Part shown: positions 1-58,517 of the stretch, in pieces
Layout: every line of letters begins with the position of its first letter
Numbering within the stretch: the first letter of the stretch is position 1
IMG/VR virus record: IMGVR_UViG_3300031746_000019
Span: 1 to 58,517 of that record
DNA length: 58,517 bases
Source of the DNA: a virus
Taxonomy: Duplodnaviria > Caudoviricetes
Reading direction: 5' to 3' (one strand)
The notes under the pieces: model-generated
Seen by the model: the letters and a program-made list of their open reading frames with translations, nothing else
What the model was told of the DNA's origin: nothing
Database searches by the model: none
Position numbers and translations under genes: made by a program

Positions 1-96
1 GACCTGAACCCCCACCGCGGGGGTGCCGATGGCCGCCCCGATGGCGGCCTTCTCCCCGTCCGTCCCCGGACGAGGGTAGATCTGTTTCTGAGTCAT
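1..96 (-). CDS. Hypothetical protein, N-terminal part only (runs off the window edge): MTQKQIYPRPGTDGEKAAIGAAIGTPAVGVQV...
   Basis: Not in the ORF track. ATG at 96 with an AAAGGAG Shine-Dalgarno just upstream; GGTATAAG motif at 131-124. Confidence 0.6.
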   Translation of the reverse strand, partial: MTQKQIYPRPGTDGEKAAIGAAIGTPAVGVQV

Positions 97-123
97 AACT
101 ACTCCTTTCCTCTGTGTACTATC

Positions 124-131
124 CTTATACC
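124..131 (-). promoter_or_regulatory. Candidate phage-specific promoter motif GGTATAAG
   Basis: The same 8-mer recurs at 18432, 26198 and 38099, with a variant at 491. All copies are intergenic, and four of the five lie upstream of minus-strand gene starts. Confidence 0.55.
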
Positions 132-156
132 TATTTGATCAATCTGTTTGTAGGCT

Positions 157-192
157 AAAATGAGGCCCCCCGGTGTGCTCACGAGGGGGGAT
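157..192 (-). terminator. Possible intrinsic terminator after the 69-aa gene
   Basis: On the minus strand a CCCCCC...GGGGGG stem is followed by CCUCAUUUU; the loop is large. Confidence 0.35.
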
Positions 193-238
193 CGTATGCG
201 CCGATCCGGGGGACCTCAAGCTGCTACGAGGGGGGGGC

Positions 239-448
239 CTAGCCGCCCGCCGCCCCTCCCCGCTTCTTCTCCTGGAACGCGGCCAGGCCGCCCTGGCCGC
301 CCTGCTGCTGCGCAAGAAGCTGTCGGGCCTCCTCGACCCGGGACAGCTTCTTGATCGCCGCGCCCTCCGTGGGGAACTGGGTCCCCACGCCGAAGCCGAC
401 CGCAGCTCCACCGATTCCGGTAAGAGTGGGAAGCAACCAACGCCACAT
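239..448 (-). CDS. Small protein with hydrophobic/Gly-rich N-terminus (69 aa), possibly membrane-associated
   Basis: AAAGGAG SD upstream of the ATG; N-terminus MWRWLLPTLTGIGGAAVGFGVG; GGCATAAG motif upstream. Confidence 0.6.
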   Translation of the reverse strand: MWRWLLPTLTGIGGAAVGFGVGTQFPTEGAAIKKLSRVEEARQLLAQQQGGQGGLAAFQEKKRGGAAGG

Positions 449-490
449 GTCCGTCTCCTTTGCAAAGGTTAGTACTTCGGTACCATAGGC

Positions 491-498
491 CTTATGCC
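491..498 (-). promoter_or_regulatory. Candidate phage promoter motif variant GGCATAAG
   Basis: One mismatch to GGTATAAG; about 43 nt upstream of the ATG at 448. Confidence 0.45.
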
Positions 499-530
499 AA
501 TATTTGATCTGGTTTTCACGTCCGTGGGTT

Positions 531-553
531 AAAATGACCCCCCGGAGGGGGTC
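531..553 (-). terminator. Intrinsic terminator ending the replication operon
   Basis: GACCCCC-UCCG-GGGGGUC hairpin followed by AUUUU on the minus strand, directly after the stop at 555-553. Confidence 0.7.
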
Positions 554-738
554 TAGAGGGAGTTTGACCGGAGGACCTTGATCAGGTCCTCCCGGTCATC
601 GATGTTGCTCACATCCACCTCAAGAACGAGCTGGCTGGCAAGCAACTTGAGGCCGTCCAAGGTCAGGTCGGCCAGGAAGTCTTCGGTGATGTATGTCAGA
701 TCTTCGGGAGCAGGGGGCCTGACGTTCCCCTCTACTAG
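553..738 (-). CDS. -1 frame C-terminal extension (about 61 aa, Rho-N/HeH-like helical motif) of the 735..1232 protein
   Basis: Open frame LVEGNVRPPAPEDLTYITEDFLADLTLDGLKLLASQLVLEVDVSNIDDREDLIKVLRSNSL* has no suitable start codon of its own and begins at a G_GGA_AAC heptamer. Confidence 0.65.
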   Translation of the reverse strand, partial: LVEGNVRPPAPEDLTYITEDFLADLTLDGLKLLASQLVLEVDVSNIDDREDLIKVLRSNSL

Positions 739-744
739 TTTCCC
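695..744 (-). other. Programmed -1 ribosomal frameshift signal (slippery heptamer + H-type pseudoknot)
   Basis: G_GGA_AAC (744-738) is in frame directly before the stop. It is followed by a 6-nt spacer UAGUAG, stem 1 AGGGG/CCCCU and stem 2 GUCAGG/UCUGAC. Confidence 0.7.
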
Positions 745-1232
745 TCTTCCCCGTCCTTCTGGAACGCCTCATCCAGCTCTGCGATCCTGGGGTCGAGCTC
801 GTCCGGCTCGTAGGCGGACTTGAACAGGTCCATCACCAGCCCGGAGAGGATGTAGAGCTTGCGCTCCAGCTCGTTCAGATGCTCCGTGGTGGCTTCGTGG
901 TTCTCATCCATGCCCTTCCCGATGGCCTGGAGGTGCTTGACCACGTCAGCTCCCGTGATGGTAGCTGCTGCCTTGCCCTTCGGGGGCTCTGGCTCCGTCT
1001 CCTCCGGCTCCTTGGGGGCGGATGCGAGCTTGCCCTTCCCTGCCGGTGGGGCACCCTTGCCCTTCCCCTTGCTCTTCCCATTCCCGGACTGAGACTCCAA
1101 GATCAGGGACACCAGCTCGTCCGTCTTGTGGTTGGTGGCGGTCCGGTTGTCGATGCCGAGTACCTGCACGGCGGCACGGCGCAGGTCGACGCGGGACAGG
1201 TTTCTGAGTTCTTCTTCGGTGTATTCGGACAT
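735..1232 (-). CDS. Hypothetical protein with N-terminal Rho-N/HeH-like helical motif and C-terminal coiled coil (165 aa)
   Basis: Start reassigned to MSEYTEEEL at 1232, which gives a TAATG overlap with the upstream gene. Motif 'ELRNLSRVDLRRAAVQVLGI...KTDELVSLILESQ'. Confidence 0.6.
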   Translation of the reverse strand: MSEYTEEELRNLSRVDLRRAAVQVLGIDNRTATNHKTDELVSLILESQSGNGKSKGKGKGAPPAGKGKLASAPKEPEETEPEPPKGKAAATITGADVVKHLQAIGKGMDENHEATTEHLNELERKLYILSGLVMDLFKSAYEPDELDPRIAELDEAFQKDGEEGN

Positions 1233-1453
1233 TACCTTCTTCTCCTGGGTTTGGCGCTCGGCTCTTGTTTGACTAGCCCGAATCTGAGCGCTTGCGATCC
1301 GAGCGTATCCTTCAGCACCTTCCTTGCCTCCAACTCGTATCTCTCTGCCCTGAACCAGTTCTTGCATCGGTGCGTATCCAGAATGAGTGCGTGGTCACAG
1401 GCATCCTGGCAGTCATCCAGGTGTCGGCAGGTGCTACAACAGTGAGGGATCAC
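1232..1453 (-). CDS. Small Cys-rich hypothetical protein (73 aa)
   Basis: CCSTC..DDCQDAC...C pattern; start and stop overlap both neighbours. Confidence 0.6.
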   Translation of the reverse strand: MIPHCCSTCRHLDDCQDACDHALILDTHRCKNWFRAERYELEARKVLKDTLGSQALRFGLVKQEPSAKPRRRR

Positions 1454-1779
1454 TTCTCCCTCACTCGTTCTAGAAGCCTGGGCTCACACTCCACCACGGC
1501 ACAGGCTCTGGCTCTGGCTGCTGGGCAATCCCAGCATGCGTAGAACTCACTTCCGCACTTGAGCTGGTTGTAAACGTCCTTCCACTCCTCCTTCATCATC
1601 ATCATGGCTTCTCGATCGTCATCTGCGGGGTCTTTGGTGACCTCGTCAGGGTCTATCCGTCCCTCTATCAGATCGATGAGCACTGGTCTTCCCAGACCGC
1701 GATGAGCGGACAAGCAGCCGGCCTTTCGTGCCAGCTCCGCTAGCTCCGTGAGGTTCAGGTTTGCGTAGTTGTAGGGCAT
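1450..1779 (-). CDS. Hypothetical protein with HeH-like N-terminus and Cys cluster (109 aa)
   Basis: LNLTELAELARKAG motif; C..CWDC..C..C; its stop overlaps the next start. Confidence 0.6.
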   Translation of the reverse strand: MPYNYANLNLTELAELARKAGCLSAHRGLGRPVLIDLIEGRIDPDEVTKDPADDDREAMMMMKEEWKDVYNQLKCGSEFYACWDCPAARARACAVVECEPRLLERVREK

Positions 1780-2221
1780 CGTAAGCCTCCTTTGTCAGTC
1801 CCACCTCCTCTTCGGGGACCCTGCGTAGGACTACGTACAGGCCAGGGCTCTGTGGGTTGCAGTGCTTCTCCTGCTTGAGGCGGAAGTTGTGGGAATCATC
1901 CAGCCCTACAGCCTCCGAGACGGTGTCTTCGATCAGCTTGATGCGATTGGAGAGATCGATCTTCTTGTACCTGTCTCCTTTTGAGGAGTTCTGGTTCTCC
2001 ACCTGGGGGAAGAAGAGGACCAGGTGAAGCTCGTAGGGGACGTTCTTCTGAACCTGCATCAGAGATACACGCCCCTCCTGCTGGATGGTCTTCATGGCCC
2101 TGATCTTGAACGTCCGGGCTTCCTGACTTAAGATCCTCCCCTTGCCGGAAGGATGCCGGATGTAGATGTTGTTCGAAGACGGCGGGAAGTAGGGCACCCA
2201 GATATTCAAGACGTCCATCAC
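1646..2221 (-). CDS. rusA: RusA-family Holliday junction resolvase
   Basis: PPSSNNIY N-terminal motif and the D-L-S-N-x-x-K-x-x-E-D......DDS catalytic pattern of RusA. Confidence 0.75.
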   Translation of the reverse strand: MMDVLNIWVPYFPPSSNNIYIRHPSGKGRILSQEARTFKIRAMKTIQQEGRVSLMQVQKNVPYELHLVLFFPQVENQNSSKGDRYKKIDLSNRIKLIEDTVSEAVGLDDSHNFRLKQEKHCNPQSPGLYVVLRRVPEEEVGLTKEAYDALQLRKPEPHGASGAGTKGRLLVRSSRSGKTSAHRSDRGTDRP

Positions 2222-2829
2222 TTCCCTCTCTTCTTGAAGGGGTCAAGCGCGGATCGATGTGCCCTATGGAAGACCTCCTGTGCGGCAGCAGATCCCTGCT
2301 TTCTGGCTGCTGCTACACCCCTGCCCTCTATGTTGATGCGGCTCTCCAGGGCAGCTATGGCCCTGGAGATGGTCTCGATGTTCCTCTTCAGGCCCTCCAC
2401 GATGACCCTGACCTTGGTCAGTACGCTCTCATCCCGGAATAGGGAGGCGTTGATGGACACGTAGCGCGTATCAATCCTGGCCGCGTCGTCCTTGTCTGCT
2501 ACCGTTCCGTCCTTGAGTCGCCTGATCTTGGCCCAAGAGACGCTGCGCTTCTCCTCCGAACCGTTCCGCTGTACCTGGGCATCTGCCTGACGTCCGAGAG
2601 CGTACCCATACCAGGCGGTGAAACGACCCAGGAGAGCAGTGAGCTGTCCATGGTTCAGCTCCCCCAGGTCCGGAGGCATGGAAGGAAGCTCATCGAAGTC
2701 CCCACCCTTGATGAGCGGCCTGACCACAGCGCCAAGACCCATCCTGGTGAGCTGAGCATCCGCCTCATCTTGCGCATCATCGTAGGCTTGGAGCCCCCTT
2801 TCGTATTCGATCTCGAAGTCCCTAGCCAT
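2218..2829 (-). CDS. Helical coiled-coil protein, possibly a UvsY-like recombination mediator
   Basis: All-helical character and position in the RecA/nuclease cluster; function is inferred only. Confidence 0.4.
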   Translation of the reverse strand: MARDFEIEYERGLQAYDDAQDEADAQLTRMGLGAVVRPLIKGGDFDELPSMPPDLGELNHGQLTALLGRFTAWYGYALGRQADAQVQRNGSEEKRSVSWAKIRRLKDGTVADKDDAARIDTRYVSINASLFRDESVLTKVRVIVEGLKRNIETISRAIAALESRINIEGRGVAAARKQGSAAAQEVFHRAHRSALDPFKKRGK

Positions 2830-3706
2830 GTTTCACCTTCGAGCCTCTCTTGAAAGCCACGGCACCAGCTGCCATGGTGGCCCTGCTTTTCTTTGGGGGC
2901 TTGCAGATCGCTTTGTACTTGCAGGTGGAGCAGTGGTAGCCGTCCTCTCGATCTGGTTCTTCCTCTTTCAGAGCAGCGTCTCGAACGAAATCGATCTTCC
3001 TAGCGATGGCATCCCACCTGGCGTTGTCGAATACTTGCACGAACTCCGCGATGCTGGAGTCGTTCTTGTTGTAGTAGAGGAACACCATGACGGGGAGGTC
3101 GAGGCACTTCTGGTAGATGGTGCCCTGCATGATGTGCTCGGGGTGCGGGCTGGACGTCTTCTGGTACCCAGCATCGTTGATGCTCTTAATCTCAACACCG
3201 AAACGAAGGTCCCTGTCCGGGTCAGTGATGCTGTAGATGCCGTCCGTGTGCCCGTAGATGTCATAGGCGTCTGCGATCTCGCTGGACTTTGGGCTGATAC
3301 CAGCCTCCGGGGAGAAGTGCTCGTACCCACCAGCCAGGGCGGCGATGACGGAGAGGTAGGCCTGGAGTTGCCCGTGTATTACGGTCCCCGTGTCGAAGAT
3401 TCGACGAAGCCTTGGTTCGATGGAGCCCTCGGATTCACCGCCCGTGTAGTCGTAGTAGAGCATCCGAGTACACCCTAGAGGGAACTTACCGCATAGAGAC
3501 TTCCCTGAGTTTGATCCAAGACTGGAGGGGTGGAAGCATTTGTGCTGGCGGTGTTCGTTGATTGTGACAGGTATCTCTATCTTCCTTGAGTCCACGTTCA
3601 TGTCCTCAAGGAAGGCATCGATCCTGGCAACCAGGGAGATGTGTCGGAGCGTAGATCGTAGATCTACCTGTCCGATGTCAGAGATCAGTGTCAGTTTCTC
3701 AGGCAC
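2822..3706 (-). CDS. Cas4-like PD-(D/E)XK exonuclease (stand-alone, non-CRISPR)
   Basis: HPSS..C.R..YY, GTVIH, GHTDG, EIKS, H..Q..IY and C-terminal CxxCxYxxxC motifs. Start reassigned to GTG 3706, overlapping the upstream stop. Confidence 0.8.
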   Translation of the reverse strand: MPEKLTLISDIGQVDLRSTLRHISLVARIDAFLEDMNVDSRKIEIPVTINEHRQHKCFHPSSLGSNSGKSLCGKFPLGCTRMLYYDYTGGESEGSIEPRLRRIFDTGTVIHGQLQAYLSVIAALAGGYEHFSPEAGISPKSSEIADAYDIYGHTDGIYSITDPDRDLRFGVEIKSINDAGYQKTSSPHPEHIMQGTIYQKCLDLPVMVFLYYNKNDSSIAEFVQVFDNARWDAIARKIDFVRDAALKEEEPDREDGYHCSTCKYKAICKPPKKSRATMAAGAVAFKRGSKVKHG

Positions 3707-4220
3707 GCATCCTCTCCACGATTTCGAGGAAGAGTTCGTAGGGGACGACGGCGAACTTCCGTCCGAGCTTTCGGAAGTTGATGACGAGCGCGGGCCATTC
3801 GCCTGCAAGATTCGCATGCCGAATGACAGTCGAGAGGCTTTCCACGAGCAGCCTGTACCCCTTCGTGCTCTCGGTGTACTTGTGCTCGATGCGCCACTCC
3901 CCGACCTTCCGGATGTCGTCCTTCGCATCTTGATTGCCTGACCCCGGTTGGACTCGACCGCCGATGTCTTCTGCTACGCCCCGCTCTAGTTTCCGAGAGA
4001 TCTTAATGCGTCGGCGTCTCTCGTTAACCGTCGTTGTGGACTCCCTTTTCGTCTGGAAGTCGATCTCATAGCCCGTGTCTTGACACTTGTCGCAGATCAA
4101 GAACTCCTGAAGCAGGTCGTCTCCCTGCTTCAGGAGGTAACGGGTAGTCTCCCGGACTCGACCGCAGGCAGAACATCGTTTGCCGAAGCCAAGATACCGG
4201 ATCACTAGTTGCATTCTCAT
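3699..4220 (-). CDS. Hjc-like PD-(D/E)XK nuclease/resolvase with N-terminal zinc ribbon
   Basis: CSAC...CDKC followed by 'LERGVAEDIGGRVQPGSG...DI...IEHKYT'. Confidence 0.65.
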   Translation of the reverse strand: MRMQLVIRYLGFGKRCSACGRVRETTRYLLKQGDDLLQEFLICDKCQDTGYEIDFQTKRESTTTVNERRRRIKISRKLERGVAEDIGGRVQPGSGNQDAKDDIRKVGEWRIEHKYTESTKGYRLLVESLSTVIRHANLAGEWPALVINFRKLGRKFAVVPYELFLEIVERMRA

Positions 4221-5521
4221 TCATCTACGTCCCTGTGACGAATGTGCTGGAGGCCCGACTGAGCCACCATGAGCTTCCAGAGCGTGTTTCTCAGGCCCGT
4301 CTGGGAGTCTGCTAGTGCATCGAGGAACTCGTTCTTGCCGGTGAACTTCTGCTCTCCGACGTAGTAGGTGGCCCCGGCTCTACGGACGATGCCGTTGGCG
4401 GAGCAGTAGTTGACGATGTTCGTATCGACATCTACCTCAGGGGGATCGAAGTAGTAACGGAAGGAGCCGATCTTCCCCTCGTGGGTCCCGGCCTTCCCCT
4501 TAGTGATCTCGAAGGTCAGTTCCTTGCCGACCTTCGTCTTCCCGTCTTTGTCCATGATGATGTCGGATTGACGAAGCTGGATGTCTACTAGCTTCCCGTG
4601 CTTCAGAGCCCAGGACCCACCCACCTTCCACTCCCTGGAACGCATCCCGGCCTTGTTCAGGTTGGCGCGTACCTGGCGGATGCCGATGATCGTAGTCTCG
4701 TTCTCCTCTAGGATGATGCCCTTCCCCTTCCAGCCGCAGGCACAGTAGTAGTTGTACCCGCCCTCGGCGCTGGTCTTCTTGAATTCCAGCTTGTCCCCCT
4801 CGAGTCCGTAGCATTCAGGGCATCGCTTACGTGGGGCAAGCGCGCTCTGTACCTTCTTCATCCACTTCGTCTGGACCGTAGATGCGCTAGCGATTCGAGG
4901 GTCGTCTGCGAGCTCGGTCTGGTCCTCTGCTGTCGTGAGCATGGCATCCCAGGAATCCACGGCCCCAATCTGGAAGACGTTGGATCCGATGAGACGCACC
5001 AGAGCATCCAGGTTCGCCTCGGCTGCACCTCGGAGAACTAGGAATTCCCCACACCCGGCGGCGTCCTTCAGCTCCTTGGCTTCTGGGCCGGTGAGTGGCT
5101 CTTCCCCAGCCTCCCTCCGTCGACGTTTCTCTACCTCTATCTCGTAGTCGGAGTAGGGGACCTTGAATCCGATCTTGCGTGCATAGGCCTTGTCGAAGGG
5201 GAATTCCATGCAGAGCATGAAGATTCTGGTACCGTCCCCATACAGCCGTTGTACCTGGGCGAAGTAGCTGTAGATCAGGAGGTTCTTGCCCACTCCGTCC
5301 GGGCCGTCGATTTGGGACAGTCCCCCCGCTGGGAGACCGCCTCCGGTAGCGATGTCGAGAGAAGGGATACCACAAGGACGCCGTAGATCTAGCCTGCCTT
5401 CCAGGTCGGACCCTCGTTGAAGGACAACCCCGTAGCCTCCCAGGTCAGCATTGATGCTGGCAAGGAGGTTGTCGATTTCTGACTTCTTGGTCGTCGCCTT
5501 GACGCTAGTCTTTTTTGGCAT
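4217..5521 (-). CDS. recA: RecA-like recombinase with a zinc-ribbon insertion
   Basis: SLDIATGGGLPAG, Walker A GPDGVGKN, VDS Walker B, IRQVR and GGSWALKH motifs. Confidence 0.85.
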   Translation of the reverse strand: MPKKTSVKATTKKSEIDNLLASINADLGGYGVVLQRGSDLEGRLDLRRPCGIPSLDIATGGGLPAGGLSQIDGPDGVGKNLLIYSYFAQVQRLYGDGTRIFMLCMEFPFDKAYARKIGFKVPYSDYEIEVEKRRRREAGEEPLTGPEAKELKDAAGCGEFLVLRGAAEANLDALVRLIGSNVFQIGAVDSWDAMLTTAEDQTELADDPRIASASTVQTKWMKKVQSALAPRKRCPECYGLEGDKLEFKKTSAEGGYNYYCACGWKGKGIILEENETTIIGIRQVRANLNKAGMRSREWKVGGSWALKHGKLVDIQLRQSDIIMDKDGKTKVGKELTFEITKGKAGTHEGKIGSFRYYFDPPEVDVDTNIVNYCSANGIVRRAGATYYVGEQKFTGKNEFLDALADSQTGLRNTLWKLMVAQSGLQHIRHRDVDE

Positions 5522-5663
5522 CGGGTCTCTTCTCGAATGGAAGACTTCCCTCCTTCGGATCTAGGGGGATGTTCGTGTTTGGGTGTGGGACCTTATCCCC
5601 CGCCCCCGCCTTCTTTTCCTTCGGAACCTTCTCCGGATCGATGACCACTCCGTATTTTTCCAC
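5505..5663 (-). CDS. Small hypothetical protein (52 aa; MEKYGVVIDPEKVPKEKKAG...)
   Basis: Below the ORF-track cutoff. GTG start with AAGGAG SD; fills the gap between HU and recA. Confidence 0.6.
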   Translation of the reverse strand: MEKYGVVIDPEKVPKEKKAGAGDKVPHPNTNIPLDPKEGSLPFEKRPDAKKD

Positions 5664-6036
5664 GTCTGTCTCCTTTTATGATGTCCATGCCCCGTGTTGG
5701 AGCCTTGATCTTGTCCAATCCGAATCGTGCCTCCACTGGCACGGGGCGATAGACTAGCGCAGATCTATCGATGGCTTCTGCCATCTCATCACATGGGCTG
5801 AACTTCAGCCGTCTTCGCTCAGGCAGTATCATCCTCCCGCCTGTTTTTGGATCTCTAACCTCCTTGGCTTTCGCGAGAAGGTTTTTGAATCGACCCAACC
5901 CATAGATCTGTACGTCTCTACCCTCGGCCACAGCATCCCGTATGATCCTGGTCATAGTACGAAGAAGTTTACGGATCTCTCTGGGAGTGTAGTGGGTCTC
6001 GGACGAGACCTTATTTATCAGGTCCTGGTACTCCAT
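5593..6036 (-). CDS. HU/IHF-family DNA-binding protein
   Basis: 'DLINKVS...VQIYGLGRF....KEVRDPKTG..MILPERRRLKFSP' matches the HU signature. Confidence 0.85.
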   Translation of the reverse strand: MEYQDLINKVSSETHYTPREIRKLLRTMTRIIRDAVAEGRDVQIYGLGRFKNLLAKAKEVRDPKTGGRMILPERRRLKFSPCDEMAEAIDRSALVYRPVPVEARFGLDKIKAPTRGMDIIKGDRRGKIRSGHRSGEGSEGKEGGGGG

Positions 6037-7992
6037 CTAGCCCTTCGCCGCCGCCCAAGAAAATCCCCGACCTGCTTCCGCTGACAAAGGCACAAGTAGC
6101 TCTTCACCTAGTGGATGCTCCATGTGCTGCTGGATGATGGGTGCCGCCTCATCGACGGTCTCTTCGGGAATCTCGAAGATGAGCTCGTCATGGATTTGAA
6201 GAAGCATCTCTACTCCTAGGTCCTTCAGGCGTTGGTCAGCCTCACACCTGAGCATGGCCATGACGATGACGTCACGGGCAGAACCTTGGATGATCGAGTT
6301 GACGCTTTGCCTCTCCGCCTGTGCCAGGTTCTTCTTGGCCGTGCCAGGCAGATTCCACCGCGTCATCTTGTCCAGCATGGTGCCGATGGCGTGTAGCTCG
6401 TGGAATCTTCGTGGCCTGCCGAGAAGGGTCTCGACCATGGCGTGATCGAGGATGAAGTTCTTGGTCCCGTCGATGAACCGCTCTACGTTGGGGTAGGGCT
6501 TGAAGTACCTGCGGATGAGAGCTTTGGCATCATCAATAGAGATGCCCAGCGTCTCCCCCAGGGCTCTCGGTCCTTCTCCGTAATTTAGCGCAAAACCCAA
6601 GGTCTTAGCAGCTTGCCTGGCCAAGACCATCTTCTTCTCGAGATCGCTTAGGTCTACGCCGGACTTCTTCTTCTTGGCTGCGGCTATGATCTCCTCGTAG
6701 GGGTACTCGTACATCAGTGAAGCTGACCCCGTATGGATGTCCCACCCTTTCTTGATGACGTCGATCATGTTGGCGTCTTCGGAGAAGTGGGCCATGAGGC
6801 GCATCTCGAGCTGCGCATAATCTGAGACTAGGAAGATGTGTCCTTCCTTCGGAATGAAGGCGTTGCGCAAACCGAATGGGTCGTTCTCTGACCTAGGTAT
6901 GTTTTGAAGGTTGGGATCTACCGAGCTCTGTCGGCCTGTGACCGTGACATGCTGGGTGAGAGTAGGGTGGATCCGCAGATCTTTATCAATCCACTTGCTC
7001 AGGCCGTCTACATAGGTGCCCTTGATCTTCTGAAGCTCGCGGTACTTGAGCATGAGGGTGGCTGCCTCGATGCCCTTCTTGGACCATGCCTGCAAGCAGC
7101 TTTCGTCCGTGGATGGCTGCCTGTTCCCGCTGTCCCCACCATCAGTCATCTTGATGGGCTCGACGCCGAGCTTCTCGAAGAACAAAGCCCGTACTTGCGG
7201 GGTGCTCTTCAGGTTTAGCTCGTGTCCCGCAATGCGGTTGATCTTCTTGTGGATGCTGTCCATCTCCTTCCCGATCTGCGGAGAGAGGTCGGCCATGTAC
7301 CCAGCATCGATCATTATGCCCCTGCGGCTACACTTATGCAGCACACGGGTGAAGGGCATCTCCACCGCATTGAAGTAGTCCCACAAGACCATGTCACCCG
7401 CGAGGTTGGTCATACCCTCGAGCTTCCCTCGCAAGCAGTGGTAGAGTCGGAAGGTAGCCCAAGCATCGAGAGAGGAGTACGCCTTGGCGCTCTCTGGATT
7501 GTCCCTCATCTCCCGCATCAGTCGTTCAGGGAGAGACTCTCCTCGTTTCCTACCCGAGAAAGCTTCCTTGAACTCGCGCATGTTGAACCCGAGATGATCT
7601 AGGGATGCCTCCTTGAGTCCATGACGACCCTGCCTGTTCTCGTCAACCATCCAGTCCATGACGAGCGTGTCGTAGCAGTCCCCCACGGGGTTACTTACGC
7701 CGGAGTTCTCCAGCATAGCGAAGTCGAAGTTTTGGTTGGTGAAGTACCAGACGATGTTCGGGTTTCTGATCAGCTCTTGCTCCAAGATGCGTAGCATCTC
7801 TTCGGAGAGGCAATAGCGGCTGTCTTCGCTGGGGCAAGCGGACCAGAACAGAACTCGATCTCTGGACCTGTTCAGTCCCGTGGTCTCTGTGTCGACTGCA
7901 CACTCACCCGTATCTTCTATATGGCGGACGAGTCGCATCATCGACTCTGGGTCATCGACCCAGGTCACTGGGGGTACGTATTGGGTCTCCAT
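6037..7992 (-). CDS. polA: DNA polymerase family A (3'-5' exonuclease + polymerase; no 5'-3' exonuclease domain)
   Basis: ExoI DTETTG; motif A DYAQLEMR; motif B RQAAKTLGFALNYG; motif C QIHDELIFE. Confidence 0.95.
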   Translation of the reverse strand: METQYVPPVTWVDDPESMMRLVRHIEDTGECAVDTETTGLNRSRDRVLFWSACPSEDSRYCLSEEMLRILEQELIRNPNIVWYFTNQNFDFAMLENSGVSNPVGDCYDTLVMDWMVDENRQGRHGLKEASLDHLGFNMREFKEAFSGRKRGESLPERLMREMRDNPESAKAYSSLDAWATFRLYHCLRGKLEGMTNLAGDMVLWDYFNAVEMPFTRVLHKCSRRGIMIDAGYMADLSPQIGKEMDSIHKKINRIAGHELNLKSTPQVRALFFEKLGVEPIKMTDGGDSGNRQPSTDESCLQAWSKKGIEAATLMLKYRELQKIKGTYVDGLSKWIDKDLRIHPTLTQHVTVTGRQSSVDPNLQNIPRSENDPFGLRNAFIPKEGHIFLVSDYAQLEMRLMAHFSEDANMIDVIKKGWDIHTGSASLMYEYPYEEIIAAAKKKKSGVDLSDLEKKMVLARQAAKTLGFALNYGEGPRALGETLGISIDDAKALIRRYFKPYPNVERFIDGTKNFILDHAMVETLLGRPRRFHELHAIGTMLDKMTRWNLPGTAKKNLAQAERQSVNSIIQGSARDVIVMAMLRCEADQRLKDLGVEMLLQIHDELIFEIPEETVDEAAPIIQQHMEHPLGEELLVPLSAEAGRGFSWAAAKG

Positions 7993-8002
7993 CCATCCTC
8001 CG

Positions 8003-8038
8003 CAAAGAAAGGGGGGCCCCGAGGTGGGGCCCCCCCTT
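8003..8038 (-). terminator. Intrinsic terminator after the SSB-like gene
   Basis: GGGGGGCCCC/GGGGCCCCCC 10-bp GC stem followed by UUUCUUU on the minus strand. Confidence 0.75.
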
Positions 8039-8046
8039 AGAGTCGA

Positions 8047-9138
8047 CTACTTGTCGTAATCGGCCTCGTCTTCGTACTCCTCCGAGTGCTCCGCTGCATT
8101 CTTGTCATCGGAGCCCCACGGATTCTTGATCTTGAGGATCTTCGCCTGGATGTCGAACGGATCTGCCGCGAAGATCTTCTTGAACTCGAACGGCTTGCAC
8201 ATCTCCTCGAGATCCTTGGGGATGTCAGCCGCTTCCCAGCGGGGGATCTGGATGCTGGACTGGGTGCCCTCTCCCTGACGCTTGATCTCCAGGTTGCAGT
8301 CGAAGATTGATAGCGGGGTAGGGTCTTTGCATTTGTCGCACTCGACCTGCTGAAGGAGCATCCCCACGTGCTTGCACTCGGGGCACGGACGTTTCCGAGC
8401 CACGAAGCTGGAGATGTCCTTCGGCTTCATGTCGGTGGTGTTGAGGTCGACGACGGGGTGCGCGCACTCTTCGCACTCGTAGGTTGCGACCTCGAGACGC
8501 CCGCCACAGCTGGCACATTCCTTCTCGATCTCCTGGACGAAGCCAGCGAGCTCATTCATATGCCCAGAGCCGACGCTCCAGTGGACGTGCTTTCCGAAAA
8601 CCTTCTCGAAATCCGCCTTGCAGTGGGGACAGCGCCGGCCTTCGCAGAGCACCTTGTTCAGGGCCTGCTTGCCAGCGTTCTTCCCCTTCTTGTGCATGAT
8701 CGGTTTGCCGTCCTTGTCCTCTGCCGGTACGTTGTGGTACCAGGCGAGGTGGAGGCCGTTGAATGCGTGGCTCATACGCCAGGAGACGTCTTCAGCGCCG
8801 TTCTCTCTCTCTCGGCATCCGAGACACTTCCCACCCACTGCCGTGAGCTCGCCGTCCACGATCTGGTAGGTCTTGCTGCACATGAAGCCTCGGTTGGCTC
8901 GCTTCGCGAAGTGCTCCACGTAGGGGAAGTACTCCGTCTCTTCTCCCTCGAAGTTGACGTAGCTGCCTGGGAGAAGACGGAAGGACGTGGTGACGTTCTG
9001 GGGAGGAGCCCACCTGTTCCTCCAGCGCATGCCGAGGGCCCCGCCTCCCCCGCCTCCCCCGCTCTCTGCTCTGCGGGTGGTGTACCCGAGAACTCGTTGA
9101 CCGAACGAAGTTGACTTCTTGCTAGGTGAGAACTGCAT
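8047..9138 (-). CDS. Putative single-stranded DNA-binding protein (gp32-like) with multiple zinc-binding CxxC motifs
   Basis: Lies between primase and polymerase; 'FRLLPG...YVEH' and 'IKRQGEG' motifs; acidic tail EHSEEYEDEADYDK; strong codon bias; own terminator. Confidence 0.55.
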   Translation of the reverse strand: MQFSPSKKSTSFGQRVLGYTTRRAESGGGGGGGALGMRWRNRWAPPQNVTTSFRLLPGSYVNFEGEETEYFPYVEHFAKRANRGFMCSKTYQIVDGELTAVGGKCLGCRERENGAEDVSWRMSHAFNGLHLAWYHNVPAEDKDGKPIMHKKGKNAGKQALNKVLCEGRRCPHCKADFEKVFGKHVHWSVGSGHMNELAGFVQEIEKECASCGGRLEVATYECEECAHPVVDLNTTDMKPKDISSFVARKRPCPECKHVGMLLQQVECDKCKDPTPLSIFDCNLEIKRQGEGTQSSIQIPRWEAADIPKDLEEMCKPFEFKKIFAADPFDIQAKILKIKNPWGSDDKNAAEHSEEYEDEADYDK

Positions 9139-10126
9139 GTTGCCTCCACGTGTGCCAGTCTGTCGCTGCGTCTAGGACGCCAAAGAGTGCTGGCTGATCG
9201 AGGTTATCCGGCTGCGTCTCTCCCTCTACCCACTCCGGATAGGTTACACAAAGTATCCTGAGTCCGTACCTCAAGAGCCTCTTGCCTACGGATAGCATGC
9301 CCTCCTTTCCGGCCTTATCGTTGTCCAAGAACAGGATGACGGTTCCTCCGAGACGTGAGAAGATCCGTTCCTGCGCTCGAGTCAGACTGCTCCCCTGCAA
9401 GGCTACTACATTCTCAATGTCATTCTGAAGTAACCAGATGCAGGCCTTATAGCCCTCAACAACGATCACTGTATCAAGTTCCCCGTAGAAGGCCAAGGGG
9501 TAGACATTGTGACCGTTCCAGAGGAAGTTGTGGCTCTTGATGTCGTAGCGTTCATACCGCGCCCGAACCTCCGCGTCATCAGGAGCAAAGCGCATAATGT
9601 CCTTGGATTTGTACACCTTGTACCGTTCTGGAGCCCCGGTTACAGACCTGCCCGTCAGCCCAACCAGCCTCCCATTGAGGTCTCGAATCGGGTAGATGAT
9701 TCGCATCTCTTCCCGGTCGAATCCCACCTCTAGATGCTTGAGGAGCTTTGGGTCAAATCCATCCCGAACCAGGTCAGTCGGACAGTACTGGAAGACACCA
9801 AGGATACTTTCGTTCAGGAAGTGCTCCCCATATCCAGCACCCTTGGTCGGGTCGGGTCGGTACTTCTTGGGGGCACTGGCTTCGGCCTCGAGGATGGCAT
9901 CAATTTGTACCGATGGGGCTCCCATCTTCCGTAAGAACTGAGGGAAGGTCCCACTTGTCTTGCAGGTGTGGCAGAAGAAGAGTCCGTTTTCGAGGTTGAT
10001 GTAGAAGGAGGGCTTCTTCTCCTGCCCTCCCTTGTGAAAGGGGCAGGGCCCGCCGATGTTGTTGGGCCCCGACATGCGGACGAAGCGTAAGTGCTTCTTG
10101 GCCGCCTGGTAGATCGCCTCTCTCAC
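9122..10126 (-). CDS. dnaG: DnaG-type DNA primase
   Basis: CPFH...CHTC (CHC2 zinc finger); TOPRIM motifs VVEGY and LDNDKAG. Confidence 0.9.
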   Translation of the reverse strand: MREAIYQAAKKHLRFVRMSGPNNIGGPCPFHKGGQEKKPSFYINLENGLFFCHTCKTSGTFPQFLRKMGAPSVQIDAILEAEASAPKKYRPDPTKGAGYGEHFLNESILGVFQYCPTDLVRDGFDPKLLKHLEVGFDREEMRIIYPIRDLNGRLVGLTGRSVTGAPERYKVYKSKDIMRFAPDDAEVRARYERYDIKSHNFLWNGHNVYPLAFYGELDTVIVVEGYKACIWLLQNDIENVVALQGSSLTRAQERIFSRLGGTVILFLDNDKAGKEGMLSVGKRLLRYGLRILCVTYPEWVEGETQPDNLDQPALFGVLDAATDWHTWRQHAVLT

Positions 10127-11628
10127 TTCTTCGCCTTCCTACTGGGCTTGACGTGCTTGAGCCCCTCCCATGCCTTACGGGCGAGGTTCGCGTGGGCAGC
10201 ACGTGTGGTTGGCTCCTTCTCTTCTTTCTGGTCCTTGAAGAATTCCCTCATCTCCCCGTAGTCCGAAAAGATGACAGGCTGGAGAACAGGGTTCCCCTTT
10301 CGGTCGAGAACTACCACTCCGTCTGCGTCCATCTTCTGGGTGAGGATGCTTCCGAAGTCAGAAGCCGCGTTCCCATGCACAGGGAACCCCGTCATGTTGA
10401 TTTCTCGGGATGCCGTGATGGCTAGCGCGAGCTCGTTCACTTCTTTATCCGGTGTGGATCTCTTGATGATCTCTATCGCTAGATCACAGTCCATGCCGAA
10501 GGAGTCGGAGAACGCGATGTTCCGTACTGACTTGCCCTCCGAATCCTCACTGTCCCTGTTGGCTTGATTGGTACCCATGACGGGGATGTTGAAATCCAGA
10601 GCCAGGTCTTTGATGTCCTGAGAGATGGCTGTCTGGTTGCCCCACTTGATGGAGCGCTTGTTCTCCCGGTCGTCCTTCATCAGGTACATGGCGTCCACGT
10701 AGAGATTGTCGGGTCGGTGGTCCTTCACCTTCTCCCGCAACCCCATGACGCCACCACCGTCTGGGTCAGCCCGATCGCTGGTGACAATCAAGCCCTTGTT
10801 CTTTCCCGTTTCGATGGCACAGATGCCCTCGTCCGTCTTCATTGTGTCGAGGTAGGAATAGAACCTATCCTCCATGGTTCCACCCTCGGGTACAGGGATG
10901 GATTTCATGCTCCCGTGCTTGAACGCGGTGTAGGGACAGCGAATGAGGATGCAGATGCAGCGGTTCATGATCTGTTGTGGCGTCATCTCCCGCGTACAGA
11001 TTAGAACTCTGCGGCTGGCTCGATCGTAGGCGTGGCAAGCACAGGCCAGAAGCAGCCACGTCTTCATCGACTTTGGTCGTCCGTAAAGGATCACGAACTC
11101 CCCATCCAGCATCCCACCTGTCTCGTAGTTCAGAACCTCCCACGGGTATGGGATGCCCAGATACCCATCGTTGTCTCGGTAGGCCTCATAGGCTTGACGT
11201 ACCTGGTCTACGGATGCGGATAGCTCGTAGTCCTCACTGACTCTGCGATGCTTGGCCAGCTCTGCGTACCTCTTCCCGAGGTACTTGATGGCCTCATCAG
11301 GCTTGTCTGCCATGTCCCCCAGTTCACCGGCCAGCACATTGATTTGAGTAGTCACGTAGCCGGAGAGGAATTCCTCCACCAAGGACTGGACAGTGGAGCG
11401 TTCCTTACGGGGAAAGTCCTCCTTTGGAAAGTCCCTCTCGATCAGCGCGAGACTGGGGACCTCCCCGTTGGTCTCTCGGCTGTTGTAGAAGGACAAGATG
11501 CGCTTGAAGATCCCCTTGGCTCCATCTCCCTGGAAGTGACTGACAGTGATCTTCTTGTCGATGAGTGGACGAAGGTCTCCGACCTCGAGCACCTTCGATA
11601 GGAGTCTGATCTCTACAGAGGCTGTCAT
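10123..11628 (-). CDS. dnaB: DnaB-like replicative helicase (SF4)
   Basis: Walker A GRPKSMKT, REM, YVDAMYL, NQANR and SDS..MDCD motifs. Confidence 0.85.
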   Translation of the reverse strand: MTASVEIRLLSKVLEVGDLRPLIDKKITVSHFQGDGAKGIFKRILSFYNSRETNGEVPSLALIERDFPKEDFPRKERSTVQSLVEEFLSGYVTTQINVLAGELGDMADKPDEAIKYLGKRYAELAKHRRVSEDYELSASVDQVRQAYEAYRDNDGYLGIPYPWEVLNYETGGMLDGEFVILYGRPKSMKTWLLLACACHAYDRASRRVLICTREMTPQQIMNRCICILIRCPYTAFKHGSMKSIPVPEGGTMEDRFYSYLDTMKTDEGICAIETGKNKGLIVTSDRADPDGGGVMGLREKVKDHRPDNLYVDAMYLMKDDRENKRSIKWGNQTAISQDIKDLALDFNIPVMGTNQANRDSEDSEGKSVRNIAFSDSFGMDCDLAIEIIKRSTPDKEVNELALAITASREINMTGFPVHGNAASDFGSILTQKMDADGVVVLDRKGNPVLQPVIFSDYGEMREFFKDQKEEKEPTTRAAHANLARKAWEGLKHVKPSRKAKK

Positions 11629-11631
11629 ACG

Positions 11632-11940
11632 TTAGCCTCCTAGCCTGATGCAGACGATGGCCCCTTTGCTGTAGATGTGGCGTTTCCCGCCTTCTGTGAG
11701 ATCGGGGCTGATGCAGATGTTGTAGCGGTCAGTCCACAACAGTAGGCCTTGTACCTCCCTGCCAGTCAGGAGGTCGACATTTACGACCTTGCCGAGCCAG
11801 TTCCTGATCTCTGCGTGCCAGTTGTCGTGCACGTTGAGTAGGTCTTTGAGCGCCTTCACCTCTTTCTCTAGGTGATCGTGTCTGTCTTTCTGGCCTTGGA
11901 CTTTCTTCGCCAGCCCATCCAGTGTCAGCTTCTGCGGCAT
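11632..11940 (-). CDS. Hfq/Sm-like RNA-binding protein with N-terminal coiled coil (102 aa)
   Basis: 'VNVDLLTGREVQGLLLWTDRYNICI...HIYSKGAIVCI' parallels the Hfq Sm1/Sm2 motifs. Start reassigned to ATG 11940 with a GGAG SD. Confidence 0.65.
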   Translation of the reverse strand: MPQKLTLDGLAKKVQGQKDRHDHLEKEVKALKDLLNVHDNWHAEIRNWLGKVVNVDLLTGREVQGLLLWTDRYNICISPDLTEGGKRHIYSKGAIVCIRLGG

Positions 11941-11973
11941 GTGTTCTCCGAGGAAAGGGGGAAGGGAAAGCAT

Positions 11974-12015
11974 CACCACTAGCCCCGTGTGCGTCAATCG
12001 CTAGGGCTAGTGGTG
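11974..12015. terminator. Intergenic 12-bp inverted repeat (possible terminator or processing site)
   Basis: CACCACTAGCCC (11974-11985) pairs with GGGCTAGTGGTG (12004-12015); a pyrimidine-rich tract follows on the minus strand. Confidence 0.45.
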
Positions 12016-12038
12016 GCTACTGAACTGGCTACTAGGGA

Positions 12039-13166
12039 CTAGTGAGCGTGCTTCTGAAGGATGCGTCCGCCGAGTGCCTCGAACTCGAAACGCTGATCCA
12101 TGTCGTCGTAGGCTTGGGCCGTACGGGTGATCGCCTGAATCACGCCATAGACGGTCTTGAGGGGTTCCTGGTTCTCGAAGGTCTTGACCACCGCATCTCG
12201 GAAGTGCTTGGGCACGTCGAGTTTCTTCAGCTCGATCTCGATGAACTCAGCCGGGTTCTCGATCTCCCGGGCCTGCGCGGCGACCAGATCTCTGCGGGTG
12301 TCTTCCCAGCGTACGGGGGCATGCTCGAACACTTCCTTGAGCTGACGATCGAGCTCGACATCCTCGATGGGGCGGTGCTGGCGATACATCATGCGGCTGT
12401 CGCCCGTGGTGATCATGAGCCCATTGAGGCAGACCAGACGGAAGGAGAACTCGTCGATGGTGATGGCGGTGTAGCCGACCTCGGAGTTGCGGATGTGAAA
12501 GCCGGGGTATACGAAGTCGTTCTCCGGGAGCTTGCCCTCCATGTGAGCGATCTCGTACCACCTGCGGACCTCTGCGTCCGAGTGGTCCCTCTTGATGGGA
12601 CCGAGGTCGATGGCGTCTCCGACCAGGGTGTAGTGCTGGCTGTGATCCGTGCCCCAGCCACCCTTCTTGTGGAGGTGGTTGTGCATGAAGTTGAGGTCGG
12701 AGACCTGGGAGCCGAACTGCCGCTCGAGCCGATCGAAGATGCGCTCGTCATCGATGGGATGGTAGGTTGGACCGAGGACTGCGCGCATGTACCCATCGCA
12801 GTTCTTGACCCCCGGTGCTTCCTTTCGGAAGCGGGAGGTTCTGATCTTCCTGACGTCTCCCGTCTTGGCGAAGCGCCTCTGGATTTCCTCCTGGACGACT
12901 TTGTGATCGACCACCTTGGGGTTGAACCACTTGTCCCACTGGATGCCGAGGGCAGAACCGAGCTGCTTCCTTGCCCAGTCCGTCATGACGAAGGTACCGA
13001 GATGGGGCACCTCCATGCCCAGCTCTGGGGTGACGCGGATGTCGGCCATGTTGATGACCACGTCCGGGTTCTTCAGCGAATGCTGCTCCCCGACTTGCTT
13101 CCGTACGTCGTCAAACTTGATCAGCTTCCTCGTGTCCTGAAGACGCAAGCCCGCTCTCTGAATCAT
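12039..13166 (-). CDS. DUF932-like phage/plasmid protein
   Basis: 'RAVLGPTYHPIDD' and 'IRNSEVG..AITI..F.FRLVCLNGL' are typical of DUF932; strong codon bias. Confidence 0.7.
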   Translation of the reverse strand: MIQRAGLRLQDTRKLIKFDDVRKQVGEQHSLKNPDVVINMADIRVTPELGMEVPHLGTFVMTDWARKQLGSALGIQWDKWFNPKVVDHKVVQEEIQRRFAKTGDVRKIRTSRFRKEAPGVKNCDGYMRAVLGPTYHPIDDERIFDRLERQFGSQVSDLNFMHNHLHKKGGWGTDHSQHYTLVGDAIDLGPIKRDHSDAEVRRWYEIAHMEGKLPENDFVYPGFHIRNSEVGYTAITIDEFSFRLVCLNGLMITTGDSRMMYRQHRPIEDVELDRQLKEVFEHAPVRWEDTRRDLVAAQAREIENPAEFIEIELKKLDVPKHFRDAVVKTFENQEPLKTVYGVIQAITRTAQAYDDMDQRFEFEALGGRILQKHAH

Positions 13167-13446
13167 TCTCGTTCTCCCTTCCGGCACCCTTGAAGTGTCG
13201 GGGTAGTAGATCGTCCTCCATGGATTGGGTCGCCTGGTTCAGCAACTCCAAGGTACGTTTGCTCCAGATGGCCGGATCGGTGGCCGTACAACGGCCATGT
13301 GTTTTGATGGAACCATCCTGGTTCTTCTCCAAGGTGGCATAGACCACCTCCAAGGCGGCCCATTTCTTATTTGGGTCATTCGTTCGTAGCGTGAGCTCCA
13401 TGATGCACAGCCCATTGATGCGGCATGGGGCCGTGGTGGTGATCAT
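13111..13446 (-). CDS. Hypothetical protein (111 aa)
   Basis: Continuous operon with start/stop overlaps. Confidence 0.6.
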   Translation of the reverse strand: MITTTAPCRINGLCIMELTLRTNDPNKKWAALEVVYATLEKNQDGSIKTHGRCTATDPAIWSKRTLELLNQATQSMEDDLLPRHFKGAGRENENDSESGLASSGHEEADQV

Positions 13447-13883
13447 CGGGGGAACTTCCTTGTCTTCTCGCTGCGCCTTGGTGGCTCATCGAGTTCTCGG
13501 GCTGGGGTGCGACCAGCCTTCGGTGGCTCTCCAAGGCCGGAAGAGATCTCCCGTGCGAACTTGTCCATGTGGAGGCCCATCTGTGCTGCCCCCTCCACGG
13601 CCAGGTTCTCAGCCAGGTTTCCTGCGATCTCAGCAGCAGCTTCGATAGCAGCTACCGACTGACCGCAGGTGATGTTGACGGAGACCGTGGACTCCACGGT
13701 CAGCCCCGCCTCTCTGGTGCTGAACCAGTTCTTGAATCCCCTGGTCGCGGTGACACGGGCAGCGCCATCGCCCGCAGGGATTTCGACGTCTCTCGCTCCT
13801 GCCATCTCAGCTCTCCTGATCTCTCTGTCTGCTGTGCGATTCCAGACTCGCGCTGTTCCTGAGTAGGTGGCCTTATTGCCCAT
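13443..13883 (-). CDS. Hypothetical protein (146 aa)
   Basis: Continuous operon with start/stop overlaps. Confidence 0.65.
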   Translation of the reverse strand: MGNKATYSGTARVWNRTADREIRRAEMAGARDVEIPAGDGAARVTATRGFKNWFSTREAGLTVESTVSVNITCGQSVAAIEAAAEIAGNLAENLAVEGAAQMGLHMDKFAREISSGLGEPPKAGRTPARELDEPPRRSEKTRKFPR

Positions 13884-14355
13884 CGTTCACCGGCAGAAGC
13901 GGCAAGATGTAGGCCTTCGGGGAACCTGGAAGTGCAGCAGGAGCCTGTTCCTCCTCGCGGTATGCGTTCTGGACGATCCTCCCATCCACCTCTCCCTGTC
14001 GGGTAAGCTGCTCGAGCAGCTCCTGGTTCAGCTCGTAGACCACCTTCTCGGTCAGTACGAGATCTGCCTGCGCGGAGGGGAGAGTGTTGGAGAGGAACTC
14101 GGCGTCATACCAACGCTTGAATTTCTTCTGTGCCCCCAGCCCATCTATGATGAGCTTGTCCTGGTCCATGCCCCGCAGCTCGTTCTTGACAGAGCGCATG
14201 GCCTCATCCAGGGTCACGTTCCTTCTCTCCACCAGAGTCTCCAGTTCTTGCAAGAGAGCCCTGATGTCTGGGTCGGACATGAACTCCTTCACTGCGTTGT
14301 CCGCTTCTCGGAAACGCTGCACTGCTCGTGTTGCTGCACTTGGTTGGTCAACCAT
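13873..14355 (-). CDS. Hypothetical coiled-coil protein (160 aa)
   Basis: Start reassigned to ATG 14355 with a GGAGG SD; helical N-terminal half. Confidence 0.65.
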   Translation of the reverse strand: MVDQPSAATRAVQRFREADNAVKEFMSDPDIRALLQELETLVERRNVTLDEAMRSVKNELRGMDQDKLIIDGLGAQKKFKRWYDAEFLSNTLPSAQADLVLTEKVVYELNQELLEQLTRQGEVDGRIVQNAYREEEQAPAALPGSPKAYILPLLPVNDGQ

Positions 14356-15052
14356 TTGATCCTCCACGATCTGGCTGCGGAGTCCCGTAGTATGCCTCTC
14401 GCAAGTAGTCGATCACGGAACACGCTAACGCCCAGTCCCCCCAGGATTTGCCCCAGGGGCCCTCGGCACGAAGGTCGTGCGTTCGAAGAAGGAATGCTGT
14501 GTGGTACATGGGGAGGACCGCGTAGCGAAGCTCGGTGTAGCGGCCTGGGAGATGGAGCGTGTGCATCCTCCCACGGACGGAGGCCATCTTCGCTCCCTTG
14601 CTCAGAAGTGCTTGGAAGGGAACCTTCCCAACGGTGATGATGAGAAGTGGGTCTACTAGATAGACCGTTTCCATAAGACGGGTATGGCAGGCAGACCGCT
14701 CATCTTTGTTGGGGAGCCTGTTCTCCGTCTTGGTCCCACCCGTCCGTTCGTCTTTAACTTCCATGGTCGGGCGGCAGCAGACGACATTGGTGATGAAGAG
14801 GTCGGTCTTTCGATCCAGCTTCATACCGTCCAGAAACTCGTTCAGAACCTTTCCTGCGTCTCCCTGGAAAGGTTTCCCGGTTTTGTCTTCCGTAGCACCG
14901 GGTGCTTCTCCTACGATGAGTATGTCCGCTTTGCTGTTCCCTTCCCCGAAGACGACGTTGCTGCGTGTCTCACTGAGCTTGCACCGAGTGCAGTCAGACC
15001 ATTTCTCCTGCAACTCGTAGAGTGGGGATTTCTTCGGGGTCTCTACTGTCAT
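14348..15052 (-). CDS. Uracil-DNA glycosylase, family 4 (Fe-S)
   Basis: CTRCKL...VVFGEGN...GEAPG..ED..GKPF.G..G...TNVVCCRP and YH motifs. Confidence 0.9.
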   Translation of the reverse strand: MTVETPKKSPLYELQEKWSDCTRCKLSETRSNVVFGEGNSKADILIVGEAPGATEDKTGKPFQGDAGKVLNEFLDGMKLDRKTDLFITNVVCCRPTMEVKDERTGGTKTENRLPNKDERSACHTRLMETVYLVDPLLIITVGKVPFQALLSKGAKMASVRGRMHTLHLPGRYTELRYAVLPMYHTAFLLRTHDLRAEGPWGKSWGDWALACSVIDYLREAYYGTPQPDRGGSNG

Positions 15053-15459
15053 CTCCGCTCCCTCCGGTGAGGATGCCCCTCATCGGGCATGCTTCCAGTC
15101 ACTACGATTCCCGCCTTCTCGACTCGGTGTCTCAGCTCCTCTACCTCCGCATGCTCGATCATCTTCTGGACTACCTCCATTGCGTCCTCATCTTCTTCGG
15201 GCCACCACCAGGACACCGGACGGATCCTCATGAGGATCCCAGCTCGAGCGATGGAGTTACTAGTCAGAATGTTCTGCTGTGCCACTCCCTGTGGGCCTGG
15301 GACGAGAATGGTGCGCAGGCAACGGCACTCCCCCAAGAAGATGAAGCTGCTCAGACGATCGCTGATTCCGGAATCATCCAAGGGAGTCTTCCCGAGATAG
15401 AGTAGCTGTGGAGTCCCGTCAGAGACTAAGACCCACTTGTCAGAGTTCGGCTTGTCCAT
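15049..15459 (-). CDS. Hypothetical protein (136 aa)
   Basis: In operon with overlapping start/stop. Confidence 0.6.
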   Translation of the reverse strand: MDKPNSDKWVLVSDGTPQLLYLGKTPLDDSGISDRLSSFIFLGECRCLRTILVPGPQGVAQQNILTSNSIARAGILMRIRPVSWWWPEEDEDAMEVVQKMIEHAEVEELRHRVEKAGIVVTGSMPDEGHPHRRERR

Positions 15460-17974
15460 CAGTACCCTCCATGTATGGACGGAGGACGGTGTAGTCCAGG
15501 GGACCTCCCTGATCTACGGGCCATCCTCTCAGTTGCTTCTTCAGGGTGGTGCACATCTTGTGCATCTTCGGCACGTAGATGTAGTCCAAGATCACAACAA
15601 CCGGCGTCTTCTTCCCCTCCCTGTGCCGCTGGATTCTGCCGATGCCTTGCTGGAGGGTGTTGAACCCACCCTCCTCAATCGCAGAGCTCCCGAATGGAGT
15701 CAGGAAGAACAAGGTGTCGAGAGACGCCTCATCCAGCGCTTCTTTCACAAGCTGGAGTGTGCCGAAGCTAAGTCTCTTTGTCTGGATGGTGGTGATTCGA
15801 TCCTCGGGCTTCTCATTCCCGGTGCAGAGTCCGGAGTCAGCAAACATGGCATTGAGCATTTGCAGTTGCTCAACACTGTGGCTGAGTGCCAGCACCTTCC
15901 TCCCCGATTCGAGAGGCTTTCGGAGCTTGCTGGCGATGAACTCGTTGCACTCAGGATGAGTCCCGAGGTAGTTGCGGAGACGCGGGATACAGAGCTTCCC
16001 GTTCTTGTCGTTGATGGCTTCTTGAACGAGGGGATCGTTCAAGTTGGGTCTGAACGCACACGCCTGGAAGTAGACACGAGGCTTCAGGTCTTGGCTTAGG
16101 TCTCGGAAGTAGGCCTGGCCGATGTGGTACTGGTACATCGCTTCCAGGCCGTCTTCTCTGTTGGTCGTAGCTGTCAGTCCGTGTCGTTCTCCGTAGAACA
16201 GGGGCGCAGTCGGAAGGAAAAGGGGTGCAGAAACGTGATGGCAGTTGTGTACTACGGGGCCTCGACCAACTAGGTACGTTGGGCTTCCTTTGATCTGGAG
16301 ATTGTAGACAAGACCATTCGGACAACGTCCGCCAAATGTCCCGTCACTTGTTTGTTGGTGTACCTTAGTACGATCCACCCTAGTCCACGCAGGAAGGCGT
16401 CTTTCCGAGCGTCCTGTTCTCGCCTCTGAAAGGACTGGTGTGATTGGCCGTCCACCTCTATGGCGATCTTCAGTGCCTCGTTCGCTATATCGATTTTGTA
16501 GTGCGTGGGTGCCCCGACGGGCCTCCGACCCTTGGTGGAGATCGTAACTTCCATGGGCCAACCTAGAGAGCTGGCCAGTAGCTGCTGTGGGGCGGGAATC
16601 TCGCGTCCATTCCCTCCCTGTACTGGAGGGTGCCACCCCATGGCGCGGAGAGTTGTCTTCTGCTTCTCTCGCGTCACTGCATCGCTCATCGGGTTCTTCT
16701 TCTTCATACGTCGAGAGTTGATCTTTGCTCTCCGTGTGTTGGTGTCGTGCGCCACCTCGGAGCTTCTCTTCGATCTCCACACAGCCATACAATCTGCGGA
16801 GCAGTACGCCCTTCCAGAACGCCGCCATTGCTCTAGAGCCTTCCGCCCATGCACGAGCACCTGCCCCCCACAGTTGGCGCAAGACGTGTGGAACTTTGTG
16901 CACCTGCTTTGTCTTCTCTCCTCTAAGCACATCTGGCAGTAGGCCCCGGTCCCCTTTCCCGCTGTTGGTTTCCCACATTGGCAGGTCTTCTTCACGTCTC
17001 TGCTCCTTCATGAAGCACAACACCACATCTTCGCACGTCAAATGAATAGCGGCAACCCACCTTCGTTGAGTCCAGAAGGGGTGGTTGTGTGTGCAGACAA
17101 TCTCCTCACCACCAACGATCACGGACATGAGATTACGGGGCCGGGACACGAAGACGTGTTCGACTGGCTGCTTGGTTATTGATCCAGTGTCCTCATCAAA
17201 GGACCAGACTAGATCTCCGACCTTCCTTTGTTCTATGGGGATGCCATCCACAGGCGTTCCGGCTACGAAGCACTCGTCGTATATGACCAGGCCGAAGTAT
17301 CGATCGATGCCCATAGGTAGTTGGGCATGGCGGAGCCCAAGGGAGTGGATCATGGCAAGGACTATGCCCCGCCCTTGCCAGTCCCACTTGTTCGGGGGCC
17401 CTTGAATCAGACCGATGCCTCCGGGCACATCCAGGAACTCCTGGATTCGGTCACGCCACTGATTGATGAGCGTGGTGTTGTTCACGATTACTAGAGCTGG
17501 CACCTTCCGTTGTTCTATCAGGTGAAGTGCCAGTACCGTTTTCCCTTTGCCACAACTCAGATTCAGCAAACCTCCATGTGAAGAGCACATGGCAGCGGCT
17601 GCCAGCTTCTGTGTTTGTAAGTGTGGCTTTTGGGCATCGAGAACAATGCGGCTCTCGAACTCGACTCTGGGTGGCGGGTCTGGAGTAATAGAGACGACAG
17701 GGAACTGCAACGATCCCAACTCTCCATACGGGATGAAGGAGCGAGGAACCACGAGGTGGTCCCCCACATCCTCCCACAGCTGGATGTACTTCAGCCCCTC
17801 GCTGTCCATCACAGGGAACTCGAGCCCTGCCTTCACTGCTCGAGTATTGATGTGTGCCTTGGGCAACCATAGCTGTCTGCCTAGGTAACCTTTGTTCGGA
17901 TCTAGACGGATGAAGATCAAGTCGCCTCCAATTTCATGACGGACGTCATGAAACCTCCAACTACTTGGAATCAT
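15440..17974 (-). CDS. Superfamily 2 DExH helicase (UvsW/XPB-like) interrupted by an intein
   Basis: Motif I CGKGKT; motif II DE|CH reconstituted after splicing; motif III GLTAT; motif VI QGIGRIQR. Confidence 0.85.
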   Translation of the reverse strand: MIPSSWRFHDVRHEIGGDLIFIRLDPNKGYLGRQLWLPKAHINTRAVKAGLEFPVMDSEGLKYIQLWEDVGDHLVVPRSFIPYGELGSLQFPVVSITPDPPPRVEFESRIVLDAQKPHLQTQKLAAAAMCSSHGGLLNLSCGKGKTVLALHLIEQRKVPALVIVNNTTLINQWRDRIQEFLDVPGGIGLIQGPPNKWDWQGRGIVLAMIHSLGLRHAQLPMGIDRYFGLVIYDECFVAGTPVDGIPIEQRKVGDLVWSFDEDTGSITKQPVEHVFVSRPRNLMSVIVGGEEIVCTHNHPFWTQRRWVAAIHLTCEDVVLCFMKEQRREEDLPMWETNSGKGDRGLLPDVLRGEKTKQVHKVPHVLRQLWGAGARAWAEGSRAMAAFWKGVLLRRLYGCVEIEEKLRGGARHQHTESKDQLSTYEEEEPDERCSDAREAEDNSPRHGVAPSSTGREWTRDSRPTAATGQLSRLAHGSYDLHQGSEARRGTHALQNRYSERGTEDRHRGGRPITPVLSEARTGRSERRLPAWTRVDRTKVHQQTSDGTFGGRCPNGLVYNLQIKGSPTYLVGRGPVVHNCHHVSAPLFLPTAPLFYGERHGLTATTNREDGLEAMYQYHIGQAYFRDLSQDLKPRVYFQACAFRPNLNDPLVQEAINDKNGKLCIPRLRNYLGTHPECNEFIASKLRKPLESGRKVLALSHSVEQLQMLNAMFADSGLCTGNEKPEDRITTIQTKRLSFGTLQLVKEALDEASLDTLFFLTPFGSSAIEEGGFNTLQQGIGRIQRHREGKKTPVVVILDYIYVPKMHKMCTTLKKQLRGWPVDQGGPLDYTVLRPYMEGTDGQAEL
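16244..17272 (-). mobile_element. Intein (343 aa) in helicase motif II
   Basis: Starts CFVAGT; block B CTHNHPF; ends VYNLQI...VVHN followed by +1 Cys. Confidence 0.9.
16270..16995 (-). CDS. DUF559/Vsr-like endonuclease with N-terminal Cys-rich zinc fingers, nested out of frame inside the intein
   Basis: Own AAGGAG SD and GTG start; CxC..CxxC, CxxC..YCSxxC; 'YKIDIA.....IAIEVDGQSH......DARKDAFLRGLGWIVLRYTN'. Confidence 0.85.
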   Translation of the reverse strand: MKKTCQCGKPTAGKGTGAYCQMCLEERRQSRCTKFHTSCANCGGQVLVHGRKALEQWRRSGRAYCSADCMAVWRSKRSSEVAHDTNTRRAKINSRRMKKKNPMSDAVTREKQKTTLRAMGWHPPVQGGNGREIPAPQQLLASSLGWPMEVTISTKGRRPVGAPTHYKIDIANEALKIAIEVDGQSHQSFQRREQDARKDAFLRGLGWIVLRYTNKQVTGHLADVVRMVLSTISRSKEAQRT

Positions 17975-18045
17975 TAGGACGGTGTGATCAAGAGGGGCTC
18001 TCCGTCTGGTGGAGAGCCCTTATTGTACATACGGCGTGCGTCCTG

Positions 18046-18393
18046 TCAACGGATGCGGTAGTTGCACCAGAAGCTGTACATCTCGTAGAACATGCCTCGG
18101 AGAAGACCTCCTGCGGCATCCTTGAAGAACCTCTCGACCGGCTTTTCTCCCTCGGAGACGACACCGGACTCGTAGTTCCCCGCGTCTGGATTGTGGTTGG
18201 AAGATCGATGACGGACGGGGACAGGCGCACTTGCACCTCCCCCACGGTTTTCGATCTCCGCCCGGCAGGAGTTGCGGAATCTGCATTGATTCGCACACTC
18301 TGGGTCCTGTGGATCGTAGCTTCTTGCGCTGCCCCAGCAGTTGGGCCTTTGACTTGAGTACGCACCTCCTCTAAGACTATCTGCATAGCCCAT
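18046..18393 (-). CDS. Small Cys-motif hypothetical protein (115 aa), first gene of the left operon
   Basis: GAGGAG SD; CWG....YDP..PEC...C.F..SC motif. Confidence 0.65.
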   Translation of the reverse strand: MGYADSLRGGAYSSQRPNCWGSARSYDPQDPECANQCRFRNSCRAEIENRGGGASAPVPVRHRSSNHNPDAGNYESGVVSEGEKPVERFFKDAAGGLLRGMFYEMYSFWCNYRIR

Positions 18394-18431
18394 CGACTCT
18401 CCTCTTGGTTAGTTTGGTTAGGGTCAAATTA

Positions 18432-18439
18432 CTTATACC
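18432..18439 (-). promoter_or_regulatory. Candidate phage promoter motif GGTATAAG for the replication arm
   Basis: Exact copy of the recurring motif, about 39 nt upstream of ATG 18393. Confidence 0.6.
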
Positions 18440-18467
18440 GGCGGGGGACTGACTTTTGCGTGTTTGG

Positions 18468-18496
18468 TTGACCCCACGGAAATGTAACCGTAGTAT
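18468..18496 (+). promoter_or_regulatory. Sigma70-like promoter for the virion arm
   Basis: TTGACC-17 nt-TAGTAT upstream of ATG 18525. Confidence 0.6.
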
Positions 18497-18524
18497 CATT
18501 GGGAGATCGCGAGGAAGAAACGCA

Positions 18525-19994
18525 ATGCCTACAGGATCAATCATCGATTTCTACGATGACCCCAACGGTTTCATCCTGAAGCAGAAGGTGTCCCACGTAG
18601 ACCTGCCTGCTTTCGTCAAGACAGCGCAGTACATCAAGGACGAGAATCGTGCAGCACTACCGGATGATGTCTTCGCCCTTGTGATGGTGGACCAGGGGGA
18701 ATGCACCCGGAAGTATGCCTGCGTAGATCCAGGCAACACCGCCCTCTCTGTGATCTACTTCCTTGAGAACTGTCACAAGCTCCCGGAGGAGGCGCAGAAG
18801 ACAGCTGCCTTGAATCTGGTGAAGGCATGTGGTTGGTACGACCTCGAGGTCCCCGATCAGCTACAGAAGCTTGCCGGAGTCGGCACCTTGCTCAACGCTG
18901 GGATGGGGGGCATGCAGCTCAAGGGTAAGATCCAACAAGGTGTGGCCAAGCATCAAGCAGCCATGATGCCCAAGTTCAGCGAGCTCTCCGGCACCAGGGC
19001 CATGCCCAACCAGAGCGATCGTCCGGAGGACGAGGAGAAGACCGCTGGCAAGATTACGGACGCCTTTCGCTTTGGCCGAGCCGGTGGTTCTGCCAATCTT
19101 GCTCGTCGATTGGGGGGCAAGGTGGGCAAACTCGAGGCTGCTGCTACCCATGTAGGTCGACACGCTAAGAAGTACCTAGCTGGTGCTGGCGCCGCAGCAG
19201 CTGGTGTTGGAGCAGAAGAGGCCGTACGTCGTTCGCACAAGGGTGTGAAGGAGCGGACCAACCAGCTCTTCGAGGAAGGTCACAAGGAAGCCGAGGCTCT
19301 CCAACCCTACGTCGATGTGACGGGGAAGCAAGCTCCAGTCAGGATGGAGAAGGTGGCCTCTCAGCACACTCTTCTCCGGGGTCAGTTCCCTGTCGATACC
19401 TACGGCGAGGTCGAGGAAGCCCAGCGGTGGTTCGAAGACTACGGCTCTACCCTCCACCCCACCGATCGCCGAGAGTACTGCATCAAGCTGGCAGCTCGAG
19501 CGGAAGAGCTGAGCGCGCCGGTCAAGGACCACGTCCTGAAGTATGCCGGCAGGGGGTACGGCTCGGATGTCGAGGCGGCGGTCATCACACGCATGCAGTT
19601 CTGGTCTGAGGATGGACCGGAAAGGGACATGCTGAAGGGACTGCTCGAGAAGAGAGCGGAAGTATCCCCAGAGATCTTCTGCGCTGCGCTCGAGCAGTTC
19701 GACGTGACGACCGGGCTGAATCACCACTGGGACAGCCACATCCCAGACCCTGTCTACTCTACCTTTGGCATCGACAAGACTGCTGGTACAGGCTGGTCAT
19801 TCGATCACGGGGGTGATCGAGTGGACGAACATCAGCTCAAGTGCTTGGCCAAAAGTGACCACAAGCAGCTCTGCAAGAAGTTCGGCAAGGAGTTCGTAGA
19901 AGAGTTCACGAAGAAACCCCGGGAGATTTTCAGTTCCCTCCCGCTGGATACCAAGCGTATCATCATGCGGATGGCGAACGATCCGCAGCCCTAA
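18525..19994 (+). CDS. Putative virion (internal head) protein, 489 aa
   Basis: Start reassigned to MPTGSIIDFYDD with a GAGG SD; first gene of the structural arm; many K-x-A motifs. Confidence 0.6.
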   Translation: MPTGSIIDFYDDPNGFILKQKVSHVDLPAFVKTAQYIKDENRAALPDDVFALVMVDQGECTRKYACVDPGNTALSVIYFLENCHKLPEEAQKTAALNLVKACGWYDLEVPDQLQKLAGVGTLLNAGMGGMQLKGKIQQGVAKHQAAMMPKFSELSGTRAMPNQSDRPEDEEKTAGKITDAFRFGRAGGSANLARRLGGKVGKLEAAATHVGRHAKKYLAGAGAAAAGVGAEEAVRRSHKGVKERTNQLFEEGHKEAEALQPYVDVTGKQAPVRMEKVASQHTLLRGQFPVDTYGEVEEAQRWFEDYGSTLHPTDRREYCIKLAARAEELSAPVKDHVLKYAGRGYGSDVEAAVITRMQFWSEDGPERDMLKGLLEKRAEVSPEIFCAALEQFDVTTGLNHHWDSHIPDPVYSTFGIDKTAGTGWSFDHGGDRVDEHQLKCLAKSDHKQLCKKFGKEFVEEFTKKPREIFSSLPLDTKRIIMRMANDPQP

Positions 19995-20006
19995 CAGGAG
20001 ATCACA

Positions 20007-21116
<1,110 letters not shown>

Positions 21117-21119
21117 TAG

Positions 21120-21989
21120 GTGCCGACTCACGAGGAAAAGCTACTGGCCCTCCTCGAGAAGGTGGGCCAGCCAGCAGAGATCTCTGCTGGGGTGGCTGCG
21201 GTCGAAGACGCGGACTCCAACGCAGATCACGTCGAGACTGTCAGCGCCCCAGCAGAGAATCTCAACACCTCGTCTACCACCGGCCCGAAAGAGCCGGTGG
21301 GATTGGCGCCCATCACCAAGAAGAACCTCTTCGTCCATCACGACACACACCCCGTCGTGTTCGACGTGGCTCTTCTCGCACGCTACGACCTAGACTGGTT
21401 TGTCTGGGACGCTCAGGTACTATGGCGGGAGATCAAGAGCGACTTCCACGTTCCGTCCATCAGTGACCACACGTGCGCCAAGATCCAGGCGCTACGTACG
21501 TTGCACATCAACGAGTGGTTCTGGACAAAGTGGGAGGTGTTCTGCTGGATCACCCAGGCGCTGAACAACAACATCCCTGACTTCCATGTGCTCCAGAAAC
21601 CTTCCCTCGCACAGATCTTGTCGGCGGTGGAGATCGCTGACATGGTACGCACGGGGGAGGAGTACTCACAGGAAGTACAGGACTGGATTGCTGCCAGCAT
21701 GATGGATGAGGGCGTATTCTACGCTCCCAGCCCAATCACGTTCTGTCAGGACGAGATCGAACGCCTCCTCGTGGAGTTGAAGGTAGAGGACGGTGGGAAG
21801 CTGATCGCTGCCGTGCAGGGCAGGTACCAGGAGGTGGCACCTTTCTCCGATGCCTACTGGGCGTCAGCTACGGAGCCTATTCTTCACGAATCTGTGGTAG
21901 ATATACAGGTAGCAAAGCTTAAGGTAGCCACTGACTACCTGGCGATACGGAGACGTCAGCTCAAGGAACAACTGAGGCTCCTCCAATGA
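21120..21989 (+). CDS. Hypothetical virion-module protein (289 aa)
   Basis: In operon; N-terminus LLALLEKVG resembles the leader family. Confidence 0.65.
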   Translation: MPTHEEKLLALLEKVGQPAEISAGVAAVEDADSNADHVETVSAPAENLNTSSTTGPKEPVGLAPITKKNLFVHHDTHPVVFDVALLARYDLDWFVWDAQVLWREIKSDFHVPSISDHTCAKIQALRTLHINEWFWTKWEVFCWITQALNNNIPDFHVLQKPSLAQILSAVEIADMVRTGEEYSQEVQDWIAASMMDEGVFYAPSPITFCQDEIERLLVELKVEDGGKLIAAVQGRYQEVAPFSDAYWASATEPILHESVVDIQVAKLKVATDYLAIRRRQLKEQLRLLQ

Positions 21990-22960
21990 CAGCCATCTCT
22001 CCCCGATCGATGCTGGCGTTCGTTGACGAGCTTCAGAAGACTTCCGGAGTTCTCGACACGCTGGGACGGGCGGCTACGTCAACAGCAGGTATTTTACGTC
22101 CTGCATTGGCGGGAAGGTACGGACGGCAGCTATTGGTGGGTGCGGGGCTAGGAGCTGGAGGGAACATCCTCCAGCACAAGGTTCGTGGTGATCTCGATCA
22201 ACAGCGCGGTGGAGTTCTGGGGGCTGGACTTAGAGGGGCGGCGGCAGGAGGTGCAGTGGCTGGAGGTAGAATCTTGGCTACCTCTGAGGGTCGGAAGCGG
22301 GCACGTCAAGCCGCGAGCAACTTCTACGAGCGCGAGCTGTACGGTCTCACAGGCAAGGGGCGGGGTGATGCGCCCATGGATCTAGCCAAGGCGGAGCGCG
22401 TGGGTATTGTATCGGCTAATCCCACAGCTCAATCTATGTTGACTCGGGGCAGTGGGTCGTCTGGTCTGTCTGAGATAGGTCAGCATGGTCCTATTCAAGA
22501 AATGCACGGTCCCATGACACCAAAGCAATCTAAGGGTCTGGGAAAGCTTCTGAAGCAGCACGAAGCCAGTAAGGCGTTATTCGAGAAGGGTTGGGCATCT
22601 GCTCCGGGTGGTTTACACGGCATGGTCACGCACCCATTGGACTACGCCAAGCTCCGTTGGAACTCCATGGATGCTTGGGGCAAGGGCCTCACGGGGCTGG
22701 GTGTTGCAGGTGCTGCTCATGGTATGCTCAAGACGCCCTCGGAGGAGGACCCGAACAAGTACAAGAAGGGTCTGGGTCAGATGGCGGGGATGGTGGGCGG
22801 TGCGCTAGCTCCTGGGGCTGGTTGGATTGGACAGGGTCTCTTGGCTAGTGGGATCGGGAGTGTGGGCAAGGGGGTGGGAGCAGCAGCCGATATTGGAGTG
22901 CGTCGTTTGGGTAGAGTTGTCCCGCATGAGGAGCAGGCCCAGTGGCAGCCGACGCAATAG
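21986..22960 (+). CDS. Leader-family Gly/Ala-rich basic protein (324 aa)
   Basis: N-terminal AFVDELQKTS; several Gly-zipper-like hydrophobic segments. Confidence 0.65.
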   Translation: MTAISPRSMLAFVDELQKTSGVLDTLGRAATSTAGILRPALAGRYGRQLLVGAGLGAGGNILQHKVRGDLDQQRGGVLGAGLRGAAAGGAVAGGRILATSEGRKRARQAASNFYERELYGLTGKGRGDAPMDLAKAERVGIVSANPTAQSMLTRGSGSSGLSEIGQHGPIQEMHGPMTPKQSKGLGKLLKQHEASKALFEKGWASAPGGLHGMVTHPLDYAKLRWNSMDAWGKGLTGLGVAGAAHGMLKTPSEEDPNKYKKGLGQMAGMVGGALAPGAGWIGQGLLASGIGSVGKGVGAAADIGVRRLGRVVPHEEQAQWQPTQ

Positions 22961-24978
22961 TAGGCCAGAGTGCGATGCGCTTCTCCCCCATCCGGGGGAG
23001 GATGAGCGGGGCGGGAGATTGGGGACTTCAGTACCCCAGTCCGTTCTTCGATATCGCCCACACCTACATGCCGGCCACCGTGAAGATGATGTTCCGGTGG
23101 TGCCGGTACTACTTCCTCGTCAACCCACTGATCAATGCCGTCGTCTTCAAGATGTCGGAGTACCCCATCACCGACATCATCTTCGACTCTGACAGACCAG
23201 AGCTGAAGCGGCTGTGGGGAGACTACCTATTCGATCACCTTCGGTATCGTTCATTCCAGATCGAAGTCGGGCTGGACTACCACACCTACGGCAACGCCCT
23301 GGTCTCGATCTTCTATCCCTTTGTGAAGTACCTCGAGTGTCCGAACTGCAAGTTCCGGAAGCCAGCTAGGGAAGTGGAGTACCGCTTCCAGAACTTCCAG
23401 TTCATCTCCTCCTGCAAGTGTGGCCACCATGGCCCCTTCAAGGTGGACGATCACTACGTCAAGGCACCTCGTGGTATCCGTCTACTCCGGTGGAACCCGG
23501 AGGACGTGGACATCAGGTACAACGAGATCACTGGGGACTACGAGTACTACTATGAGATCCCCACGACCCTCAAGAACGACATCATCATGGGTAAGAAGAG
23601 CACGGTGGAATCTGTGCCGCAGCTCTTCATCGAGGCGCTGAAGCAGAAGAAGGCGGTGGTGTTCTCCAAGGAGAACATCTACCACTTCAAGCGCCCGACC
23701 CTGGCCGGGAAGGACCGAGGCTGGGGAACACCCATGATTCTTCCTGTTCTGAAGGACACCTTCTACCTTCAGATCTTGCGTAAAGCACAGGAAGCCATCG
23801 CGCTCGAGCACATCGTCCCTCTCCGCATTCTCTTCCCACAGGCTGGCAGCGCAACGAGTGATCCATACACGACGGTGAACCTCCAGGACTGGAGGGACCA
23901 GGTCGCTTCTGAGATCCGCAGGTGGAGAGCCGACAACAACTACATGCCCATCATGCCTCTCCCCATAGGGAACCAGACTATCGGAGGAGACGGTCGCGCA
24001 CTCCTGCTCAGTCAAGAAGTACGTGTGTGGAGTGAGCAGATCGTAGCTGGCATGGGCGTACCTACTGAGCTCATCTTCGGTGGGCTCAGCTACTCTGGCA
24101 GCAACGTGGCACTCAGGATGCTGGAGAACACCTTCCTGGGCTATCTCCAAGATCACATCTCCCTGCTCAAGTGGGTTGTCAAAAGGACGTCTGCGTATCT
24201 TGGTTGGGCCACGGTGCGTACGCGCTTCAAGCCCTTCAAGATGGCGGACGATCTCCAGAGGAAGGCATACCTCTTCCAGCTCAACTCTGCGTCCAAGATC
24301 TCGGACGAGAGTCTCCTTGCGGACGCGGACTACGATGCGGAGAAGGAAGACTCGATCATGGAGCGGGAGGCTGCTCGTAGAGCAGCCGTCTTGAAGAAGC
24401 AACAGCTTCTCCAGGCAGAGATTCAGGGAGAGGCCGCCATGATCCAGGCAAAGTGGCAGGGCAAGGGCCAGGCTCATCAGATGAAGGAGCAGATGGCGCT
24501 CCAGAACGAGATGGGGAAGGACCAGGCCGCTTTCCAAGCTCAGATACAGTCTGACATGCAACAGCAGCAGATGGCTGCTCAGCAGGGTGGCGAGCCTCCT
24601 CCTCCGAACCCAGACATGCAGGCCTCTCCTCGTAGGCCAGATCTTTTGGAGCCCCCGAAAGAGATCACATCTCCGCTGACTCTTCGCTCCGTTCAGCCTG
24701 TCCCTCCCTCTACCACGGGGGAAGATCTAGTGGGGAAGCAGAACGTAGACCTACTTTTGATGGGGCGGAAGATCGCAGATAAGATCAGTGGCCTCGATCA
24801 TTTCCAAAGACCCCAGGCTCTGGCCCAGCTCAAGCAGCACAACCCAGAGCTGCATGATGTGGTGTTGGGGCTAATGATGAGCGGGGGCAACGGCCCCACC
24901 CAGGCTGGGTCCGACGCCGCACGTCCTCTGCCGGAGCAGAAGCCCGCACGACGTGGACCCGAGTCTGCGCTCATCTAG
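22942..24978 (+). CDS. Portal protein (with zinc-ribbon insertion and Gln/Pro-rich C-terminal tail)
   Basis: Portal-like pattern 'YYFLVNPLINAVV', 'DYHTYGNALV', 'LRWNPEDV', 'IYHFKRP....GWGTP', 'IVAGMGVP..LIFG'; size and context fit. Confidence 0.7.
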   Translation: MAADAIVGQSAMRFSPIRGRMSGAGDWGLQYPSPFFDIAHTYMPATVKMMFRWCRYYFLVNPLINAVVFKMSEYPITDIIFDSDRPELKRLWGDYLFDHLRYRSFQIEVGLDYHTYGNALVSIFYPFVKYLECPNCKFRKPAREVEYRFQNFQFISSCKCGHHGPFKVDDHYVKAPRGIRLLRWNPEDVDIRYNEITGDYEYYYEIPTTLKNDIIMGKKSTVESVPQLFIEALKQKKAVVFSKENIYHFKRPTLAGKDRGWGTPMILPVLKDTFYLQILRKAQEAIALEHIVPLRILFPQAGSATSDPYTTVNLQDWRDQVASEIRRWRADNNYMPIMPLPIGNQTIGGDGRALLLSQEVRVWSEQIVAGMGVPTELIFGGLSYSGSNVALRMLENTFLGYLQDHISLLKWVVKRTSAYLGWATVRTRFKPFKMADDLQRKAYLFQLNSASKISDESLLADADYDAEKEDSIMEREAARRAAVLKKQQLLQAEIQGEAAMIQAKWQGKGQAHQMKEQMALQNEMGKDQAAFQAQIQSDMQQQQMAAQQGGEPPPPNPDMQASPRRPDLLEPPKEITSPLTLRSVQPVPPSTTGEDLVGKQNVDLLLMGRKIADKISGLDHFQRPQALAQLKQHNPELHDVVLGLMMSGGNGPTQAGSDAARPLPEQKPARRGPESALI

Positions 24979-25433
24979 CACTCCTTCTTAATCCTCTCCT
25001 CTTCTAGGCGGAACTGTCGATCCGCCATTGACTCATCGTGTTCTCTCCGGAGATTCTCTACCCGAAGGGCATACACCTCTGTTTGCCTGACTAGACATCT
25101 GTGTCCAGCTGCTCTGCCGTTTTTGAGCAGCTGGACGAGCTTCCTTAGTGAGACCTCGGGCTCTTCCTCGGAGAGCTCGTAGCGCTCCACAAGGGCCCGA
25201 GCTACGGCCCGTGGGTGCCAGACGTAGAGCCAGTCCTTCGACGCCTTCCGTACCCCATCGGGGTTCACGGAGACCAGATACAGCCCTGTCCCGTCGGACC
25301 TACTGATGGCATGGCTGGATAGGTACGCGTTGTGAAACTCATCCAGCTCGAAGTGACACATCTGGTCCAGGTCGTCTCGGGTCAGAATCCCCCTTTCTGG
25401 AACTGGGACGAAGCCAGCACCTTCTTTCATCAC
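24975..25433 (-). CDS. Hypothetical protein (152 aa) in the minus-strand island
   Basis: Long ORF convergent with the portal gene and adjacent to the upstream gene. Confidence 0.6.
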   Translation of the reverse strand: MMKEGAGFVPVPERGILTRDDLDQMCHFELDEFHNAYLSSHAISRSDGTGLYLVSVNPDGVRKASKDWLYVWHPRAVARALVERYELSEEEPEVSLRKLVQLLKNGRAAGHRCLVRQTEVYALRVENLRREHDESMADRQFRLEEERIKKEC

Positions 25434-25434
25434 A

Positions 25435-25908
25435 TCACCTTGCTATGCCCAAGAGGAGTTCTCCCTCCTCCACATCACCTTCTCCGAATCCTTCTGCGAG
25501 GCAATTTGGGCATAGAATTGCCTCGTTGTTCACGTCTTCGATAGGCACGAAGCAGGATGTTTCTTTGTCGTACCTACCCAGTTGGATACGAAACGCCCAG
25601 CGTGAGCGGTGGAAAGACCCCTCGCACAGATCGCACGCATGCGGAGCATTGCTACCCCATTCACATCCACGCATTCGATCTATGAGACAGTCTGCGTGGT
25701 AGTACTCCACCACCGCCTCCTTCTGGAGCTTCGTATCGTGCTCGTTGTCGTGGTCGGAGAGAAACACCAGCCAGTCTGGGTCCCTCTTCATGGGCTTGAG
25801 CTGGCCAGATTCGATCAAGACCAGCTCCCGTTCTTCGTCATCCCCAAAGCGTTCTCCGCAAAAGGGGCAGACAAAGCTCGGGTTGATAACAAAGATTGTC
25901 TCACTCAT
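25435..25908 (-). CDS. Acidic zinc-finger protein (157 aa)
   Basis: CPFC...HADC and CDLC...CPNC pairs; start reassigned to MSETIFV. Confidence 0.65.
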   Translation of the reverse strand: MSETIFVINPSFVCPFCGERFGDDEERELVLIESGQLKPMKRDPDWLVFLSDHDNEHDTKLQKEAVVEYYHADCLIDRMRGCEWGSNAPHACDLCEGSFHRSRWAFRIQLGRYDKETSCFVPIEDVNNEAILCPNCLAEGFGEGDVEEGELLLGIAR

Positions 25909-26035
25909 TGTTGGGATGCTTTCGCGACCCCACTTCTCCGTCAGCCTGGAGGCTTCTGTGAATTGCAAAGGCCTCCGCAGCCATCTCCTCAAGGAAGACG
26001 GCCAGCGCGGCCAAGACGAAGATGTGAAGCAGCAC
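25901..26035 (-). CDS. Small protein with hydrophobic N-terminus (44 aa; MLLHIFVLAALAVFLEEMAAEAF...)
   Basis: TAGTG overlap with the upstream stop; its stop overlaps the next start; not in the ORF track. Confidence 0.45.
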   Translation of the reverse strand: MLLHIFVLAALAVFLEEMAAEAFAIHRSLQADGEVGSRKHPNNE

Positions 26036-26148
26036 TACTCCTCGTCGCCGTCGTTGTTGTCCGTGTCAGAGTCCTCGATCTCTCCGTCTACCATCTCCTC
26101 CAGATCTTCGAGACTCGATCCCGTATCTTCGGGTTCTTCAGGCGGCAT
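26035..26148 (-). CDS. Highly acidic 37-aa peptide (MPPEEPEDTGSSLEDLEEMVDGEIEDSDTDNNDGDEE)
   Basis: AAGGAG SD and ATG; first ORF after the GGTATAAG motif; not in the ORF track. Confidence 0.55.
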   Translation of the reverse strand: MPPEEPEDTGSSLEDLEEMVDGEIEDSDTDNNDGDEE

Positions 26149-26197
26149 TGCACTCTCCTTTGTGAGTTAGTTAGTCACGCGTTCCTTCTCCACCTTC

Positions 26198-26205
26198 CTT
26201 ATACC
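26198..26205 (-). promoter_or_regulatory. Candidate phage promoter motif GGTATAAG for the minus-strand island
   Basis: Exact motif copy about 50 nt upstream of ATG 26148. Confidence 0.6.
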
Positions 26206-26216
26206 CACGTTCGGGG

Positions 26217-26246
26217 TTGCTTGAGTGCCCATCGATCTGCTAGTTT
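26217..26246 (+). promoter_or_regulatory. Possible sigma70-like promoter for the RNAP gene
   Basis: TTGCTT-18 nt-TAGTTT with an extended -10 TGn. Confidence 0.35.
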
Positions 26247-26273
26247 AGACCAGCACACATAGGAGTCGGCCAC

Positions 26274-29200
26274 ATGGCTCGTCTTTCACCCGAAGAGGGG
26301 TTCGAGCTCCTCAAGGAAAGGGTGACTAAAACAGTCGATGGCCTCTTCCCCATCGTTGGGAAGAAGCACACCCTCGAATTGAAGAATGTCAACGTCGTCG
26401 ACGATCTCCACATTGACGACATTCGATCTCAGAAAGATGCGAAGGTCAATGGCCGCACCTGGGCCGTGCCCGTGGAAGCTACGGTCGCGCTTAAGGACAA
26501 CGTGACAGGCAAGGTAGTTGATCAGCAGAAGCTGAAGCTGATGAGCCTGCCAAAGTACACTCGTCGCTACTCCCACATTGTGGACGGGCAAGAGTATCAG
26601 ATCGATAACCAGTGGCGACTGAAGTCTGGGGTGTACGCTAGAGTAAAGGACAATGGGGAGCTCCAGTCTCAGTTCAACTTGGCCAAGGGTCGTGGTTTCA
26701 ATCTCGGATTCGATCCCCAGTCACGTCAGTTCACGATGGAGTACGGAACATCCAACATTCCATTGCGCCCACTGTTGCGGGAGCTTGGTGTTGGACAGGA
26801 CGAGATCGAGTCCAGGTGGGGCAAGGATATCGCGGGAGCTAACCCACACACTTCCGACCAGGCCTTGCTGAAGTTCTACAAAGCGGCCACAGGAAAGAAG
26901 GCTGATAGCGTAGATCAAGCACGTCTGCATCTACACGAGACGCTCGCAGGTACGGCTCTACTGCCCGCAACAACACGCATCACGCTGGGCAAGGAATACA
27001 AGTCTGTCACCGCTCCAGCGCTCATGGATGCTGCCACCAAGCTGCTTCACATCTCTCAAGGAAAGGCTCAGCCAGACTCACGAGACTCGCTGATGTTCAA
27101 GGAGCTGCACTCGACTGAGGACTTCATGTCCGAGCGCATCCAACAACACAGCCGGGACATCATGCGTAAGATCCAGAACAACTTAGATCGAAAGACCAAG
27201 GTACGGGAGGTGGTGGGCCCCGACATCTTCCAGAAGCCAGTACGCACGATGTACCGCACCACGCTGGCCAACATCCCAGAGCAGACCAACCCGCTAGAAA
27301 TGATCTCTGGTCAGTTCAAGACCACCATCACCGGGGAGGGCGGCGTCAAGAGCGCACATAAGATCTCAGAGGAAGCCAAGCTAGTTGATCCATCCCACCT
27401 CGGGTTCCTTGACCCTATCCACACACCTGAAGGTCAGTCCACGGGTGTCACTCTTCGTCTTCCTCTTGGTGTGAAGAAGCAGGGTCATGACGTACTGATC
27501 CGCATGCACAACATCAAGACTGGGAAGATGGAAAGCCTGAATCCTGAGCAGGCGATGACTACCAGATTCGTACTGCCGGACCAGGTAGAGTGGAAAGGGA
27601 GCAAGCCAGTACCCACAGGGAAGAGTGTCAAGATCAGTGGGGTGGGTAATGAGATCGTCCAAGGCTCTCTGAAGGACGCGCAGTACATCATGAAGGACCC
27701 CCTTCAGATGTTCTCGATCGCATCCAATCTGATCCCATTCATGCCTGCTGATCACCCGAACCGAAGCACGATGGCCGGTAGGCATATGGAGCAGGCCATT
27801 CCTCTTGCCGCTCGACAGCAACCGCTAGTGCAGAGCCTGGCCGGGAAGTCTTCCTTCGATCGCATCGTCGGCACCTTCGCGGGACATGACTCCCGGCATG
27901 ATGGAGAGGTTGTAAAGATCAAGCCAGACGGCATCACCATCAAGACGGCTGGAGGAAAGCTGATCGAGCAACAGATCTACGACAACTTCCCTCTGAATGC
28001 AGACAAGGCGTTCTTGCATTCCACCCCGCTCGTGAAGGTGGGGGACAAGGTGAAGAAGGGCCAGCCGCTGGCTGATACCAACTTCACCAAGGGGGGAGTC
28101 CTTGCGTTGGGGACGAACCTCCGCGTCGGGTACATGCCCTACAAGGGGTACAACTACGAGGACGGAGTCGTCATCAGTGAATCGGCGGCGAAAGACCTGT
28201 CCAGCGAGCACCTGCATAGAGCATCGCTTACGATAGATCCCAAGACCCACATTCTGGACACTGAGAAGTTCCGCTCCTATGTTCCTCAGGCTATGACTCG
28301 GGAGCAGGTCCGGAAGCTAGATGACGGAGGCGTCATCAAGCCCGGTGAGGTGGTACTCCCCGGAGATACTCTGATCGCTGCGCTGCGCAAGCGGCAGGAG
28401 CGGATGGAGGACAAGGAGCTTGCCCGTCTTCACAAGTCCTTGGTGAAGCCTTACCTCGACTCCAGTGTGAAGTGGGAGTCTGACTATCCGGGGGTCGTCA
28501 CGGAGGTCATACGTAGAGGTAAGGAGGCGATGGTCCACATCAAGACGCTCGAGCCCGCTGAGATCGGTGACAAGCTGGCTGGCAGGCACGGCAACAAGGG
28601 CATCATCACCAAGATCATTCCAGATCTTGAGATGCCCGCCACCAAGGATGGAAGACCCGTTCACGTACTGATGAACCCCACTGGCATACCTGGTCGAGTG
28701 AACCTGGGTCAGGTGCTGGAGACTGCGGCTGGAAAGATCGCGGAGAAGACAGGCTCAACGTACTACATCAAGAACTTCACCCCCAACACGGACCTCCACG
28801 CCGTGGTCACCGCAGACCTGAAGAAGCATGGGATCTCAGACAAGGAGGTCGTGGTAGACCCCACCACAGGACAAGAGCTCGGCTCAATCCTGGTTGGGCC
28901 GCAACACATCATCAAGCTCAAGCACCAGGTGGAGAAGAAGCTCGTCTCCAGAGCTGGCGGTTCCGGGTACACCTACGATCGGAACCTCGTACCCAAGGGC
29001 GGCGGACCTCATGGTGCCCAAGCACTTGGTCAGCTGGGGCTTTACTCCATGCTTGCACATGGAGCGAAGGCGAACCTGCGCGAGATGCAGACGATCAAGA
29101 GTGATGCAGCCCAGAGTGATGAGTTCTGGGCCGCCCTACAGGCTGGCGAGCCACTGCCTGCTCCGCGTCCTACGTTCGCGTACAACAAGTTCATCGCGTA

Positions 29201-32200
29201 CCTGAATGTCCTCGGGCTGAACGCCAAGAAGGACGGGAACAATCTTCAGCTCATCCCATTCACGGATAAACAGATCTTGGAGATGAGCAATGGTGCCATC
29301 AAGGACGCCGGGAAGATGGTCCGGGCCAAAGACCTGAAGGAGGAGAAGGGCGGACTGTTCGACCCTCATGTGACGGGGGGACATGACGGGACGAAGTGGG
29401 CGCATCTAACGTTGCCGGAGGCGTTGCCGAATCCGCTCTTCGAACGTGCGATCCAATCGCTTGTGGGTGTCACGGGCAAGCAGTACGACGACATCATCGC
29501 TGGAAGATTGGCCGTAGATCCAACCAAGGGGACCCTGACGAATGATACAGAGCGTCACCTAACCGCAGGTAAGGCGTTCTCTCGACTCCTCCAAGGCATC
29601 GATGTACCTAAGCAGCTCGAGGCAGCCAAGAAGGCGTTGGATAATCCCAACCTCAAGGGCAACCGCCTAGATCAAGCCAGCAAGAAGGTTCGATACCTAT
29701 CGGCGCTACAGAACGCAGGGTTGACTCCTCATGAGGCGTACATGACCAAGTACATCCCGGTCATACCGCCCATCATGCGTCCTCTGTCACAACGGCCAGA
29801 CGGGGAGATCAATTACGACGACCTGAACCATATGTACAAAGGCATTGGTCTGTCAGCCAGTAGGCTGGAGGGTGCATCTCCCCTACTTCCACAGAGCGAG
29901 CTGCACGAGATTCGTGCTGACATCTACGATGGGATGCGCTCATTGACTGGACTGGGTGGCCACGCCAATCGAGAAGCACGTGGCGTGTTGGACATCATCC
30001 AGGGGCATCGACCGGAGCGTGAGGGAGGAAAGGGGACGGGTCAGAAAGTTGGAAGCCCGAAGGAGGGATACTTCCAGAAGAAGCTGACTCAGCGGAAGCA
30101 AGATCTCTCCATGCGCTCCACCATTATCCCCGAGCCGGGGATGGGACTGGACGAGGTAGGGCTCCCAAGGTCGGCGGCGATGGAGATCTACAAGCCCTTC
30201 GTCATCCGGGAGATCAGGGGACTCACCGGGGTGAGCCCACTCGAAGCGCAGAAGCAGATCAAAGAAGGCGGCCCACTGGTATCCAGGGCGCTCGAGCGGG
30301 TGATGGAAGCTCGCCCTGTGCTCTTGAAGCGAGACCCCGTACTTCACAAGTATGGTATCCAGGCGTTCAAGCCCAGGATCGTAGCGGGAAAGGCCGTCCA
30401 GATCCATCCCCTCGTCACGTCCGGATTCAATGCGGACTTCGACGGGGATGCCATGTCTGCCTTCGTCCCAGTAGGAACAGACGCGGTAAGTGAAGCGTAC
30501 AAGATGCTTCCTTCACGCAATCTGTATAGCCCATCAACGGGCGATCTGATGTACCGACCCACCCACGAGTCACAGCTCGGACTTTACGGCCTGACCACTG
30601 TCGGCACGAAGACAGGCAAATCATTCAAGACAGTACCTGAAATGGAAGAGGCGCTTCTCAAAGGTAGCCTGAAACACAACGATCAGGTGAAGGTGGGCGC
30701 CTTCTCTTCCACTGCTGGTAGGTTTCTACTCTCCGCAGCATTGCCGGAAGCCATGCGAGCGGACTTCCTCAAGGGCAAGGAGCCGCTAGACGGAGGTGGG
30801 CAAGGCCGTCTACTCGAGCAGCTAGCCAAAGACCACCGGAATGACTACGGCATCGTCGTGAACAAGCTGAAGGACCTTGGGAACCGATGGTCCACCCAGT
30901 CCGCTTTCAGCATTGGAATGGAGGACACGAAGCCCGAGAGGGAACTGAGGGATTTAGTCTTGGACAAGGCCCATGCGGAGGTAGCACAGATCAAAGCCAA
31001 GACTCCTCATGAACGTGACGCCAAAGCCATACAGATCTATGGCAAGGCAACCCAGGAGTTGCAGAAGCAACTCAAGGCACTCCCCGATTCCCGAAGCAAC
31101 CTGTTCGTCATGTCCAGGGCTGGCATCAAGCCTGGAGACGATGCTCTCCGACAGATCAAAGTTGCCCCGATGTTGATCGCCAATGCCAAGGGCGAGACCA
31201 TCCCGCACCCTGTCACGAAGTCCTACTCGGAGGGGTTGGACATCGCTGACTACTGGACCTCCATGTCTGGGGCACGCAAAGGGATCATTCAGAAGGTGCA
31301 GCAGGTTCAGAAGCCTGGGTATATCTCCAAGCAGGTCATGAACTCGGTGATGGACAACATCATCGTCGATGATGACTGTGGTACCACGAAGGGCATCGCG
31401 CTGCATGTGGATGAGAAGGACATTTTAGACAGGCATCTTGCTGCGGACGTGAAGGTAGGCAAAAAGATCATCCCAGCCGGGACCCTAGTCACGCCAGATA
31501 TCCGGAGCACGCTTCGCAACAACAAGGTGGGGAGGGTTATGGTCCGCTCACCTCTTCGTTGCCAGCATGGTCCTGGGATCTGCAAGAAGTGTTTCGGTTT
31601 GACAGAAGATGGCAGGCATCCGGAGGCAGGCACCAACGTAGGAGTGATGGCGGGACAAGCATTGGGGGAGCGCGCCACACAGCTTGCGATGAAAGCGTTT
31701 CACACGGGGGGCACTGCTGCATCCAAGGAAGGTCTCGTGGATGAGTTTGAGCGGGTGCAGAACCTACTTCTCTTCCCGAAGACGCTGCCTGGATCTGCTA
31801 CGCTAAGTACCATGAGCGGGCGAGTGGAGAAGGTAGAGAAGGACCCAGCTGGAGGGCACAGTGTCTACATTGGGGGGCAGAGGCACTACGTCCCACAGAG
31901 TCGCGGTATCCCCGCCATTGAAGGGGAGATACTCAAGCGTGGGACTGAGGTGAAGAAGGGGGCCCCGATCTCTGGTGGTCCGATCAATCCCCACGAGATG
32001 CTACCTCTTACAGGTATCGAGCCGGTGCAGGGGTACCTAGCGGGGGAACTGCACAAGATCTATGGAGCGCACGGTATCCGCCGTAGGAACACGGAGGTTG
32101 TGGTAAAAGCGTTGACGAACCTCACCAAGATCGATGACCCTGGCAGTCATGGTGGGTTCATTCGCGGAGACTTTGCCCCGACATCTCTGGTCGCGAACAT

Positions 32201-32444
32201 CAACAGGCAGATGCCCAAGACGGGTAAGCCTGTGCTACACCAGCCTGTGCTCCGTGGTGTCAACGTCCTTCCTCTTGACATGCAGGAGGATTGGATCGCC
32301 AGAATGAATCACCAGAACATCACGAAGACTGTCACCGAGGCGGCGCAAGAGGGATGGACATCGAAGATGCACGGCAAGCATCCAATCCCACCTGTTGTGT
32401 ACGGGGCGGAGTTTGGCAAGGGCCCCAAGCACTGGGAGTACTGA
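26274..32444 (+). CDS. DNA-directed RNA polymerase, fused beta and beta' subunits (2056 aa), probably virion-associated
   Basis: Beta motifs TPEG, GYNYEDG, GDKLAGRHGNKG, NPTGIPGRVNLGQ, KLKHQ. Beta' motifs GLFDP, IPVIPP..RP, LKRDPVLH, NADFDGD (30429-30449), RSPLRC..IC..CFG, GERATQLAMKAFHTGG. Confidence 0.95.
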   Translation: MARLSPEEGFELLKERVTKTVDGLFPIVGKKHTLELKNVNVVDDLHIDDIRSQKDAKVNGRTWAVPVEATVALKDNVTGKVVDQQKLKLMSLPKYTRRYSHIVDGQEYQIDNQWRLKSGVYARVKDNGELQSQFNLAKGRGFNLGFDPQSRQFTMEYGTSNIPLRPLLRELGVGQDEIESRWGKDIAGANPHTSDQALLKFYKAATGKKADSVDQARLHLHETLAGTALLPATTRITLGKEYKSVTAPALMDAATKLLHISQGKAQPDSRDSLMFKELHSTEDFMSERIQQHSRDIMRKIQNNLDRKTKVREVVGPDIFQKPVRTMYRTTLANIPEQTNPLEMISGQFKTTITGEGGVKSAHKISEEAKLVDPSHLGFLDPIHTPEGQSTGVTLRLPLGVKKQGHDVLIRMHNIKTGKMESLNPEQAMTTRFVLPDQVEWKGSKPVPTGKSVKISGVGNEIVQGSLKDAQYIMKDPLQMFSIASNLIPFMPADHPNRSTMAGRHMEQAIPLAARQQPLVQSLAGKSSFDRIVGTFAGHDSRHDGEVVKIKPDGITIKTAGGKLIEQQIYDNFPLNADKAFLHSTPLVKVGDKVKKGQPLADTNFTKGGVLALGTNLRVGYMPYKGYNYEDGVVISESAAKDLSSEHLHRASLTIDPKTHILDTEKFRSYVPQAMTREQVRKLDDGGVIKPGEVVLPGDTLIAALRKRQERMEDKELARLHKSLVKPYLDSSVKWESDYPGVVTEVIRRGKEAMVHIKTLEPAEIGDKLAGRHGNKGIITKIIPDLEMPATKDGRPVHVLMNPTGIPGRVNLGQVLETAAGKIAEKTGSTYYIKNFTPNTDLHAVVTADLKKHGISDKEVVVDPTTGQELGSILVGPQHIIKLKHQVEKKLVSRAGGSGYTYDRNLVPKGGGPHGAQALGQLGLYSMLAHGAKANLREMQTIKSDAAQSDEFWAALQAGEPLPAPRPTFAYNKFIAYLNVLGLNAKKDGNNLQLIPFTDKQILEMSNGAIKDAGKMVRAKDLKEEKGGLFDPHVTGGHDGTKWAHLTLPEALPNPLFERAIQSLVGVTGKQYDDIIAGRLAVDPTKGTLTNDTERHLTAGKAFSRLLQGIDVPKQLEAAKKALDNPNLKGNRLDQASKKVRYLSALQNAGLTPHEAYMTKYIPVIPPIMRPLSQRPDGEINYDDLNHMYKGIGLSASRLEGASPLLPQSELHEIRADIYDGMRSLTGLGGHANREARGVLDIIQGHRPEREGGKGTGQKVGSPKEGYFQKKLTQRKQDLSMRSTIIPEPGMGLDEVGLPRSAAMEIYKPFVIREIRGLTGVSPLEAQKQIKEGGPLVSRALERVMEARPVLLKRDPVLHKYGIQAFKPRIVAGKAVQIHPLVTSGFNADFDGDAMSAFVPVGTDAVSEAYKMLPSRNLYSPSTGDLMYRPTHESQLGLYGLTTVGTKTGKSFKTVPEMEEALLKGSLKHNDQVKVGAFSSTAGRFLLSAALPEAMRADFLKGKEPLDGGGQGRLLEQLAKDHRNDYGIVVNKLKDLGNRWSTQSAFSIGMEDTKPERELRDLVLDKAHAEVAQIKAKTPHERDAKAIQIYGKATQELQKQLKALPDSRSNLFVMSRAGIKPGDDALRQIKVAPMLIANAKGETIPHPVTKSYSEGLDIADYWTSMSGARKGIIQKVQQVQKPGYISKQVMNSVMDNIIVDDDCGTTKGIALHVDEKDILDRHLAADVKVGKKIIPAGTLVTPDIRSTLRNNKVGRVMVRSPLRCQHGPGICKKCFGLTEDGRHPEAGTNVGVMAGQALGERATQLAMKAFHTGGTAASKEGLVDEFERVQNLLLFPKTLPGSATLSTMSGRVEKVEKDPAGGHSVYIGGQRHYVPQSRGIPAIEGEILKRGTEVKKGAPISGGPINPHEMLPLTGIEPVQGYLAGELHKIYGAHGIRRRNTEVVVKALTNLTKIDDPGSHGGFIRGDFAPTSLVANINRQMPKTGKPVLHQPVLRGVNVLPLDMQEDWIARMNHQNITKTVTEAAQEGWTSKMHGKHPIPPVVYGAEFGKGPKHWEY

Positions 32445-32445
32445 C

Positions 32446-32796
32446 GTGAACGTGATCACGGAGACTGCTTTTCTAGACGAGCTGGAGAAGATTGCTCTCC
32501 CCGGTTTTTTGGGAGGGCTAGCTAAGGGTTGGGGGGCTGCCGGTAGCAGCATGAAGCGTACAGGAATGGGCATGGGTACTGCCTTGAAGAGTGCCCCCAA
32601 TGTCTGGAAAGAAAGCGGTAACATAGCGAACAGCCTCGGCGCGAAAGAGAAAGGACTCGGCGCTTTCGCCCTCGGCGCCAGAGTCGGCGGCGTTGGCAGA
32701 ATGGTAGCCAAGCCAGCAGCGATTGCTGGTGGTGGTCTTTACGCCGGACACAAATTGTTGGGTGGGCAGCAACCACAGCAACAGCAGAGGTACTGA
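32446..32796 (+). CDS. Leader-family small Gly-rich basic protein (116 aa)
   Basis: GTG start with a GGGAG SD; AFLDELEKIA leader. Confidence 0.65.
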   Translation: MNVITETAFLDELEKIALPGFLGGLAKGWGAAGSSMKRTGMGMGTALKSAPNVWKESGNIANSLGAKEKGLGAFALGARVGGVGRMVAKPAAIAGGGLYAGHKLLGGQQPQQQQRY

Positions 32797-32797
32797 C

Positions 32798-33193
32798 ATG
32801 GATAAGGTAGCAATGATGGAAGCGGCGTTCTTGGATGAGCTTGAGAAGATCGGTGTGGACTGGGGCGGGCTTGGGAAGACCCTGAGTGGCTGGGGGAGCA
32901 AGAACGTCCTTGGCTCCACCCTGGGTACGCACGCCAAGCGCTTCGCCGTCGGTGCTGTTCCCGGCGTGGTTGCTGGGGCTGCTGCTGGTGGACCGGGCCA
33001 TCGCCTGAGTGGAGCTGTGAAGGGCGGAGTGGTAGGCGGGGCCACTGGTGTAGCAGGAGGGGCTCTCCTCCAGCGCCGAGCCGCCAACCTAGCCAAGGGT
33101 ACCAAGGGGCTTAGTGCTTTTGAAGGTCCGCTACGCCCGGATGTGTCGCAGCAGGTTTCCAACATCAGTGGTCAGACACTACCGGGGATCTAG
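32798..33193 (+). CDS. Leader-family small Gly-rich basic protein (131 aa)
   Basis: MDKVAMMEAAFLDELEKIG; Gly-zipper segments. Confidence 0.65.
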   Translation: MDKVAMMEAAFLDELEKIGVDWGGLGKTLSGWGSKNVLGSTLGTHAKRFAVGAVPGVVAGAAAGGPGHRLSGAVKGGVVGGATGVAGGALLQRRAANLAKGTKGLSAFEGPLRPDVSQQVSNISGQTLPGI

Positions 33194-33194
33194 G

Positions 33195-34478
33195 TTGGCA
33201 GATACCTTCTCCAATTCCAAGGCCACACGTGGCACAGGTGCCGCCGTTATTGAGACGGGCGTGATCGCCAACGTCAACGTTCGCAACATGACGGTGGACT
33301 GGGTCTCTCAGTACAGTGGCAAACAGATCACAGACCTCCAGGTGATGGCCCCCTACTTCCACTACAACAACGGGGAGGGTTTCACCTGCGTGCCTGAAGT
33401 GGGGGCGATCTGTTGCGTATGCTTCCCTTCTGATCAAGATTCCCCCTTCGTCATAGGATTTCTTGGTGGGCCAGAGCTCGAGGGGGCCGGGGTTGATAAA
33501 TACCTTGACGAAAAGCTGACCGACCCTGGCGTGGAGACTTCCACGGATATCACCCCTGGACAGACCACTTCGTCTGGGGGATCGACGGAGCCTGCGGAGA
33601 CCACCAACCCTACAAATGCCAGCTTCCGTGGTGGCAGGCCCATCCTGAACCCTGGAGACATGTACTGGCAGGGTCGGGATGAGAACTTTGTCATCCTGCG
33701 GCGGGGTGGTGTACTTCAGATTGGCGCCACCAACATCTGCCAGCGGGCCTACATTCCTCTCCTGAACTACATCCGGGACTTCAGTGAGAACTACGAGCTC
33801 AACACCGCAGCGGGCAGTCTGAACTGGTCAGTCCAGCGGCAGGAGAATGATCCAGAAGGGAACGCCCCGACCGAGTTCGTACTTACGACACGTGAGTTCG
33901 CTCAAGACAAGAAGGCATCAATCAAGCTCAGCATCGGCTCTCTAGAAGAGGCCGAGAAGCCACCAGGTGGCGACAAGACCTTCATTGAGCTGGTGATAGC
34001 ACCCCAGAAAATCAAGCCTGACACAGGTGAGGTAGAGGGGACCCCTGTCTACGTAGTCCGGCTGGACAAGGCCGGCAACTCCTACGTTATGCAGGCCAAG
34101 GACCGGACGGAAGAGATCAAGGGCAGCCTCACGACTACAATTTCTGGTTCTCGCACGACGAAGATTCAGGGTAGCGACACCACCAACATCACGGGTGATT
34201 CGGATATTAAGATTGGTGGAGTGAGTAAGGAGCAGGGATCTGTGAGCCAAGAGACTTGGTCCACATCCAAAGTGATCTCTGCCCCCCAATTACTACTTGG
34301 TGGGGCAGGTGCTTCCGAGCCAGCCGTACTTGGGCTAAAATTGGCAGCATGGCTGGCTGGCCACACGCACATGGTAAAAGCAATGCCTGACCCAGGTGGT
34401 GGTACGATACCAACACTGCCTCCAGTACAGGCAGCAGGCACCAAGGACTTGATCAGTAAGTCCATAAAGGTTCTCTAG
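33195..34478 (+). CDS. Baseplate central spike protein (gpV/gp5-like)
   Basis: N-terminal OB-fold-like 'GVIANVN...VPEVGAICCVCF...PFVIGF'; beta-helix-like repeats (..I.GS.TT.I.G); HTH metal-binding apex near the C-terminus. TTG start 1 nt after the previous stop. Confidence 0.65.
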   Translation: MADTFSNSKATRGTGAAVIETGVIANVNVRNMTVDWVSQYSGKQITDLQVMAPYFHYNNGEGFTCVPEVGAICCVCFPSDQDSPFVIGFLGGPELEGAGVDKYLDEKLTDPGVETSTDITPGQTTSSGGSTEPAETTNPTNASFRGGRPILNPGDMYWQGRDENFVILRRGGVLQIGATNICQRAYIPLLNYIRDFSENYELNTAAGSLNWSVQRQENDPEGNAPTEFVLTTREFAQDKKASIKLSIGSLEEAEKPPGGDKTFIELVIAPQKIKPDTGEVEGTPVYVVRLDKAGNSYVMQAKDRTEEIKGSLTTTISGSRTTKIQGSDTTNITGDSDIKIGGVSKEQGSVSQETWSTSKVISAPQLLLGGAGASEPAVLGLKLAAWLAGHTHMVKAMPDPGGGTIPTLPPVQAAGTKDLISKSIKVL

Positions 34479-34481
34479 GAG

Positions 34482-36497
34482 ATGATGATGGACCTCTTTC
34501 TCGACAAGAAGCTGACGTTTGTGAAGCTAGGGCAAGAGGCCCTCATGGGGGAAGATCCCAACCAGTGGCCCCAACAGATCTTGGACCAGCTTTTCAAGCA
34601 GGCCCCCTTCACGAGTGACTATGCTCCGAAGGTGGTGCTGGATACGGTAGATCCAGATCGCCGGTATGCCATGGGCAGGGTCGAGCTCACGAACAAACTC
34701 GCCATCAATCCACGGGATGATTCCACGCCACCGGAGATGCTGGGTCGGCAGAAGATCATTGTCCCCACCATCATCCGGGATGGCAGGCTTGCCCCCATGG
34801 ACCTGTTCCTCTGCAACGGCTCCGTCGAGCCGCTCACGGAGGAGAGGGTGAGGACCGCACTGTTTCGTCCTGCGCTCTTCGACTCCATCCGCAAGCGCCC
34901 TGGAGATCTCTCCATGGTCGAGCAGCTGTACCCACCGACCCGCCAGTACGGTGGAGCCAGAGGTCCAATGATCGCGGATGTGGGAGCGAGCGGCGGGGGT
35001 GGGGTGGAGAAAGCATCGTCGGCCAAGCCCGAGCTTCTGATGGACGCCATCCTCCCCACGATCAAGAAGGCGCACGTCGAGCAGCTCACCAGCCAGCTCA
35101 ACCACGATGTGTCTCTACGAACGGCGGTGTTCGCGAACGAAGCCATGGTTCCCTTCATGGCCAAGCTTGCGGGGGTGGAAGCATCCACGCCGGAGTCCTA
35201 CCTTCGGAAGGTGGCTGAGGCCATCCAGCCCACGGTCATCCAGGTGAGCAAGGTAGATGGCGGGTTCCTCGTGAAGAAGGCCAACCCGGACGCTCTAGCG
35301 CCGACCGAGGAGACGATGTCCCGACCGGAGGCAACGGGTGCGCTGGGTGGAGATCTAGTAAGCAAGGTCGAGGCAGACGGCACGACCACCATCAACTCTC
35401 AGCCTGCCATGAAGGATACCCTCACCGACATCGAGATCAAGGTCGCCGATGCCTTCGGCATCTACAAGGTCAAGGCCCTGAACGACAACCGTGAGTTGGT
35501 CGGTTGGGTATTCCCGCACGTCATGGCCTTCACAGGGGAGGTTCTCCCGCTGGCCGTGTTCTCGAACGGCAGTGAGGGTGCGATGCAGGAAGCCATCGCC
35601 GGGGTGCCAGTAGCGAAGCAGACGGACGTGATCGATGTCCCACCGCAGGGGAATGGGTGCTTCTACTACTCGTCCGACAGCGGCTCCGTGGCCTTCGTAC
35701 CTACGCTAGTGAAGTCGGAGATGGAAACACCCGAAGGGCTCGCGTACATGTGCGAGACAGTGATGGGGGAACATCTTCAGATCAGTAAGGTGGAGGGTCT
35801 TCAGGAAGTCAGCCCCATTGGGGAGAGTCACTTCGGTATCCCGATGGATTGTGGGTTCATGCCTCTCGAGAACATCACCGAGCTTGCTGCCAGCCCGGAG
35901 GATTATCTTCAGGACGCCATGGCAAAGATGCAGAAGACCGCTGTTCGTGTGTTCTCGGACGGGACATGCTTCAAGTTCGAGGGCTCGGAAATCGACAAGC
36001 TGGCGAGTGTGATGCCGACGCAGTTCCTAGGCCTGGATGACGCTGTGTTCCTCGCTTCCATCCTCGGTCAAAATCCAGAGCAGATCAAGACTGCCTTCGT
36101 CAACCTGCGAAAGCAGGGTCAGTACGAGACGTGGTTCAACGCCAAGCCTATCCACACGCTTCGTGAGAAGTATGCTGCTGCCAAGACCGCAGCGAAGAAG
36201 GTACTGTCCAATCTGCCAGACCTGCGTGTAGACCTACTGAAGGAAGCCACACCACTCGAAGATCCAACTGCGGTGGACAAGATCTTGTCGGTGGGGTTCC
36301 TCAATCCGGAGAATCTTTCGATCTTCGCCAGCTACATCCCGGAGATCGAATGCACCATCCAGAAGCTGTCCGAGCTTCTCCTGGCTTCCCGCCTGGGGCT
36401 GGGCTCGGTAGATCAAGGGGCACTTCAGAAGTCCCTGGTTCATCTCGACAAGGTAGTCGCGGGGCTGAAGACTCTGGGCACGACGTCACAGGCGTAG
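34482..36497 (+). CDS. Large putative virion protein (671 aa)
   Basis: SD, codon bias and many K-x-A motifs; no recognised family. Confidence 0.65.
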   Translation: MMMDLFLDKKLTFVKLGQEALMGEDPNQWPQQILDQLFKQAPFTSDYAPKVVLDTVDPDRRYAMGRVELTNKLAINPRDDSTPPEMLGRQKIIVPTIIRDGRLAPMDLFLCNGSVEPLTEERVRTALFRPALFDSIRKRPGDLSMVEQLYPPTRQYGGARGPMIADVGASGGGGVEKASSAKPELLMDAILPTIKKAHVEQLTSQLNHDVSLRTAVFANEAMVPFMAKLAGVEASTPESYLRKVAEAIQPTVIQVSKVDGGFLVKKANPDALAPTEETMSRPEATGALGGDLVSKVEADGTTTINSQPAMKDTLTDIEIKVADAFGIYKVKALNDNRELVGWVFPHVMAFTGEVLPLAVFSNGSEGAMQEAIAGVPVAKQTDVIDVPPQGNGCFYYSSDSGSVAFVPTLVKSEMETPEGLAYMCETVMGEHLQISKVEGLQEVSPIGESHFGIPMDCGFMPLENITELAASPEDYLQDAMAKMQKTAVRVFSDGTCFKFEGSEIDKLASVMPTQFLGLDDAVFLASILGQNPEQIKTAFVNLRKQGQYETWFNAKPIHTLREKYAAAKTAAKKVLSNLPDLRVDLLKEATPLEDPTAVDKILSVGFLNPENLSIFASYIPEIECTIQKLSELLLASRLGLGSVDQGALQKSLVHLDKVVAGLKTLGTTSQA

Positions 36498-36499
36498 TC

Positions 36500-37393
36500 A
36501 TGATTGTGCACTCGCCAAGCGAGTTCTTTATCAGGTTCCTCATCTCGCAACGCGATCATGAGCCCAATACCATTCTGCGGATGCTCGAGGACTTCCGCCT
36601 AGAGGGCTTGACCGCTGAATACATACGGCGTCTTCAGCTTCAGATGGAGCCCTTCCCAGATCCCTGGGAGCCAGCACAAAAGGATGGGCCCACCAAGGAC
36701 TACCTCAAGAAGCAGGGCATCTACGATCTCTGGTACCCCACTCCCCATGTGAAGGAGGCGTACGAGATCTTGTCCGCTCCGCAGTTGCGAGCGGACGTTG
36801 AACAGCTCCTGCTCTCCCCTCTCCGTGTGGAAGAGGTGGTGACGCGGCTCAACAAGCACCACGCCGTGGCTCTTACGGTAGAGGGAGTGCAAGCATTCGG
36901 GCATTACTTCTGGAACAAGAAGCTCCTCCCAATGCACGAGTGGGTGGAGTATCTAGAGGTCAGGCCGAACGCAGCGAACAGTACTGCCGTCCTCAGAGTT
37001 AGCCCTGACGTGGCCCAGGCTCTGGTGCCTTGGGTACTAGGGTTGAGTGGGCCTCCCTCCACACTCAACACGGGCATCGTGGCTCGCAGGATGAGGGACA
37101 TCGCCTTCTTGAAGGTGCTCGAGGTCGAGAGACAGCCTGCGACCTTGGCGCACTCGAAGATGATGAAGAACTACATGGACGTGATCAAGGATGCAGAGAA
37201 TGAGATGCGCCAGAGCGATGTTGCTCTGAAGGATGTGCTCTCTGCGTTCGACAAGTTCCGCCTGCGGAAGGACTCTGAGCCTACAGAGTCGATCGAGGCC
37301 GTCGCAGGTCCGAACTATAGCTTCTCTGGTGCAGGTACCGGCAGGGGTGAGGAGCTGGCCAACACACGAGTCGTGGAGGACGACGATGGTTGA
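36500..37393 (+). CDS. Hypothetical protein (297 aa), possible terminase small subunit
   Basis: Start reassigned to MIVHSP; helical; lies upstream of terL. Function inferred from position only. Confidence 0.45.
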   Translation: MIVHSPSEFFIRFLISQRDHEPNTILRMLEDFRLEGLTAEYIRRLQLQMEPFPDPWEPAQKDGPTKDYLKKQGIYDLWYPTPHVKEAYEILSAPQLRADVEQLLLSPLRVEEVVTRLNKHHAVALTVEGVQAFGHYFWNKKLLPMHEWVEYLEVRPNAANSTAVLRVSPDVAQALVPWVLGLSGPPSTLNTGIVARRMRDIAFLKVLEVERQPATLAHSKMMKNYMDVIKDAENEMRQSDVALKDVLSAFDKFRLRKDSEPTESIEAVAGPNYSFSGAGTGRGEELANTRVVEDDDG

Positions 37394-37922
37394 GACAGTG
37401 GCAAAGAAGAAGCCGTTCTGGATGAGTGACGAGGAGTGGCAGCAGCGTGGACTGCCCGCGATGCCGAACTCTGAAGAGAACATGGCGGGGGCAGTCCAGA
37501 AGGGTGTCCCCGAGCTGAACTGGGTGGAGTGCAAGAGCATCATCGGAGCTTGGGTAGAGAAGGACGGGCTTCTTCTCTACCACTTCTACATGAGAGATCG
37601 GAAGCAGATCTTTGATGATGCTCAGAAGAGGATGGACGTCACCCGGGACATGGCTGCCCCAGGCATCATTCAGAGCGAGCAGCAGCGGATCTCTGCTGAG
37701 GCCAATGAGGCTCTTGAGAAGCATCCCTGGCCACCAGCCTTCAAGGATCTACTGGAGCGCGTCATCAAGGACTGCTTCCGATACCAGACCTTCAAGATCG
37801 ACTACTACCTCGAGGTGGACAGCTGGTCTGTGGCCATGCCCGCGCTCGAGACTCCGACGAAGTGGACGGCCGATCAATACGCCCAGCCCATCAAGAGGCT
37901 AGCAGATCAGCTTCAGAGCTAA
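37386..37922 (+). CDS. Hypothetical protein (178 aa)
   Basis: Start reassigned to MVETVAKK with a GGAGG SD. Confidence 0.6.
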   Translation: MVETVAKKKPFWMSDEEWQQRGLPAMPNSEENMAGAVQKGVPELNWVECKSIIGAWVEKDGLLLYHFYMRDRKQIFDDAQKRMDVTRDMAAPGIIQSEQQRISAEANEALEKHPWPPAFKDLLERVIKDCFRYQTFKIDYYLEVDSWSVAMPALETPTKWTADQYAQPIKRLADQLQS

Positions 37923-37924
37923 GT

Positions 37925-38095
37925 GAGGTCCGGCTTTCGCCGGACGACACACCGCTCTCGAGAGATCTGTGGGCGCTACCATGGCCGGCACACAGTAGTG
38001 TCCGCAGATCTCTCTAGCTGGGCGAGGAGATTGGGAGCGACTACGGACGCGCCGGCAATGAGTCCACGTTCTGTAGCCAGTTGACGGGACTCTGT
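37925..38095. ncRNA. Candidate structured non-coding RNA (three hairpins)
   Basis: Hairpins at 37928-37945, 37960-38014 (20-bp stem) and 38039-38078; two loops contain GCCGGC; a minus-strand GGTATAAG motif at 38106-38099 points into the region. Confidence 0.45.
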
Positions 38096-38098
38096 ACT

Positions 38099-38106
38099 CT
38101 TATACC
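38099..38106 (-). promoter_or_regulatory. Candidate phage promoter motif GGTATAAG
   Basis: Exact motif copy; shares a nearby TGTACT (plus strand) with the copy at 124-131. Confidence 0.5.
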
Positions 38107-38111
38107 TTTGA

Positions 38112-39950
38112 GTGAGCGGGGTTTCAGTGGCAGTCATCAGCCTGGCAGAAGCGGCCATACTCAAAGAAGCGAAGCTCATCCCCCTCTCTTGGTCCATCGA
38201 CCGGGGAAACTCTGAACCCTGGTTCGACTACGATGAGGAGGGCAACCCCACAGACTACGGGTTTGACTCCGAGCCGGAAGATCCAACCATCGAAGATCTG
38301 ATGGGCCTGGATGCATCCAAGTTCATATATGACATCAAGCCATCCCAATTCGCTGAGACTTCGATCCGTATCCCCGAGGCGGGGAGGATCGCAGACTTCA
38401 AGTTCGAGGGGCGTGACTACCTCCGGCGGATCTACGACACCAGTGCGGACAAGGTACTACTGAAGTGCGGACGTCAGGTTGAGAAGTCGACCACCTTGGG
38501 AAACAGGCTGCTCTGCTATTCCGCCCTGACCAACAACTTCCGATCCCTCTTCGTTGCTCCCTCTGCTGAACAAGCCAAGGTATTCTCGGTAGACCGTATC
38601 AAGGACGTCATCGAGAGCTCGCCACTCTTGAAGGCGTACACCACTACCAAGATCAACCAGGCGGTGTTCTTCAAGAAGTTCATCAACTTCTCACAGATCA
38701 GACTCCGCTATGCGTACCTCACGGCTGACCGAGTTCGTGGTATCCCAGCAGATCTGATCTGCATCGACGAGCTACAGGACATTCTCGTAGACAACATCCC
38801 GATCATCGAGCAGTGCGCCTTCCACTCTCACTACAAGCTCTTCATATACTCGGGCACCCCAAAGTCTGAGGACAACACGCTCGAGCACTACTGGCAGGAG
38901 TTCTCCACTCAGAATGAGTGGGTAGTTCCGTGTGATAGGCACGGCACGCCAAACAATCCCTCGTCTTGGCACTGGAACATCTTGGGGGAGAAGAACATCG
39001 GTAAGAAAGGATTGATCTGCGACCAGTGTAAGGAACCCATCAGCGCAGCTCATCCGATGGCTCGATGGGCCTCGATGAATCCCAGGTCGGAGAACAATGT
39101 AGAGAAGGTAACCTTCGAGGGCTATCGCATCCCCCAAATCATGGTCCCCTGGGTGGACTGGGTAGAAATCTTGGAAGCACAGGAGCACTACCCTCGCGCT
39201 CAGTTTATGAACGAGAAGCTCGGGCTATCCTACGACTCCGGGAATCGGCCCATCACGAAGGCTCAGCTTGAGGCTTGCTGCCGACCACACATTCGTCTCA
39301 CTGACATCGAGAACTTCCGCCGCCTGGCACAAGGCCGACCCATCTACGCTGGCATAGATTGGGGCACGGGAGAGCGGTCGTACACAGTGATCGCTCTCGG
39401 TGGGTACTTTGGATCGACCAACTTTTCCATCTTCTACGTTCATCGGTTTACCGGACCCGACCTCGAGCCAGATCGGCAGCTGGACCTCATCTCCCAAATG
39501 ATCACGCAGTTACAGGTACAGGTCATTGGCTGTGACTACGGCGGTGGCTTCCACAACAACAAGACCCTCATCCAGAGGTTCGGGGCAAACAAGGTCATCA
39601 AGTACCAGTACAACCCCAGGCAGAAGAAAAAGATCTACTGGGAGCCCAATCTCCAGCGGTACATGTGCCAACGCTCCGAAGTGATGAGTGACATGTTCTC
39701 CGCTCTCAAGAAGAAGCTGATCGATCTACCTTGCTGGGATGACTTCAGGGAACCTCACGGCCAAGACGTGCTCAACATCTTTAGTGAGTACAACAATCGC
39801 CTGAGGATGGAGGAGTTCAAGCATGCGCCGGGAAAGACAGACGATACGTTTCACGCCATCCTCTACTGTTTGCTCGCTTCGATGATCCAGCATCCGCGCC
39901 CCGATATCATCCAGGCGATCAAGGACACTGGTATGGGCAGGGGTACCTAG
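38112..39950 (+). CDS. terL: Terminase large subunit (GpA-like)
   Basis: Walker A-like KCGRQVEKST, 'RVRGIPADLICIDE' Walker B, SGTP motif III, nuclease motifs AGIDWG and DDTFHA; exact start uncertain. Confidence 0.9.
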   Translation: MSGVSVAVISLAEAAILKEAKLIPLSWSIDRGNSEPWFDYDEEGNPTDYGFDSEPEDPTIEDLMGLDASKFIYDIKPSQFAETSIRIPEAGRIADFKFEGRDYLRRIYDTSADKVLLKCGRQVEKSTTLGNRLLCYSALTNNFRSLFVAPSAEQAKVFSVDRIKDVIESSPLLKAYTTTKINQAVFFKKFINFSQIRLRYAYLTADRVRGIPADLICIDELQDILVDNIPIIEQCAFHSHYKLFIYSGTPKSEDNTLEHYWQEFSTQNEWVVPCDRHGTPNNPSSWHWNILGEKNIGKKGLICDQCKEPISAAHPMARWASMNPRSENNVEKVTFEGYRIPQIMVPWVDWVEILEAQEHYPRAQFMNEKLGLSYDSGNRPITKAQLEACCRPHIRLTDIENFRRLAQGRPIYAGIDWGTGERSYTVIALGGYFGSTNFSIFYVHRFTGPDLEPDRQLDLISQMITQLQVQVIGCDYGGGFHNNKTLIQRFGANKVIKYQYNPRQKKKIYWEPNLQRYMCQRSEVMSDMFSALKKKLIDLPCWDDFREPHGQDVLNIFSEYNNRLRMEEFKHAPGKTDDTFHAILYCLLASMIQHPRPDIIQAIKDTGMGRGT

Positions 39951-40447
39951 ACTGCGATCAGGTTGTCTTTTAAGAGCGTCTGCGCCACTTGTGGCAGTTC
40001 CTGGGGTCTGTCAGATTTTTTGATCATTATCACGGCAGAGTCACGAAGGCTCTTTCGGCCCTTTTCCAGGTAGGCGTAGAGTTGCTTCAGAGTGCCGTTG
40101 CGCATGAATCCCTTTGCGCGCCTCACGGCGGTCATCATGCGGATGACCAAGTTGTAGAAGGGCTCCCAGGTGTGCTCGTAGTCGACAATCTCCTGGAGCC
40201 GGACAAACTCGAATTCAGAAAGCTGGCAGAAGAGCTCCGCCCAGAGTTCACATACCTCAGGCGCAAACTGACGTGCTTCAAGACCGAGGAGTTGGGTCGC
40301 ATCCCGGTAGTACTTGAGCAGCTCTTCATCTGGGGCCGTTCGCAGCTTGGACAGCTCCAGCCCAGCTACACGTAGGAGAAAGGTGACCTGGGACTCAAGG
40401 TTGGAGATACGGGCTTCCAGCTTTCTGATCTCAAAGTCTTTCTCCAT
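39947..40447 (-). CDS. Hypothetical helical protein (166 aa), isolated on the minus strand
   Basis: Long ORF with an N-terminal coiled coil and its own promoter-like sequence. Confidence 0.7.
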   Translation of the reverse strand: MEKDFEIRKLEARISNLESQVTFLLRVAGLELSKLRTAPDEELLKYYRDATQLLGLEARQFAPEVCELWAELFCQLSEFEFVRLQEIVDYEHTWEPFYNLVIRMMTAVRRAKGFMRNGTLKQLYAYLEKGRKSLRDSAVIMIKKSDRPQELPQVAQTLLKDNLIAV

Positions 40448-40480
40448 ATGCTTCCCATTGCCGCCTGGCGTATGATATCT

Positions 40481-40509
40481 ATACTATGCACTGGGTGCTG
40501 GTATCACAA
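40481..40509 (-). promoter_or_regulatory. Sigma70-like promoter for the 166-aa gene
   Basis: TTGTGA-17 nt-TAGTAT on the minus strand. Confidence 0.45.
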
Positions 40510-40518
40510 GTCCTTGTG

Positions 40519-40548
40519 TTGACAGTGCTGCTACAGCGAATCTATGAT
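40519..40548 (+). promoter_or_regulatory. Sigma70-like promoter for the head operon
   Basis: TTGACA-18 nt-TATGAT. Confidence 0.65.
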
Positions 40549-40565
40549 TGACCAAAGGTGAGAGC

Positions 40566-41480
40566 ATGAGCGATCAGGGCGCGATTCCCCTTGGACTGGC
40601 CCAGCAGCGGGCCGCAAAGCATGTTGACCCCGAACAGCTAGAATCCATGGGAAAGCGCGCAGCCGCTCTCTATGGTGAAGGCTCACACACCCTGAACGAT
40701 GCGGTCGTGGAAATCCTCAAGACCGCCAAGCTGGCCCCTGAGCAGGTGAAGCGGGTCTGCGAGTTCGCCAACACCTCGGCCTACCTCCGGGAGTTTGAGA
40801 AGGCCGGGGAGATGCGTAACATCACCTTCGACAATGGGCCCGCCGACCCGTCCTACATCCTGAAGGAGCTCAACGATGGGTCTGCTCCCGCTGTTCATCA
40901 GGTCAAGACAGCCGGGTACGCCCCGCCCACCACTAGCTACAAATCCCATGCTTCGGATGCTCTTCTGGCAGAAGCCTTCGGGGTTGACGGTGGTCTGTCC
41001 AAGGTAGCTTCCATCGATCACGCAGCTCGTGCCGATCGTGGGGAAGAGGTCGCAGATCTCAAGATTCGTCTGGAAGGAGTCCACGACGACATCATGAGCA
41101 AGTACGCTTCTTCAGGCGTACTGCTGGGGGACGTGAAGAAGGACCTCTGCGAAGCTACCCGACAAGAGATCATGAACGGTGCGTCCCTGGGGGACGTGGT
41201 CTCTGCTTGGTCTGCCTTCTCCCCGCGTACCTCCTTGACGAAGGAGGCCATGGATCTAGTCCGGAGCCATCTGGCTGAGACCGATACGATGGGGGTGCGT
41301 GACCAGGAGAAGTCACTAGTGAAGGTCGCCAGTGGAAGCTCCCCGAACCCAGCACATCCGATCGTAGATCGATTCATCGCCTTCACGAAAGTCGCCACGG
41401 AGCACCGCAAGCTGGAGCACGCGCTGGATATCGTGAAGGAGCAGCTCCAGGATGTGAACGCGCAACTGAGGAGTCTGTAA
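40566..41480 (+). CDS. Putative internal head protein (304 aa)
   Basis: Start reassigned to MSDQGAI; dense K-x-A motifs (KTA, KVA, KYA, KEA). Confidence 0.6.
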   Translation: MSDQGAIPLGLAQQRAAKHVDPEQLESMGKRAAALYGEGSHTLNDAVVEILKTAKLAPEQVKRVCEFANTSAYLREFEKAGEMRNITFDNGPADPSYILKELNDGSAPAVHQVKTAGYAPPTTSYKSHASDALLAEAFGVDGGLSKVASIDHAARADRGEEVADLKIRLEGVHDDIMSKYASSGVLLGDVKKDLCEATRQEIMNGASLGDVVSAWSAFSPRTSLTKEAMDLVRSHLAETDTMGVRDQEKSLVKVASGSSPNPAHPIVDRFIAFTKVATEHRKLEHALDIVKEQLQDVNAQLRSL

Positions 41481-41788
41481 TGGAGCGCAAACTAGCTGCG
41501 GCGTTCTGGATTCTTCGCAACTCTCAGATCTTTGAGAAGATCGGGGAGGGGGGCGTTCTGGGCGGGGTGAAAAAGCTCTACGGTGCAGTCTCCAAGGGCG
41601 CGAAGACAACTGGAGCGGAACTGACAGCGATGGGTCACCCACTCTTGGGTACTGCCGCTTCTCTGGCCCCTGTAGCGGCTCTCGCCTATGGAGGGAAGAA
41701 GGTCTACGAGTCCCGCCCAGTGCAGCAGGCAATCGCGAATCACAGGCAGCGCCAGTATGAGAAGCAGCTGGCTCAGCAGGGATACTAG
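41480..41788 (+). CDS. Small Gly/Ala-rich protein with degenerate leader (102 aa)
   Basis: TAATG overlap; 'AAAFW......FEKIG'; one hydrophobic segment. Confidence 0.6.
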   Translation: MERKLAAAFWILRNSQIFEKIGEGGVLGGVKKLYGAVSKGAKTTGAELTAMGHPLLGTAASLAPVAALAYGGKKVYESRPVQQAIANHRQRQYEKQLAQQGY

Positions 41789-41790
41789 CG

Positions 41791-42465
41791 ATGAACCCAG
41801 TCGAAGAGTTCCTCGAGCTACAGAAGCAAGCGAACTGGCTTGGTGACTTCGGCAGGGCTCTGGTTGGTCATGGCCCGGGACAGGGAGGTTCCGCCTCGAC
41901 TGCTGCGCAGCTCTTTCAGGCTCCCCTTGCCGCCGCTGCGATAGCGGGTACTGGGCTAGGGATCAGCAAGGGCGTGGGAGCGATCAGAGAGCATTTTGGT
42001 AAGGCTCGGGACTTCCAGAGGATGGTTGAGGAGAACCCATCGCTTCAGAAGGAAGACGCCCGGCACGTCCAGATGCTCTACAACTCTCTGCGTCGCCTCT
42101 CTCCCACGATGGCCAAAGATCCTCTTCTGGCTGGCTCATTCGTACGAGACTCAATCCGCTTCGGACCCGAAGGAGGTCCAGCCGTAGCTCCAAGTACGGC
42201 TAAGATGCTTGCGGATACAGAGAAGGGTGTGGCCGGGGCTGGGAAGAGACATCCAATTCTCGATCTCCTGGGCGGTGTGGGCCGTATAATGCCTCCGCAA
42301 CAGAAACACGAGCTCCCACCGCAGCTAGTAGGACATATCGAAACTCGACGTAATCTCCCAGGGCGCTCTGGAACAATTAGCGCAAAGCAGAACGTATACG
42401 ATCCAGCCGAATGGAACCGCATGTCGGCCGCCGCCGCCGGGGTAGCAGGCCAAACTAACCCATGA
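41791..42465 (+). CDS. Leader-like virion protein (224 aa)
   Basis: MNPVEEFLELQKQA followed by a Gly/Ala hydrophobic segment. Confidence 0.6.
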   Translation: MNPVEEFLELQKQANWLGDFGRALVGHGPGQGGSASTAAQLFQAPLAAAAIAGTGLGISKGVGAIREHFGKARDFQRMVEENPSLQKEDARHVQMLYNSLRRLSPTMAKDPLLAGSFVRDSIRFGPEGGPAVAPSTAKMLADTEKGVAGAGKRHPILDLLGGVGRIMPPQQKHELPPQLVGHIETRRNLPGRSGTISAKQNVYDPAEWNRMSAAAAGVAGQTNP

Positions 42466-45400
42466 TCGTCAAGGTTTGCCAATTCCACGCTCGCAGTGAG
42501 CAGGGTGAGCGTCTCGTCGAGGTCTTCCATCCGGGGGACATGGAGAAGGCCGCTGCGTTCTTCGATATGGAGAAGCGTGGCGCTCCTCTCCTACCCGAGG
42601 TGCAGCGGTATCTCCAGAACCTGAAGCCCAACCCGAATAAGATCTACGTGCTCGTCAATGCCCTGGGCGCTGGAGAGTACTGGGGTTCGAATATCAACGG
42701 GGACTACTTCCCAGAAGGCTCATTGATCCATACTGGTCCAGTGTATGGCTACGAGACCTTCTACCAGGCCCATCCCTACAAGCACCACGTCAACAAGGAC
42801 CCAAGCCGGTCCTTCGGACGTGTGGAGCTCTCGGTCTGGCATGACGGAATGAAACGTGTCGAGCTGGTGGTTAGGATCGATCGAGATCTAGCCGCAAGGT
42901 TTGGCGCGCAGGATGTCTGTGACAAGATTGATCACGGGATGTTCCCAGACGTATCGATGGGCTGCCTCCCAGAGGGGAGTCCTGTCTTCCGTGCCGATGG
43001 ACGTCGAGTCCCCATCGAGACGATCAAAGAGGGGGATAGCGTCCTTACCCATAAGGGCAGGCCCCGTCGGGTCACGTCTGTGATGGCTCGTCCACACAAG
43101 GGGTCGATCTATCACGTCAAGGCGTATGGACATCGTGACGCCCTGGTGCTGACCGGGGAACACCCTTTGTGGCTCATTCGCCAAGAACAGATGGAGTGCC
43201 GCCCGTCCCCCAAGACTGTGAACAGGGGCCGGAAGCAGCACGTCTGCACTCCGGACAGCAGCCACTCCAAGATGGGCTGCGCGGGGTGTTCTACCTCTCC
43301 CCAGTACCAGTTCGAGTGGGTCCGTACCGATGAGGCGTGTGAAGGGGATTATCTGGCGATCCCGGTTCCCAATTACAAGACCAACATCAGGTTCACAGCT
43401 GATCAGGCGCGACTGCTGGGGTACTACTTGTCCGAAGGGCTCGTCCTTCGCACGAAGGCCGGCACCCCCATGGCCGTTCAGTTCTGTACGAATCTCTGGG
43501 AGATCCAGACACACGCGGAGTTGTACCAGCTAGGGGAGCGGCTGGGCTTGAATGTGACGGAGTACGACGCAGAGGATCGAAACGGGAAGTACATCAGCAT
43601 CTGGGACAGATCACTGGCAGAGTTGTGCTCTCAGCATTGTGGTGAGAAGGCACTGACGAAGAGGTTGTCGAGCGATCTGATTAGTGCTGACGTAGAGACA
43701 CTTCTCCTGCTTTTGGGTGCTTACGCCAACGGGGACGGTGGCTGCTACAAGGGCTCTCTCTACTTCTCTACTGCCTCGGAGGAGCTGTCAGAGCAACTGC
43801 GTCTAGTTCTGGCCCGTTGTGGGATGATCGCCTCGGTCAACGAGCTTGTTCACAAACCTTCGAAGCTTGTTCCCAAAGAGACCGTCGAGTTTCAGGTGTG
43901 GGTCGGGACTGACACAGCCTGGAAGCTGACGACGGCTCACGTACCTTTTGGGAAGTCAGATCGACTTTGCAGCAAGCGCTTCTTCTACACATACGAAGGC
44001 GTCACGTACCTGGTGACGCCCATCGAATCTGTGGAGGAGACCCCCTACGACGGTGACGTCTACAACTTCGGGGTAGAAGAAGACGAAAGCTACCAGGTGG
44101 AAGGACTTGCGGTCCACAACTGCAAGGTCCCCTACGACATCTGTTCTGTCTGCACAGACTGGGCGAAATACAGGGATGCACAGGCCACCTATGAGCCAAG
44201 CAGACACAAGTCAGCTGGTGCTGCGGTACTCGAGTTCCATCGTAAGAACCCCATTCGGGGTATCTCTGTCACCCGCAACGACTACTGCACCCATCTCAAG
44301 AATCAGCTCAACAAAATTCTTGAGGATGGGCGTAAGGTCTATGCGATCAACGACTACCCTAGGTTCTTCGACATCAGCTTCGTCTTCATCGGTGCGGACA
44401 AGACGGCCAAGGTAATGGCCAAGCTAGCATCGGGCGCGGACTGCGTACCTTCCTGGTATGTTGCCGAGCAGATGGGCTACGATATGCCCTTGATGGAGAA
44501 GGAATTCGAAAAGGCGGCAGTGGCAGGTGGTCTGATTGACGATCTCCTACAAGGTGCCCGAGCGCGCTACAGCCCGGATGCTCTGAATACGAAGAAGATC
44601 GTAAAGCTGGTCACCAAGGCCAAAGAGCGTATGGACGCCCCTCCCCCCATCAAGAAAGAGGGCAGCGTCGCATCTGTGAGGGCACTGCTCCGAGAGAAAA
44701 GGGCTTCCCACAAGAAGGGCGCGGAGATTACAAAGGATGTGGTCCCCTCTCAGTTTGGGGGAAAGGCCGTGCCCGTGGATCGAAACACCCCAGACCTACC
44801 GAATGAGATCTTGGACAGGTTGGGAAAAGGGCCACTCGAAGAAGCACTCTCCACCCCTTCTTCCTTGGGTATGCTCCTCCGGCCTCGAGAGTTCCAGCGC
44901 ATCACCATCATCAGCATCGGTCGTAAGGACCTCGCGGACAAGATGGACGAGGAGGGCAAGGTGTTCCCTCCGACCTCTGACCGTGACGCATCCCTTCCTA
45001 TGGGCGGGGAGCACATCAGCGACGTCATCAAGAAGCTCTTGCTTCCGTTCTTGGAGGACAGGAGCTACTTGGAGCCAGTGGCCAAGAGAAGAATGGCTCG
45101 TAGCGCGGGTGAGAGCTCGAAGGCACCCCAGGTAGAGAAGGTAAAGAGAGCTGCTGTAGAAACCCCCTTCCTACGGAAGATCTCCGCAGCCTATAATGGC
45201 TACCTAGATCGAGCGATAGGATGTTTCAAGTACGCGGCAGAAGCTGTTAACAATGACCCGGAGTTGTGGGAAGCTGTGTTCCACTCTGGGTTGGCTGATG
45301 GGTTCGAGAAGCAAGCAGAAGAGAAAGTGAATCCAGCAGTAGTGCTTGGTGCAATTGGCGGCGGGTGGGCTCTCAGCGAATACGCACGGAGACAGAGAAG

Positions 45401-45587
45401 CAAGGCCATGCAGGGGAACAGAGAGCCAGTGGGACCGATTACAGACCTGATCGCGGAATATCCGAAGATCCTGATGGTCTTGGCCGGTCTCGGTGCATTG
45501 CACCAGCAAGGTTCGTCAATCCCACGTAGACTCGTGGGGAGCTTGGGTGGCTTCGTGAAGGATCCGCTCGGGCCAGGGAAAAGCTAA
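42462..45587 (+). CDS. Prohead maturation protease (HK97/assemblin-like fold) with intein and long C-terminal extension
   Basis: N.NGDYF, 'HHVNKD....GRV', VSMG|C (putative catalytic Ser), 'FFDISFV..GAD.TA'; lies upstream of scaffold-like genes and the MCP. Confidence 0.7.
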   Translation: MIVKVCQFHARSEQGERLVEVFHPGDMEKAAAFFDMEKRGAPLLPEVQRYLQNLKPNPNKIYVLVNALGAGEYWGSNINGDYFPEGSLIHTGPVYGYETFYQAHPYKHHVNKDPSRSFGRVELSVWHDGMKRVELVVRIDRDLAARFGAQDVCDKIDHGMFPDVSMGCLPEGSPVFRADGRRVPIETIKEGDSVLTHKGRPRRVTSVMARPHKGSIYHVKAYGHRDALVLTGEHPLWLIRQEQMECRPSPKTVNRGRKQHVCTPDSSHSKMGCAGCSTSPQYQFEWVRTDEACEGDYLAIPVPNYKTNIRFTADQARLLGYYLSEGLVLRTKAGTPMAVQFCTNLWEIQTHAELYQLGERLGLNVTEYDAEDRNGKYISIWDRSLAELCSQHCGEKALTKRLSSDLISADVETLLLLLGAYANGDGGCYKGSLYFSTASEELSEQLRLVLARCGMIASVNELVHKPSKLVPKETVEFQVWVGTDTAWKLTTAHVPFGKSDRLCSKRFFYTYEGVTYLVTPIESVEETPYDGDVYNFGVEEDESYQVEGLAVHNCKVPYDICSVCTDWAKYRDAQATYEPSRHKSAGAAVLEFHRKNPIRGISVTRNDYCTHLKNQLNKILEDGRKVYAINDYPRFFDISFVFIGADKTAKVMAKLASGADCVPSWYVAEQMGYDMPLMEKEFEKAAVAGGLIDDLLQGARARYSPDALNTKKIVKLVTKAKERMDAPPPIKKEGSVASVRALLREKRASHKKGAEITKDVVPSQFGGKAVPVDRNTPDLPNEILDRLGKGPLEEALSTPSSLGMLLRPREFQRITIISIGRKDLADKMDEEGKVFPPTSDRDASLPMGGEHISDVIKKLLLPFLEDRSYLEPVAKRRMARSAGESSKAPQVEKVKRAAVETPFLRKISAAYNGYLDRAIGCFKYAAEAVNNDPELWEAVFHSGLADGFEKQAEEKVNPAVVLGAIGGGWALSEYARRQRSKAMQGNREPVGPITDLIAEYPKILMVLAGLGALHQQGSSIPRRLVGSLGGFVKDPLGPGKS
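42963..44120 (+). mobile_element. Intein (386 aa) with in-frame LAGLIDADG homing endonuclease
   Basis: Starts CLPEG; block B LTGEHP; LLGYYLSEG and LLGAYANGDG motifs; ends VYNFGVEEDESY...AVHN followed by +1 Cys. Confidence 0.92.
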
Positions 45588-45669
45588 CTTCGGTGAACGT
45601 TAGGGGCTGAAGACCTCGAAGAAGCGAATCACCGGGGACCAACGAAACCGAAGAAAGAGGAGAGATCAG

Positions 45670-46482
45670 ATGGACGAGCAGCTTGCCGCGATCTACGGCA
45701 CTGGTAACAACGAGGTCGAGGAAACCGACATCGAGAAGATGGCAGCAGCCGAGCTCCTCGTGAAGCTCGCCGAGGAAGAGGGCGTGGACCTCGATCAGTT
45801 CAACGATCAGGAGATCGCCGAGATGGTCAGCGGCCTCTACAAGGGAGCCGAGTTCCCGCCCAAGAAGGACGAGGGGAAGAAGGAAGAGCACGAGGAGGAG
45901 GAGTCCCCCAAGAAGGAGAAGGAGGAGGAGGCCAAGGAGAAGGCAGCCGAGGCCGACTTCCTGGGGCGCGTGATGGCGCACTCGATGGTCCAGGAGATCC
46001 GCGAGATCGAGAAGGAGGCTGGCAAGGTCGGCGATGCCCTCAAGGCCGTCAAAGATCTGCCGGGTCGGTACGGCAAGAACGTGAAGGAGCGCGCACAGTC
46101 CGCTGCTGCTAGCATGCGTCAGGCCAAGGCTGGCCGTAGCATCAGCGGTCAGGAGCTGACTGGTGGTCAGCGCATTCTGAGTGCTCTGAGGGGCGCGAAG
46201 AAGCTGGCCCCTGAGGCAGGCGTGGCAGCGGCCCTGACCGGCGGTGGCATCCTCGCCGCCAAGTCTGGCAAGAAGAAGGAGTCGTCGGCCAACATGGAGG
46301 CCCTGGATCAGCTGGCCTCTCAGCGGGCCTTCGAGATGGCGAAGGAAGCTGGCTACATCGATGACGAGGGGAACTTCCTGGTCGAGCAGCAGAAGGAAGC
46401 CTCGGCTCTCGAGCTAGCGATCGAGAAGCGGGCCCTCGAGATCTGCGAAGCGAACGGCATCCCCGTGGAGTGGAACGAGTAG
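45670..46482 (+). CDS. Acidic scaffold-like/internal head protein (270 aa)
   Basis: Strong SD and codon bias; charged helical sequence; many K-x-A motifs; lies between protease and MCP. Confidence 0.55.
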   Translation: MDEQLAAIYGTGNNEVEETDIEKMAAAELLVKLAEEEGVDLDQFNDQEIAEMVSGLYKGAEFPPKKDEGKKEEHEEEESPKKEKEEEAKEKAAEADFLGRVMAHSMVQEIREIEKEAGKVGDALKAVKDLPGRYGKNVKERAQSAAASMRQAKAGRSISGQELTGGQRILSALRGAKKLAPEAGVAAALTGGGILAAKSGKKKESSANMEALDQLASQRAFEMAKEAGYIDDEGNFLVEQQKEASALELAIEKRALEICEANGIPVEWNE

Positions 46483-46507
46483 TAGTCACCCGGCCTGGGG
46501 CTAAACG

Positions 46508-46819
46508 GTGGAAGAGAACACGATCATGGCTTTCTGGGATGAGCTAGAGAAGATCGGTCAGCAGGCACGATCTCCCGGTAGCCCGTTCGCATCGAAGACA
46601 GTCGGTGCGCCACGTGCCAAGCTCCCGCCGTCTCAAGCAGACCATGCTCCTACTCTATCGGATAACCCCAGCCCCAAGCTGGTTGGCCCTGCCTCGAACT
46701 ACGGGAAGAGGCAGAACTACGCTCAACCAAACGTCGCAACCCCACCCATGACGAATCCGGAACAGGGGGAAGATGTGCGCAATACCCCCGTCCCCAACGT
46801 CGTTTTTGGGGTGCGTTAG
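46508..46819 (+). CDS. Leader-family small Pro-rich protein (103 aa)
   Basis: AFWDELEKIG leader. Confidence 0.65.
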   Translation: MEENTIMAFWDELEKIGQQARSPGSPFASKTVGAPRAKLPPSQADHAPTLSDNPSPKLVGPASNYGKRQNYAQPNVATPPMTNPEQGEDVRNTPVPNVVFGVR

Positions 46820-46830
46820 AGGAGACCAAG

Positions 46831-48174
46831 ATGGCACGTTTCTCTCTCCAGGACATGGTCCGACAGACTCTCGCGGCAGCGTCAGAGCGCGAGAAGACTG
46901 CTGCGGACGAGTCCAAGAAGGACGAGAAGAGCGAGGTCTCCGGCAAGCTCACCACTCCCAAGGAAACAGGCAATACTCCGGAGCGTAATTACGAGAGCGT
47001 CAACGACAAGACCGCATCGGTCTATGTGTCGAAGCTCGCAAGCGCAGTGGAGTATCTCAACGCCCACTTCCTGAAGGAGGCCGTCGGCAAGCCGGAGCCC
47101 CCGCTGAGTCACAGCACTCCCGAGTCGCCCACGGGCGCTGGCAAGGGTCAGACGGCACTCGAGACCAACCTGAAGAGCCCCACCCCGGGCATCCAGTCGG
47201 AGAACACGGGGGAGGCAAAGACGGGTAAGATTCCAACCACCACAGGTCACGACGTGAAGTCCCCGGGACAGACCAATCCGGAGACTGCACTGGAGACTGA
47301 TCGAAACTCTCCCCCGGGGGGATCTGAGAACTGGACCCACCAGGACAAGATGAAGCAGGCGGCCGACTCCGAGAAGAAAACTCAAGAGGACCGCAGCTTC
47401 ATGACTCCCGTCAACAAGCTGCGTGCGAAGGGTCGGGAGAGCAAGGTCGTTCGTGGTATCACACACGGTCTCAGTGGTGCTGCTCTAGGTGGCAGTGCTG
47501 GAGCAGCCCTGCATCACGTAAAGGGTAAAGCCGGTGGAGGTCTCAAGGGAGCTCTCATCGGGGCAGCTCTCGGTACCGGGGCAGGTATGCTGCGTGCCGA
47601 GAACGCGAAGGGGTGGCGTCAAGCCCGTTCCGAGATGGGTGCGTCTGAGAAGAAGGCAGAAGCCGACCTCGGCCGTATCCTCGGCATCATGGACAAGATG
47701 GCCGGCGAAGATGTGAGCTCGTCTCACATCCTGGCTGCCCATCACGACAACCCTCCGGATGCCACCAAGGCGGAAGAAGGGGTCCCCAAGCTCCCAGGTG
47801 AGGCTAGCAAGCAGGAGGCTCTCGTAGGGAGTAACAAGGCAGCGATCAACTACACGAAGCAACAAGCGAAGGCGGTTCCCAAGGCACGGATGGGTGAGGT
47901 GATCGACGAACCAGCCCAGAGGAAGTCCACGGATCCAGTTCTTCACGAGAATCTCGATGCAACGTCCGGCGCGGGTGTGAAGCTGTCTTCCGCCGAGCAG
48001 GTCGTGGCAGCGAGGGCTCTACTCCGCAAGATCGCGGAGGCAGGGGCGAGAGACGATGCTTCGCCCGAGGAGCAGGAGAGGGCGGCGCAACTGCACGCCG
48101 CTTTCAAGTCCAAGCAGGAAGAGAAGTCAGCGAGTTTCGGTAGCGACACGATGCCCATTCAGGGCGGGTACTAG
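46831..48174 (+). CDS. Largely disordered scaffold-like/internal head protein (447 aa)
   Basis: GAGGAG SD; low complexity; internal repeat TALET[ND]; many K-x-A motifs. Confidence 0.55.
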   Translation: MARFSLQDMVRQTLAAASEREKTAADESKKDEKSEVSGKLTTPKETGNTPERNYESVNDKTASVYVSKLASAVEYLNAHFLKEAVGKPEPPLSHSTPESPTGAGKGQTALETNLKSPTPGIQSENTGEAKTGKIPTTTGHDVKSPGQTNPETALETDRNSPPGGSENWTHQDKMKQAADSEKKTQEDRSFMTPVNKLRAKGRESKVVRGITHGLSGAALGGSAGAALHHVKGKAGGGLKGALIGAALGTGAGMLRAENAKGWRQARSEMGASEKKAEADLGRILGIMDKMAGEDVSSSHILAAHHDNPPDATKAEEGVPKLPGEASKQEALVGSNKAAINYTKQQAKAVPKARMGEVIDEPAQRKSTDPVLHENLDATSGAGVKLSSAEQVVAARALLRKIAEAGARDDASPEEQERAAQLHAAFKSKQEEKSASFGSDTMPIQGGY

Positions 48175-48179
48175 GAGGG

Positions 48180-48572
48180 ATGACCATGAGCCAGACGAAG
48201 ATCAGTGCAGCTCAGGCCGCGCAGGTCTACGCTGAGGTTCCGGCTGTCCTTCGGGCACTCGTAACCGAGCGGGACGATCTGCGCACGAAGCTGGCGGCGG
48301 CGGATGCCAGAATCCAGGAGTTCGAGAAGTCCGACCGAATTGAGAAGATCGCTCGGTCGATGGAGGAGAAGGGTATCGATACCGGCTCCACCTTCGAAGA
48401 CAAGATCGAGCGGATCAAGGAGGCGACGGCTCGTGGTCGTTCTCTCGATGTGATCGCAGAGGCGATCGAGATGACGGCCCCCAACGGGGACCTGGGCAAG
48501 CTGGCTGGGGCGGAGGCACCGGGGAATGGTGCGGATGCGCTAACTTCCTACCTGCTGGGGAGCGTCTCCTAG
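48180..48572 (+). CDS. Small coiled-coil protein, possible scaffold (130 aa)
   Basis: GGAGG SD; coiled coil; directly upstream of the capsid genes. Confidence 0.55.
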   Translation: MTMSQTKISAAQAAQVYAEVPAVLRALVTERDDLRTKLAAADARIQEFEKSDRIEKIARSMEEKGIDTGSTFEDKIERIKEATARGRSLDVIAEAIEMTAPNGDLGKLAGAEAPGNGADALTSYLLGSVS

Positions 48573-48611
48573 GCAGAGAACGAAGAACGGAAGAACTCAG
48601 GAGGATTTCCA

Positions 48612-49058
48612 ATGGTAGTCAACTTCACGCTGGTCTCGGATCTCCAGCTGCTTCAGCGGAGGGACTTCCCTCTCTACGACAAGACGCTGGCCGACCCGAA
48701 CGGAACGAACCCGCTGATCGACGGCGAGTTCATGAATCTCAACAGCGCGTACCAGCTCATCCGTGGTGCTGATGGCTCCGTGGGTTGGACAGTCTTCGCA
48801 GAGCGTGGGCGTTTCGACGTCCAGGCCCTGAAGAAGACGACGGTGCTGTTCGGGAACACCTACGAGGCGGACACCCGTGTGTTCACCACGACGAACCTCA
48901 CGCTACTGGGCAAGCTTCAGATCAGCCAGAGCGTGGACGTGGACGGCAAGACCAAGTCGGGTCTCGCCATCTTCTCGTCGGGCGAGTGCATCGGTTACGT
49001 CACCAGGCTGCCTGCGAACAATGGGCAGAGGCTTCGGTTCATCCAGACCCTGGTGTAA
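48612..49058 (+). CDS. Putative capsid decoration/cement protein (148 aa)
   Basis: Small beta-rich protein immediately before the MCP; strong codon bias. Confidence 0.5.
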   Translation: MVVNFTLVSDLQLLQRRDFPLYDKTLADPNGTNPLIDGEFMNLNSAYQLIRGADGSVGWTVFAERGRFDVQALKKTTVLFGNTYEADTRVFTTTNLTLLGKLQISQSVDVDGKTKSGLAIFSSGECIGYVTRLPANNGQRLRFIQTLV

Positions 49059-49094
49059 GAGCCAGGTCAAGAGACGGGAAGAAGGAGAAACAAC

Positions 49095-50216
49095 ATGAGC
49101 GTTCCCTCGAGACTCCTGAACGACCTCTTCGCCAACAAGGTGGGGACGGCCGAAGGGAAAGAGAAGATCGCCGAGTACGCCGGCACCTACATTCGCGACC
49201 GTCTGCGTGAGGTTGCGTTCAGCCGCAAGGTTCTTCCGCCCCAGATGGTCACCCGGGCGGACTGCCAGCGGTCTGTCAACCACGACACCCTGGTCAAGAT
49301 CATCGACGTCGAGCCGAAGTCACGGGCGATGTCCATGACCTTCCGTGGCCAGCCCACGGCCAGGTTCATCCGCGCTCCCCGCGCTGAGGTTGCTTTCTGG
49401 ACGATCTCCTCGGAGAAGTTCGAGAAGACCGAGCAGGAGCTCCTGGCGTACGAGATGCCCATCACCAAGGTCATCGAAGACAACTCGGTGAAGGACATCC
49501 AGGAGATCGAGGACCGCGAGTTCACGATCCACATCGAGGCCGCTGTCCAGGCCCTCCAGGCGGAAGCCAACGGGACCATCACCACCCTCAACGCCACCGC
49601 CATCCAGGGTGGATCTGTGGTCGAGTTCAGCGTTCGTAAGGGCGAGCTGGCTCGCGCTGTTGTCGGAGCCGACAACGGCACGGTGCTCCCAGTCCAGAAG
49701 CCGGACTTCGTCAACCTCTTCAAGATGCTCGATGGCAACCGGCTGCGCTCCGAGCAGGTGCTGATGACCGAGCCCGACTGGGATGACATCCTCCAGTGGA
49801 CGCTCGAGGACTTCGGCGACAAGCTGCTGTCCGAGACCACCGTGGACGGGTACAAGTACAACCTGCTCCTGGGCAAGCAGTACATCCGCACCATCAAGAC
49901 GGACATCCTGCGTCCGGGCAACATCTACTGCTTCACCTCTCCGGACTTCCTCGGGAAGTTCTACATCCTCAACAACACCAAGTTCTACATCGACAAGATC
50001 GCGAACCTGATCACGTGGCAGTCCTGGGAGGACATCGCCATGTCGATCATCAACATCGCGTCGATCAGGAAGCTGGAGCTGTACTCCGGGGATGCCACCA
50101 CACTCGACCTCGACAGCATCCTGTCGAGCAAGGTGCCAGTGGCGGAGGAAGATCTGGGCGCGGAGAACAACAAGGTCGATAGCGGCCTGGTGTTCCCGGG
50201 TATCGAGATCTACTAG
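49095..50216 (+). CDS. Major capsid protein (HK97-fold predicted), 373 aa
   Basis: Very strong codon bias, strong SD, followed by a terminator; sits in protease-scaffold-decoration-MCP order; 'IRDRLREVAFSRKVLPP' and 'KDIQEIEDREF' fit HK97-type N-arm and spine helix. Confidence 0.75.
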   Translation: MSVPSRLLNDLFANKVGTAEGKEKIAEYAGTYIRDRLREVAFSRKVLPPQMVTRADCQRSVNHDTLVKIIDVEPKSRAMSMTFRGQPTARFIRAPRAEVAFWTISSEKFEKTEQELLAYEMPITKVIEDNSVKDIQEIEDREFTIHIEAAVQALQAEANGTITTLNATAIQGGSVVEFSVRKGELARAVVGADNGTVLPVQKPDFVNLFKMLDGNRLRSEQVLMTEPDWDDILQWTLEDFGDKLLSETTVDGYKYNLLLGKQYIRTIKTDILRPGNIYCFTSPDFLGKFYILNNTKFYIDKIANLITWQSWEDIAMSIINIASIRKLELYSGDATTLDLDSILSSKVPVAEEDLGAENNKVDSGLVFPGIEIY

Positions 50217-50250
50217 CAGTTCAGGCCCAGGCCTGTTCTGTCGGGTCATG

Positions 50251-50291
50251 AGGGCGCCAGCGTCTGCTGAAGGCGCTGGCGCCCTTTTTTT
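50251..50291 (+). terminator. Intrinsic terminator after the MCP gene
   Basis: AGGGCGCCAGCG/CGCTGGCGCCCT stem followed by a T7 run. Confidence 0.9.
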
Positions 50292-50302
50292 AGGAGGCTG
50301 AG

Positions 50303-50821
50303 ATGACGTACCAAGTCGAGAACATCGCACACAATGCGAAGACCCGGACACATCGGGCCAAAGCTGCGGGTGCGAATCGGTGCAAGTTGTACATCGCAGG
50401 ACAGAGGGTTGTCCCCGAGAGAAAGATCTCTATCTCCGAGGTGCAGTTCAAGGCAGAGGCCAATAGCCTCCTGAAGATGGTTCTGGAGGGGAGGATTGCT
50501 CTCTACACCCCAGACCAGATGAAGATCACTAGCTTGCCCACAGGCGAGCTTATCGTGCTTCGCCTCACGGATGGGGCAATCAAGATGCTCCCCCTTGGAG
50601 TAAGTCCCCCGTGCTTCTCCGTGGCCCCTACGATCGAGGCCAAGTCCCCGGTAGCGGAACCCACCAAGGCCGAAGTTGTCCTTGCTGTCCCCGCTATCGT
50701 AGACTTCCAGCCCTCCATGGAGGTCGAGGCCCCAGTGCTCTCCACAGCCGAGGAGACACCAGCTGTGGAAGAGGAAGCCCAAGAAGAGCCGGTCGAGAAG
50801 GTACGCCGGAAGAGGAGGTAG
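50303..50821 (+). CDS. Hypothetical protein (172 aa)
   Basis: GGAGG SD; Pro/Glu-rich C-terminus with a basic tip. Confidence 0.65.
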   Translation: MTYQVENIAHNAKTRTHRAKAAGANRCKLYIAGQRVVPERKISISEVQFKAEANSLLKMVLEGRIALYTPDQMKITSLPTGELIVLRLTDGAIKMLPLGVSPPCFSVAPTIEAKSPVAEPTKAEVVLAVPAIVDFQPSMEVEAPVLSTAEETPAVEEEAQEEPVEKVRRKRR

Positions 50822-50825
50822 TTCG

Positions 50826-51101
50826 ATGGCCAAGGTCACCAACCTGACGGAACGGACGGTCCTTCTGCATCACTGGAAGGTTCTTCCCAAAGGGTCCCGT
50901 CTGCTCAACCCCCAGGGTGTAGAGAAGGACTCGATGCCAGACGTACTGGCCTACAGCCCATCAGGGAAGCACCTGGCTGACCAAGGCCAGCTCGAGCTTG
51001 AAGGCTACATCCCCACAGCTCTCCGTGCCCCCGTGGTTGAGGCTCCGAAAGAGCCCAAGCGTAAGAAGCGAGAGAAGTCGGAGTTTGGGCAGGAGGAGTA
51101 G
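50826..51101 (+). CDS. Hypothetical protein (91 aa)
   Basis: GGAGGT SD; in operon. Confidence 0.6.
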   Translation: MAKVTNLTERTVLLHHWKVLPKGSRLLNPQGVEKDSMPDVLAYSPSGKHLADQGQLELEGYIPTALRAPVVEAPKEPKRKKREKSEFGQEE

Positions 51102-51614
51102 ATGGACGCCGGGACGGTCTCAGCCTTCGTAGATGAGATGGGTGATGTGGGCAAGAACGAACGAGCCGCATCGAAGTACTCTGCGATGGAGATGCCTGGT
51201 AAGATCAAGAACCCAGACAAGCAGTCCCCCTACGGTAGACAACTTCTCCAGGGGCAGGAAGTGGAGAAGGAGCACAAGGGGACCATCAACTGGCTGAAGA
51301 AGAACCCAGACGCCCCCTTGGAGGCCGCCACGCGCAGCATCGCCAGCGAGCACATCCCGGAGGACAAGAAGTACTACACTCATCTCAAGGAGATGGAAGA
51401 GAAGTACAAGACGGCCATGCTGCGAGGGCTCTTCGATGAGCTCCAGAAGATAGCTGGCCCTCCTCCTATTCCTTCCTTCGCAAAGACGCTTAAGAATCGG
51501 CTTGTGAAGTCGGCTGTGAAGCCGAAGCCTCAGGGATGGGTTCAGCATGTCCCGGGGAAGGGCTTCACAGTGAATGAAGGTTCCAGCATTCTTCACGGGC
51601 CGTTGGTGGACTAA
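51102..51614 (+). CDS. DUF5661-like protein carrying leader-family motifs (170 aa)
   Basis: 'G.EVEKEH...IASEHI.ED..YYTHLKEME' resembles DUF5661; contains SAFVDEM and GLFDELQKIA. Confidence 0.55.
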   Translation: MDAGTVSAFVDEMGDVGKNERAASKYSAMEMPGKIKNPDKQSPYGRQLLQGQEVEKEHKGTINWLKKNPDAPLEAATRSIASEHIPEDKKYYTHLKEMEEKYKTAMLRGLFDELQKIAGPPPIPSFAKTLKNRLVKSAVKPKPQGWVQHVPGKGFTVNEGSSILHGPLVD

Positions 51615-52129
51615 TGACAGCACAGCTTCAGGGCTTGTCTGGCATTCCTGGTGTGAGCGACATCTTCAATGCGTTTATCCAGACCGTGCGCTTCTTCATG
51701 CGTGATCATCCGCAGCTCAACCGCCTCATCAAGGGGGAAGAGTCTTCAGATCGAATGGTCGCATGGGCCATCCTCGACTTCCTTTCCGACTTTGCAGGCA
51801 CCCCCCCGAACCTGGGGTACTACACTCTCGACCAGCTCTTGCAGATGCACTACCAGTCCTTCGCGCTCAGGGGGACGGTGGTATCTCTGCTTCAGTCGGT
51901 GGGCATCCTTCAGACGAGGAACCATCTTCAGTTCTCTGATGGTGGCATCAGCGTGGGAGTATCAGACAAGGCGCCCATGTGGATGCAATGGATCAGGGAC
52001 TTCCAGAACAAGTACGAGCAAGAGAAGATCACTCGCAAGGTAAGCCTGAACATCTCGCAACTAATGGGGACAGTCTCTGGCAGCCATACCGAATATTTTT
52101 TCGTCAATGGGTGGTATGGGATTTACTGA
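51614..52129 (+). CDS. Putative head-tail adaptor (neck) protein (171 aa)
   Basis: Helical 'VRFFMRD' start and 'FSDGGISV' hairpin; position downstream of the MCP. Confidence 0.5.
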   Translation: MTAQLQGLSGIPGVSDIFNAFIQTVRFFMRDHPQLNRLIKGEESSDRMVAWAILDFLSDFAGTPPNLGYYTLDQLLQMHYQSFALRGTVVSLLQSVGILQTRNHLQFSDGGISVGVSDKAPMWMQWIRDFQNKYEQEKITRKVSLNISQLMGTVSGSHTEYFFVNGWYGIY

Positions 52130-52193
52130 TCATCAGGGAGAGCGTTTCTGGCGTTCTCTTTAGCCCGGAAGTGGGCGCATACTAGGAGGCATC

Positions 52194-52616
52194 ATGGCCG
52201 TCTACGGGCGACAGTTCAATCATCTCCAGGAGCTCCTGGACTACCTCAATGACGTGCTGGTCTCCAAAGATCTGGAGCCCACGCTCGATCTGGACGGACT
52301 CGAGCTCGAGTTCAATGCCGGTACAGTCACGTTCGATGGCAACGGACTCACTCCCAATCAGATCGTGGAACAGATCAATGACCAGCTGAGCAATACGTTC
52401 GTTACCCTTCGGAACTACGGGTTGTCTTCCCCCCCACGTTCCAGGCTGGCCATCATCAAGGTGTCAGAGGTTCTGAAGACTTCTGGGACGGCTAACGCAC
52501 TCCTGGGTCTGCCCACCACGGGGGACGACATCACGATCGGGTCGAATCCGAAAGTGAAGGCCGAGATCATTTCGATCACTGAGAACACGAACCGCTTCAC
52601 GGTTCTGCACGAGTAG
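52194..52616 (+). CDS. Hypothetical virion protein (140 aa)
   Basis: GGAGG SD; 'IVEQIN...GTANALLGL' resembles a segment of the sheath ORF ('VKDQMN...GNANSILGF'). Confidence 0.6.
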   Translation: MAVYGRQFNHLQELLDYLNDVLVSKDLEPTLDLDGLELEFNAGTVTFDGNGLTPNQIVEQINDQLSNTFVTLRNYGLSSPPRSRLAIIKVSEVLKTSGTANALLGLPTTGDDITIGSNPKVKAEIISITENTNRFTVLHE

Positions 52617-52625
52617 GAGCCTCTC

Positions 52626-54080
52626 ATGCGCGAGGACGAACTCTACAAGATGCTGCGTGCTGAGGAGTCCTCACAAGAGGACTGGGCTCGAGCGGCAGAC
52701 CAGTTCCTGAAGCTGAAGATCGCATCGGGTGGTGTGACTCAGCACCAGGTCGAGGTGGCGTACCGCAAGGTGAAGGTGGCCTCCCGTTTCCAGGAGCTGG
52801 TGAAGACGGCTATCGATCCCTCGATGGTCGCTCCGGAAGAAGCAGAAGCAGCCACCCAGAAGGGCATGCTTGCTGGCATCCGCAGCAAGGTCACTGGAGA
52901 CATGGGCCGTGCTGAGGGCGTTCGCAGGAAGCGCGGAGAGAACGTCGGCAAGCTCTTGGGGATGCTCGGTGGCGGGGCAATCGGTGGTCAGTTTGGTGGC
53001 TCATCCCCTGCCCTCCACCTGGGTGGGGCGGCCCTGGGTGGTCTTGGTGGGCACATGATCGGCAAGACCCTTGGTTCAGAGATCGATCGCGCTCGCATGG
53101 ATCGTCACATGATGCCTCCCAAGGAAGGGGAGATGGAGAAAGAGACGCTCGCTGCGGCTCCGGAGAGCTGGGTAGCCTCGATCGCCAAGCACGTCAAGGA
53201 CAAGGCCAAGAAGCTCCCCGAGGTAGCCAAGAAGACCAAGTGGACCTCGCTCGAGGACGAGACCAAGGAGGCTGGTGTTCGTGGCATGCTCAGGAAGAGA
53301 GCTGCGGCGAAGATCGCTCAAGAGGGCGATGGTCTCCCAATCCAGCCCACTCCCGGCAACACCACGATGGGCAGTGGTCTTGGTGGGGAGGGAGTACCTC
53401 CGGAGATCGAGCAGTTCATGGCGGCTCAGCAGCAGATGAATGAGGCTGAGTTCTTCCGGCAGCAGGCAGAAGAGGCGGGAGCTCAGGCGCAGCAACTCCA
53501 GGAGCAGGCGGAGACGCTCGACCAGCAGAACCAGCAGCTTCAGCAGCAGGTGCAGCAGACGCAGATGGACAGCCAGCAGCAGACGCAGATGGCGCAGCAG
53601 CAGGCTCAGTCCGCGCAGCAGGAATCTCAGATGGCTCAGCAGGACGCCATGGCAGCGCGGGATGAGAGTCTCCAGGCACAGCAGCAGAGCTTGGCCATCC
53701 GGAATGCTGTGACCCAGTACCGTCAGCAGCTGATGGATCTCCTCTCCCAGGACCCGATGTCCGCGATGGGACCGCCGGCAGTTCCCACAGGGCCAGCCCC
53801 CATGCCTCCTGGCCCTCCCCCGGGTCCTGAGCAAGGTGGGCCACCGCCAGGTGCGGAGGGTATGCCCCCAGGACAGCCCGGGGAGATGCCACCAGAAGCA
53901 GCAGGAGGCCCACCAGGGGCCGAACAGGGCATGCCCCCACCGGGAGCAGAGATGGCTCCTCCCGAGGCTCCACAGGCTCCTCCGGCAGTGCCAGAGGCAC
54001 CCGCCCAGGGTGGAAGTCCTGTAACCGTCAACGTGAAGGCCCCCAAGCCCGCGAAGCAGCCAGCTCAGCCGGCCGCGTAG
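52626..54080 (+). CDS. Gly-zipper / Gln-rich coiled-coil / Pro-rich virion protein (484 aa)
   Basis: FQELVKTA motif, GxxxG hydrophobic hairpin, long poly-Gln coiled coil and Pro-Gly tail. Confidence 0.65.
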   Translation: MREDELYKMLRAEESSQEDWARAADQFLKLKIASGGVTQHQVEVAYRKVKVASRFQELVKTAIDPSMVAPEEAEAATQKGMLAGIRSKVTGDMGRAEGVRRKRGENVGKLLGMLGGGAIGGQFGGSSPALHLGGAALGGLGGHMIGKTLGSEIDRARMDRHMMPPKEGEMEKETLAAAPESWVASIAKHVKDKAKKLPEVAKKTKWTSLEDETKEAGVRGMLRKRAAAKIAQEGDGLPIQPTPGNTTMGSGLGGEGVPPEIEQFMAAQQQMNEAEFFRQQAEEAGAQAQQLQEQAETLDQQNQQLQQQVQQTQMDSQQQTQMAQQQAQSAQQESQMAQQDAMAARDESLQAQQQSLAIRNAVTQYRQQLMDLLSQDPMSAMGPPAVPTGPAPMPPGPPPGPEQGGPPPGAEGMPPGQPGEMPPEAAGGPPGAEQGMPPPGAEMAPPEAPQAPPAVPEAPAQGGSPVTVNVKAPKPAKQPAQPAA

Positions 54081-54089
54081 GAGAGGACA

Positions 54090-54896
54090 ATGGAAAGGTT
54101 CTTGACCCAGTTGTACCAGGAGGAGATGGACAAGACGGCTGAGGTGGAGCTGGAAGAGGCTCTCGTGGCGCAGCCGATGGAGGTACTGGAGGCGATGCTG
54201 GGCATCAGCAAGCACGCGGTGGCTGGACCTCCAGCTCCTGTTCTTCCGGGACCGAACCAGGGCAAGGTACTCGATGCCCGGCAGAAGGCGGTGGACGAGT
54301 TCTCTGCCAAGAACCGTACCGAGCCTCCTCCGACCAGAGATCAATCTGCTGCGGCTACCCACACGAACGATGATGGTGAGCAGAAGAAGGCGATGGTGTG
54401 GGCAGATCAGATGGGACGCAAGATCGCTGGGGTGATGGACCACCTTCGGGAGTTCGGCCGAGGTGTGGGGGCACATGGATCTAATCTAGCAGCGGCTGCC
54501 AAGGGTTTGGTTCGTTCTGACCCAAATGTTTCCCGGATGATGGGCGCCGGTCATCTCGTGGCCCCGGTGGCTGCCCTTGGTGGAACTGCCGCACTGGCTC
54601 ATCACTTGGGAAAGAGAAAGGGACTGAAAGAAAAGTCCTCTCAGGGAGTGGGCGACAGCGGTGGCATGGGTCTCGCAGGTGGAGGCTCAGGACAGGGCAT
54701 CGAGACCACCGGTAGTGCAGACGGTGGAGCAGAGATGTCGACGACGGCGAGTGTGAAGGCAAAGATCGCTTCGATCGCTCTCCGTGCTACCCGTGGTGCT
54801 CCCGATCACATCCGCAAGGTAGCGGCTGCGGTGGCGGGCCAAAAGATCGCAGCAGTAAAGGAGCAGGGTACCAACCCCTTTCGTCTCGGGCGCTAA
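54090..54896 (+). CDS. Leader-like virion protein (268 aa)
   Basis: MERFLTQLYQEEMDKTA N-terminus; Gly/Ala-rich. Confidence 0.65.
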   Translation: MERFLTQLYQEEMDKTAEVELEEALVAQPMEVLEAMLGISKHAVAGPPAPVLPGPNQGKVLDARQKAVDEFSAKNRTEPPPTRDQSAAATHTNDDGEQKKAMVWADQMGRKIAGVMDHLREFGRGVGAHGSNLAAAAKGLVRSDPNVSRMMGAGHLVAPVAALGGTAALAHHLGKRKGLKEKSSQGVGDSGGMGLAGGGSGQGIETTGSADGGAEMSTTASVKAKIASIALRATRGAPDHIRKVAAAVAGQKIAAVKEQGTNPFRLGR

Positions 54897-54927
54897 GGTA
54901 TCTCCGGCGGATAGGGCATCTCTGAGC

Positions 54928-55242
54928 ATGCTCCAGGGAGAGCAGGCCAAGCAGGAGTCCTACCCTGGGCGCATGCTCGGTGGAGCAGCAATGGGGGCGA
55001 TGGCAGGCGGAGCTGTGCTTCCGTGGCTGTCGCACCAAGTTAGTGAGCGGATCCCAGCTACCACCTTGGCAAAAAATCCGCGCCTACTCGCAGCCTTCGA
55101 GGCTTTGACGAGCAAACCAGTGATTGGTGCTGGGTTGGGATTGGCCGCAGGAGCAGGTGTTGGGGCTCTGCTGGCTCATCGTGCGAAGAAGCACCGTGAA
55201 GAACTCACGGCCCAAGCTGCACGTGGCATGAAGCCCAGATGA
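54928..55242 (+). CDS. Gly-zipper hydrophobic protein (104 aa), possibly a +1 frameshift extension of the previous gene
   Basis: Two GxxxG hydrophobic segments; weak SD; frame is open from 54859. Confidence 0.55.
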   Translation: MLQGEQAKQESYPGRMLGGAAMGAMAGGAVLPWLSHQVSERIPATTLAKNPRLLAAFEALTSKPVIGAGLGLAAGAGVGALLAHRAKKHREELTAQAARGMKPR

Positions 55243-56150
55243 GCAACCTCGTCATCAAGAACCCTCTTGTCCGGGGCTTCTCTCTCGACTTTCTGGACGT
55301 GATGTGGGAGATCGAAGACACCTTCCTCGATCCCCACGACTTCTTGATGTACGTCTACCGCAGCGAGTCTCCCATGGGTCCATGGGATCTTGTTGCCGGC
55401 CCCTTCGAAGATCGATACCGCTTCGTTGACAACAGGGTCAATCTCCAGGCTCGGTGGAGGATTCTCTACTACAAGATCAAGAGCGTAGAGAAGATCGACC
55501 CCACGAACGTGATGGAGTCAGATCCCTTCTGGTTGGAGGGGGACCCTGACCTGATTGCGGCAGAGATTCAACGGCTCGAGCGGCTACTCTGGGAAGAGTA
55601 CGCTGGTCGCCGTTGCTTTATCTTCCCGGCTCGTACCTTTGGGCAGCACTGTCCGAACTGCTTCGAGGGACCGGACAAGGGGAAGGGGTACAGCTCCCAG
55701 CGTCGTAGGTCTCAGTGTTTGACCTGCTACGACACGGGGTTTGTGCGGGGGTACTTCGACCCCATCGAGATCTTCATTCAGATTGACCCCTCACCGAAGT
55801 CCGTACAGCCCCTGCCCATCACGGAGCGGCAGCAGAACGACACCACGGCTCGACTTCCTAACTTCCCACTGATGAAGCCTAGGGATATCATTGTCGAAGC
55901 CGAGAACATCCGGTGGCGGGTGGTACAGGTGACTGCGACAGAGAGACTGAGGAGTGTGGTACATCAGGAGCTCAGGCTTCACGAGATTGTGAAGGGAGAC
56001 ATTGAGTTTCAGCTTCCGGTTCGGATCGCAGACTTGAGGAACTTCGAGCCAAGCCCTGGAAGGAACTACACGGACCCTCAAAACCTGGAGAGCTTCGAGC
56101 AAGAAGCGATCAAGAATGTATTTGGGATCTACGGCTATGGTCGACGTTAG
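55239..56150 (+). CDS. Putative head-closure/neck protein with zinc finger (303 aa)
   Basis: FN3-like N-terminus (W...YVYRSES..GPW...FVD...YYKI), CPNC...CLTC, and a beta-barrel-like C-terminus 'P..KPRDIIVE...RWRV'. Confidence 0.5.
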   Translation: MSNLVIKNPLVRGFSLDFLDVMWEIEDTFLDPHDFLMYVYRSESPMGPWDLVAGPFEDRYRFVDNRVNLQARWRILYYKIKSVEKIDPTNVMESDPFWLEGDPDLIAAEIQRLERLLWEEYAGRRCFIFPARTFGQHCPNCFEGPDKGKGYSSQRRRSQCLTCYDTGFVRGYFDPIEIFIQIDPSPKSVQPLPITERQQNDTTARLPNFPLMKPRDIIVEAENIRWRVVQVTATERLRSVVHQELRLHEIVKGDIEFQLPVRIADLRNFEPSPGRNYTDPQNLESFEQEAIKNVFGIYGYGRR

Positions 56151-56499
56151 CTACTCAGCGTTCTTTGACGAACTGTCCAAGATCGCCGAGGCGAAACCTG
56201 AGGACGACAAGGGATACGTCACCAAGGAGAAGCTGAAGCGGCTAGGGCTCGTAGCAGGAGCTGCTGGTCTTGGGGGAGCTGCTGGTGCAGGTGGGGCCTA
56301 CCTGGTGAGAAGGCAGCTTCGGAAGTACAGGCCGGAGATAAAGGGGTTCCTCCACAAGCATCCCAAGCTACGATACCTGATCCCTGGAGCAGCGGGGGCT
56401 TTGGCCGCAGGGGCTGGAGCAGCGGCGGCTTTGAAGAGTCGAAAGGTCAAGCAGTACCTAGAGAAGAAGAAGGATGACCAAGGCAGCGGACCCAAGTAG
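56137..56499 (+). CDS. Leader-family small basic protein with two Gly/Ala hydrophobic helices (120 aa)
   Basis: MVDVSYSAFFDELSKIA N-terminus. Confidence 0.65.
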   Translation: MVDVSYSAFFDELSKIAEAKPEDDKGYVTKEKLKRLGLVAGAAGLGGAAGAGGAYLVRRQLRKYRPEIKGFLHKHPKLRYLIPGAAGALAAGAGAAAALKSRKVKQYLEKKKDDQGSGPK

Positions 56500-57331
56500 C
56501 GCAGTCTACAGCGCGGGGAGACTCGACGCTGATTGGACGAACGACCCGCTGAACTATGCGGTGACGTGTTTCGTTGCCTTCTTGCAGTCTATCTTCGAGG
56601 AGGCTCCCGAGGGGTATTTCCACTGGCGTCTTCTGATGGAGGAGACGGAGATCGTCATCACGGAAGACAACCCCATCAAGATCGAGACCATCGAGCGTAA
56701 GCCAGTGGTCTCTGTCGTTCTAGGTCCGACTCGGTTCAATGGTACCTCCCTCGACGATCTCCTGTCAGTGGATGCGAAGAACGCCTCCGAGACTCACGTC
56801 GATCTCCTGCCCGGAACCATGTCTCTGAACTGCATGAGCAAAGTCCCGCAGGAAGCACGCTTCATTGCTTGGCTGTGTGCCAGAACAATTTGGAACTTGC
56901 GCAAGCTCTTCATCCGGGAAGCAGGGTTTCATGAGGTGGGGCGGAACATCTCCATCGGCTCTGTCAGTCCGGCTGGAGCATTCGTGCAGGGGGATACCGA
57001 AGGGGAATGGCACGTAGTGCCTGTTTCCTGCCCCTTCTTCCTGCGCTGGACAGACAAGGTGACTCCTCTCACTGAGGACTGGTCGGGTAGACCGATCCAC
57101 CCGCTCCAGAGAATCGATATGCGTTTCCGAACGAGGCTCGGCCTCGCTCAACCTAATCTGACGCACTCTCAAGATGCGGGCCCCATTCTGTGGGGCGAAG
57201 AGGCGAGTCGTACCCGTGACAGTCAGATAGCTGCACGGATGCGCCCTGCCTCTATTCGTGGAAGAGTGATCAGAACCAACGACCAGCCGGGATCGACATC
57301 GATTCCGCTGGACACAAAGCACAAGGTCTAG
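56474..57331 (+). CDS. Putative tail completion/terminator protein (285 aa)
   Basis: Directly upstream of the sheath gene; alpha/beta pattern 'P.VSV.LG...MSLNC.S....EA..IA'. Confidence 0.45.
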   Translation: MTKAADPSSAVYSAGRLDADWTNDPLNYAVTCFVAFLQSIFEEAPEGYFHWRLLMEETEIVITEDNPIKIETIERKPVVSVVLGPTRFNGTSLDDLLSVDAKNASETHVDLLPGTMSLNCMSKVPQEARFIAWLCARTIWNLRKLFIREAGFHEVGRNISIGSVSPAGAFVQGDTEGEWHVVPVSCPFFLRWTDKVTPLTEDWSGRPIHPLQRIDMRFRTRLGLAQPNLTHSQDAGPILWGEEASRTRDSQIAARMRPASIRGRVIRTNDQPGSTSIPLDTKHKV

Positions 57332-57346
57332 TGAAGGAGGCCTGCA

Positions 57347-58517
57347 ATGGCAACTGAGCTTCTCCAACCAGGCGTATCTGTCATTCAGGAGTTCCGGACT
57401 GTCAGCCCGACCATCGTGACCCCCACGCTGGTTCCGTGTGCTGTTGGTCCGGCCTTCCAGATCTTGGATGCGCTGGAAACAGACTCGACGGGCAACCGCC
57501 TGATCAACTCCGACGCCATCGCCTCGGTTCCTGCGGTACTCACCGCTGCGAACCCTGGCGACTACGCGGGGCTCGATGGGCTAGTTCTGAAGGTCAGCGT
57601 CAACAACGGCTCCGTTCAGGAGTTCACCTTCGCGGATGCGGGCTCTCTGGGCCTGAGCGCGAATCAGGTGAAGGACCAGATGAACGCTTCCGTTCCTGCT
57701 CCGTCAGGGTTTGCCCCTTACGTGAAGTTGGTGGGAGCGAACTACTACCTCCAGCTTCGGTCGACGAACCTTGGAACGGGACAGCTGCTCAAGGTTCTGG
57801 ATGGGAACGCGAACTCGATCCTTGGATTCAACGACAACTTCCAGGATGAGGGCGTCTCGAACTACCGGAACTACGACGTACGGGTCGAGCAGGCGAACTT
57901 CCCAGATCCAAAGGGGATCATGGACGAGCTGGACGTAGACGAGTCCAGCATCCGAGTCTTCGTCAACGCTGGAAGCTCGGGTGGAACCAACCTGAAGGAG
58001 ATCAAGGACGCTGAGTCCTTCCTCCGCAAGTGGAAGGGTGCGACCTACACGAGCGTTCCGACCTTCGGGAGTGGCTACTACAACACAAAGAAGTTCGCCT
58101 TCCGGTACAAGCGTGGTGACACGACTCACGAGTTCACCTTCGTCAGTGAGCCAGGCAACATCGGAGCCCTGGAAACCGCCATGAACGCTCTGGTGGTCAG
58201 CCTCTCTGGAATCACGTTCGAGGCAGACGGGGCCAACCTGCTGGCGAAGTCTACCTTCGGGTACTTTGAGGTCATGACTCCCTCGGTAGACTCCTGTCAT
58301 GTCCGGCTCGCCTGGACAGACGAGGACAAGGCCTACACGGTCGAGGCCGTGGATGACGGAGATGGGGACTCGAAGACCCCATACATCATCGTCGATCAGG
58401 ACAACTTCAACGCTCCTCCCGATGCGGCAACCCTGCTGGGCACGGTCACGATCTCCACGGAGATCGCGGTACACAACAAGACCTTCATCGCCTCCCTGGA
58501 TGGGGCCATCCAGGGAG
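57347..58517 (+). CDS. Tail sheath protein, N-terminal part (truncated by the window end)
   Basis: Not in the ORF track because it has no stop. AAGGAGG SD; MATELLQPGVSVIQEFRTVSPTIV...CAVGPA resembles the PGVxVxE sheath N-terminus. Confidence 0.7.
   Translation, partial: MATELLQPGVSVIQEFRTVSPTIVTPTLVPCAVGPAFQILDALETDSTGNRLINSDAIASVPAVLTAANPGDYAGLDGLVLKVSVNNGSVQEFTFADAGSLGLSANQVKDQMNASVPAPSGFAPYVKLVGANYYLQLRSTNLGTGQLLKVLDGNANSILGFNDNFQDEGVSNYRNYDVRVEQANFPDPKGIMDELDVDESSIRVFVNAGSSGGTNLKEIKDAESFLRKWKGATYTSVPTFGSGYYNTKKFAFRYKRGDTTHEFTFVSEPGNIGALETAMNALVVSLSGITFEADGANLLAKSTFGYFEVMTPSVDSCHVRLAWTDEDKAYTVEAVDDGDGDSKTPYIIVDQDNFNAPPDAATLLGTVTISTEIAVHNKTFIASLDGAIQG

Follow-up and report, generated by a model that had tools for sequence, protein, structure and literature searches.

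A probable −1 programmed ribosomal frameshift site is conserved at the close of the last gene in a phage recombination operon

The window analyzed here, by which we mean the whole stretch of 58,517 nucleotides, is a 58.5-kb IMG/VR viral contig (IMGVR_UViG_3300031746_000019) with a G+C content of 57.8%. Its first 18 kb encode, on the minus strand, a replication and recombination module that comprises a helicase with an intein, UDG, DnaB, primase, PolA, a RecA-like protein, and RusA. The gene that concerns us, whose product we refer to as P0001, is the final gene of a minus-strand operon in which it is preceded by an exonuclease-like ORF, p203, RusA, p109, and p73, and the operon is closed by an intrinsic-terminator-like element in which the hairpin proper occupies positions 551-538. 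The features of this locus are collected in Table 1. The gene order p203, RusA, p109, (p73), and family gene is common to all five of the other loci at which the family was studied in DNA. Within the operon of the window, the RusA ORF (1646..2221, minus strand), in which the Pfam match covers residues 12-132 of 191, overlaps the start of the next gene (1450..1779, minus strand) by 134 nt. We considered conserved dual coding in this overlap and rejected it: the overlap is similar in the related locus L003, yet it is just 35 nt in the AT-rich locus L011, so the long RusA tail looks like a by-product of the few stops in G+C-rich DNA.

Table 1. Positions of the coding and RNA features at the end of the operon, numbered along the window.
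Feature	Position	Strand	Basis
Zero-frame gene P0001, 165 aa, stop TAG 737-735	735..1232	-	sequence; codon log-likelihood 0.755 bits per codon
TGA that shuts the −1 frame, 10 codons 5′ of the heptamer	769..771	-	no start codon between the TGA and the heptamer
Slippery heptamer G_GGA_AAC in X_XXY_YYZ phase, Gly164-Asn165	738..744	-	invariant in 5/5 distinct loci
Tandem zero-frame stops TAG TAG, which double as the 6-nt heptamer-hairpin spacer	732..737	-	sequence
Hairpin (stem 1), AGGGG 731-727 with CCCCU 716-712, 10-nt loop, about −9 kcal/mol, 6-nt spacer	712..731	-	folding
Proposed pseudoknot stem 2, GUCAGG 723-718 with UCUGAC 700-695	695..723	-	pairing possible; within chance by one test and unconserved
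−1 extension, 61 codons (738-556) and stop TAG 555-553	553..738	-	codon usage, homologous extensions, variants
Intrinsic-terminator-like hairpin (CCCCCC/GGGGGG) and T run	531..551	-	directly 3′ of the extension stop; closes the operon

Several other features of the genome were recorded. On the minus strand, a ResIII helicase (15440..17974) carries a PT-HINT domain as an intein-like insert, and a 121-aa ORF (11632..11997) with an Hfq-related match (PF21979, E 8.8e-6, marginally under the curated cut-off) is placed between a DnaB-like helicase and a DUF932 protein. On the plus strand, a single 2056-aa ORF (26274..32444) contains Rpb2-type (beta) and then Rpb1-type (beta′) domains, making it a phage-encoded multisubunit RNA polymerase in fused form, and a 1041-aa ORF (42462..45587) is intein-like, its Hint and LAGLIDADG matches being weak and under or near the Pfam cut-offs. 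A tRNA scan of the window found none, an Rfam search of positions 1-3000 returned no match, and neither blastn with positions 1-3000 nor tblastn with P0001 found a match among GenBank phages. A protein atlas offered leads at 0.80 only, all of them Cyanobacteriota-labelled hypothetical proteins, and these were not used for host assignment.

P0001 has the C-terminus EEGN, its gene ends GAG GGA AAC TAG TAG, and the zero-frame stop stands directly 3′ of the heptamer in the window. The original prediction, made from the letters of the window alone, had placed an in-phase G_GGA_AAC at the end of this gene; both its position and its phase (744-738) were verified, and all of the coordinates given in that prediction are correct. 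Its description of the −1 frame also proved accurate, in that this frame is shut by the upstream TGA, has no start before the protein-like part begins, and runs for about 61 codons to a stop that abuts the terminator. In this phage, GGA makes up 19% of Gly codons. A heptamer census of the window found seven in-phase occurrences of GGGAAAG and two other in-phase GGGAAAC sites, at 38204 and 38498 (plus strand), both within the terminase large-subunit ORF (38112..39950) and leading into −1 ORFs of 1 and 21 codons only. These two heptamers are probably inconsequential or lie upstream of the true start, and the occurrence of GGGAAAC in phase twice in one ORF with no useful −1 ORF means that the heptamer alone is not diagnostic. 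The site itself is identical to that of the window in two other metagenome contigs (L005 and L006), which excludes an assembly error, and contigs from two sediment-metagenome runs, X6 and X9, span the heptamer without an indel. A metagenome scan returned two contigs, both identical to the window. No RNA run was among the sequencing runs listed as containing the stretch.

With the 61 codons of the −1 extension, the transframe product would total 226 aa. The extension is made up of a Pro-rich linker followed by a predicted helix-extended-helix domain (residues about 17-61). Twenty-eight long window ORFs served to train a codon model, which gives the extension 0.61 bits per codon when read in the −1 frame and −1.15 and −0.73 when read in the other two. 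The first TTG of the window's extension is codon 27 (position 660) and has no Shine-Dalgarno sequence, such sequences being clear at the neighboring window genes that were inspected, and there is no ATG or GTG until codon 41. The 24 codons ahead of the first possible start score 0.53 in the −1 frame, and in all five of the loci that carry the heptamer (see below) the −1 codon log-likelihood of the corresponding pre-start part of the extension is above zero. Seven variants, drawn from other sediment-metagenome contigs and all downstream of extension codon 27, are listed in 592-636; six of the seven change a third codon position when read in the extension frame, and five are synonymous. A comparison of the −1 and +1 frames past the stops of all 57 window genes was not discriminating, the alternative frames usually entering the next gene, and one search with the extension gave no match.

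An exhaustive phmmer search retrieved 49 proteins at E<=0.001, the query P0001 included, which range from 93 to 264 aa apart from one spurious 855-aa match. Leaving out three truncated sequences and the spurious match (P0025, P0039, P0041, and P0040) gives 45 full-length members, which stop where P0001 stops and of which none (0/45) has an in-frame extension past the G-N/K tail region. Within the last nine residues, G-N is present in 35 of the 45 and G-K in a further 5, and the stop lies 0-1 codons past this pair in 31 of the 40. The five members that lack the pair are P0028 (seen in DNA as L011), P0033, P0045, P0050, and P0053. In every one of the 40 tails, the Gly follows E, Q, S, A, L, K, M, or P, all of which can be encoded by an NNG codon. 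Residues with no such codon (D, N, H, Y, F, C, and I) account for 25.8% of these tails, which gives P of about 6.5e-6 when the members are treated as independent. Such an NNG rule is expected from a G_GGA_AA(C/G) constraint, not from a protein-level constraint. The DNA evidence comes from 6 distinct family members, and the other 39 full-length relatives were judged by their protein tails. Other routes to the family returned little. A word-index search with P0001 recovered only P0001 itself, and a second alignment-based scan gave low-complexity pattern matches only and no relative. Pfam and PHROG searches with P0001 and with the extension assigned no family at E<=0.01, a profile search of genome contigs found no prophage copy, and a full-text literature search found no description of the gene family.

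Five distinct loci (the window, L002, L003, L004, and L008) encode a family protein that ends in Gly-Asn, and GGGAAAC is in phase in all five. The proteins of the four relatives are 26-46% identical, each to its own search query, and 37-41% identical to P0001 by tblastn. In the five-locus DNA alignment, AGGGAAAC is the sole run of invariant columns, and the joint chance of the heptamer codon choices in the five loci, given the residues and the phage codon usage, is about 2e-5. The zero-frame stop follows the heptamer at a distance of 0 codons in the window, 5 in L002, 5 in L003, 6 in L004, and 1 in L008. That stop is TAG in each case (window 732..737; L002 3020; L003 3032; L004 2678; L008 2080), and in four of the five loci it lies within a shared AGTAG motif, where GTA is a Val codon in the −1 frame. 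The −1 ORF, 61 codons long in the window, has 62-69 codons in the four relatives and there stops just ahead of a terminator-like hairpin, as judged by eye.

The extension peptides of the five loci align over their full length, with 25-36% identity to that of the window; a Pro-rich stretch and a conserved Asp-Leu, both upstream of every canonical start, belong to the aligned part. Canonical starts in the extensions either stand at differing columns or do not occur before codon 19-29, and the ORFs that gene callers place in this region, 35-75 aa in length, differ in their start points. At the remaining locus, the AT-rich L011 (1489..1980 of IMGVR_UViG_3300031999_000094), the operon is the same and the homolog ends GSGRL. 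Neither heptamer nor extension is present in L011, where a terminator-like hairpin (by eye) directly follows the stop. With both elements absent from L011 and both present in the other five loci, the heptamer and the extension are found together or not at all, and L011 appears from its sequence to be a natural ‘short form only’ lineage.

The RNA downstream of the heptamer had been proposed to fold into an H-type pseudoknot. Its stem 1 hairpin is real, and what is conserved is the position of the hairpin. By a strict count, a hairpin of −9 to −20 kcal/mol starts 5-7 nt past the heptamer in four of the five loci, or in all five if the 7-bp core helix of L003 is included, and the background for such a hairpin is 179 of 1517 in-gene positions (11.8%). 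In the window the structure is weak, at about −9 kcal/mol, and ordinary folding of the downstream RNA was no better than that of shuffles (z 0.22 over 85 nt; −0.72 over 48 nt). Once stem 1 is fixed, a second stem of equal or greater length arose in 616 of 5000 shuffles (12%) and in 385 of 1581 random windows (24%). A rule fitted post hoc to the observed topology picks out just 1 of 10,576 background positions, and it describes none of the four relatives (0/4 for L002, L003, L004, and L008). A relaxed rule, which mostly reflects stem 1, describes 5/5 loci vs 293 of 2523 background positions. Of the pseudoknot in the original prediction, the pairings named are present and the position of stem 1 is conserved, but stem 2 lies within chance by one test and is unconserved. 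The same division emerges from the homologs, in which conservation had been suggested as a check, since the heptamer is retained in all five Gly-Asn loci and stem 1 keeps its position, but stem 2 does not recur. We regard the pseudoknot as a possibility only.

P0001 and the extension were modeled as separate parts. The AlphaFold model of P0001 (36-row alignment; pLDDT 84.6) is predicted to consist of a helical N-terminal domain (about 1-50; 6-48), a disordered, charged linker rich in Lys, Gly, Pro, and Glu (51-93), and a long helical hairpin (94-163). Foldseek ranks YqbF, the Rho N-terminal domain, and SAP domains on top for the N-terminal domain, all at E>=1.1. The model of the extension (11-row alignment; pLDDT 81.9, pTM 0.60) has helices at 19-24, 27-35, and 49-59, and here Rho N-terminal and SAP/LEM domains rank on top, at E>2. 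The Pfam profiles Rho_N (PF07498) and SAP (PF02037) have no match in P0001; a Rho_N match occurs in one of 36 relatives (E 9.7e-4), and no match to either profile was found among the 11 extension sequences. A direct comparison of the extension with the N-terminal motif of P0001 by hhalign gave E 0.0055 over 21 columns. The originally proposed resemblance between the extension and the Rho-N/HeH-like motif at the N-terminus of P0001 receives weak support from the hhalign comparison and from the fold rankings, which put Rho N-terminal and SAP/LEM domains first for both parts at low scores. A second Rho-N/HeH-like module is consistent with these models and remains a weak lead.

We consider it highly likely that the last gene of this phage recombination operon is closed by a conserved −1 programmed ribosomal frameshift site. 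Conservation across the family lends strong support to the original proposal that a −1 shift at G_GGA_AAC adds a C-terminal module to a non-tail protein. Most ribosomes would decode GGA-AAC, reach the TAG, and release the 165-aa protein, with its predicted N-terminal Rho-N/SAP-like domain, charged disordered linker, and C-terminal helical hairpin. In a fraction of ribosomes, tRNA-Gly and tRNA-Asn on G_GGA_AAC would re-pair to GGG_AAA. The hairpin 6 nt downstream probably assists this slip, and the neighboring stop codon may contribute. Slipped ribosomes would then translate 61 further codons in the −1 frame, giving the junction ..EEGN-LVEG.. and a 226-aa product that carries the Pro-rich linker and a putative second Rho-N/SAP-like domain at its C-terminus. 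Slippage very probably takes place at the heptamer, and its efficiency is probably low. Heptamers ending in AAC are much less shifty in E. coli than those ending in AAG (PMC5009743), and the efficiency at the present site may be very low. The originally proposed fixed ratio of two isoforms is an inference, as is nucleic-acid binding by the added domain, and the balance between the one-headed and two-headed proteins presumably matters.

Positions 553-738 could instead represent a separate small gene with its own internal or non-canonical start, in which case the heptamer would be irrelevant. The 35-75-aa ORFs that gene callers predict in the region point this way, and candidate starts can be named: the TTG at 660, a CTG or ATC further upstream, and, in relatives, an ATG at alignment column 31. 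L002, L003, and L008 share this ATG, preceded in L002 by a GGAGG at a distance of 11 nt, and P0060, a predicted ORF of a close relative, begins with Met at the window's codon 10. The column-31 ATG of three loci and the Met of P0060 make some independent initiation possible in some lineages. As the explanation of the locus, however, a separate gene is improbable. In the window, ATG and GTG are absent from the first 40 codons of the extension, and the first TTG is without a Shine-Dalgarno sequence; the start position is unconserved, the column-31 ATG being absent from the window and from L004; and both the peptide conservation and the coding-type codon usage reach upstream of every start. A separate gene would also leave the invariant in-phase heptamer and the 40/40 NNG rule unexplained.

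Other forms of recoding, either transcriptional slippage at GGGAAA or termination at the TAG followed by near-cognate re-initiation, would fit a zero-frame stop that lies at the site or no more than 6 codons from it in all five loci, yet we judge them very improbable. Transcriptional slippage needs homopolymers much longer than three G or three A, so the GGG and AAA runs are far shorter than slippage-prone tracts, and no indel variants occur in the DNA contigs; re-initiation, for its part, has no need of a phased X_XXY_YYZ heptamer or of the NNG rule. A single window cannot separate a frameshift mutation from a programmed site, and the extension could in principle be a dead remnant that is not made, left by an ancestral in-frame fusion broken by a 1-nt indel, or the product of an assembly error. 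Against the latter stand the two further contigs with an identical site and the contigs from two other runs that cross it without an indel. A remnant, in turn, sits badly with a frame arrangement that is the same in five lineages at 26-46% protein identity, with the lack of any in-frame extension beyond the G-N/K tail region in the 45 full-length homologs, and with extension variants that are mostly synonymous, and we give this last explanation almost no weight. Programmed −1 frameshifting at the heptamer is the reading that we carry forward.

The G/GT genes of phage lambda use a slippery heptamer of the G_GGA_AAx type. Lambda G/GT adds a tail-tube-binding T domain, whereas the family gene would add a predicted Rho-N/SAP-like domain, and the family gene closes a recombination operon after RusA, away from a tape-measure gene. 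Lambda G/GT and other tail chaperones share with the family gene a −1 slip on a heptamer of this type near the end of the upstream ORF, and they share with its predicted products a major short form and a minor C-terminally extended form, the arrangement being conserved despite protein divergence (PMC5009743). We considered a tail assembly chaperone as the identity of the family gene and rejected it, since the gene is in the wrong module, with no tape-measure neighbor, and has no Pfam or PHROG chaperone match. The same heptamer is known from other viruses. In Burkholderia phage KL1, GGGAAAC directly before a stop is described as the predicted shift site of a tail chaperone (PMC3483164), and G_GGA_AAC is given as the shift site of the archaeal virus HCTV-1 (PMC5009743). 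The KL1 genes gp18/gp19 belong to the tail module of a siphovirus and form a tail chaperone pair by prediction only; the family gene is located elsewhere.

A C-terminal domain added by frameshifting to a fraction of a protein is likewise described for gene 10 of T3/T7, for Lactobacillus phage A2, and for Ig-like domains (PMC5009743). Those cases concern capsid or tail proteins whose extensions are Ig-like or of other kinds, whereas here the protein belongs to a non-structural module and the predicted addition is helical. In E. coli dnaX, a −1 frameshift in a replication-associated gene sets the ratio of two isoforms, tau and gamma, and a downstream hairpin stimulates the shift. The dnaX shift truncates its product, however, and that of the family gene would extend it; the heptamers differ, and there is no sequence relation. 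Among annotated phage frameshifts in the SEA-PHAGES set used by PRFect, 2397 of 2476 are tail chaperones (PMC10885494).

Overall, the site adds a well-supported instance to an established kind of recoding, and the mechanism itself is not new. It places the signature outside tail chaperones, in an uncharacterized family of sediment-metagenome phages, with an invariant heptamer in an otherwise fast-evolving tail. Once the frameshift is recognized, annotation is put right throughout the family, which callers now split into a 165-aa protein and fragments of 35-75 aa, and frameshift studies gain a compact natural G_GGA_AAC signal of bacterial-virus origin. A broader proposal is tentative, and we hold it to be possible but doubtful: that the frameshift is family-wide and the first widespread one in a gene of a phage replication/recombination module, where it would set the ratio of one-headed to two-headed forms of a nucleic-acid-tethering protein. 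The minor long form, with a Rho-N/SAP-like domain at either end of a coiled-coil-like body, might then link two stretches of nucleic acid or anchor the recombination machinery, with a stoichiometry as essential as that of lambda G/GT. In these phages, selection appears to act on how much of the protein carries a second nucleic-acid-binding-like head.

Follow-up and report, generated by a model that had tools for sequence, protein, structure and literature searches.

Here we describe a helicase gene in a metagenome-derived virus record (IMG/VR record IMGVR_UViG_3300031746_000019) that contains an intein and, within the intein sequence, a second gene in another reading frame. The window, as the whole stretch of 58,517 nucleotides is called below, encodes on its minus strand a helicase precursor of the SF2/ResIII type, and the intein is inserted at motif II (Walker B) of this protein, at YDE|CHH. 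A nuclease gene lies within the intein; it is likewise read from the minus strand, in a frame that is +1 relative to that of the helicase (Table 1). The original prediction, made from the sequence letters, had listed the helicase intein, the nested open reading frame, its Shine-Dalgarno (SD) sequence, its GTG codon and the nuclease, and all of these are present in the sequence at the positions given for them. A blastn search of the helicase gene against phage records gave 0 matches.

Table 1. Features of the helicase locus, in coordinates of the window.
Feature	Position	Strand	Basis
Promoter-like site TTGACA-16-TACAAT, 11/12 positions, directly upstream of the helicase start	18022..18049	minus	Consensus scan only
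Helicase precursor gene, SF2/ResIII type, 844 aa, holds the intein	15440..17974	minus	ORF; Pfam ResIII E 4.6e-10; PHROG 16 'DNA helicase' E 8.2e-24
N-extein, last residues ...VIYDE of motif II	17273..17974	minus	Translation
Class-1-type intein, 343 aa, CFVAGT...VVHN between YDE and CHH	16244..17272	minus	Cys1, block B T61-x-x-H64, His342-Asn343, then Cys+1
N-terminal HINT splicing region, intein residues 1-90, pLDDT 87-97	17003..17272	minus	Pfam, AlphaFold, Foldseek
Shine-Dalgarno AAGGAG, 7 nt upstream of the nested GTG; read in frame 0 as part of the M-K-E codons	17003..17008	minus	Read from the sequence, scored
Frame-0 'linker', intein residues 91-290, stop-free, unconserved, predicted disordered, pLDDT 35-62	16403..17002	minus	Shuffles, identity, AlphaFold, omega-like ratio
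Nested gene, +1 frame of the helicase, 241 aa + TAG, GTG start, zinc-finger + Vsr-like/EDxHD (DUF559) endonuclease	16270..16995	minus	ORF, Pfam, fold
Zinc-finger module, nuclease residues about 37-70	16786..16887	minus	C39, C42, C65 invariant, C69 at least 90% in 78 relatives
Nuclease core, residues 148-235; E180, D182, H186, D195, K198 conserved	16291..16554	minus	Pfam, alignment, profile, Foldseek
C-terminal HINT splicing region, intein residues 291-343, pLDDT 86-96	16244..16402	minus	AlphaFold, Foldseek
C-extein, first residues CHHVSAP, motif II continuing	15440..16243	minus	Translation

The helicase intein and its nested nuclease gene

In sequence and model the intein has the features of class 1, with a nucleophile at position 1 and a TxxH motif in block B (T61-H-N-H64), a His-Asn pair followed by Cys+1, and a HINT fold. 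Among 19 related inteins C1, H64 and N343 are invariant and H342 is kept in at least 90%, and the joined ends of the intein were matched by Foldseek with probability 1.00 to the mini-inteins Ssp DnaB, Mtu RecA, gp41-1 and NrdJ-1. Pfam PT-HINT scored 28.5 bits (above its cut-off of 27.7) and Intein_splicing 25 bits (under its cut-off of 35.8). Matches in frame 0, the frame of the helicase, were to HINT and intein families only (residues 12-103), and the Pfam scan of this frame gave no nuclease family, in keeping with the earlier description of a frame-0 centre without a recognisable endonuclease. To judge from these sequence features, the two intein halves would splice the helicase in cis.

The product of the +1 frame matched Pfam DUF559 (E 1.1e-11, 45 bits, cut-off 20.6) and, weakly, zf-FCS (E 0.0025, under its cut-off), and its zinc-finger module matched the MYM-type finger 2das in a profile search (E 0.0011). 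NCBIfam returned a weak DUF559 match and nothing further, and PHROGs weak matches only. The AlphaFold model of the nuclease (pLDDT 92.4) was placed by Foldseek with the DUF559 structure 3hrl (probability 1.00, TM 0.72 on target), with I-Bth0305I (3r3p, 0.99) and with Vsr (1cw0, 0.97), all three with E above 0.001, while profile searches of the sequence gave E 2.2e-10 for 3hrl and E 0.012 for 3r3p. The residues of the EDxHD composite motif are all in place: E180 and D195 never vary in 78 relatives, and D182 and H186 each occur in at least 90% of these. These residues are equated with the catalytic residues of Vsr by their place in the motif, not by superposition.

The nuclease frame in the window is closed by a stop codon 12 nt upstream of the GTG, which, with the SD sequence, agrees with the prediction of a gene that has start signals of its own. 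At the other end, the nested stop codon (16270-16272) stands 26 nt before the last base of the intein, so that the nuclease frame extends into the C-terminal splicing region; here about 130 nt (16273-16402) code doubly, for nuclease residues 198-241 and for the folded C-terminal part of HINT. A consensus scan found no promoter-like site inside the intein, and expression of the nuclease would therefore have to rely on internal initiation, in competition with the ribosomes already translating frame 0. Its SD sequence and start codon support the nuclease as a probably separately initiated gene in the +1 frame.

Contigs from four other sequencing runs contain no inserted or deleted letters across positions 15440-17974; of 14 sequencing runs listed, none was an RNA run. 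All of the sites that vary between these contigs (24/24) are synonymous extein sites, with none in the 1029-nt intein, and an identical intein amid varying exteins is a sign of recent spread. Joints of an intein-less allele of this helicase were not found in the contigs from the four runs; since contigs drop rare variants, this is no evidence of absence, and homing is not seen directly in these data.

Selection on the two reading frames

The host frame of the window has 0 stop codons across the span of the nuclease frame, compared with a mean of 6.35 in 5000 shuffles of synonymous nuclease codons, and it remained open in only 1 of the 5000. The same is true of every one of 28 loci analysed in this way, which have 0 host-frame stops where the shuffle means range from 4.9 to 19.7; of the 5000 shuffles made for each locus, 0-9 left the host frame open, and the third frame of these loci contains 7-34 stops. 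An open frame due to chance is ruled out by these counts.

Substitutions also fall differently on the two frames. Nucleotide variability at nuclease codon positions 1, 2 and 3 is 0.486, 0.439 and 0.649, respectively, and amino-acid identity over 276 pairs is 0.399 for the nuclease frame, compared with 0.208 for the host frame and 0.212 for the third. An omega-like ratio, calculated for just three close pairs of which two share a member, is 0.17 for the nuclease frame and 0.86 for the host frame, and when six independent pairs are summed, 293 substitutions are silent in the nuclease and change the host protein, against 104 of the reverse kind. The purifying selection that the original prediction expected on the +1 frame is supported by these values, with the overlapped host frame near-neutral. 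Identity in frame 0 is no higher than in the stop-rich third frame, which together with the omega-like ratio of 0.86 supports the view that frame 0 lacks amino-acid constraint of its own across the nuclease; it is nevertheless stop-free. Both frames are maintained by selection, and the locus offers a clear case in nature of stop avoidance alone keeping a long reading frame open.

This pattern is reversed in the last 20 intein codons, where position 3 of the host frame is the most variable. The earlier description of frame 0 as a mere open linker is therefore correct for the centre of the intein, which is stop-free, disordered and unconstrained, but not for the 3′ stretch of about 130 nt, where the host frame is constrained; frame 0 is not a simple linker along the entire overlap. 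What the locus combines is a complete nuclease frame of different phase between the splicing blocks, an open host frame and frame-dependent selection.

Distribution of the layout and published counterparts

Nesting in the +1 frame is present in 85 of 115 related loci, and the nested nuclease always lies +1 relative to its host frame. Two grounds for doubt raised with the original prediction, namely compensating indel errors and a +1 frame that is not conserved, are answered by the indel-free contigs and by these loci, respectively. The layout occurs inside the annotated helicase CDS of the cultured phages CP-T1 (Vibrio), phi673 (Corynebacterium) and MR14 (Pseudomonas), whose records annotate the helicase only, and nested nuclease genes are missed by gene callers and annotators. 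According to Pfam, the host proteins include SNF2/ResIII helicases, clamp-loader-like AAA+ proteins (the clamp-loader ATPases include L011 and L013) and one protein with a DNA-methylase domain. The intein boundary, where it could be located, is at or straight after the DE/EE of Walker B. Of 66 non-identical loci, 42 have an SD match of at least 5 nt ahead of a start codon and 24 do not; among 5948 control windows the share with such a match is 16.8% (p 2e-17). The window and at least 14 further loci have a stop codon in the nuclease frame 0-15 nt upstream of the first start codon.

The same nuclease family, which counts 1112 representatives at E <= 1e-10, is also found in other arrangements. 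One relative (L048) is free-standing and adjoins an intein-less helicase, and in-frame relatives occur in UvrD-like helicases at DE|CQD (L025, L091, L096, L099, L101 and L105) and in portal/MuF-like proteins (L030-L037). L050 and L082 have one stop each in the host-frame linker, the only such cases among the relatives, which means either that the open host frame is not universal or that those contigs contain errors; in L063 the nuclease is broken.

The premise of a hitherto unknown layout fails, as such an arrangement is already in print for other nuclease types. Gosselin, Arsenault and Gogarten (bioRxiv 10.1101/2025.01.02.630785) describe non-canonical inteins of actinobacteriophages whose homing endonuclease is read in a different frame. 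An endonuclease VII-like gene lies there in 'frame 3', genes of the Vsr-like and LAGLIDADG types are antisense, and the host proteins are DNA polymerase, minor capsid, terminase and thymidylate synthase. The inteins of that preprint resemble the present one in having an open host frame, a nuclease read otherwise between the splicing blocks and a structureless in-frame stretch, and invasion by a free-standing endonuclease gene is the proposed origin there too. In contrast, the nuclease described here is Vsr-like/EDxHD and lies in the +1 frame of the same strand, in Walker B inteins of helicases and clamp loaders far beyond actinophages. Phillips, DeSimone and Gogarten (bioRxiv 10.64898/2026.09.14.751524) describe an intein in cyanobacterial dnaX whose LAGLIDADG endonuclease lies out of frame; it shares with ours the same-strand overlap, a disordered in-frame region, a low nuclease omega and a relaxed host frame. 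In both cases the preferred account is that a mini-intein was invaded secondarily, and the host there is a clamp-loader ATPase, as in L011 and L013. The dnaX nuclease belongs to cellular genomes, where a '+2 ORF' encodes it, and that preprint reports finding no in-frame relatives of it, whereas the present one is EDxHD/Vsr-like, lies in the +1 frame, belongs to phages and has both in-frame and free-standing relatives. Since these 2025 and 2026 preprints already report the layout for nucleases of the LAGLIDADG and endonuclease VII-like types, the present element joins a known layout, and it extends overlapped, probably separately translated intein endonucleases past a few actinophages and cyanobacterial dnaX to a widespread phage lineage and a third nuclease type.

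Three other systems are related in part. The fractured genes of Dassa et al. 2009 (PMC2677866), in which split inteins flank a free-standing Vsr-like endonuclease gene, likewise combine a Vsr-like nuclease and phage DNA-metabolism hosts with a nuclease gene between intein halves that overlaps at the 3′ end (by 6-69 bp there). The host in those systems is broken into two genes and trans splicing is required, whereas the host frame here runs unbroken from 17974 to 15440, stop-free through the nuclease gene, so that the intein is contiguous. I-Bth0305I, the prototype EDxHD homing endonuclease, from a group I intron of recA (Taylor et al. 2011, PMC3239194; PDB 3r3p), has the same Vsr-like catalytic fold, with the composite E, D, H and D conserved here; sequence similarity to it is weak (the E of 0.012 given above), and the N-terminal DNA-binding part differs, being a zinc finger in the present nuclease. 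The 'ShiLan domain' of Arsenault et al. 2025 (PMC11855218), a hidden out-of-frame HNH endonuclease in phage methylases, is likewise an endonuclease gene overprinted on an open host frame. It is reported in that article as an HNH nuclease with no intein splicing domains and with its ribosome-binding site undetected, unlike the present gene, which is surrounded by a HINT intein and belongs to a set enriched in SD motifs.

Proposed working of the element and its origin

We suggest, with a probability of roughly 80%, that motif II of this phage SF2 helicase harbours a two-part mobile element consisting of a mini-intein and a separately made +1-frame nuclease. Its first part would be a HINT mini-intein whose halves, read in phase with the helicase, splice in cis, and its second part a putative EDxHD/DUF559 homing-endonuclease gene placed between the intein halves in the +1 frame, with its own SD sequence, GTG and TAG. 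Ribosomes in frame 0 would cross the nuclease gene and produce a disordered tether of about 200 residues, itself unconstrained, on which selection would act only through the avoidance of stop codons. The nuclease would be a translation product of its own, made by ribosomes that start inside the helicase mRNA, and from the behaviour of its family we expect that it cuts intein-less DE|CH alleles, whose repair would copy the whole element.

Other explanations of the present state are considerably weaker. An error of sequencing or assembly, in which two compensating indels displace an in-frame nuclease domain, might be suspected in a metagenome-derived record, but it would not hold the host frame stop-free, it is contradicted by the indel-free contigs from four other runs, and the same +1 layout recurs in three cultured-phage genomes and across the 85 nested loci; we consider it ruled out. 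Programmed +1 ribosomal frameshifting could instead join the nuclease to the N-terminal part of the intein as a truncated fusion, which would suit two frames on one mRNA and an intein free of promoter-like sites. However, the stop codons 0-15 nt before the nuclease start leave almost no space for a frameshift site, and SD motifs precede the nested starts, on which grounds we reject this very improbable scheme. A fixed relic, in which the intein splices and the nuclease frame persists temporarily although the protein is no longer made or no longer homing, would account for the lack of an intein-less allele in the contigs from four runs, and the host-frame stops of L050 and L082 and the broken nuclease of L063 indicate that decay does occur in the family. 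Against this, relatives that share 33-55% identity show purifying selection on the nuclease frame, catalytic E180, D182, H186 and D195 are conserved in 78 relatives, SD motifs are enriched upstream of nested starts, and the intein is identical in contigs with 24 silent extein differences; together these findings make a relic improbable.

The history of the element is a separate matter from its working. The same two-part element could have arisen if two compensating frameshifts had displaced the EDxHD domain of a canonical intein, originally in frame, and the domain had then gained a start codon of its own. The existence of in-frame relatives in UvrD-like helicases and portal/MuF-like proteins is consistent with such a course, and a tree of the family needs few changes of layout, their direction being unfixed and the starred branches forcing one change per group. 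We nonetheless regard it as rather unlikely, as the nested genes have complete signals (an SD sequence, a start right after a stop, and a stop of their own), free-standing L048 adjoins an intein-less helicase, the UvrD in-frame forms, read from their translations, are without the zinc-finger module, and the 3′ overlap resembles the 6-69 bp overlaps of free-standing endonucleases reported in fractured genes (Dassa 2009, PMC2677866). The order of the free-standing, nested and in-frame layouts is not fixed by either of two quick trees, in which 36 of 71 and 41 of 74 inner branches are unsupported; five fragmentary rows were removed by hand from the first tree and eight more dropped for a stop in the match or a length below 110 aa, the window among them, and six rows were removed by hand and four dropped from the second.

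A tentative further reading, which we consider possible but less likely than not, is that the nested state is a long-lived, selected hub. A free-standing EDxHD gene aimed at Walker B DNA, comparable to L048, would have entered a mini-intein at its own target and, in the overlapped state, spread through several P-loop NTPase families, and would have given rise to the in-frame UvrD-like inteins and to the broken, split-intein-like L050 and L082. If so, these loci would be a live record of how inteins gain endonuclease domains, with a frame of about 200 codons maintained purely by stop-codon avoidance. The occurrence of one nuclease family in three layouts, free-standing, nested and in-frame, makes the model in which an endonuclease invades a mini-intein testable.

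Anatomy of the helicase intein and its nested gene

The two elements of the original prediction, a helicase intein and an ORF nested in its +1 frame behind a Shine-Dalgarno (SD) sequence and a GTG codon, are both present in the window and as described in every particular (see table). In the +1 product Pfam recognises DUF559 at residues 164-232 (E 1.1e-11, above cut-off) and a weak zinc-finger match at residues 37-70; in the frame-0 intein it finds HINT/intein matches in the N-terminal part only and no nuclease family, in agreement with the proposal of a zinc-finger plus DUF559/Vsr-like nuclease opposite a frame-0 centre free of endonuclease motifs. The comparison intein with an in-frame LAGLIDADG endonuclease was also confirmed, as a 1041-aa ORF at 42462-45587 on the plus strand with a LAGLIDADG_3 match of 24 bits (Pfam, above cut-off) and an intein C-terminal splicing region at residues 532-554 (NCBIfam).

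Features of the nested locus in the window and of a free-standing relative
Feature	Position	Strand	Remarks
Helicase ORF, SF2-type, 844 aa	15440-17974	minus	Pfam ResIII E 4.6e-10; PHROG 16 E 8.2e-24
Intein, 343 residues, CFVAGT...VVHN	16244-17272	minus	splits helicase motif II, YDE / CHH
Nested ORF, 241 aa, GTG start	16270-16995	minus	+1 frame of helicase, same strand
AAGGAG	17003-17008	minus	7 nt upstream of nested GTG
Free-standing nuclease gene, locus L048	305-934		3' end overlaps helicase start by 11 nt
Helicase, locus L048	924-2246		

A structural model of the +1 product, with 77 relatives as alignment, reached a mean pLDDT of 92.4, and its best Foldseek matches were 3hrl, a DUF559 protein (probability 1.00), 3r3p, the catalytic domain of the homing endonuclease I-Bth0305I (0.99), and Vsr (1cw0, 0.97), with E-values above 0.001 for all three. 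A profile search against solved structures gave 2.2e-10 for 3hrl and 0.012 for 3r3p. Across 78 sequences the nuclease residues E180 and D195 and the zinc-finger residues C39, C42 and C65 are invariant, while D182, H186, K198 and C69 are kept in at least 90%. For the frame-0 intein, a model built with 18 related inteins gave pLDDT values of 86-97 at residues 1-90 and 291-343, and the folded ends matched mini-inteins with a probability of 1.00; residues 100-290 had values of 35-62. On these models the +1 product and both ends of the intein look like genuine proteins, unlike the centre of frame 0.

Conservation of the layout and selection on the two frames

A tblastn search with the window nuclease found homologues in 43 phage records, and in the three examined (Vibrio phage CP-T1, Corynebacterium phage phi673 and Pseudomonas phage MR14) the homologue is +1 to the annotated helicase CDS and inside an intein between DE and CHH. 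Viral, genome and metagenome contigs, also scanned, raised the total to 115 loci, from overlapping and hence redundant collections; 68 nested loci are distinct in the last 150 residues of the nuclease. Of the 115 loci, 85 have a long open host frame with the nuclease nested in its +1 phase, 24 an in-frame nuclease and six another arrangement; none has the nuclease in the remaining same-strand phase. Wherever an intein boundary was found, the site is at or directly after the Walker B DE/EE, and the host proteins recognised by Pfam include SNF2/ResIII helicases, clamp-loader-like AAA+ proteins and one protein with a DNA-methylase domain. The +1-nested layout is conserved and widespread. In the public annotation of loci L001, L002 and L003 (NC_019457, NC_042354 and MT104474) only the helicase CDS is given, and the nested nuclease genes are unannotated.

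The host frame contains no stop across the nuclease-frame span in any of 28 loci tested, where synonymous-codon shuffles predicted means of 4.9-19.7 stops and left the frame open in 0-9 of 5000 shuffles per locus (window: mean 6.35, open in 1/5000); the third frame has 7-34 stops. Variability at nuclease codon positions 1, 2 and 3 was 0.486, 0.439 and 0.649 (24 non-redundant sequences). Amino-acid identity was 0.399 in the nuclease frame, and the host-frame value across the nuclease (0.208) is the same as that of the non-coding third frame (0.212). A candidate frame-0 motif, LQDRH/LQNRY, proved on reading the codons to be a shadow of the nuclease HYKIDIAN. The purifying selection expected on the +1 frame was found, with an omega-like ratio of 0.17 against 0.86 in the host frame (three close pairs, two with a common member). 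Changes silent in the nuclease and altering the host outnumbered the reverse by 293 to 104 in sum, and did so in six of six independent pairs.

The idea that frame 0 is a mere open linker stands in so far as it is stop-free with identity as in the third frame, but it fails where the nuclease gene ends. There the DNA truly encodes both nuclease and C-terminal splicing region: the frames swap roles, with variability highest at host position 3 over the final 20 host codons of the intein, and the nuclease frame stops a median of 44 nt short of the end of the intein (26 nt for the window). Its origin aside, the dual-coding element is real and well supported, and probably works as originally proposed.

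Probable expression, assembly and possible recent movement

In 42 of 66 non-identical loci the nested frame opens with a start codon that follows an SD match of at least 5 nt, compared with 16.8% of 5948 control windows (p 2e-17). A stop codon shuts the nested frame 0-15 nt upstream of its first start in the window, as in at least 14 further loci, which favours separate initiation over a frameshift fusion of the nuclease to the N-terminal intein. The sole promoter-like site is upstream of the helicase (18049-18022); since none was found inside the intein, the nuclease would be made via internal initiation on the helicase mRNA.

Compensating indel errors, which could have put a nuclease that is really in frame with the intein out of frame, were looked for in contigs of four other sediment-metagenome runs; these have no inserted or deleted letters across the region, which rules out an assembly artefact. 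Over the whole helicase ORF, 24 sites separate them from the window; every one is synonymous and in the exteins, eight are 18-60 nt from the intein junction, and the 1029-nt intein has no differences. This pattern, from few contigs and linked sites, hints that diverged helicase alleles may have acquired the intein recently, its flanks being co-converted.

Published systems and other layouts of the nuclease family

An out-of-frame endonuclease within an intein is an already known layout. Gosselin et al. (bioRxiv 10.1101/2025.01.02.630785) describe inteins with an out-of-frame or opposite-strand endonuclease, and propose free-standing genes as the invaders. Phillips et al. (bioRxiv 10.64898/2026.09.14.751524), who credit Gorbalenya 1998 with the first proposal, report a gene in another frame of a cyanobacterial dnaX intein; its nuclease is LAGLIDADG, whereas that of the window is Vsr-like/EDxHD, and frame-dependent selection is common to both. 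Vsr-like genes were found between split-intein halves by Dassa et al. 2009 (PMC2677866). Full-text searches listed no title or abstract, and the consulted text of these papers contains no passage, that reports a Vsr-like/EDxHD gene on the same strand and in the +1 frame of a Walker B intein in a helicase or clamp loader. On this evidence the nuclease family and the hosts are new for a known layout, and the element is widespread.

A further point of value is that a single nuclease family occurs in all three layouts: as a free-standing gene, nested, and in frame. At L048 (near-copy L049) a free-standing member (DUF559 E 1.2e-11) adjoins a ResIII helicase that has no intein and whose DECH motif, IIVDECHLS, is intact. 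In UvrD-like helicases (L025, L091, L096, L099, L101 and L105) the nuclease core is in frame, with the intein between DE and CQD and, as read from translations, no zinc finger; in portal/MuF-like proteins (L030-L037) the whole nuclease is in frame within inteins. Trees built from the nuclease relatives did not settle the order of these layouts. In two nested loci, L050 and L082, one stop codon interrupts the host-frame linker and the nuclease frame is intact, and the host frame is open in the near-identical L080, L081 and L083; the two are either split-intein-like genes or contig errors. As to the in-frame relatives in UvrD-like and portal/MuF-like hosts, Gosselin et al. state that until then split inteins were the only inteins known to carry Vsr-like endonucleases. 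The UvrD-like ORF of L091 (2430-5621) also seems, from its translation, to carry a second intein-like insert downstream (CQPEGT...TTHN, then CQN).

Follow-up and report, generated by a model that had tools for sequence, protein, structure and literature searches.

A single gene in the 58,517-nt stretch analysed here (the window, i.e., a whole IMG/VR record that CheckV rates 32% complete, the full genome being ~170-190 kb) encodes an RNA polymerase that holds beta and beta' in one chain. By sequence comparison, this architecture is conserved in hundreds of relatives, and the 2056-aa protein (P0001) is an addition to a known but poorly characterised polymerase family. On balance, we favour a model in which a phage-specific single-chain core works with a sigma factor of the type of gp10 of Salmonella phage Arash, reads GGTATAAG and is carried in the virion.

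According to this model, P0001 would be the only RNA polymerase catalytic core of an uncultured tailed phage from sediment with a genome of ~170-190 kb, and the covalent beta-beta' link, possibly together with lineage-specific changes, would replace the assembly role of alpha and omega. Promoter recognition would be supplied by a phage sigma70-family factor of ~255 aa (an Arash gp10 orthologue encoded outside the window) that binds the clamp helices of P0001, still present although diverged, and the resulting holoenzyme would read approximately TGAAA-N15-GGTATAAG at the head of leftward operons of replication and small genes. The polymerase would be produced alongside the virion proteins, travel in the particle with sigma and begin transcription once it has entered the cell with the DNA.

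The gene is intact, starts with ATG and is preceded by AGGAG 8 nt upstream. A Pfam scan placed beta domains before beta' domains within the one chain, i.e., Rpb2_3 (residues 336-396) and Rpb2_6 (577-896; E 4e-61) on the beta side, and Rpb1_2 (1340-1412), Rpb1_3 (1416-1552) and Rpb1_5 (1654-1960) on the beta' side, with Rpb1_1 (1125-1198) falling under the cut-off. The fusion point (LNAKKDG followed by NNLQLIPFTDKQ) lies at residue 988/989 (nt 29237/29238), which is where Salmonella beta ends and Salmonella beta' begins in the alignment. The beta module contains GRHGNKG (770-776) and has retained a flap-tip-like helix (710-724). The catalytic elements are intact, and the trigger loop is kept. 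An earlier note on this DNA had described beta and then beta' motifs in one 2056-aa frame, a junction near 29230, a missing N-terminal Cys cluster in beta', and the preservation of NADFDGD and the C-terminal zinc site, and the domain scan and alignment bear out each of these readings (Table 1). Specifically, a 25-aa gap in P0001 lies opposite Salmonella beta' 64-88, the segment with all four zinc-ribbon Cys, and none of the 13 phage sequences aligned, among them Arash and Vibrio phage D69, has this ribbon. Moreover, most basic residues of the bacterial counterpart are replaced in the first clamp helix.

With 2056 aa against the 2749 aa (1342 + 1407) of the enterobacterial pair, P0001 is 693 aa shorter, in line with the ~700 aa previously estimated against E. 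coli. The streamlining seen in that figure needs tempering, however, as about half of it is explained by insertions specific to the proteobacterial lineage that P0001 lacks (beta 220-359 and 933-1047; beta' 944-1190). Compared with Staphylococcus, ~280 aa are missing when blocks of at least 8 are counted. P0001 also lacks the C-terminal tail of beta' and a portion of the beta lobe.

Table 1. Features in and around the polymerase gene (window coordinates; residue numbers refer to P0001).
Feature	Position	Strand	Basis or remark
Box GGTATAAG by left end of record	124..131	-	
Box GGTATAAG heading leftward replication module	18432..18439	-	
Portal gene	22942..24978	+	weak PHROG match; 33% over ~495 aa to Arash gp204 and D69_0259, E 1e-90 to 1e-96
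Box GGTATAAG facing away from polymerase gene	26198..26205	-	
Conserved box GATCTGCTAGTTT, then ACACATAGGAG (ribosome-binding site)	26234..26246	+	5' of polymerase gene
Polymerase gene (P0001)	26274..32444	+	
Beta module, residues 1-988	26274..29237	+	Pfam, alignment
Beta' module, residues 989-2056	29238..32441	+	Pfam, alignment
Site of missing zinc ribbon, GLFDPHVTGGHDGTKWAHLTL, residues 1027-1047	29352..29414	+	alignment
Shortened clamp helices, residues 1174-1231	29793..29966	+	expected sigma docking site
Catalytic NADFDGD, residues 1386-1392	30429..30449	+	
Second (C-terminal) zinc site, residues 1699-1775, DDDCGT ... LRCQHGPGICKKC	31368..31598	+	4/4 Cys kept
Trigger-loop segment GERATQLAMKAFHTGG	31665..31712	+	no proteobacterial SI3 insertion; alignment
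Terminator-like hairpin and T-run	32484..32510	+	40 nt past polymerase stop; consensus scan only
gp5-like spike gene	33114..34478	+	T4 gp5 C-terminal repeat; weak, below Pfam cut-off
Box GGTATAAG aimed left into 178-nt structured non-coding stretch	38099..38106	-	
TerL gene	38112..39950		

A profile scan of IMG/VR returned 524 relatives of P0001, and the 79 loci kept from it comprise 56 with a single chain, 11 split as in Arash, two split elsewhere and 10 that are cut. The polymerase occupies one open frame in all 28 close IMG/VR loci (12 of ~2052-2167 aa, nine of 2501-3596 aa with inserts, and seven cut by contig ends). Likewise, each of the best 120 database proteins has Pfam domains of both beta and beta' along a single chain, and 116 of the best 150 representatives (50% clustering) span 1921-4739 aa. 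Beta' is undivided in P0001 and in the relatives G001, G002 and G005, and all five related records hold one polymerase set per genome. The suspicion in the earlier note that the family may not be new is supported.

The closest cultured relatives, at 31-34% identity, are Arash (gp206 plus gp216, with sigma gp10; OQ632216.1) and the Vibrio phages D69, D148 and D181. This group has the beta-beta' fusion at the identical junction, the same loss of the zinc ribbon, the polymerase gene after the portal gene and one set per genome; it further shares the gp10-type sigma with relatives of the window's phage, and the GGTATAAG boxes (GTTATAAG in D69). However, all four phages have beta' in two pieces, with the break near P0001 residue 1475 (D69 carrying small ORFs over 0.6 kb in it, D181 and D148 a homing endonuclease, and Arash 4.8 kb), whereas P0001 is undivided, and their catalytic motif reads AADYDGD instead of NADFDGD. 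The spike-like gene of the window had no homologue in the Arash or D69 loci examined.

On the favoured reading, the source phage is a member of this Arash/D69-like group. The group itself probably corresponds to mReC as described by Weinheimer and Aylward, a lineage of tailed-phage contigs from metagenomes whose COG0085/COG0086-type beta and beta' branch apart from cellular enzymes (PMC7481178). P0001 similarly branches apart from bacteria (in a tree with six bacteria and without archaea), and a fused 2044-aa relative with 35% identity stems from metagenome 3300017989, the source of mReC1 and mReC3 (PMC7481178). In contrast, a Gp23-type capsid (PF07068) and a PF03237 terminase were reported for mReC, and the window's genes fit neither: Pfam gave no match for its capsid protein (49095-50216), and PF05876 is the best fit for its terminase (PF03237 scoring 19.5 bits vs. 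a cut-off of 22). Capsid genes were found in only 8 of 97 mReC contigs, and the available text of the mReC paper uses "fused" or "fusion" for crAssphage only and mentions neither sigma, virions nor promoters (PMC7481178). In the openly searchable literature (subscription journals lying outside it), no study of the fusion, of its sigma partner or of the promoter was found; in the parts available, mReC is treated in phylogenetic terms alone, and Arash as a list of annotations and mass-spectrometry detections.

Like P0001, the phiKZ/AR9-type enzymes are of the beta/beta' type and come without alpha and omega, with one set packaged in the virion, but they divide beta and beta' each into two or more polypeptides (four or five in all), come as a pair of paralogous sets without a sigma70-type factor, and have diverged so far that they are hard to place (PMC7598289, PMC7824862). 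P0001 differs in being one chain and one set with strong Pfam matches and a sigma70-family partner in its relatives. Both barrels also share one polypeptide in crAss-like gp66, YonO and the tape-measure-fused polymerases of P23-45, and the crAss-like and P23-45 enzymes are described as virion-borne in the source parts available. All these enzymes are, however, highly diverged, with no recognisable beta/beta' domain set. According to the available text of the mReC paper, only the DxDGD barrel is recognisable in the gp66/YonO type (PMC7481178), whereas P0001 has the full domain set and aligns with bacterial beta and beta' over ~1960 columns.

As the earlier note had it, the polymerase gene lies among virion genes, of which portal, gp5-like spike and TerL could be identified. 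In related loci a portal homologue stands 5' of the polymerase gene in 10 of 11 (portal identity 31-82%) and a spike homologue 3' of it in 9 of 11, and in Arash the portal, gp205 and gp206 genes overlap end to end. Moreover, the available part of the Arash report lists gp206 with 3516 spectra in the virion preparation, at the top of all Arash proteins, next to 1210 for gp216 and 467 for the sigma gp10 (PMC10585845). These spectra are suggestive only, since the preparation listed 116 proteins, including metabolic enzymes, ribonucleotide reductase and kinases, and the authors of the Arash report name a different explanation, namely that proteins abundant in the infected cell were carried over (PMC10585845). 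Three small leftward ORFs lie between the portal and polymerase genes in the window, and GATCTGCTAGTTT, present there in one exact copy and conserved upstream of the polymerase gene in most of 15 relatives, is possibly the promoter or leader of that gene. Because of this leftward cassette, upstream box and downstream hairpin, the timing of polymerase expression need not match that of the portal.

The same box and hairpin would suit a sigma-dependent polymerase that is made during infection, at first from host-read promoters, and then takes over middle and late transcription, its particle signal in Arash being contamination of the kind raised above. P0001 also shows no extra N- or C-terminal domain fit for capsid targeting or ejection when aligned with the bacterial chains, and other lineages, e.g., Cobetia phage Carin-5, have separate beta and beta' genes near DNA-metabolism and sigma genes. 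Against such an enzyme stand the conserved position after a portal gene that itself varies down to 31% identity, the overlapping Arash genes, the top spectral count of gp206 together with detection of the sigma orthologue (PMC10585845, available part), the location of the G002 sigma gene among tail genes and the single polymerase set per genome. We consider a polymerase kept out of the particle unlikely, and virion carriage of P0001 plausible.

With regard to the partners of the enzyme, no alpha N-domain matched within the window at E<=1, and alpha or omega domains occurred in none of five related records, two complete genomes among them (controls 14/14). Work without alpha is compatible with these data, and host alpha could still be recruited. 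Likewise, Sigma70_r2, r3 and r4 had no Pfam match at E<=1 within the window, so the earlier statement that no alpha, omega or sigma gene is visible there stands as far as alpha and sigma are concerned. Since the window covers ~32% of the genome, however, a missing sigma means little.

In fact, a Pfam scan found a sigma70-family protein in three of five long relatives, and putatively in a fourth, with Sigma70_r3 above the cut-off in all three candidate proteins from relatives. This 255-aa sigma is orthologous to Arash gp10 (E 3e-27 to 6e-31), its family counts 172 database members and putatively co-occurs with the polymerase on at least eight contigs, and 54-104 kb separate the sigma and polymerase genes in the relatives' contigs, which is outside the span of the window. 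In G002, the sigma gene belongs to a rightward block and adjoins a collagen-like tail-fibre gene. Complex prediction with residues 1000-1420 of the G001 polymerase and its own sigma scored 0.73 vs. 0.00 for the best control (at least 51% of contacts shared between runs; pLDDT of the partner at least 72). For comparison, 58 of 80 solved complexes attained the mark used, and so did 2 of 110 mismatched pairs. The prediction places residues 70-89 of the G001 sigma against the clamp helices (1175-1218), which the polymerase retains, although this pass may mirror likeness to solved holoenzymes, as polymerase and sigma are a textbook pair.

The suggestion in the earlier note that the enzyme may work without sigma is not supported. 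A self-sufficient chain that finds promoters alone, with no sigma or other initiation factor, as YonO or T7-type enzymes do, would agree with a window lacking a sigma gene, with the lost zinc ribbon and with the replaced basic residues of the first clamp helix, but the window represents about one third of the genome, a conserved sigma70-family factor putatively accompanies the polymerase on those eight or more contigs, P0001 retains both clamp helices and flap-tip helix, and sigma docking is predicted with clean controls, making such independence quite improbable.

The candidate promoter box for the favoured holoenzyme is GGTATAAG. It occurs four times in the window vs. 0.29 expected (at most twice in any of 100 simulations), each time leftward and intergenic, and the copy nearest the polymerase gene precedes a 37-aa acidic ORF (ATG at 26148) and then leftward ORFs at 25992-25435 and 25433-24975. 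Arash contains 19 copies vs. 1.7 expected (94 kb examined), 18 of which are leftward, each with a possible ORF start 2-59 nt further on; G002 has 28 vs. 6.6 expected, and D69 has five copies of the variant GTTATAAG vs. 1.7 expected. These counts suggest that GGTATAAG is a lineage-wide promoter-like box ahead of leftward non-structural genes, and host polymerase with a phage sigma reading it fits the motif data equally well.

A bolder version of the model, which we put forward tentatively and rate somewhat short of even, is that the fused chain and one 255-aa sigma form a complete two-protein, bacterial-type transcription machine free of alpha and omega that is packaged and injected with the DNA, and that, through its own promoter class (GGTATAAG as -10 box, with G where host sigma70 needs T), the phage's early and replication genes would need no host polymerase in hosts as far apart as Salmonella, Vibrio and sediment bacteria. 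If so, one catalytic chain plus one sigma would be the simplest known bacterial-type RNA polymerase system, occurring naturally in hundreds of variants, and would both make the need for alpha, omega and the beta' zinc ribbon directly testable and serve as a compact module for orthogonal transcription. A further consequence would be that virions can deliver a near-cellular polymerase, beyond the diverged ones of N4, crAss-like phages and phiKZ. Arash is the cultured relative in which the model can be tested.

Finally, judged by sequence, P0001 is no recent capture and is far from the bacterial enzymes compared, since it is 26.3-27.1% identical to Staphylococcus, Enterococcus and Salmonella beta+beta' over ~1960 columns, vs. 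56.8% between Staphylococcus and Salmonella. The beta' tree, searched quickly, long-branched and limited to six bacteria without archaea, puts these bacteria on one side of a branch with an SH-aLRT of 100 and so does not show the nesting within a bacterial rpoBC clade that the earlier note would have counted against its reading. That a bacterial rpoB-rpoC pair was recently taken from a host and fused after transfer is thus exceedingly improbable: the best solved-structure matches of P0001 are indeed bacterial beta' chains (E 2e-103), and rpoB-rpoC fusions do occur naturally in some bacteria, but, beyond the uniform 26-27% identity and the separate bacterial clade, phage copies in MAGs reach 33-38% (best segments) vs. 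60-62% to Salmonella for the MAGs' own beta', and divergence inside the phage polymerase family extends down to ~35% identity. Those natural fusions, and an engineered one in E. coli, have the same order and the same link from the beta end to the beta' start, whereas they still use alpha, omega and host sigma and are ordinary members of their bacterial clades.

The polymerase gene of the window (26274-32444, + strand; product P0001) starts with an ATG preceded by AGGAG 8 nt upstream and encodes 2056 uninterrupted residues, in which Pfam domains of beta are followed by those of beta′ (see the table). Among solved structures, bacterial beta′ chains came closest to P0001 (E 2e-103). Alignment with beta and beta′ of Salmonella and Acinetobacter, both drawn from bacterial contigs wrongly filed as phage, placed the junction at residue 988/989 (nt 29237/29238), where the beta end (...LGLNAKKDG) runs directly into the beta′ start (NNLQLIPFTDKQ...). 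The chain retains NADFDGD (1386-1392), GRHGNKG (770-776), the segment of the trigger loop, and all four cysteines of the second zinc site, and lacks the beta′ N-terminal zinc ribbon, which in Salmonella spans residues 64-88 and includes all four Cys. The earlier note had described just such a fused chain, devoid of the zinc ribbon and with the C-terminal zinc site and NADFDGD kept; this observation held in every point that could be tested, and the identity of P0001 as a single-chain beta-beta′ polymerase is practically certain.

P0001 is 693 aa shorter than the enterobacterial pair (1342 + 1407 aa), close to the roughly 700 aa estimated earlier. The largest gaps, opposite beta 220-359 and 933-1047 and beta′ 944-1190, correspond to insertions specific to the proteobacterial lineage and usually named SI1-SI3. 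The true lineage-specific losses are modest, since only ca. 280 aa (in blocks of at least 8) are missing relative to Staphylococcus, i.e., part of the beta lobe (ca. 90 aa), the zinc ribbon (32 aa), ca. 47 aa around beta′ 535-596, and 23 aa at the beta′ C-terminus. The zinc ribbon is the most telling of these losses.

P0001 belongs to a known but barely characterised family. A first IMG/VR scan yielded 28 loci at 43-75% identity, all 28 with the match in one open frame; 12 complete loci encode 2052-2167 aa and nine others, also complete, 2501-3596 aa, with the remaining seven truncated at contig ends. In a collection of 5.8 billion proteins, beta and beta′ domains shared one chain in 120/120 of the best 120 matches, on contigs of up to 199 kb. 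The beta′ half was also compared with 1.84 billion representative sequences from clustering at 50% identity; the 150 best matches (E ≤ 7e-189 throughout; 116 of 1921-4739 aa, the other 34 shorter) were family members only and hence provided no outgroup. An IMG/VR profile scan matched at least 589 stretches, at least 524 of them confirmed relatives; 56 of the 79 loci retained from it had one ORF over both halves, 11 were cut at about residue 1475, two were split elsewhere, and 10 were cut by contig ends. Of the two split elsewhere, L112 is interrupted by a stop at the beta/beta′ boundary, which may leave its subunits unfused, and L119 by a single stop within beta at about residue 730; such breaks may represent genuine splits, recoding, or errors in sequencing. 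A megablast of the polymerase gene against the phage collection gave no match, and the 13 runs carrying the window stretch were all sediment-metagenome DNA, with no RNA run among them; four of these runs (X1-X4) cover the stretch almost completely.

The extra length, mapped in eight of the nine long loci, consists of in-frame inserts of 340-520 aa at six conserved sites of the polymerase (P0001 positions ~387, 775, 943, 1392 (within NADFDGD), 1772, and 1811; loci L010, L015/L029, L016, L021, L023, L024, and L030). All six inserts scanned matched LAGLIDADG endonucleases (two weakly) and two matched intein-splicing domains (one weakly); the inserts are inteins. The 3596-aa polymerase of L024 carries four of them, that of the window none.

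Among named phages, Vibrio phages D69, D181, and D148 (31% identity at 99% coverage) come closest, together with Salmonella phage Arash (OQ632216.1), which is 33.5% identical to P0001 over residues 25-1475. Their polymerases have the same beta-beta′ junction and have likewise lost the zinc ribbon but, unlike P0001, have a beta′ that is divided after about residue 1475, in Arash into a 1525-aa ORF (gp206) followed by a 606-aa ORF (gp216). Between the two ORFs lie 4.8 kb in Arash, 0.6 kb of small ORFs in D69, and a homing endonuclease in D181 and D148, a pattern suggesting that an insertion may have divided an originally continuous gene. In a beta′ tree, Arash and D69 fall in an unresolved polytomy with undivided forms.

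This quick maximum-likelihood tree of 43 beta′ halves, which has long branches, no archaea, and only six bacterial rows (two Firmicutes, two Gammaproteobacteria, and two delta/myxobacterial MAGs), placed all six bacteria on one side of a branch (SH-aLRT 100) and all phage rows on the other. The beta′ of Cobetia phage Carin-5 had a branch length of 10 and hence a meaningless position. Over ca. 1960 aligned columns, P0001 is 26.3-27.1% identical to beta and beta′ of Staphylococcus, Enterococcus, and Salmonella, compared with 56.8% between Staphylococcus and Salmonella. Branching of the halves within a bacterial rpoBC clade, named earlier as the sign of a recent capture, was not seen for beta′ among these six bacteria, and a recent capture is very unlikely.

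Several records filed as phage (L038, L039, L054, and L055) are or contain bacterial chromosome. Four top "phage" matches were rejected as phage and served as bacterial references: H8 and H10 (AFYI01000006.1 and CAKLQH020000005.1) are rplKAJL-rpoBC contigs by annotation, and H5 and H6 (OR846602.1 and OR844998.1), marked UNVERIFIED_ORG, have bacterial-type beta- and beta′-sized ORFs. Fused phage polymerases at 45-49% identity were also found on three contigs (L040, i.e., CAZNAX010000001.1, phage-sized at 173,992 bp; L041; and L042) binned into Desulfatibacillum, Deltaproteobacteria, and Myxococcales MAGs, whose own beta′ is 60-62% identical to that of Salmonella. This binning is a weak hint about hosts.

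The window polymerase likely belongs to mReC, the tailed-phage RNA polymerase lineage of Weinheimer and Aylward (2020; PMC7481178). The available text of that paper reports 97 contigs with beta and beta′ and applies the term "fused" to crAssphage only; a fused 2044-aa relative (L097) comes from metagenome 3300017989, given there as the source of mReC1 and mReC3. The same text assigns Gp23-type capsids and PF03237 terminases to mReC, unlike the window, whose capsid protein has no Pfam match and whose terminase best fits PF05876.

In the window itself, no match to sigma70 region 2, 3, or 4 or to the alpha N-domain was found; the earlier note, which saw no such gene there either, had suggested that the enzyme may work without alpha or sigma. 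For sigma, this suggestion is an artefact of a partial genome: although the window is an entire IMG/VR record (58,517 bp), CheckV puts its completeness at 32%, so that the whole genome would measure roughly 180 kb. Pfam-family scans of five long related contigs revealed a conserved 254-260-aa protein in three (G001, G002, and G005), which matches Sigma70_r3 at 29.7-35.3 bits (cut-off 25.3; r2 and r4 weak) and PHROG 351 "RNA polymerase sigma factor", and is orthologous to Arash sigma gp10 (E 3e-27 to 6e-31). Its gene lies 54-104 kb from the polymerase gene, and the window offers 26 kb on either side. The family has 172 database members, and at least eight contigs bearing it, including that of a further relative (G004), equal the polymerase-bearing contigs in size. 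In G002, the sigma gene adjoins a collagen-like tail fibre in a rightward block, much like Arash gp10, which is located among structural genes. A second sigma, distinct from gp10, occurs in Arash (gp196; Sigma70_r2 39 bits) and D69 (D69_0246; 42% mutual identity), with no counterpart among the sigma-domain matches in G001, G002, and G005. Each of these five records (G001, G002, G005, Arash, and D69) has a single polymerase set, and alpha and omega domains were found in none of them (positive controls in 14/14 genomes).

Both the clamp helices (1174-1231) and a helix resembling the flap tip (710-724) are present in P0001, with a shortened coiled coil whose first helix has had most of its basic residues replaced. 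A predicted complex of G001 polymerase residues 1000-1420 with its own sigma scored 0.73 (best control 0.00), passing a mark that 58 of 80 solved complexes but just 2 of 110 mismatched pairs attained, with at least 51% contact agreement between runs, a partner pLDDT of at least 72, and a predicted interface between clamp helices 1175-1218 and sigma residues 70-89. Because this is a textbook pair, the pass may only reflect likeness to solved holoenzymes. Dependence of the polymerase on a phage sigma is likely.

Conserved non-coding boxes lie upstream of the polymerase gene in the window and most of the 15 relatives shown, and the lower strand of one of them reads GGTATAAG. This motif occurs four times in the 58.5-kb window (0.29 expected; maximum of 2 in 100 simulations), always leftward and intergenic, 19 times in 94 kb of Arash (1.7 expected; 18 leftward), and 28 times on both strands in 168 kb of G002 (6.6 expected), and GTTATAAG occurs five times in 31 kb of D69 (1.7 expected; all leftward). 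All 18 leftward Arash copies have a possible start of an ORF of at least 30 codons 2-59 nt downstream, commonly as GGTATAAG-taaaGTGTAaac-AGGAG-ATG, and many G002 copies are preceded by TGAAAAT at ca. 15 nt and closely followed by a ribosome-binding site and ATG. These contexts show the opposite strand to be functional, and CTTATACC was rejected as a rightward promoter of the polymerase gene. The window copy at 26198-26205 is directed away from that gene and precedes a very acidic 37-aa ORF and two more small ORFs, all leftward.

GGTATAAG resembles an extended -10 box but ends in G, a position nearly always occupied by T in sigma70 promoters. Because of this likeness, the last-position G, and its conservation across phages of Salmonella, Vibrio, and sediment hosts, it would be the promoter recognised by the sigma and polymerase of the phage itself and would direct expression of non-structural genes. 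Reading of GGTATAAG by host polymerase with a phage sigma would fit as well. The word "promoter" does not appear in the Arash paper (PMC10585845). Other promoter searches gave little: GATCTGSTAGNTT was not repeated in the window (12 matches with at most 2 mismatches vs. 7.2 expected, 12 being reached in 7/100 shuffles); a CTTATA box was not universal, being present in the 300 nt ahead of the polymerase gene in 13/54 single-chain loci; a consensus sigma70 promoter scan around this gene gave two sites vs. 4.2 expected; and a search for a late promoter via 7-mers shared by 22 upstream regions of rightward genes returned only ribosome-binding-site-like words.

Carriage of the polymerase in the virion, proposed in the earlier note, is on balance probable. 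It is favoured by the conserved gene position between those for portal and spike (of 11 related loci, 10 have a portal homologue before the polymerase and nine a spike-like gene after it), the single polymerase set per genome, the sigma gene among tail genes, and a replication-gene promoter class that looks unsuited to host sigma70; the lack of an added packaging or ejection domain in the polymerase argues against it. Direct virion data come from Arash only: in a virion preparation (PMC10585845), gp206 accounted for 3516 spectra (more than any other protein), gp216 for 1210, and sigma gp10 for 467. The preparation lists 116 proteins, ribonucleotide reductases included, and its authors name carry-over as an alternative.

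Features of the window and of P0001 (nucleotide positions unless marked as residues)
Feature	Position	Strand	Remarks
GGTATAAG copies	124-131, 18432-18439, 26198-26205, 38099-38106	-	
Replication module	left 18 kb	leftward	Cas4-like exonuclease, UvsX-like recombinase, DNA polymerase A, primase, DnaB-type helicase, further helicase
Collagen-like fibre	20007-21116	+	tail-fibre-like, with collagen triple-helix repeats
Portal	22942-24978	rightward	33% identical to Arash portal, E 1e-90
Two conserved small ORFs after acidic ORF	25992-25435, 25433-24975	-	
Very acidic 37-aa ORF	26035-26148	-	behind GGTATAAG box 26198-26205; ribosome-binding site
Conserved box of polymerase gene itself	26234-26246		
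Rpb2_3	residues 336-396		beta half; Pfam
Rpb2_6	residues 577-896		beta half; Pfam, E 4e-61
Rpb1_1	residues 1125-1198		beta′ half; Pfam, below cut-off
Rpb1_2	residues 1340-1412		beta′ half; Pfam
Rpb1_3	residues 1416-1552		beta′ half; Pfam
Rpb1_5	residues 1654-1960		beta′ half; Pfam
Terminator-like hairpin after polymerase gene	32484-32510		
gp5-like spike	33114-34478	rightward	
TerL	38112-39950	rightward	
Intein-bearing virion-module protein	42462-45587	+	1041 aa
Capsid protein	49095-50216	rightward	

To the right of the replication module, virion genes run rightward from 18.4 kb. Near-perfect tandem copies of a ca. 27-nt unit lie just upstream of 21120. The 1041-aa virion-module protein has an intein-like insert with Hint and LAGLIDADG matches at residues ~167-553; sequence flanking this insert shows homology to a D69 protein (L003:23374-23718). 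The window gave no Rfam match at the gathering threshold and no tRNA in a dedicated scan. Finally, no convincing ORF was seen in the region 37915-38092 (-), which is bordered by the GGTATAAG box at 38099-38106 and a conserved hairpin; this region likewise has no Rfam match and folds strongly (-80.8 kcal/mol, z -4.8, 0/200 shuffles as good). It is a candidate small RNA, and its box and hairpin recur upstream of TerL in three related loci (L012, L014, and L028).
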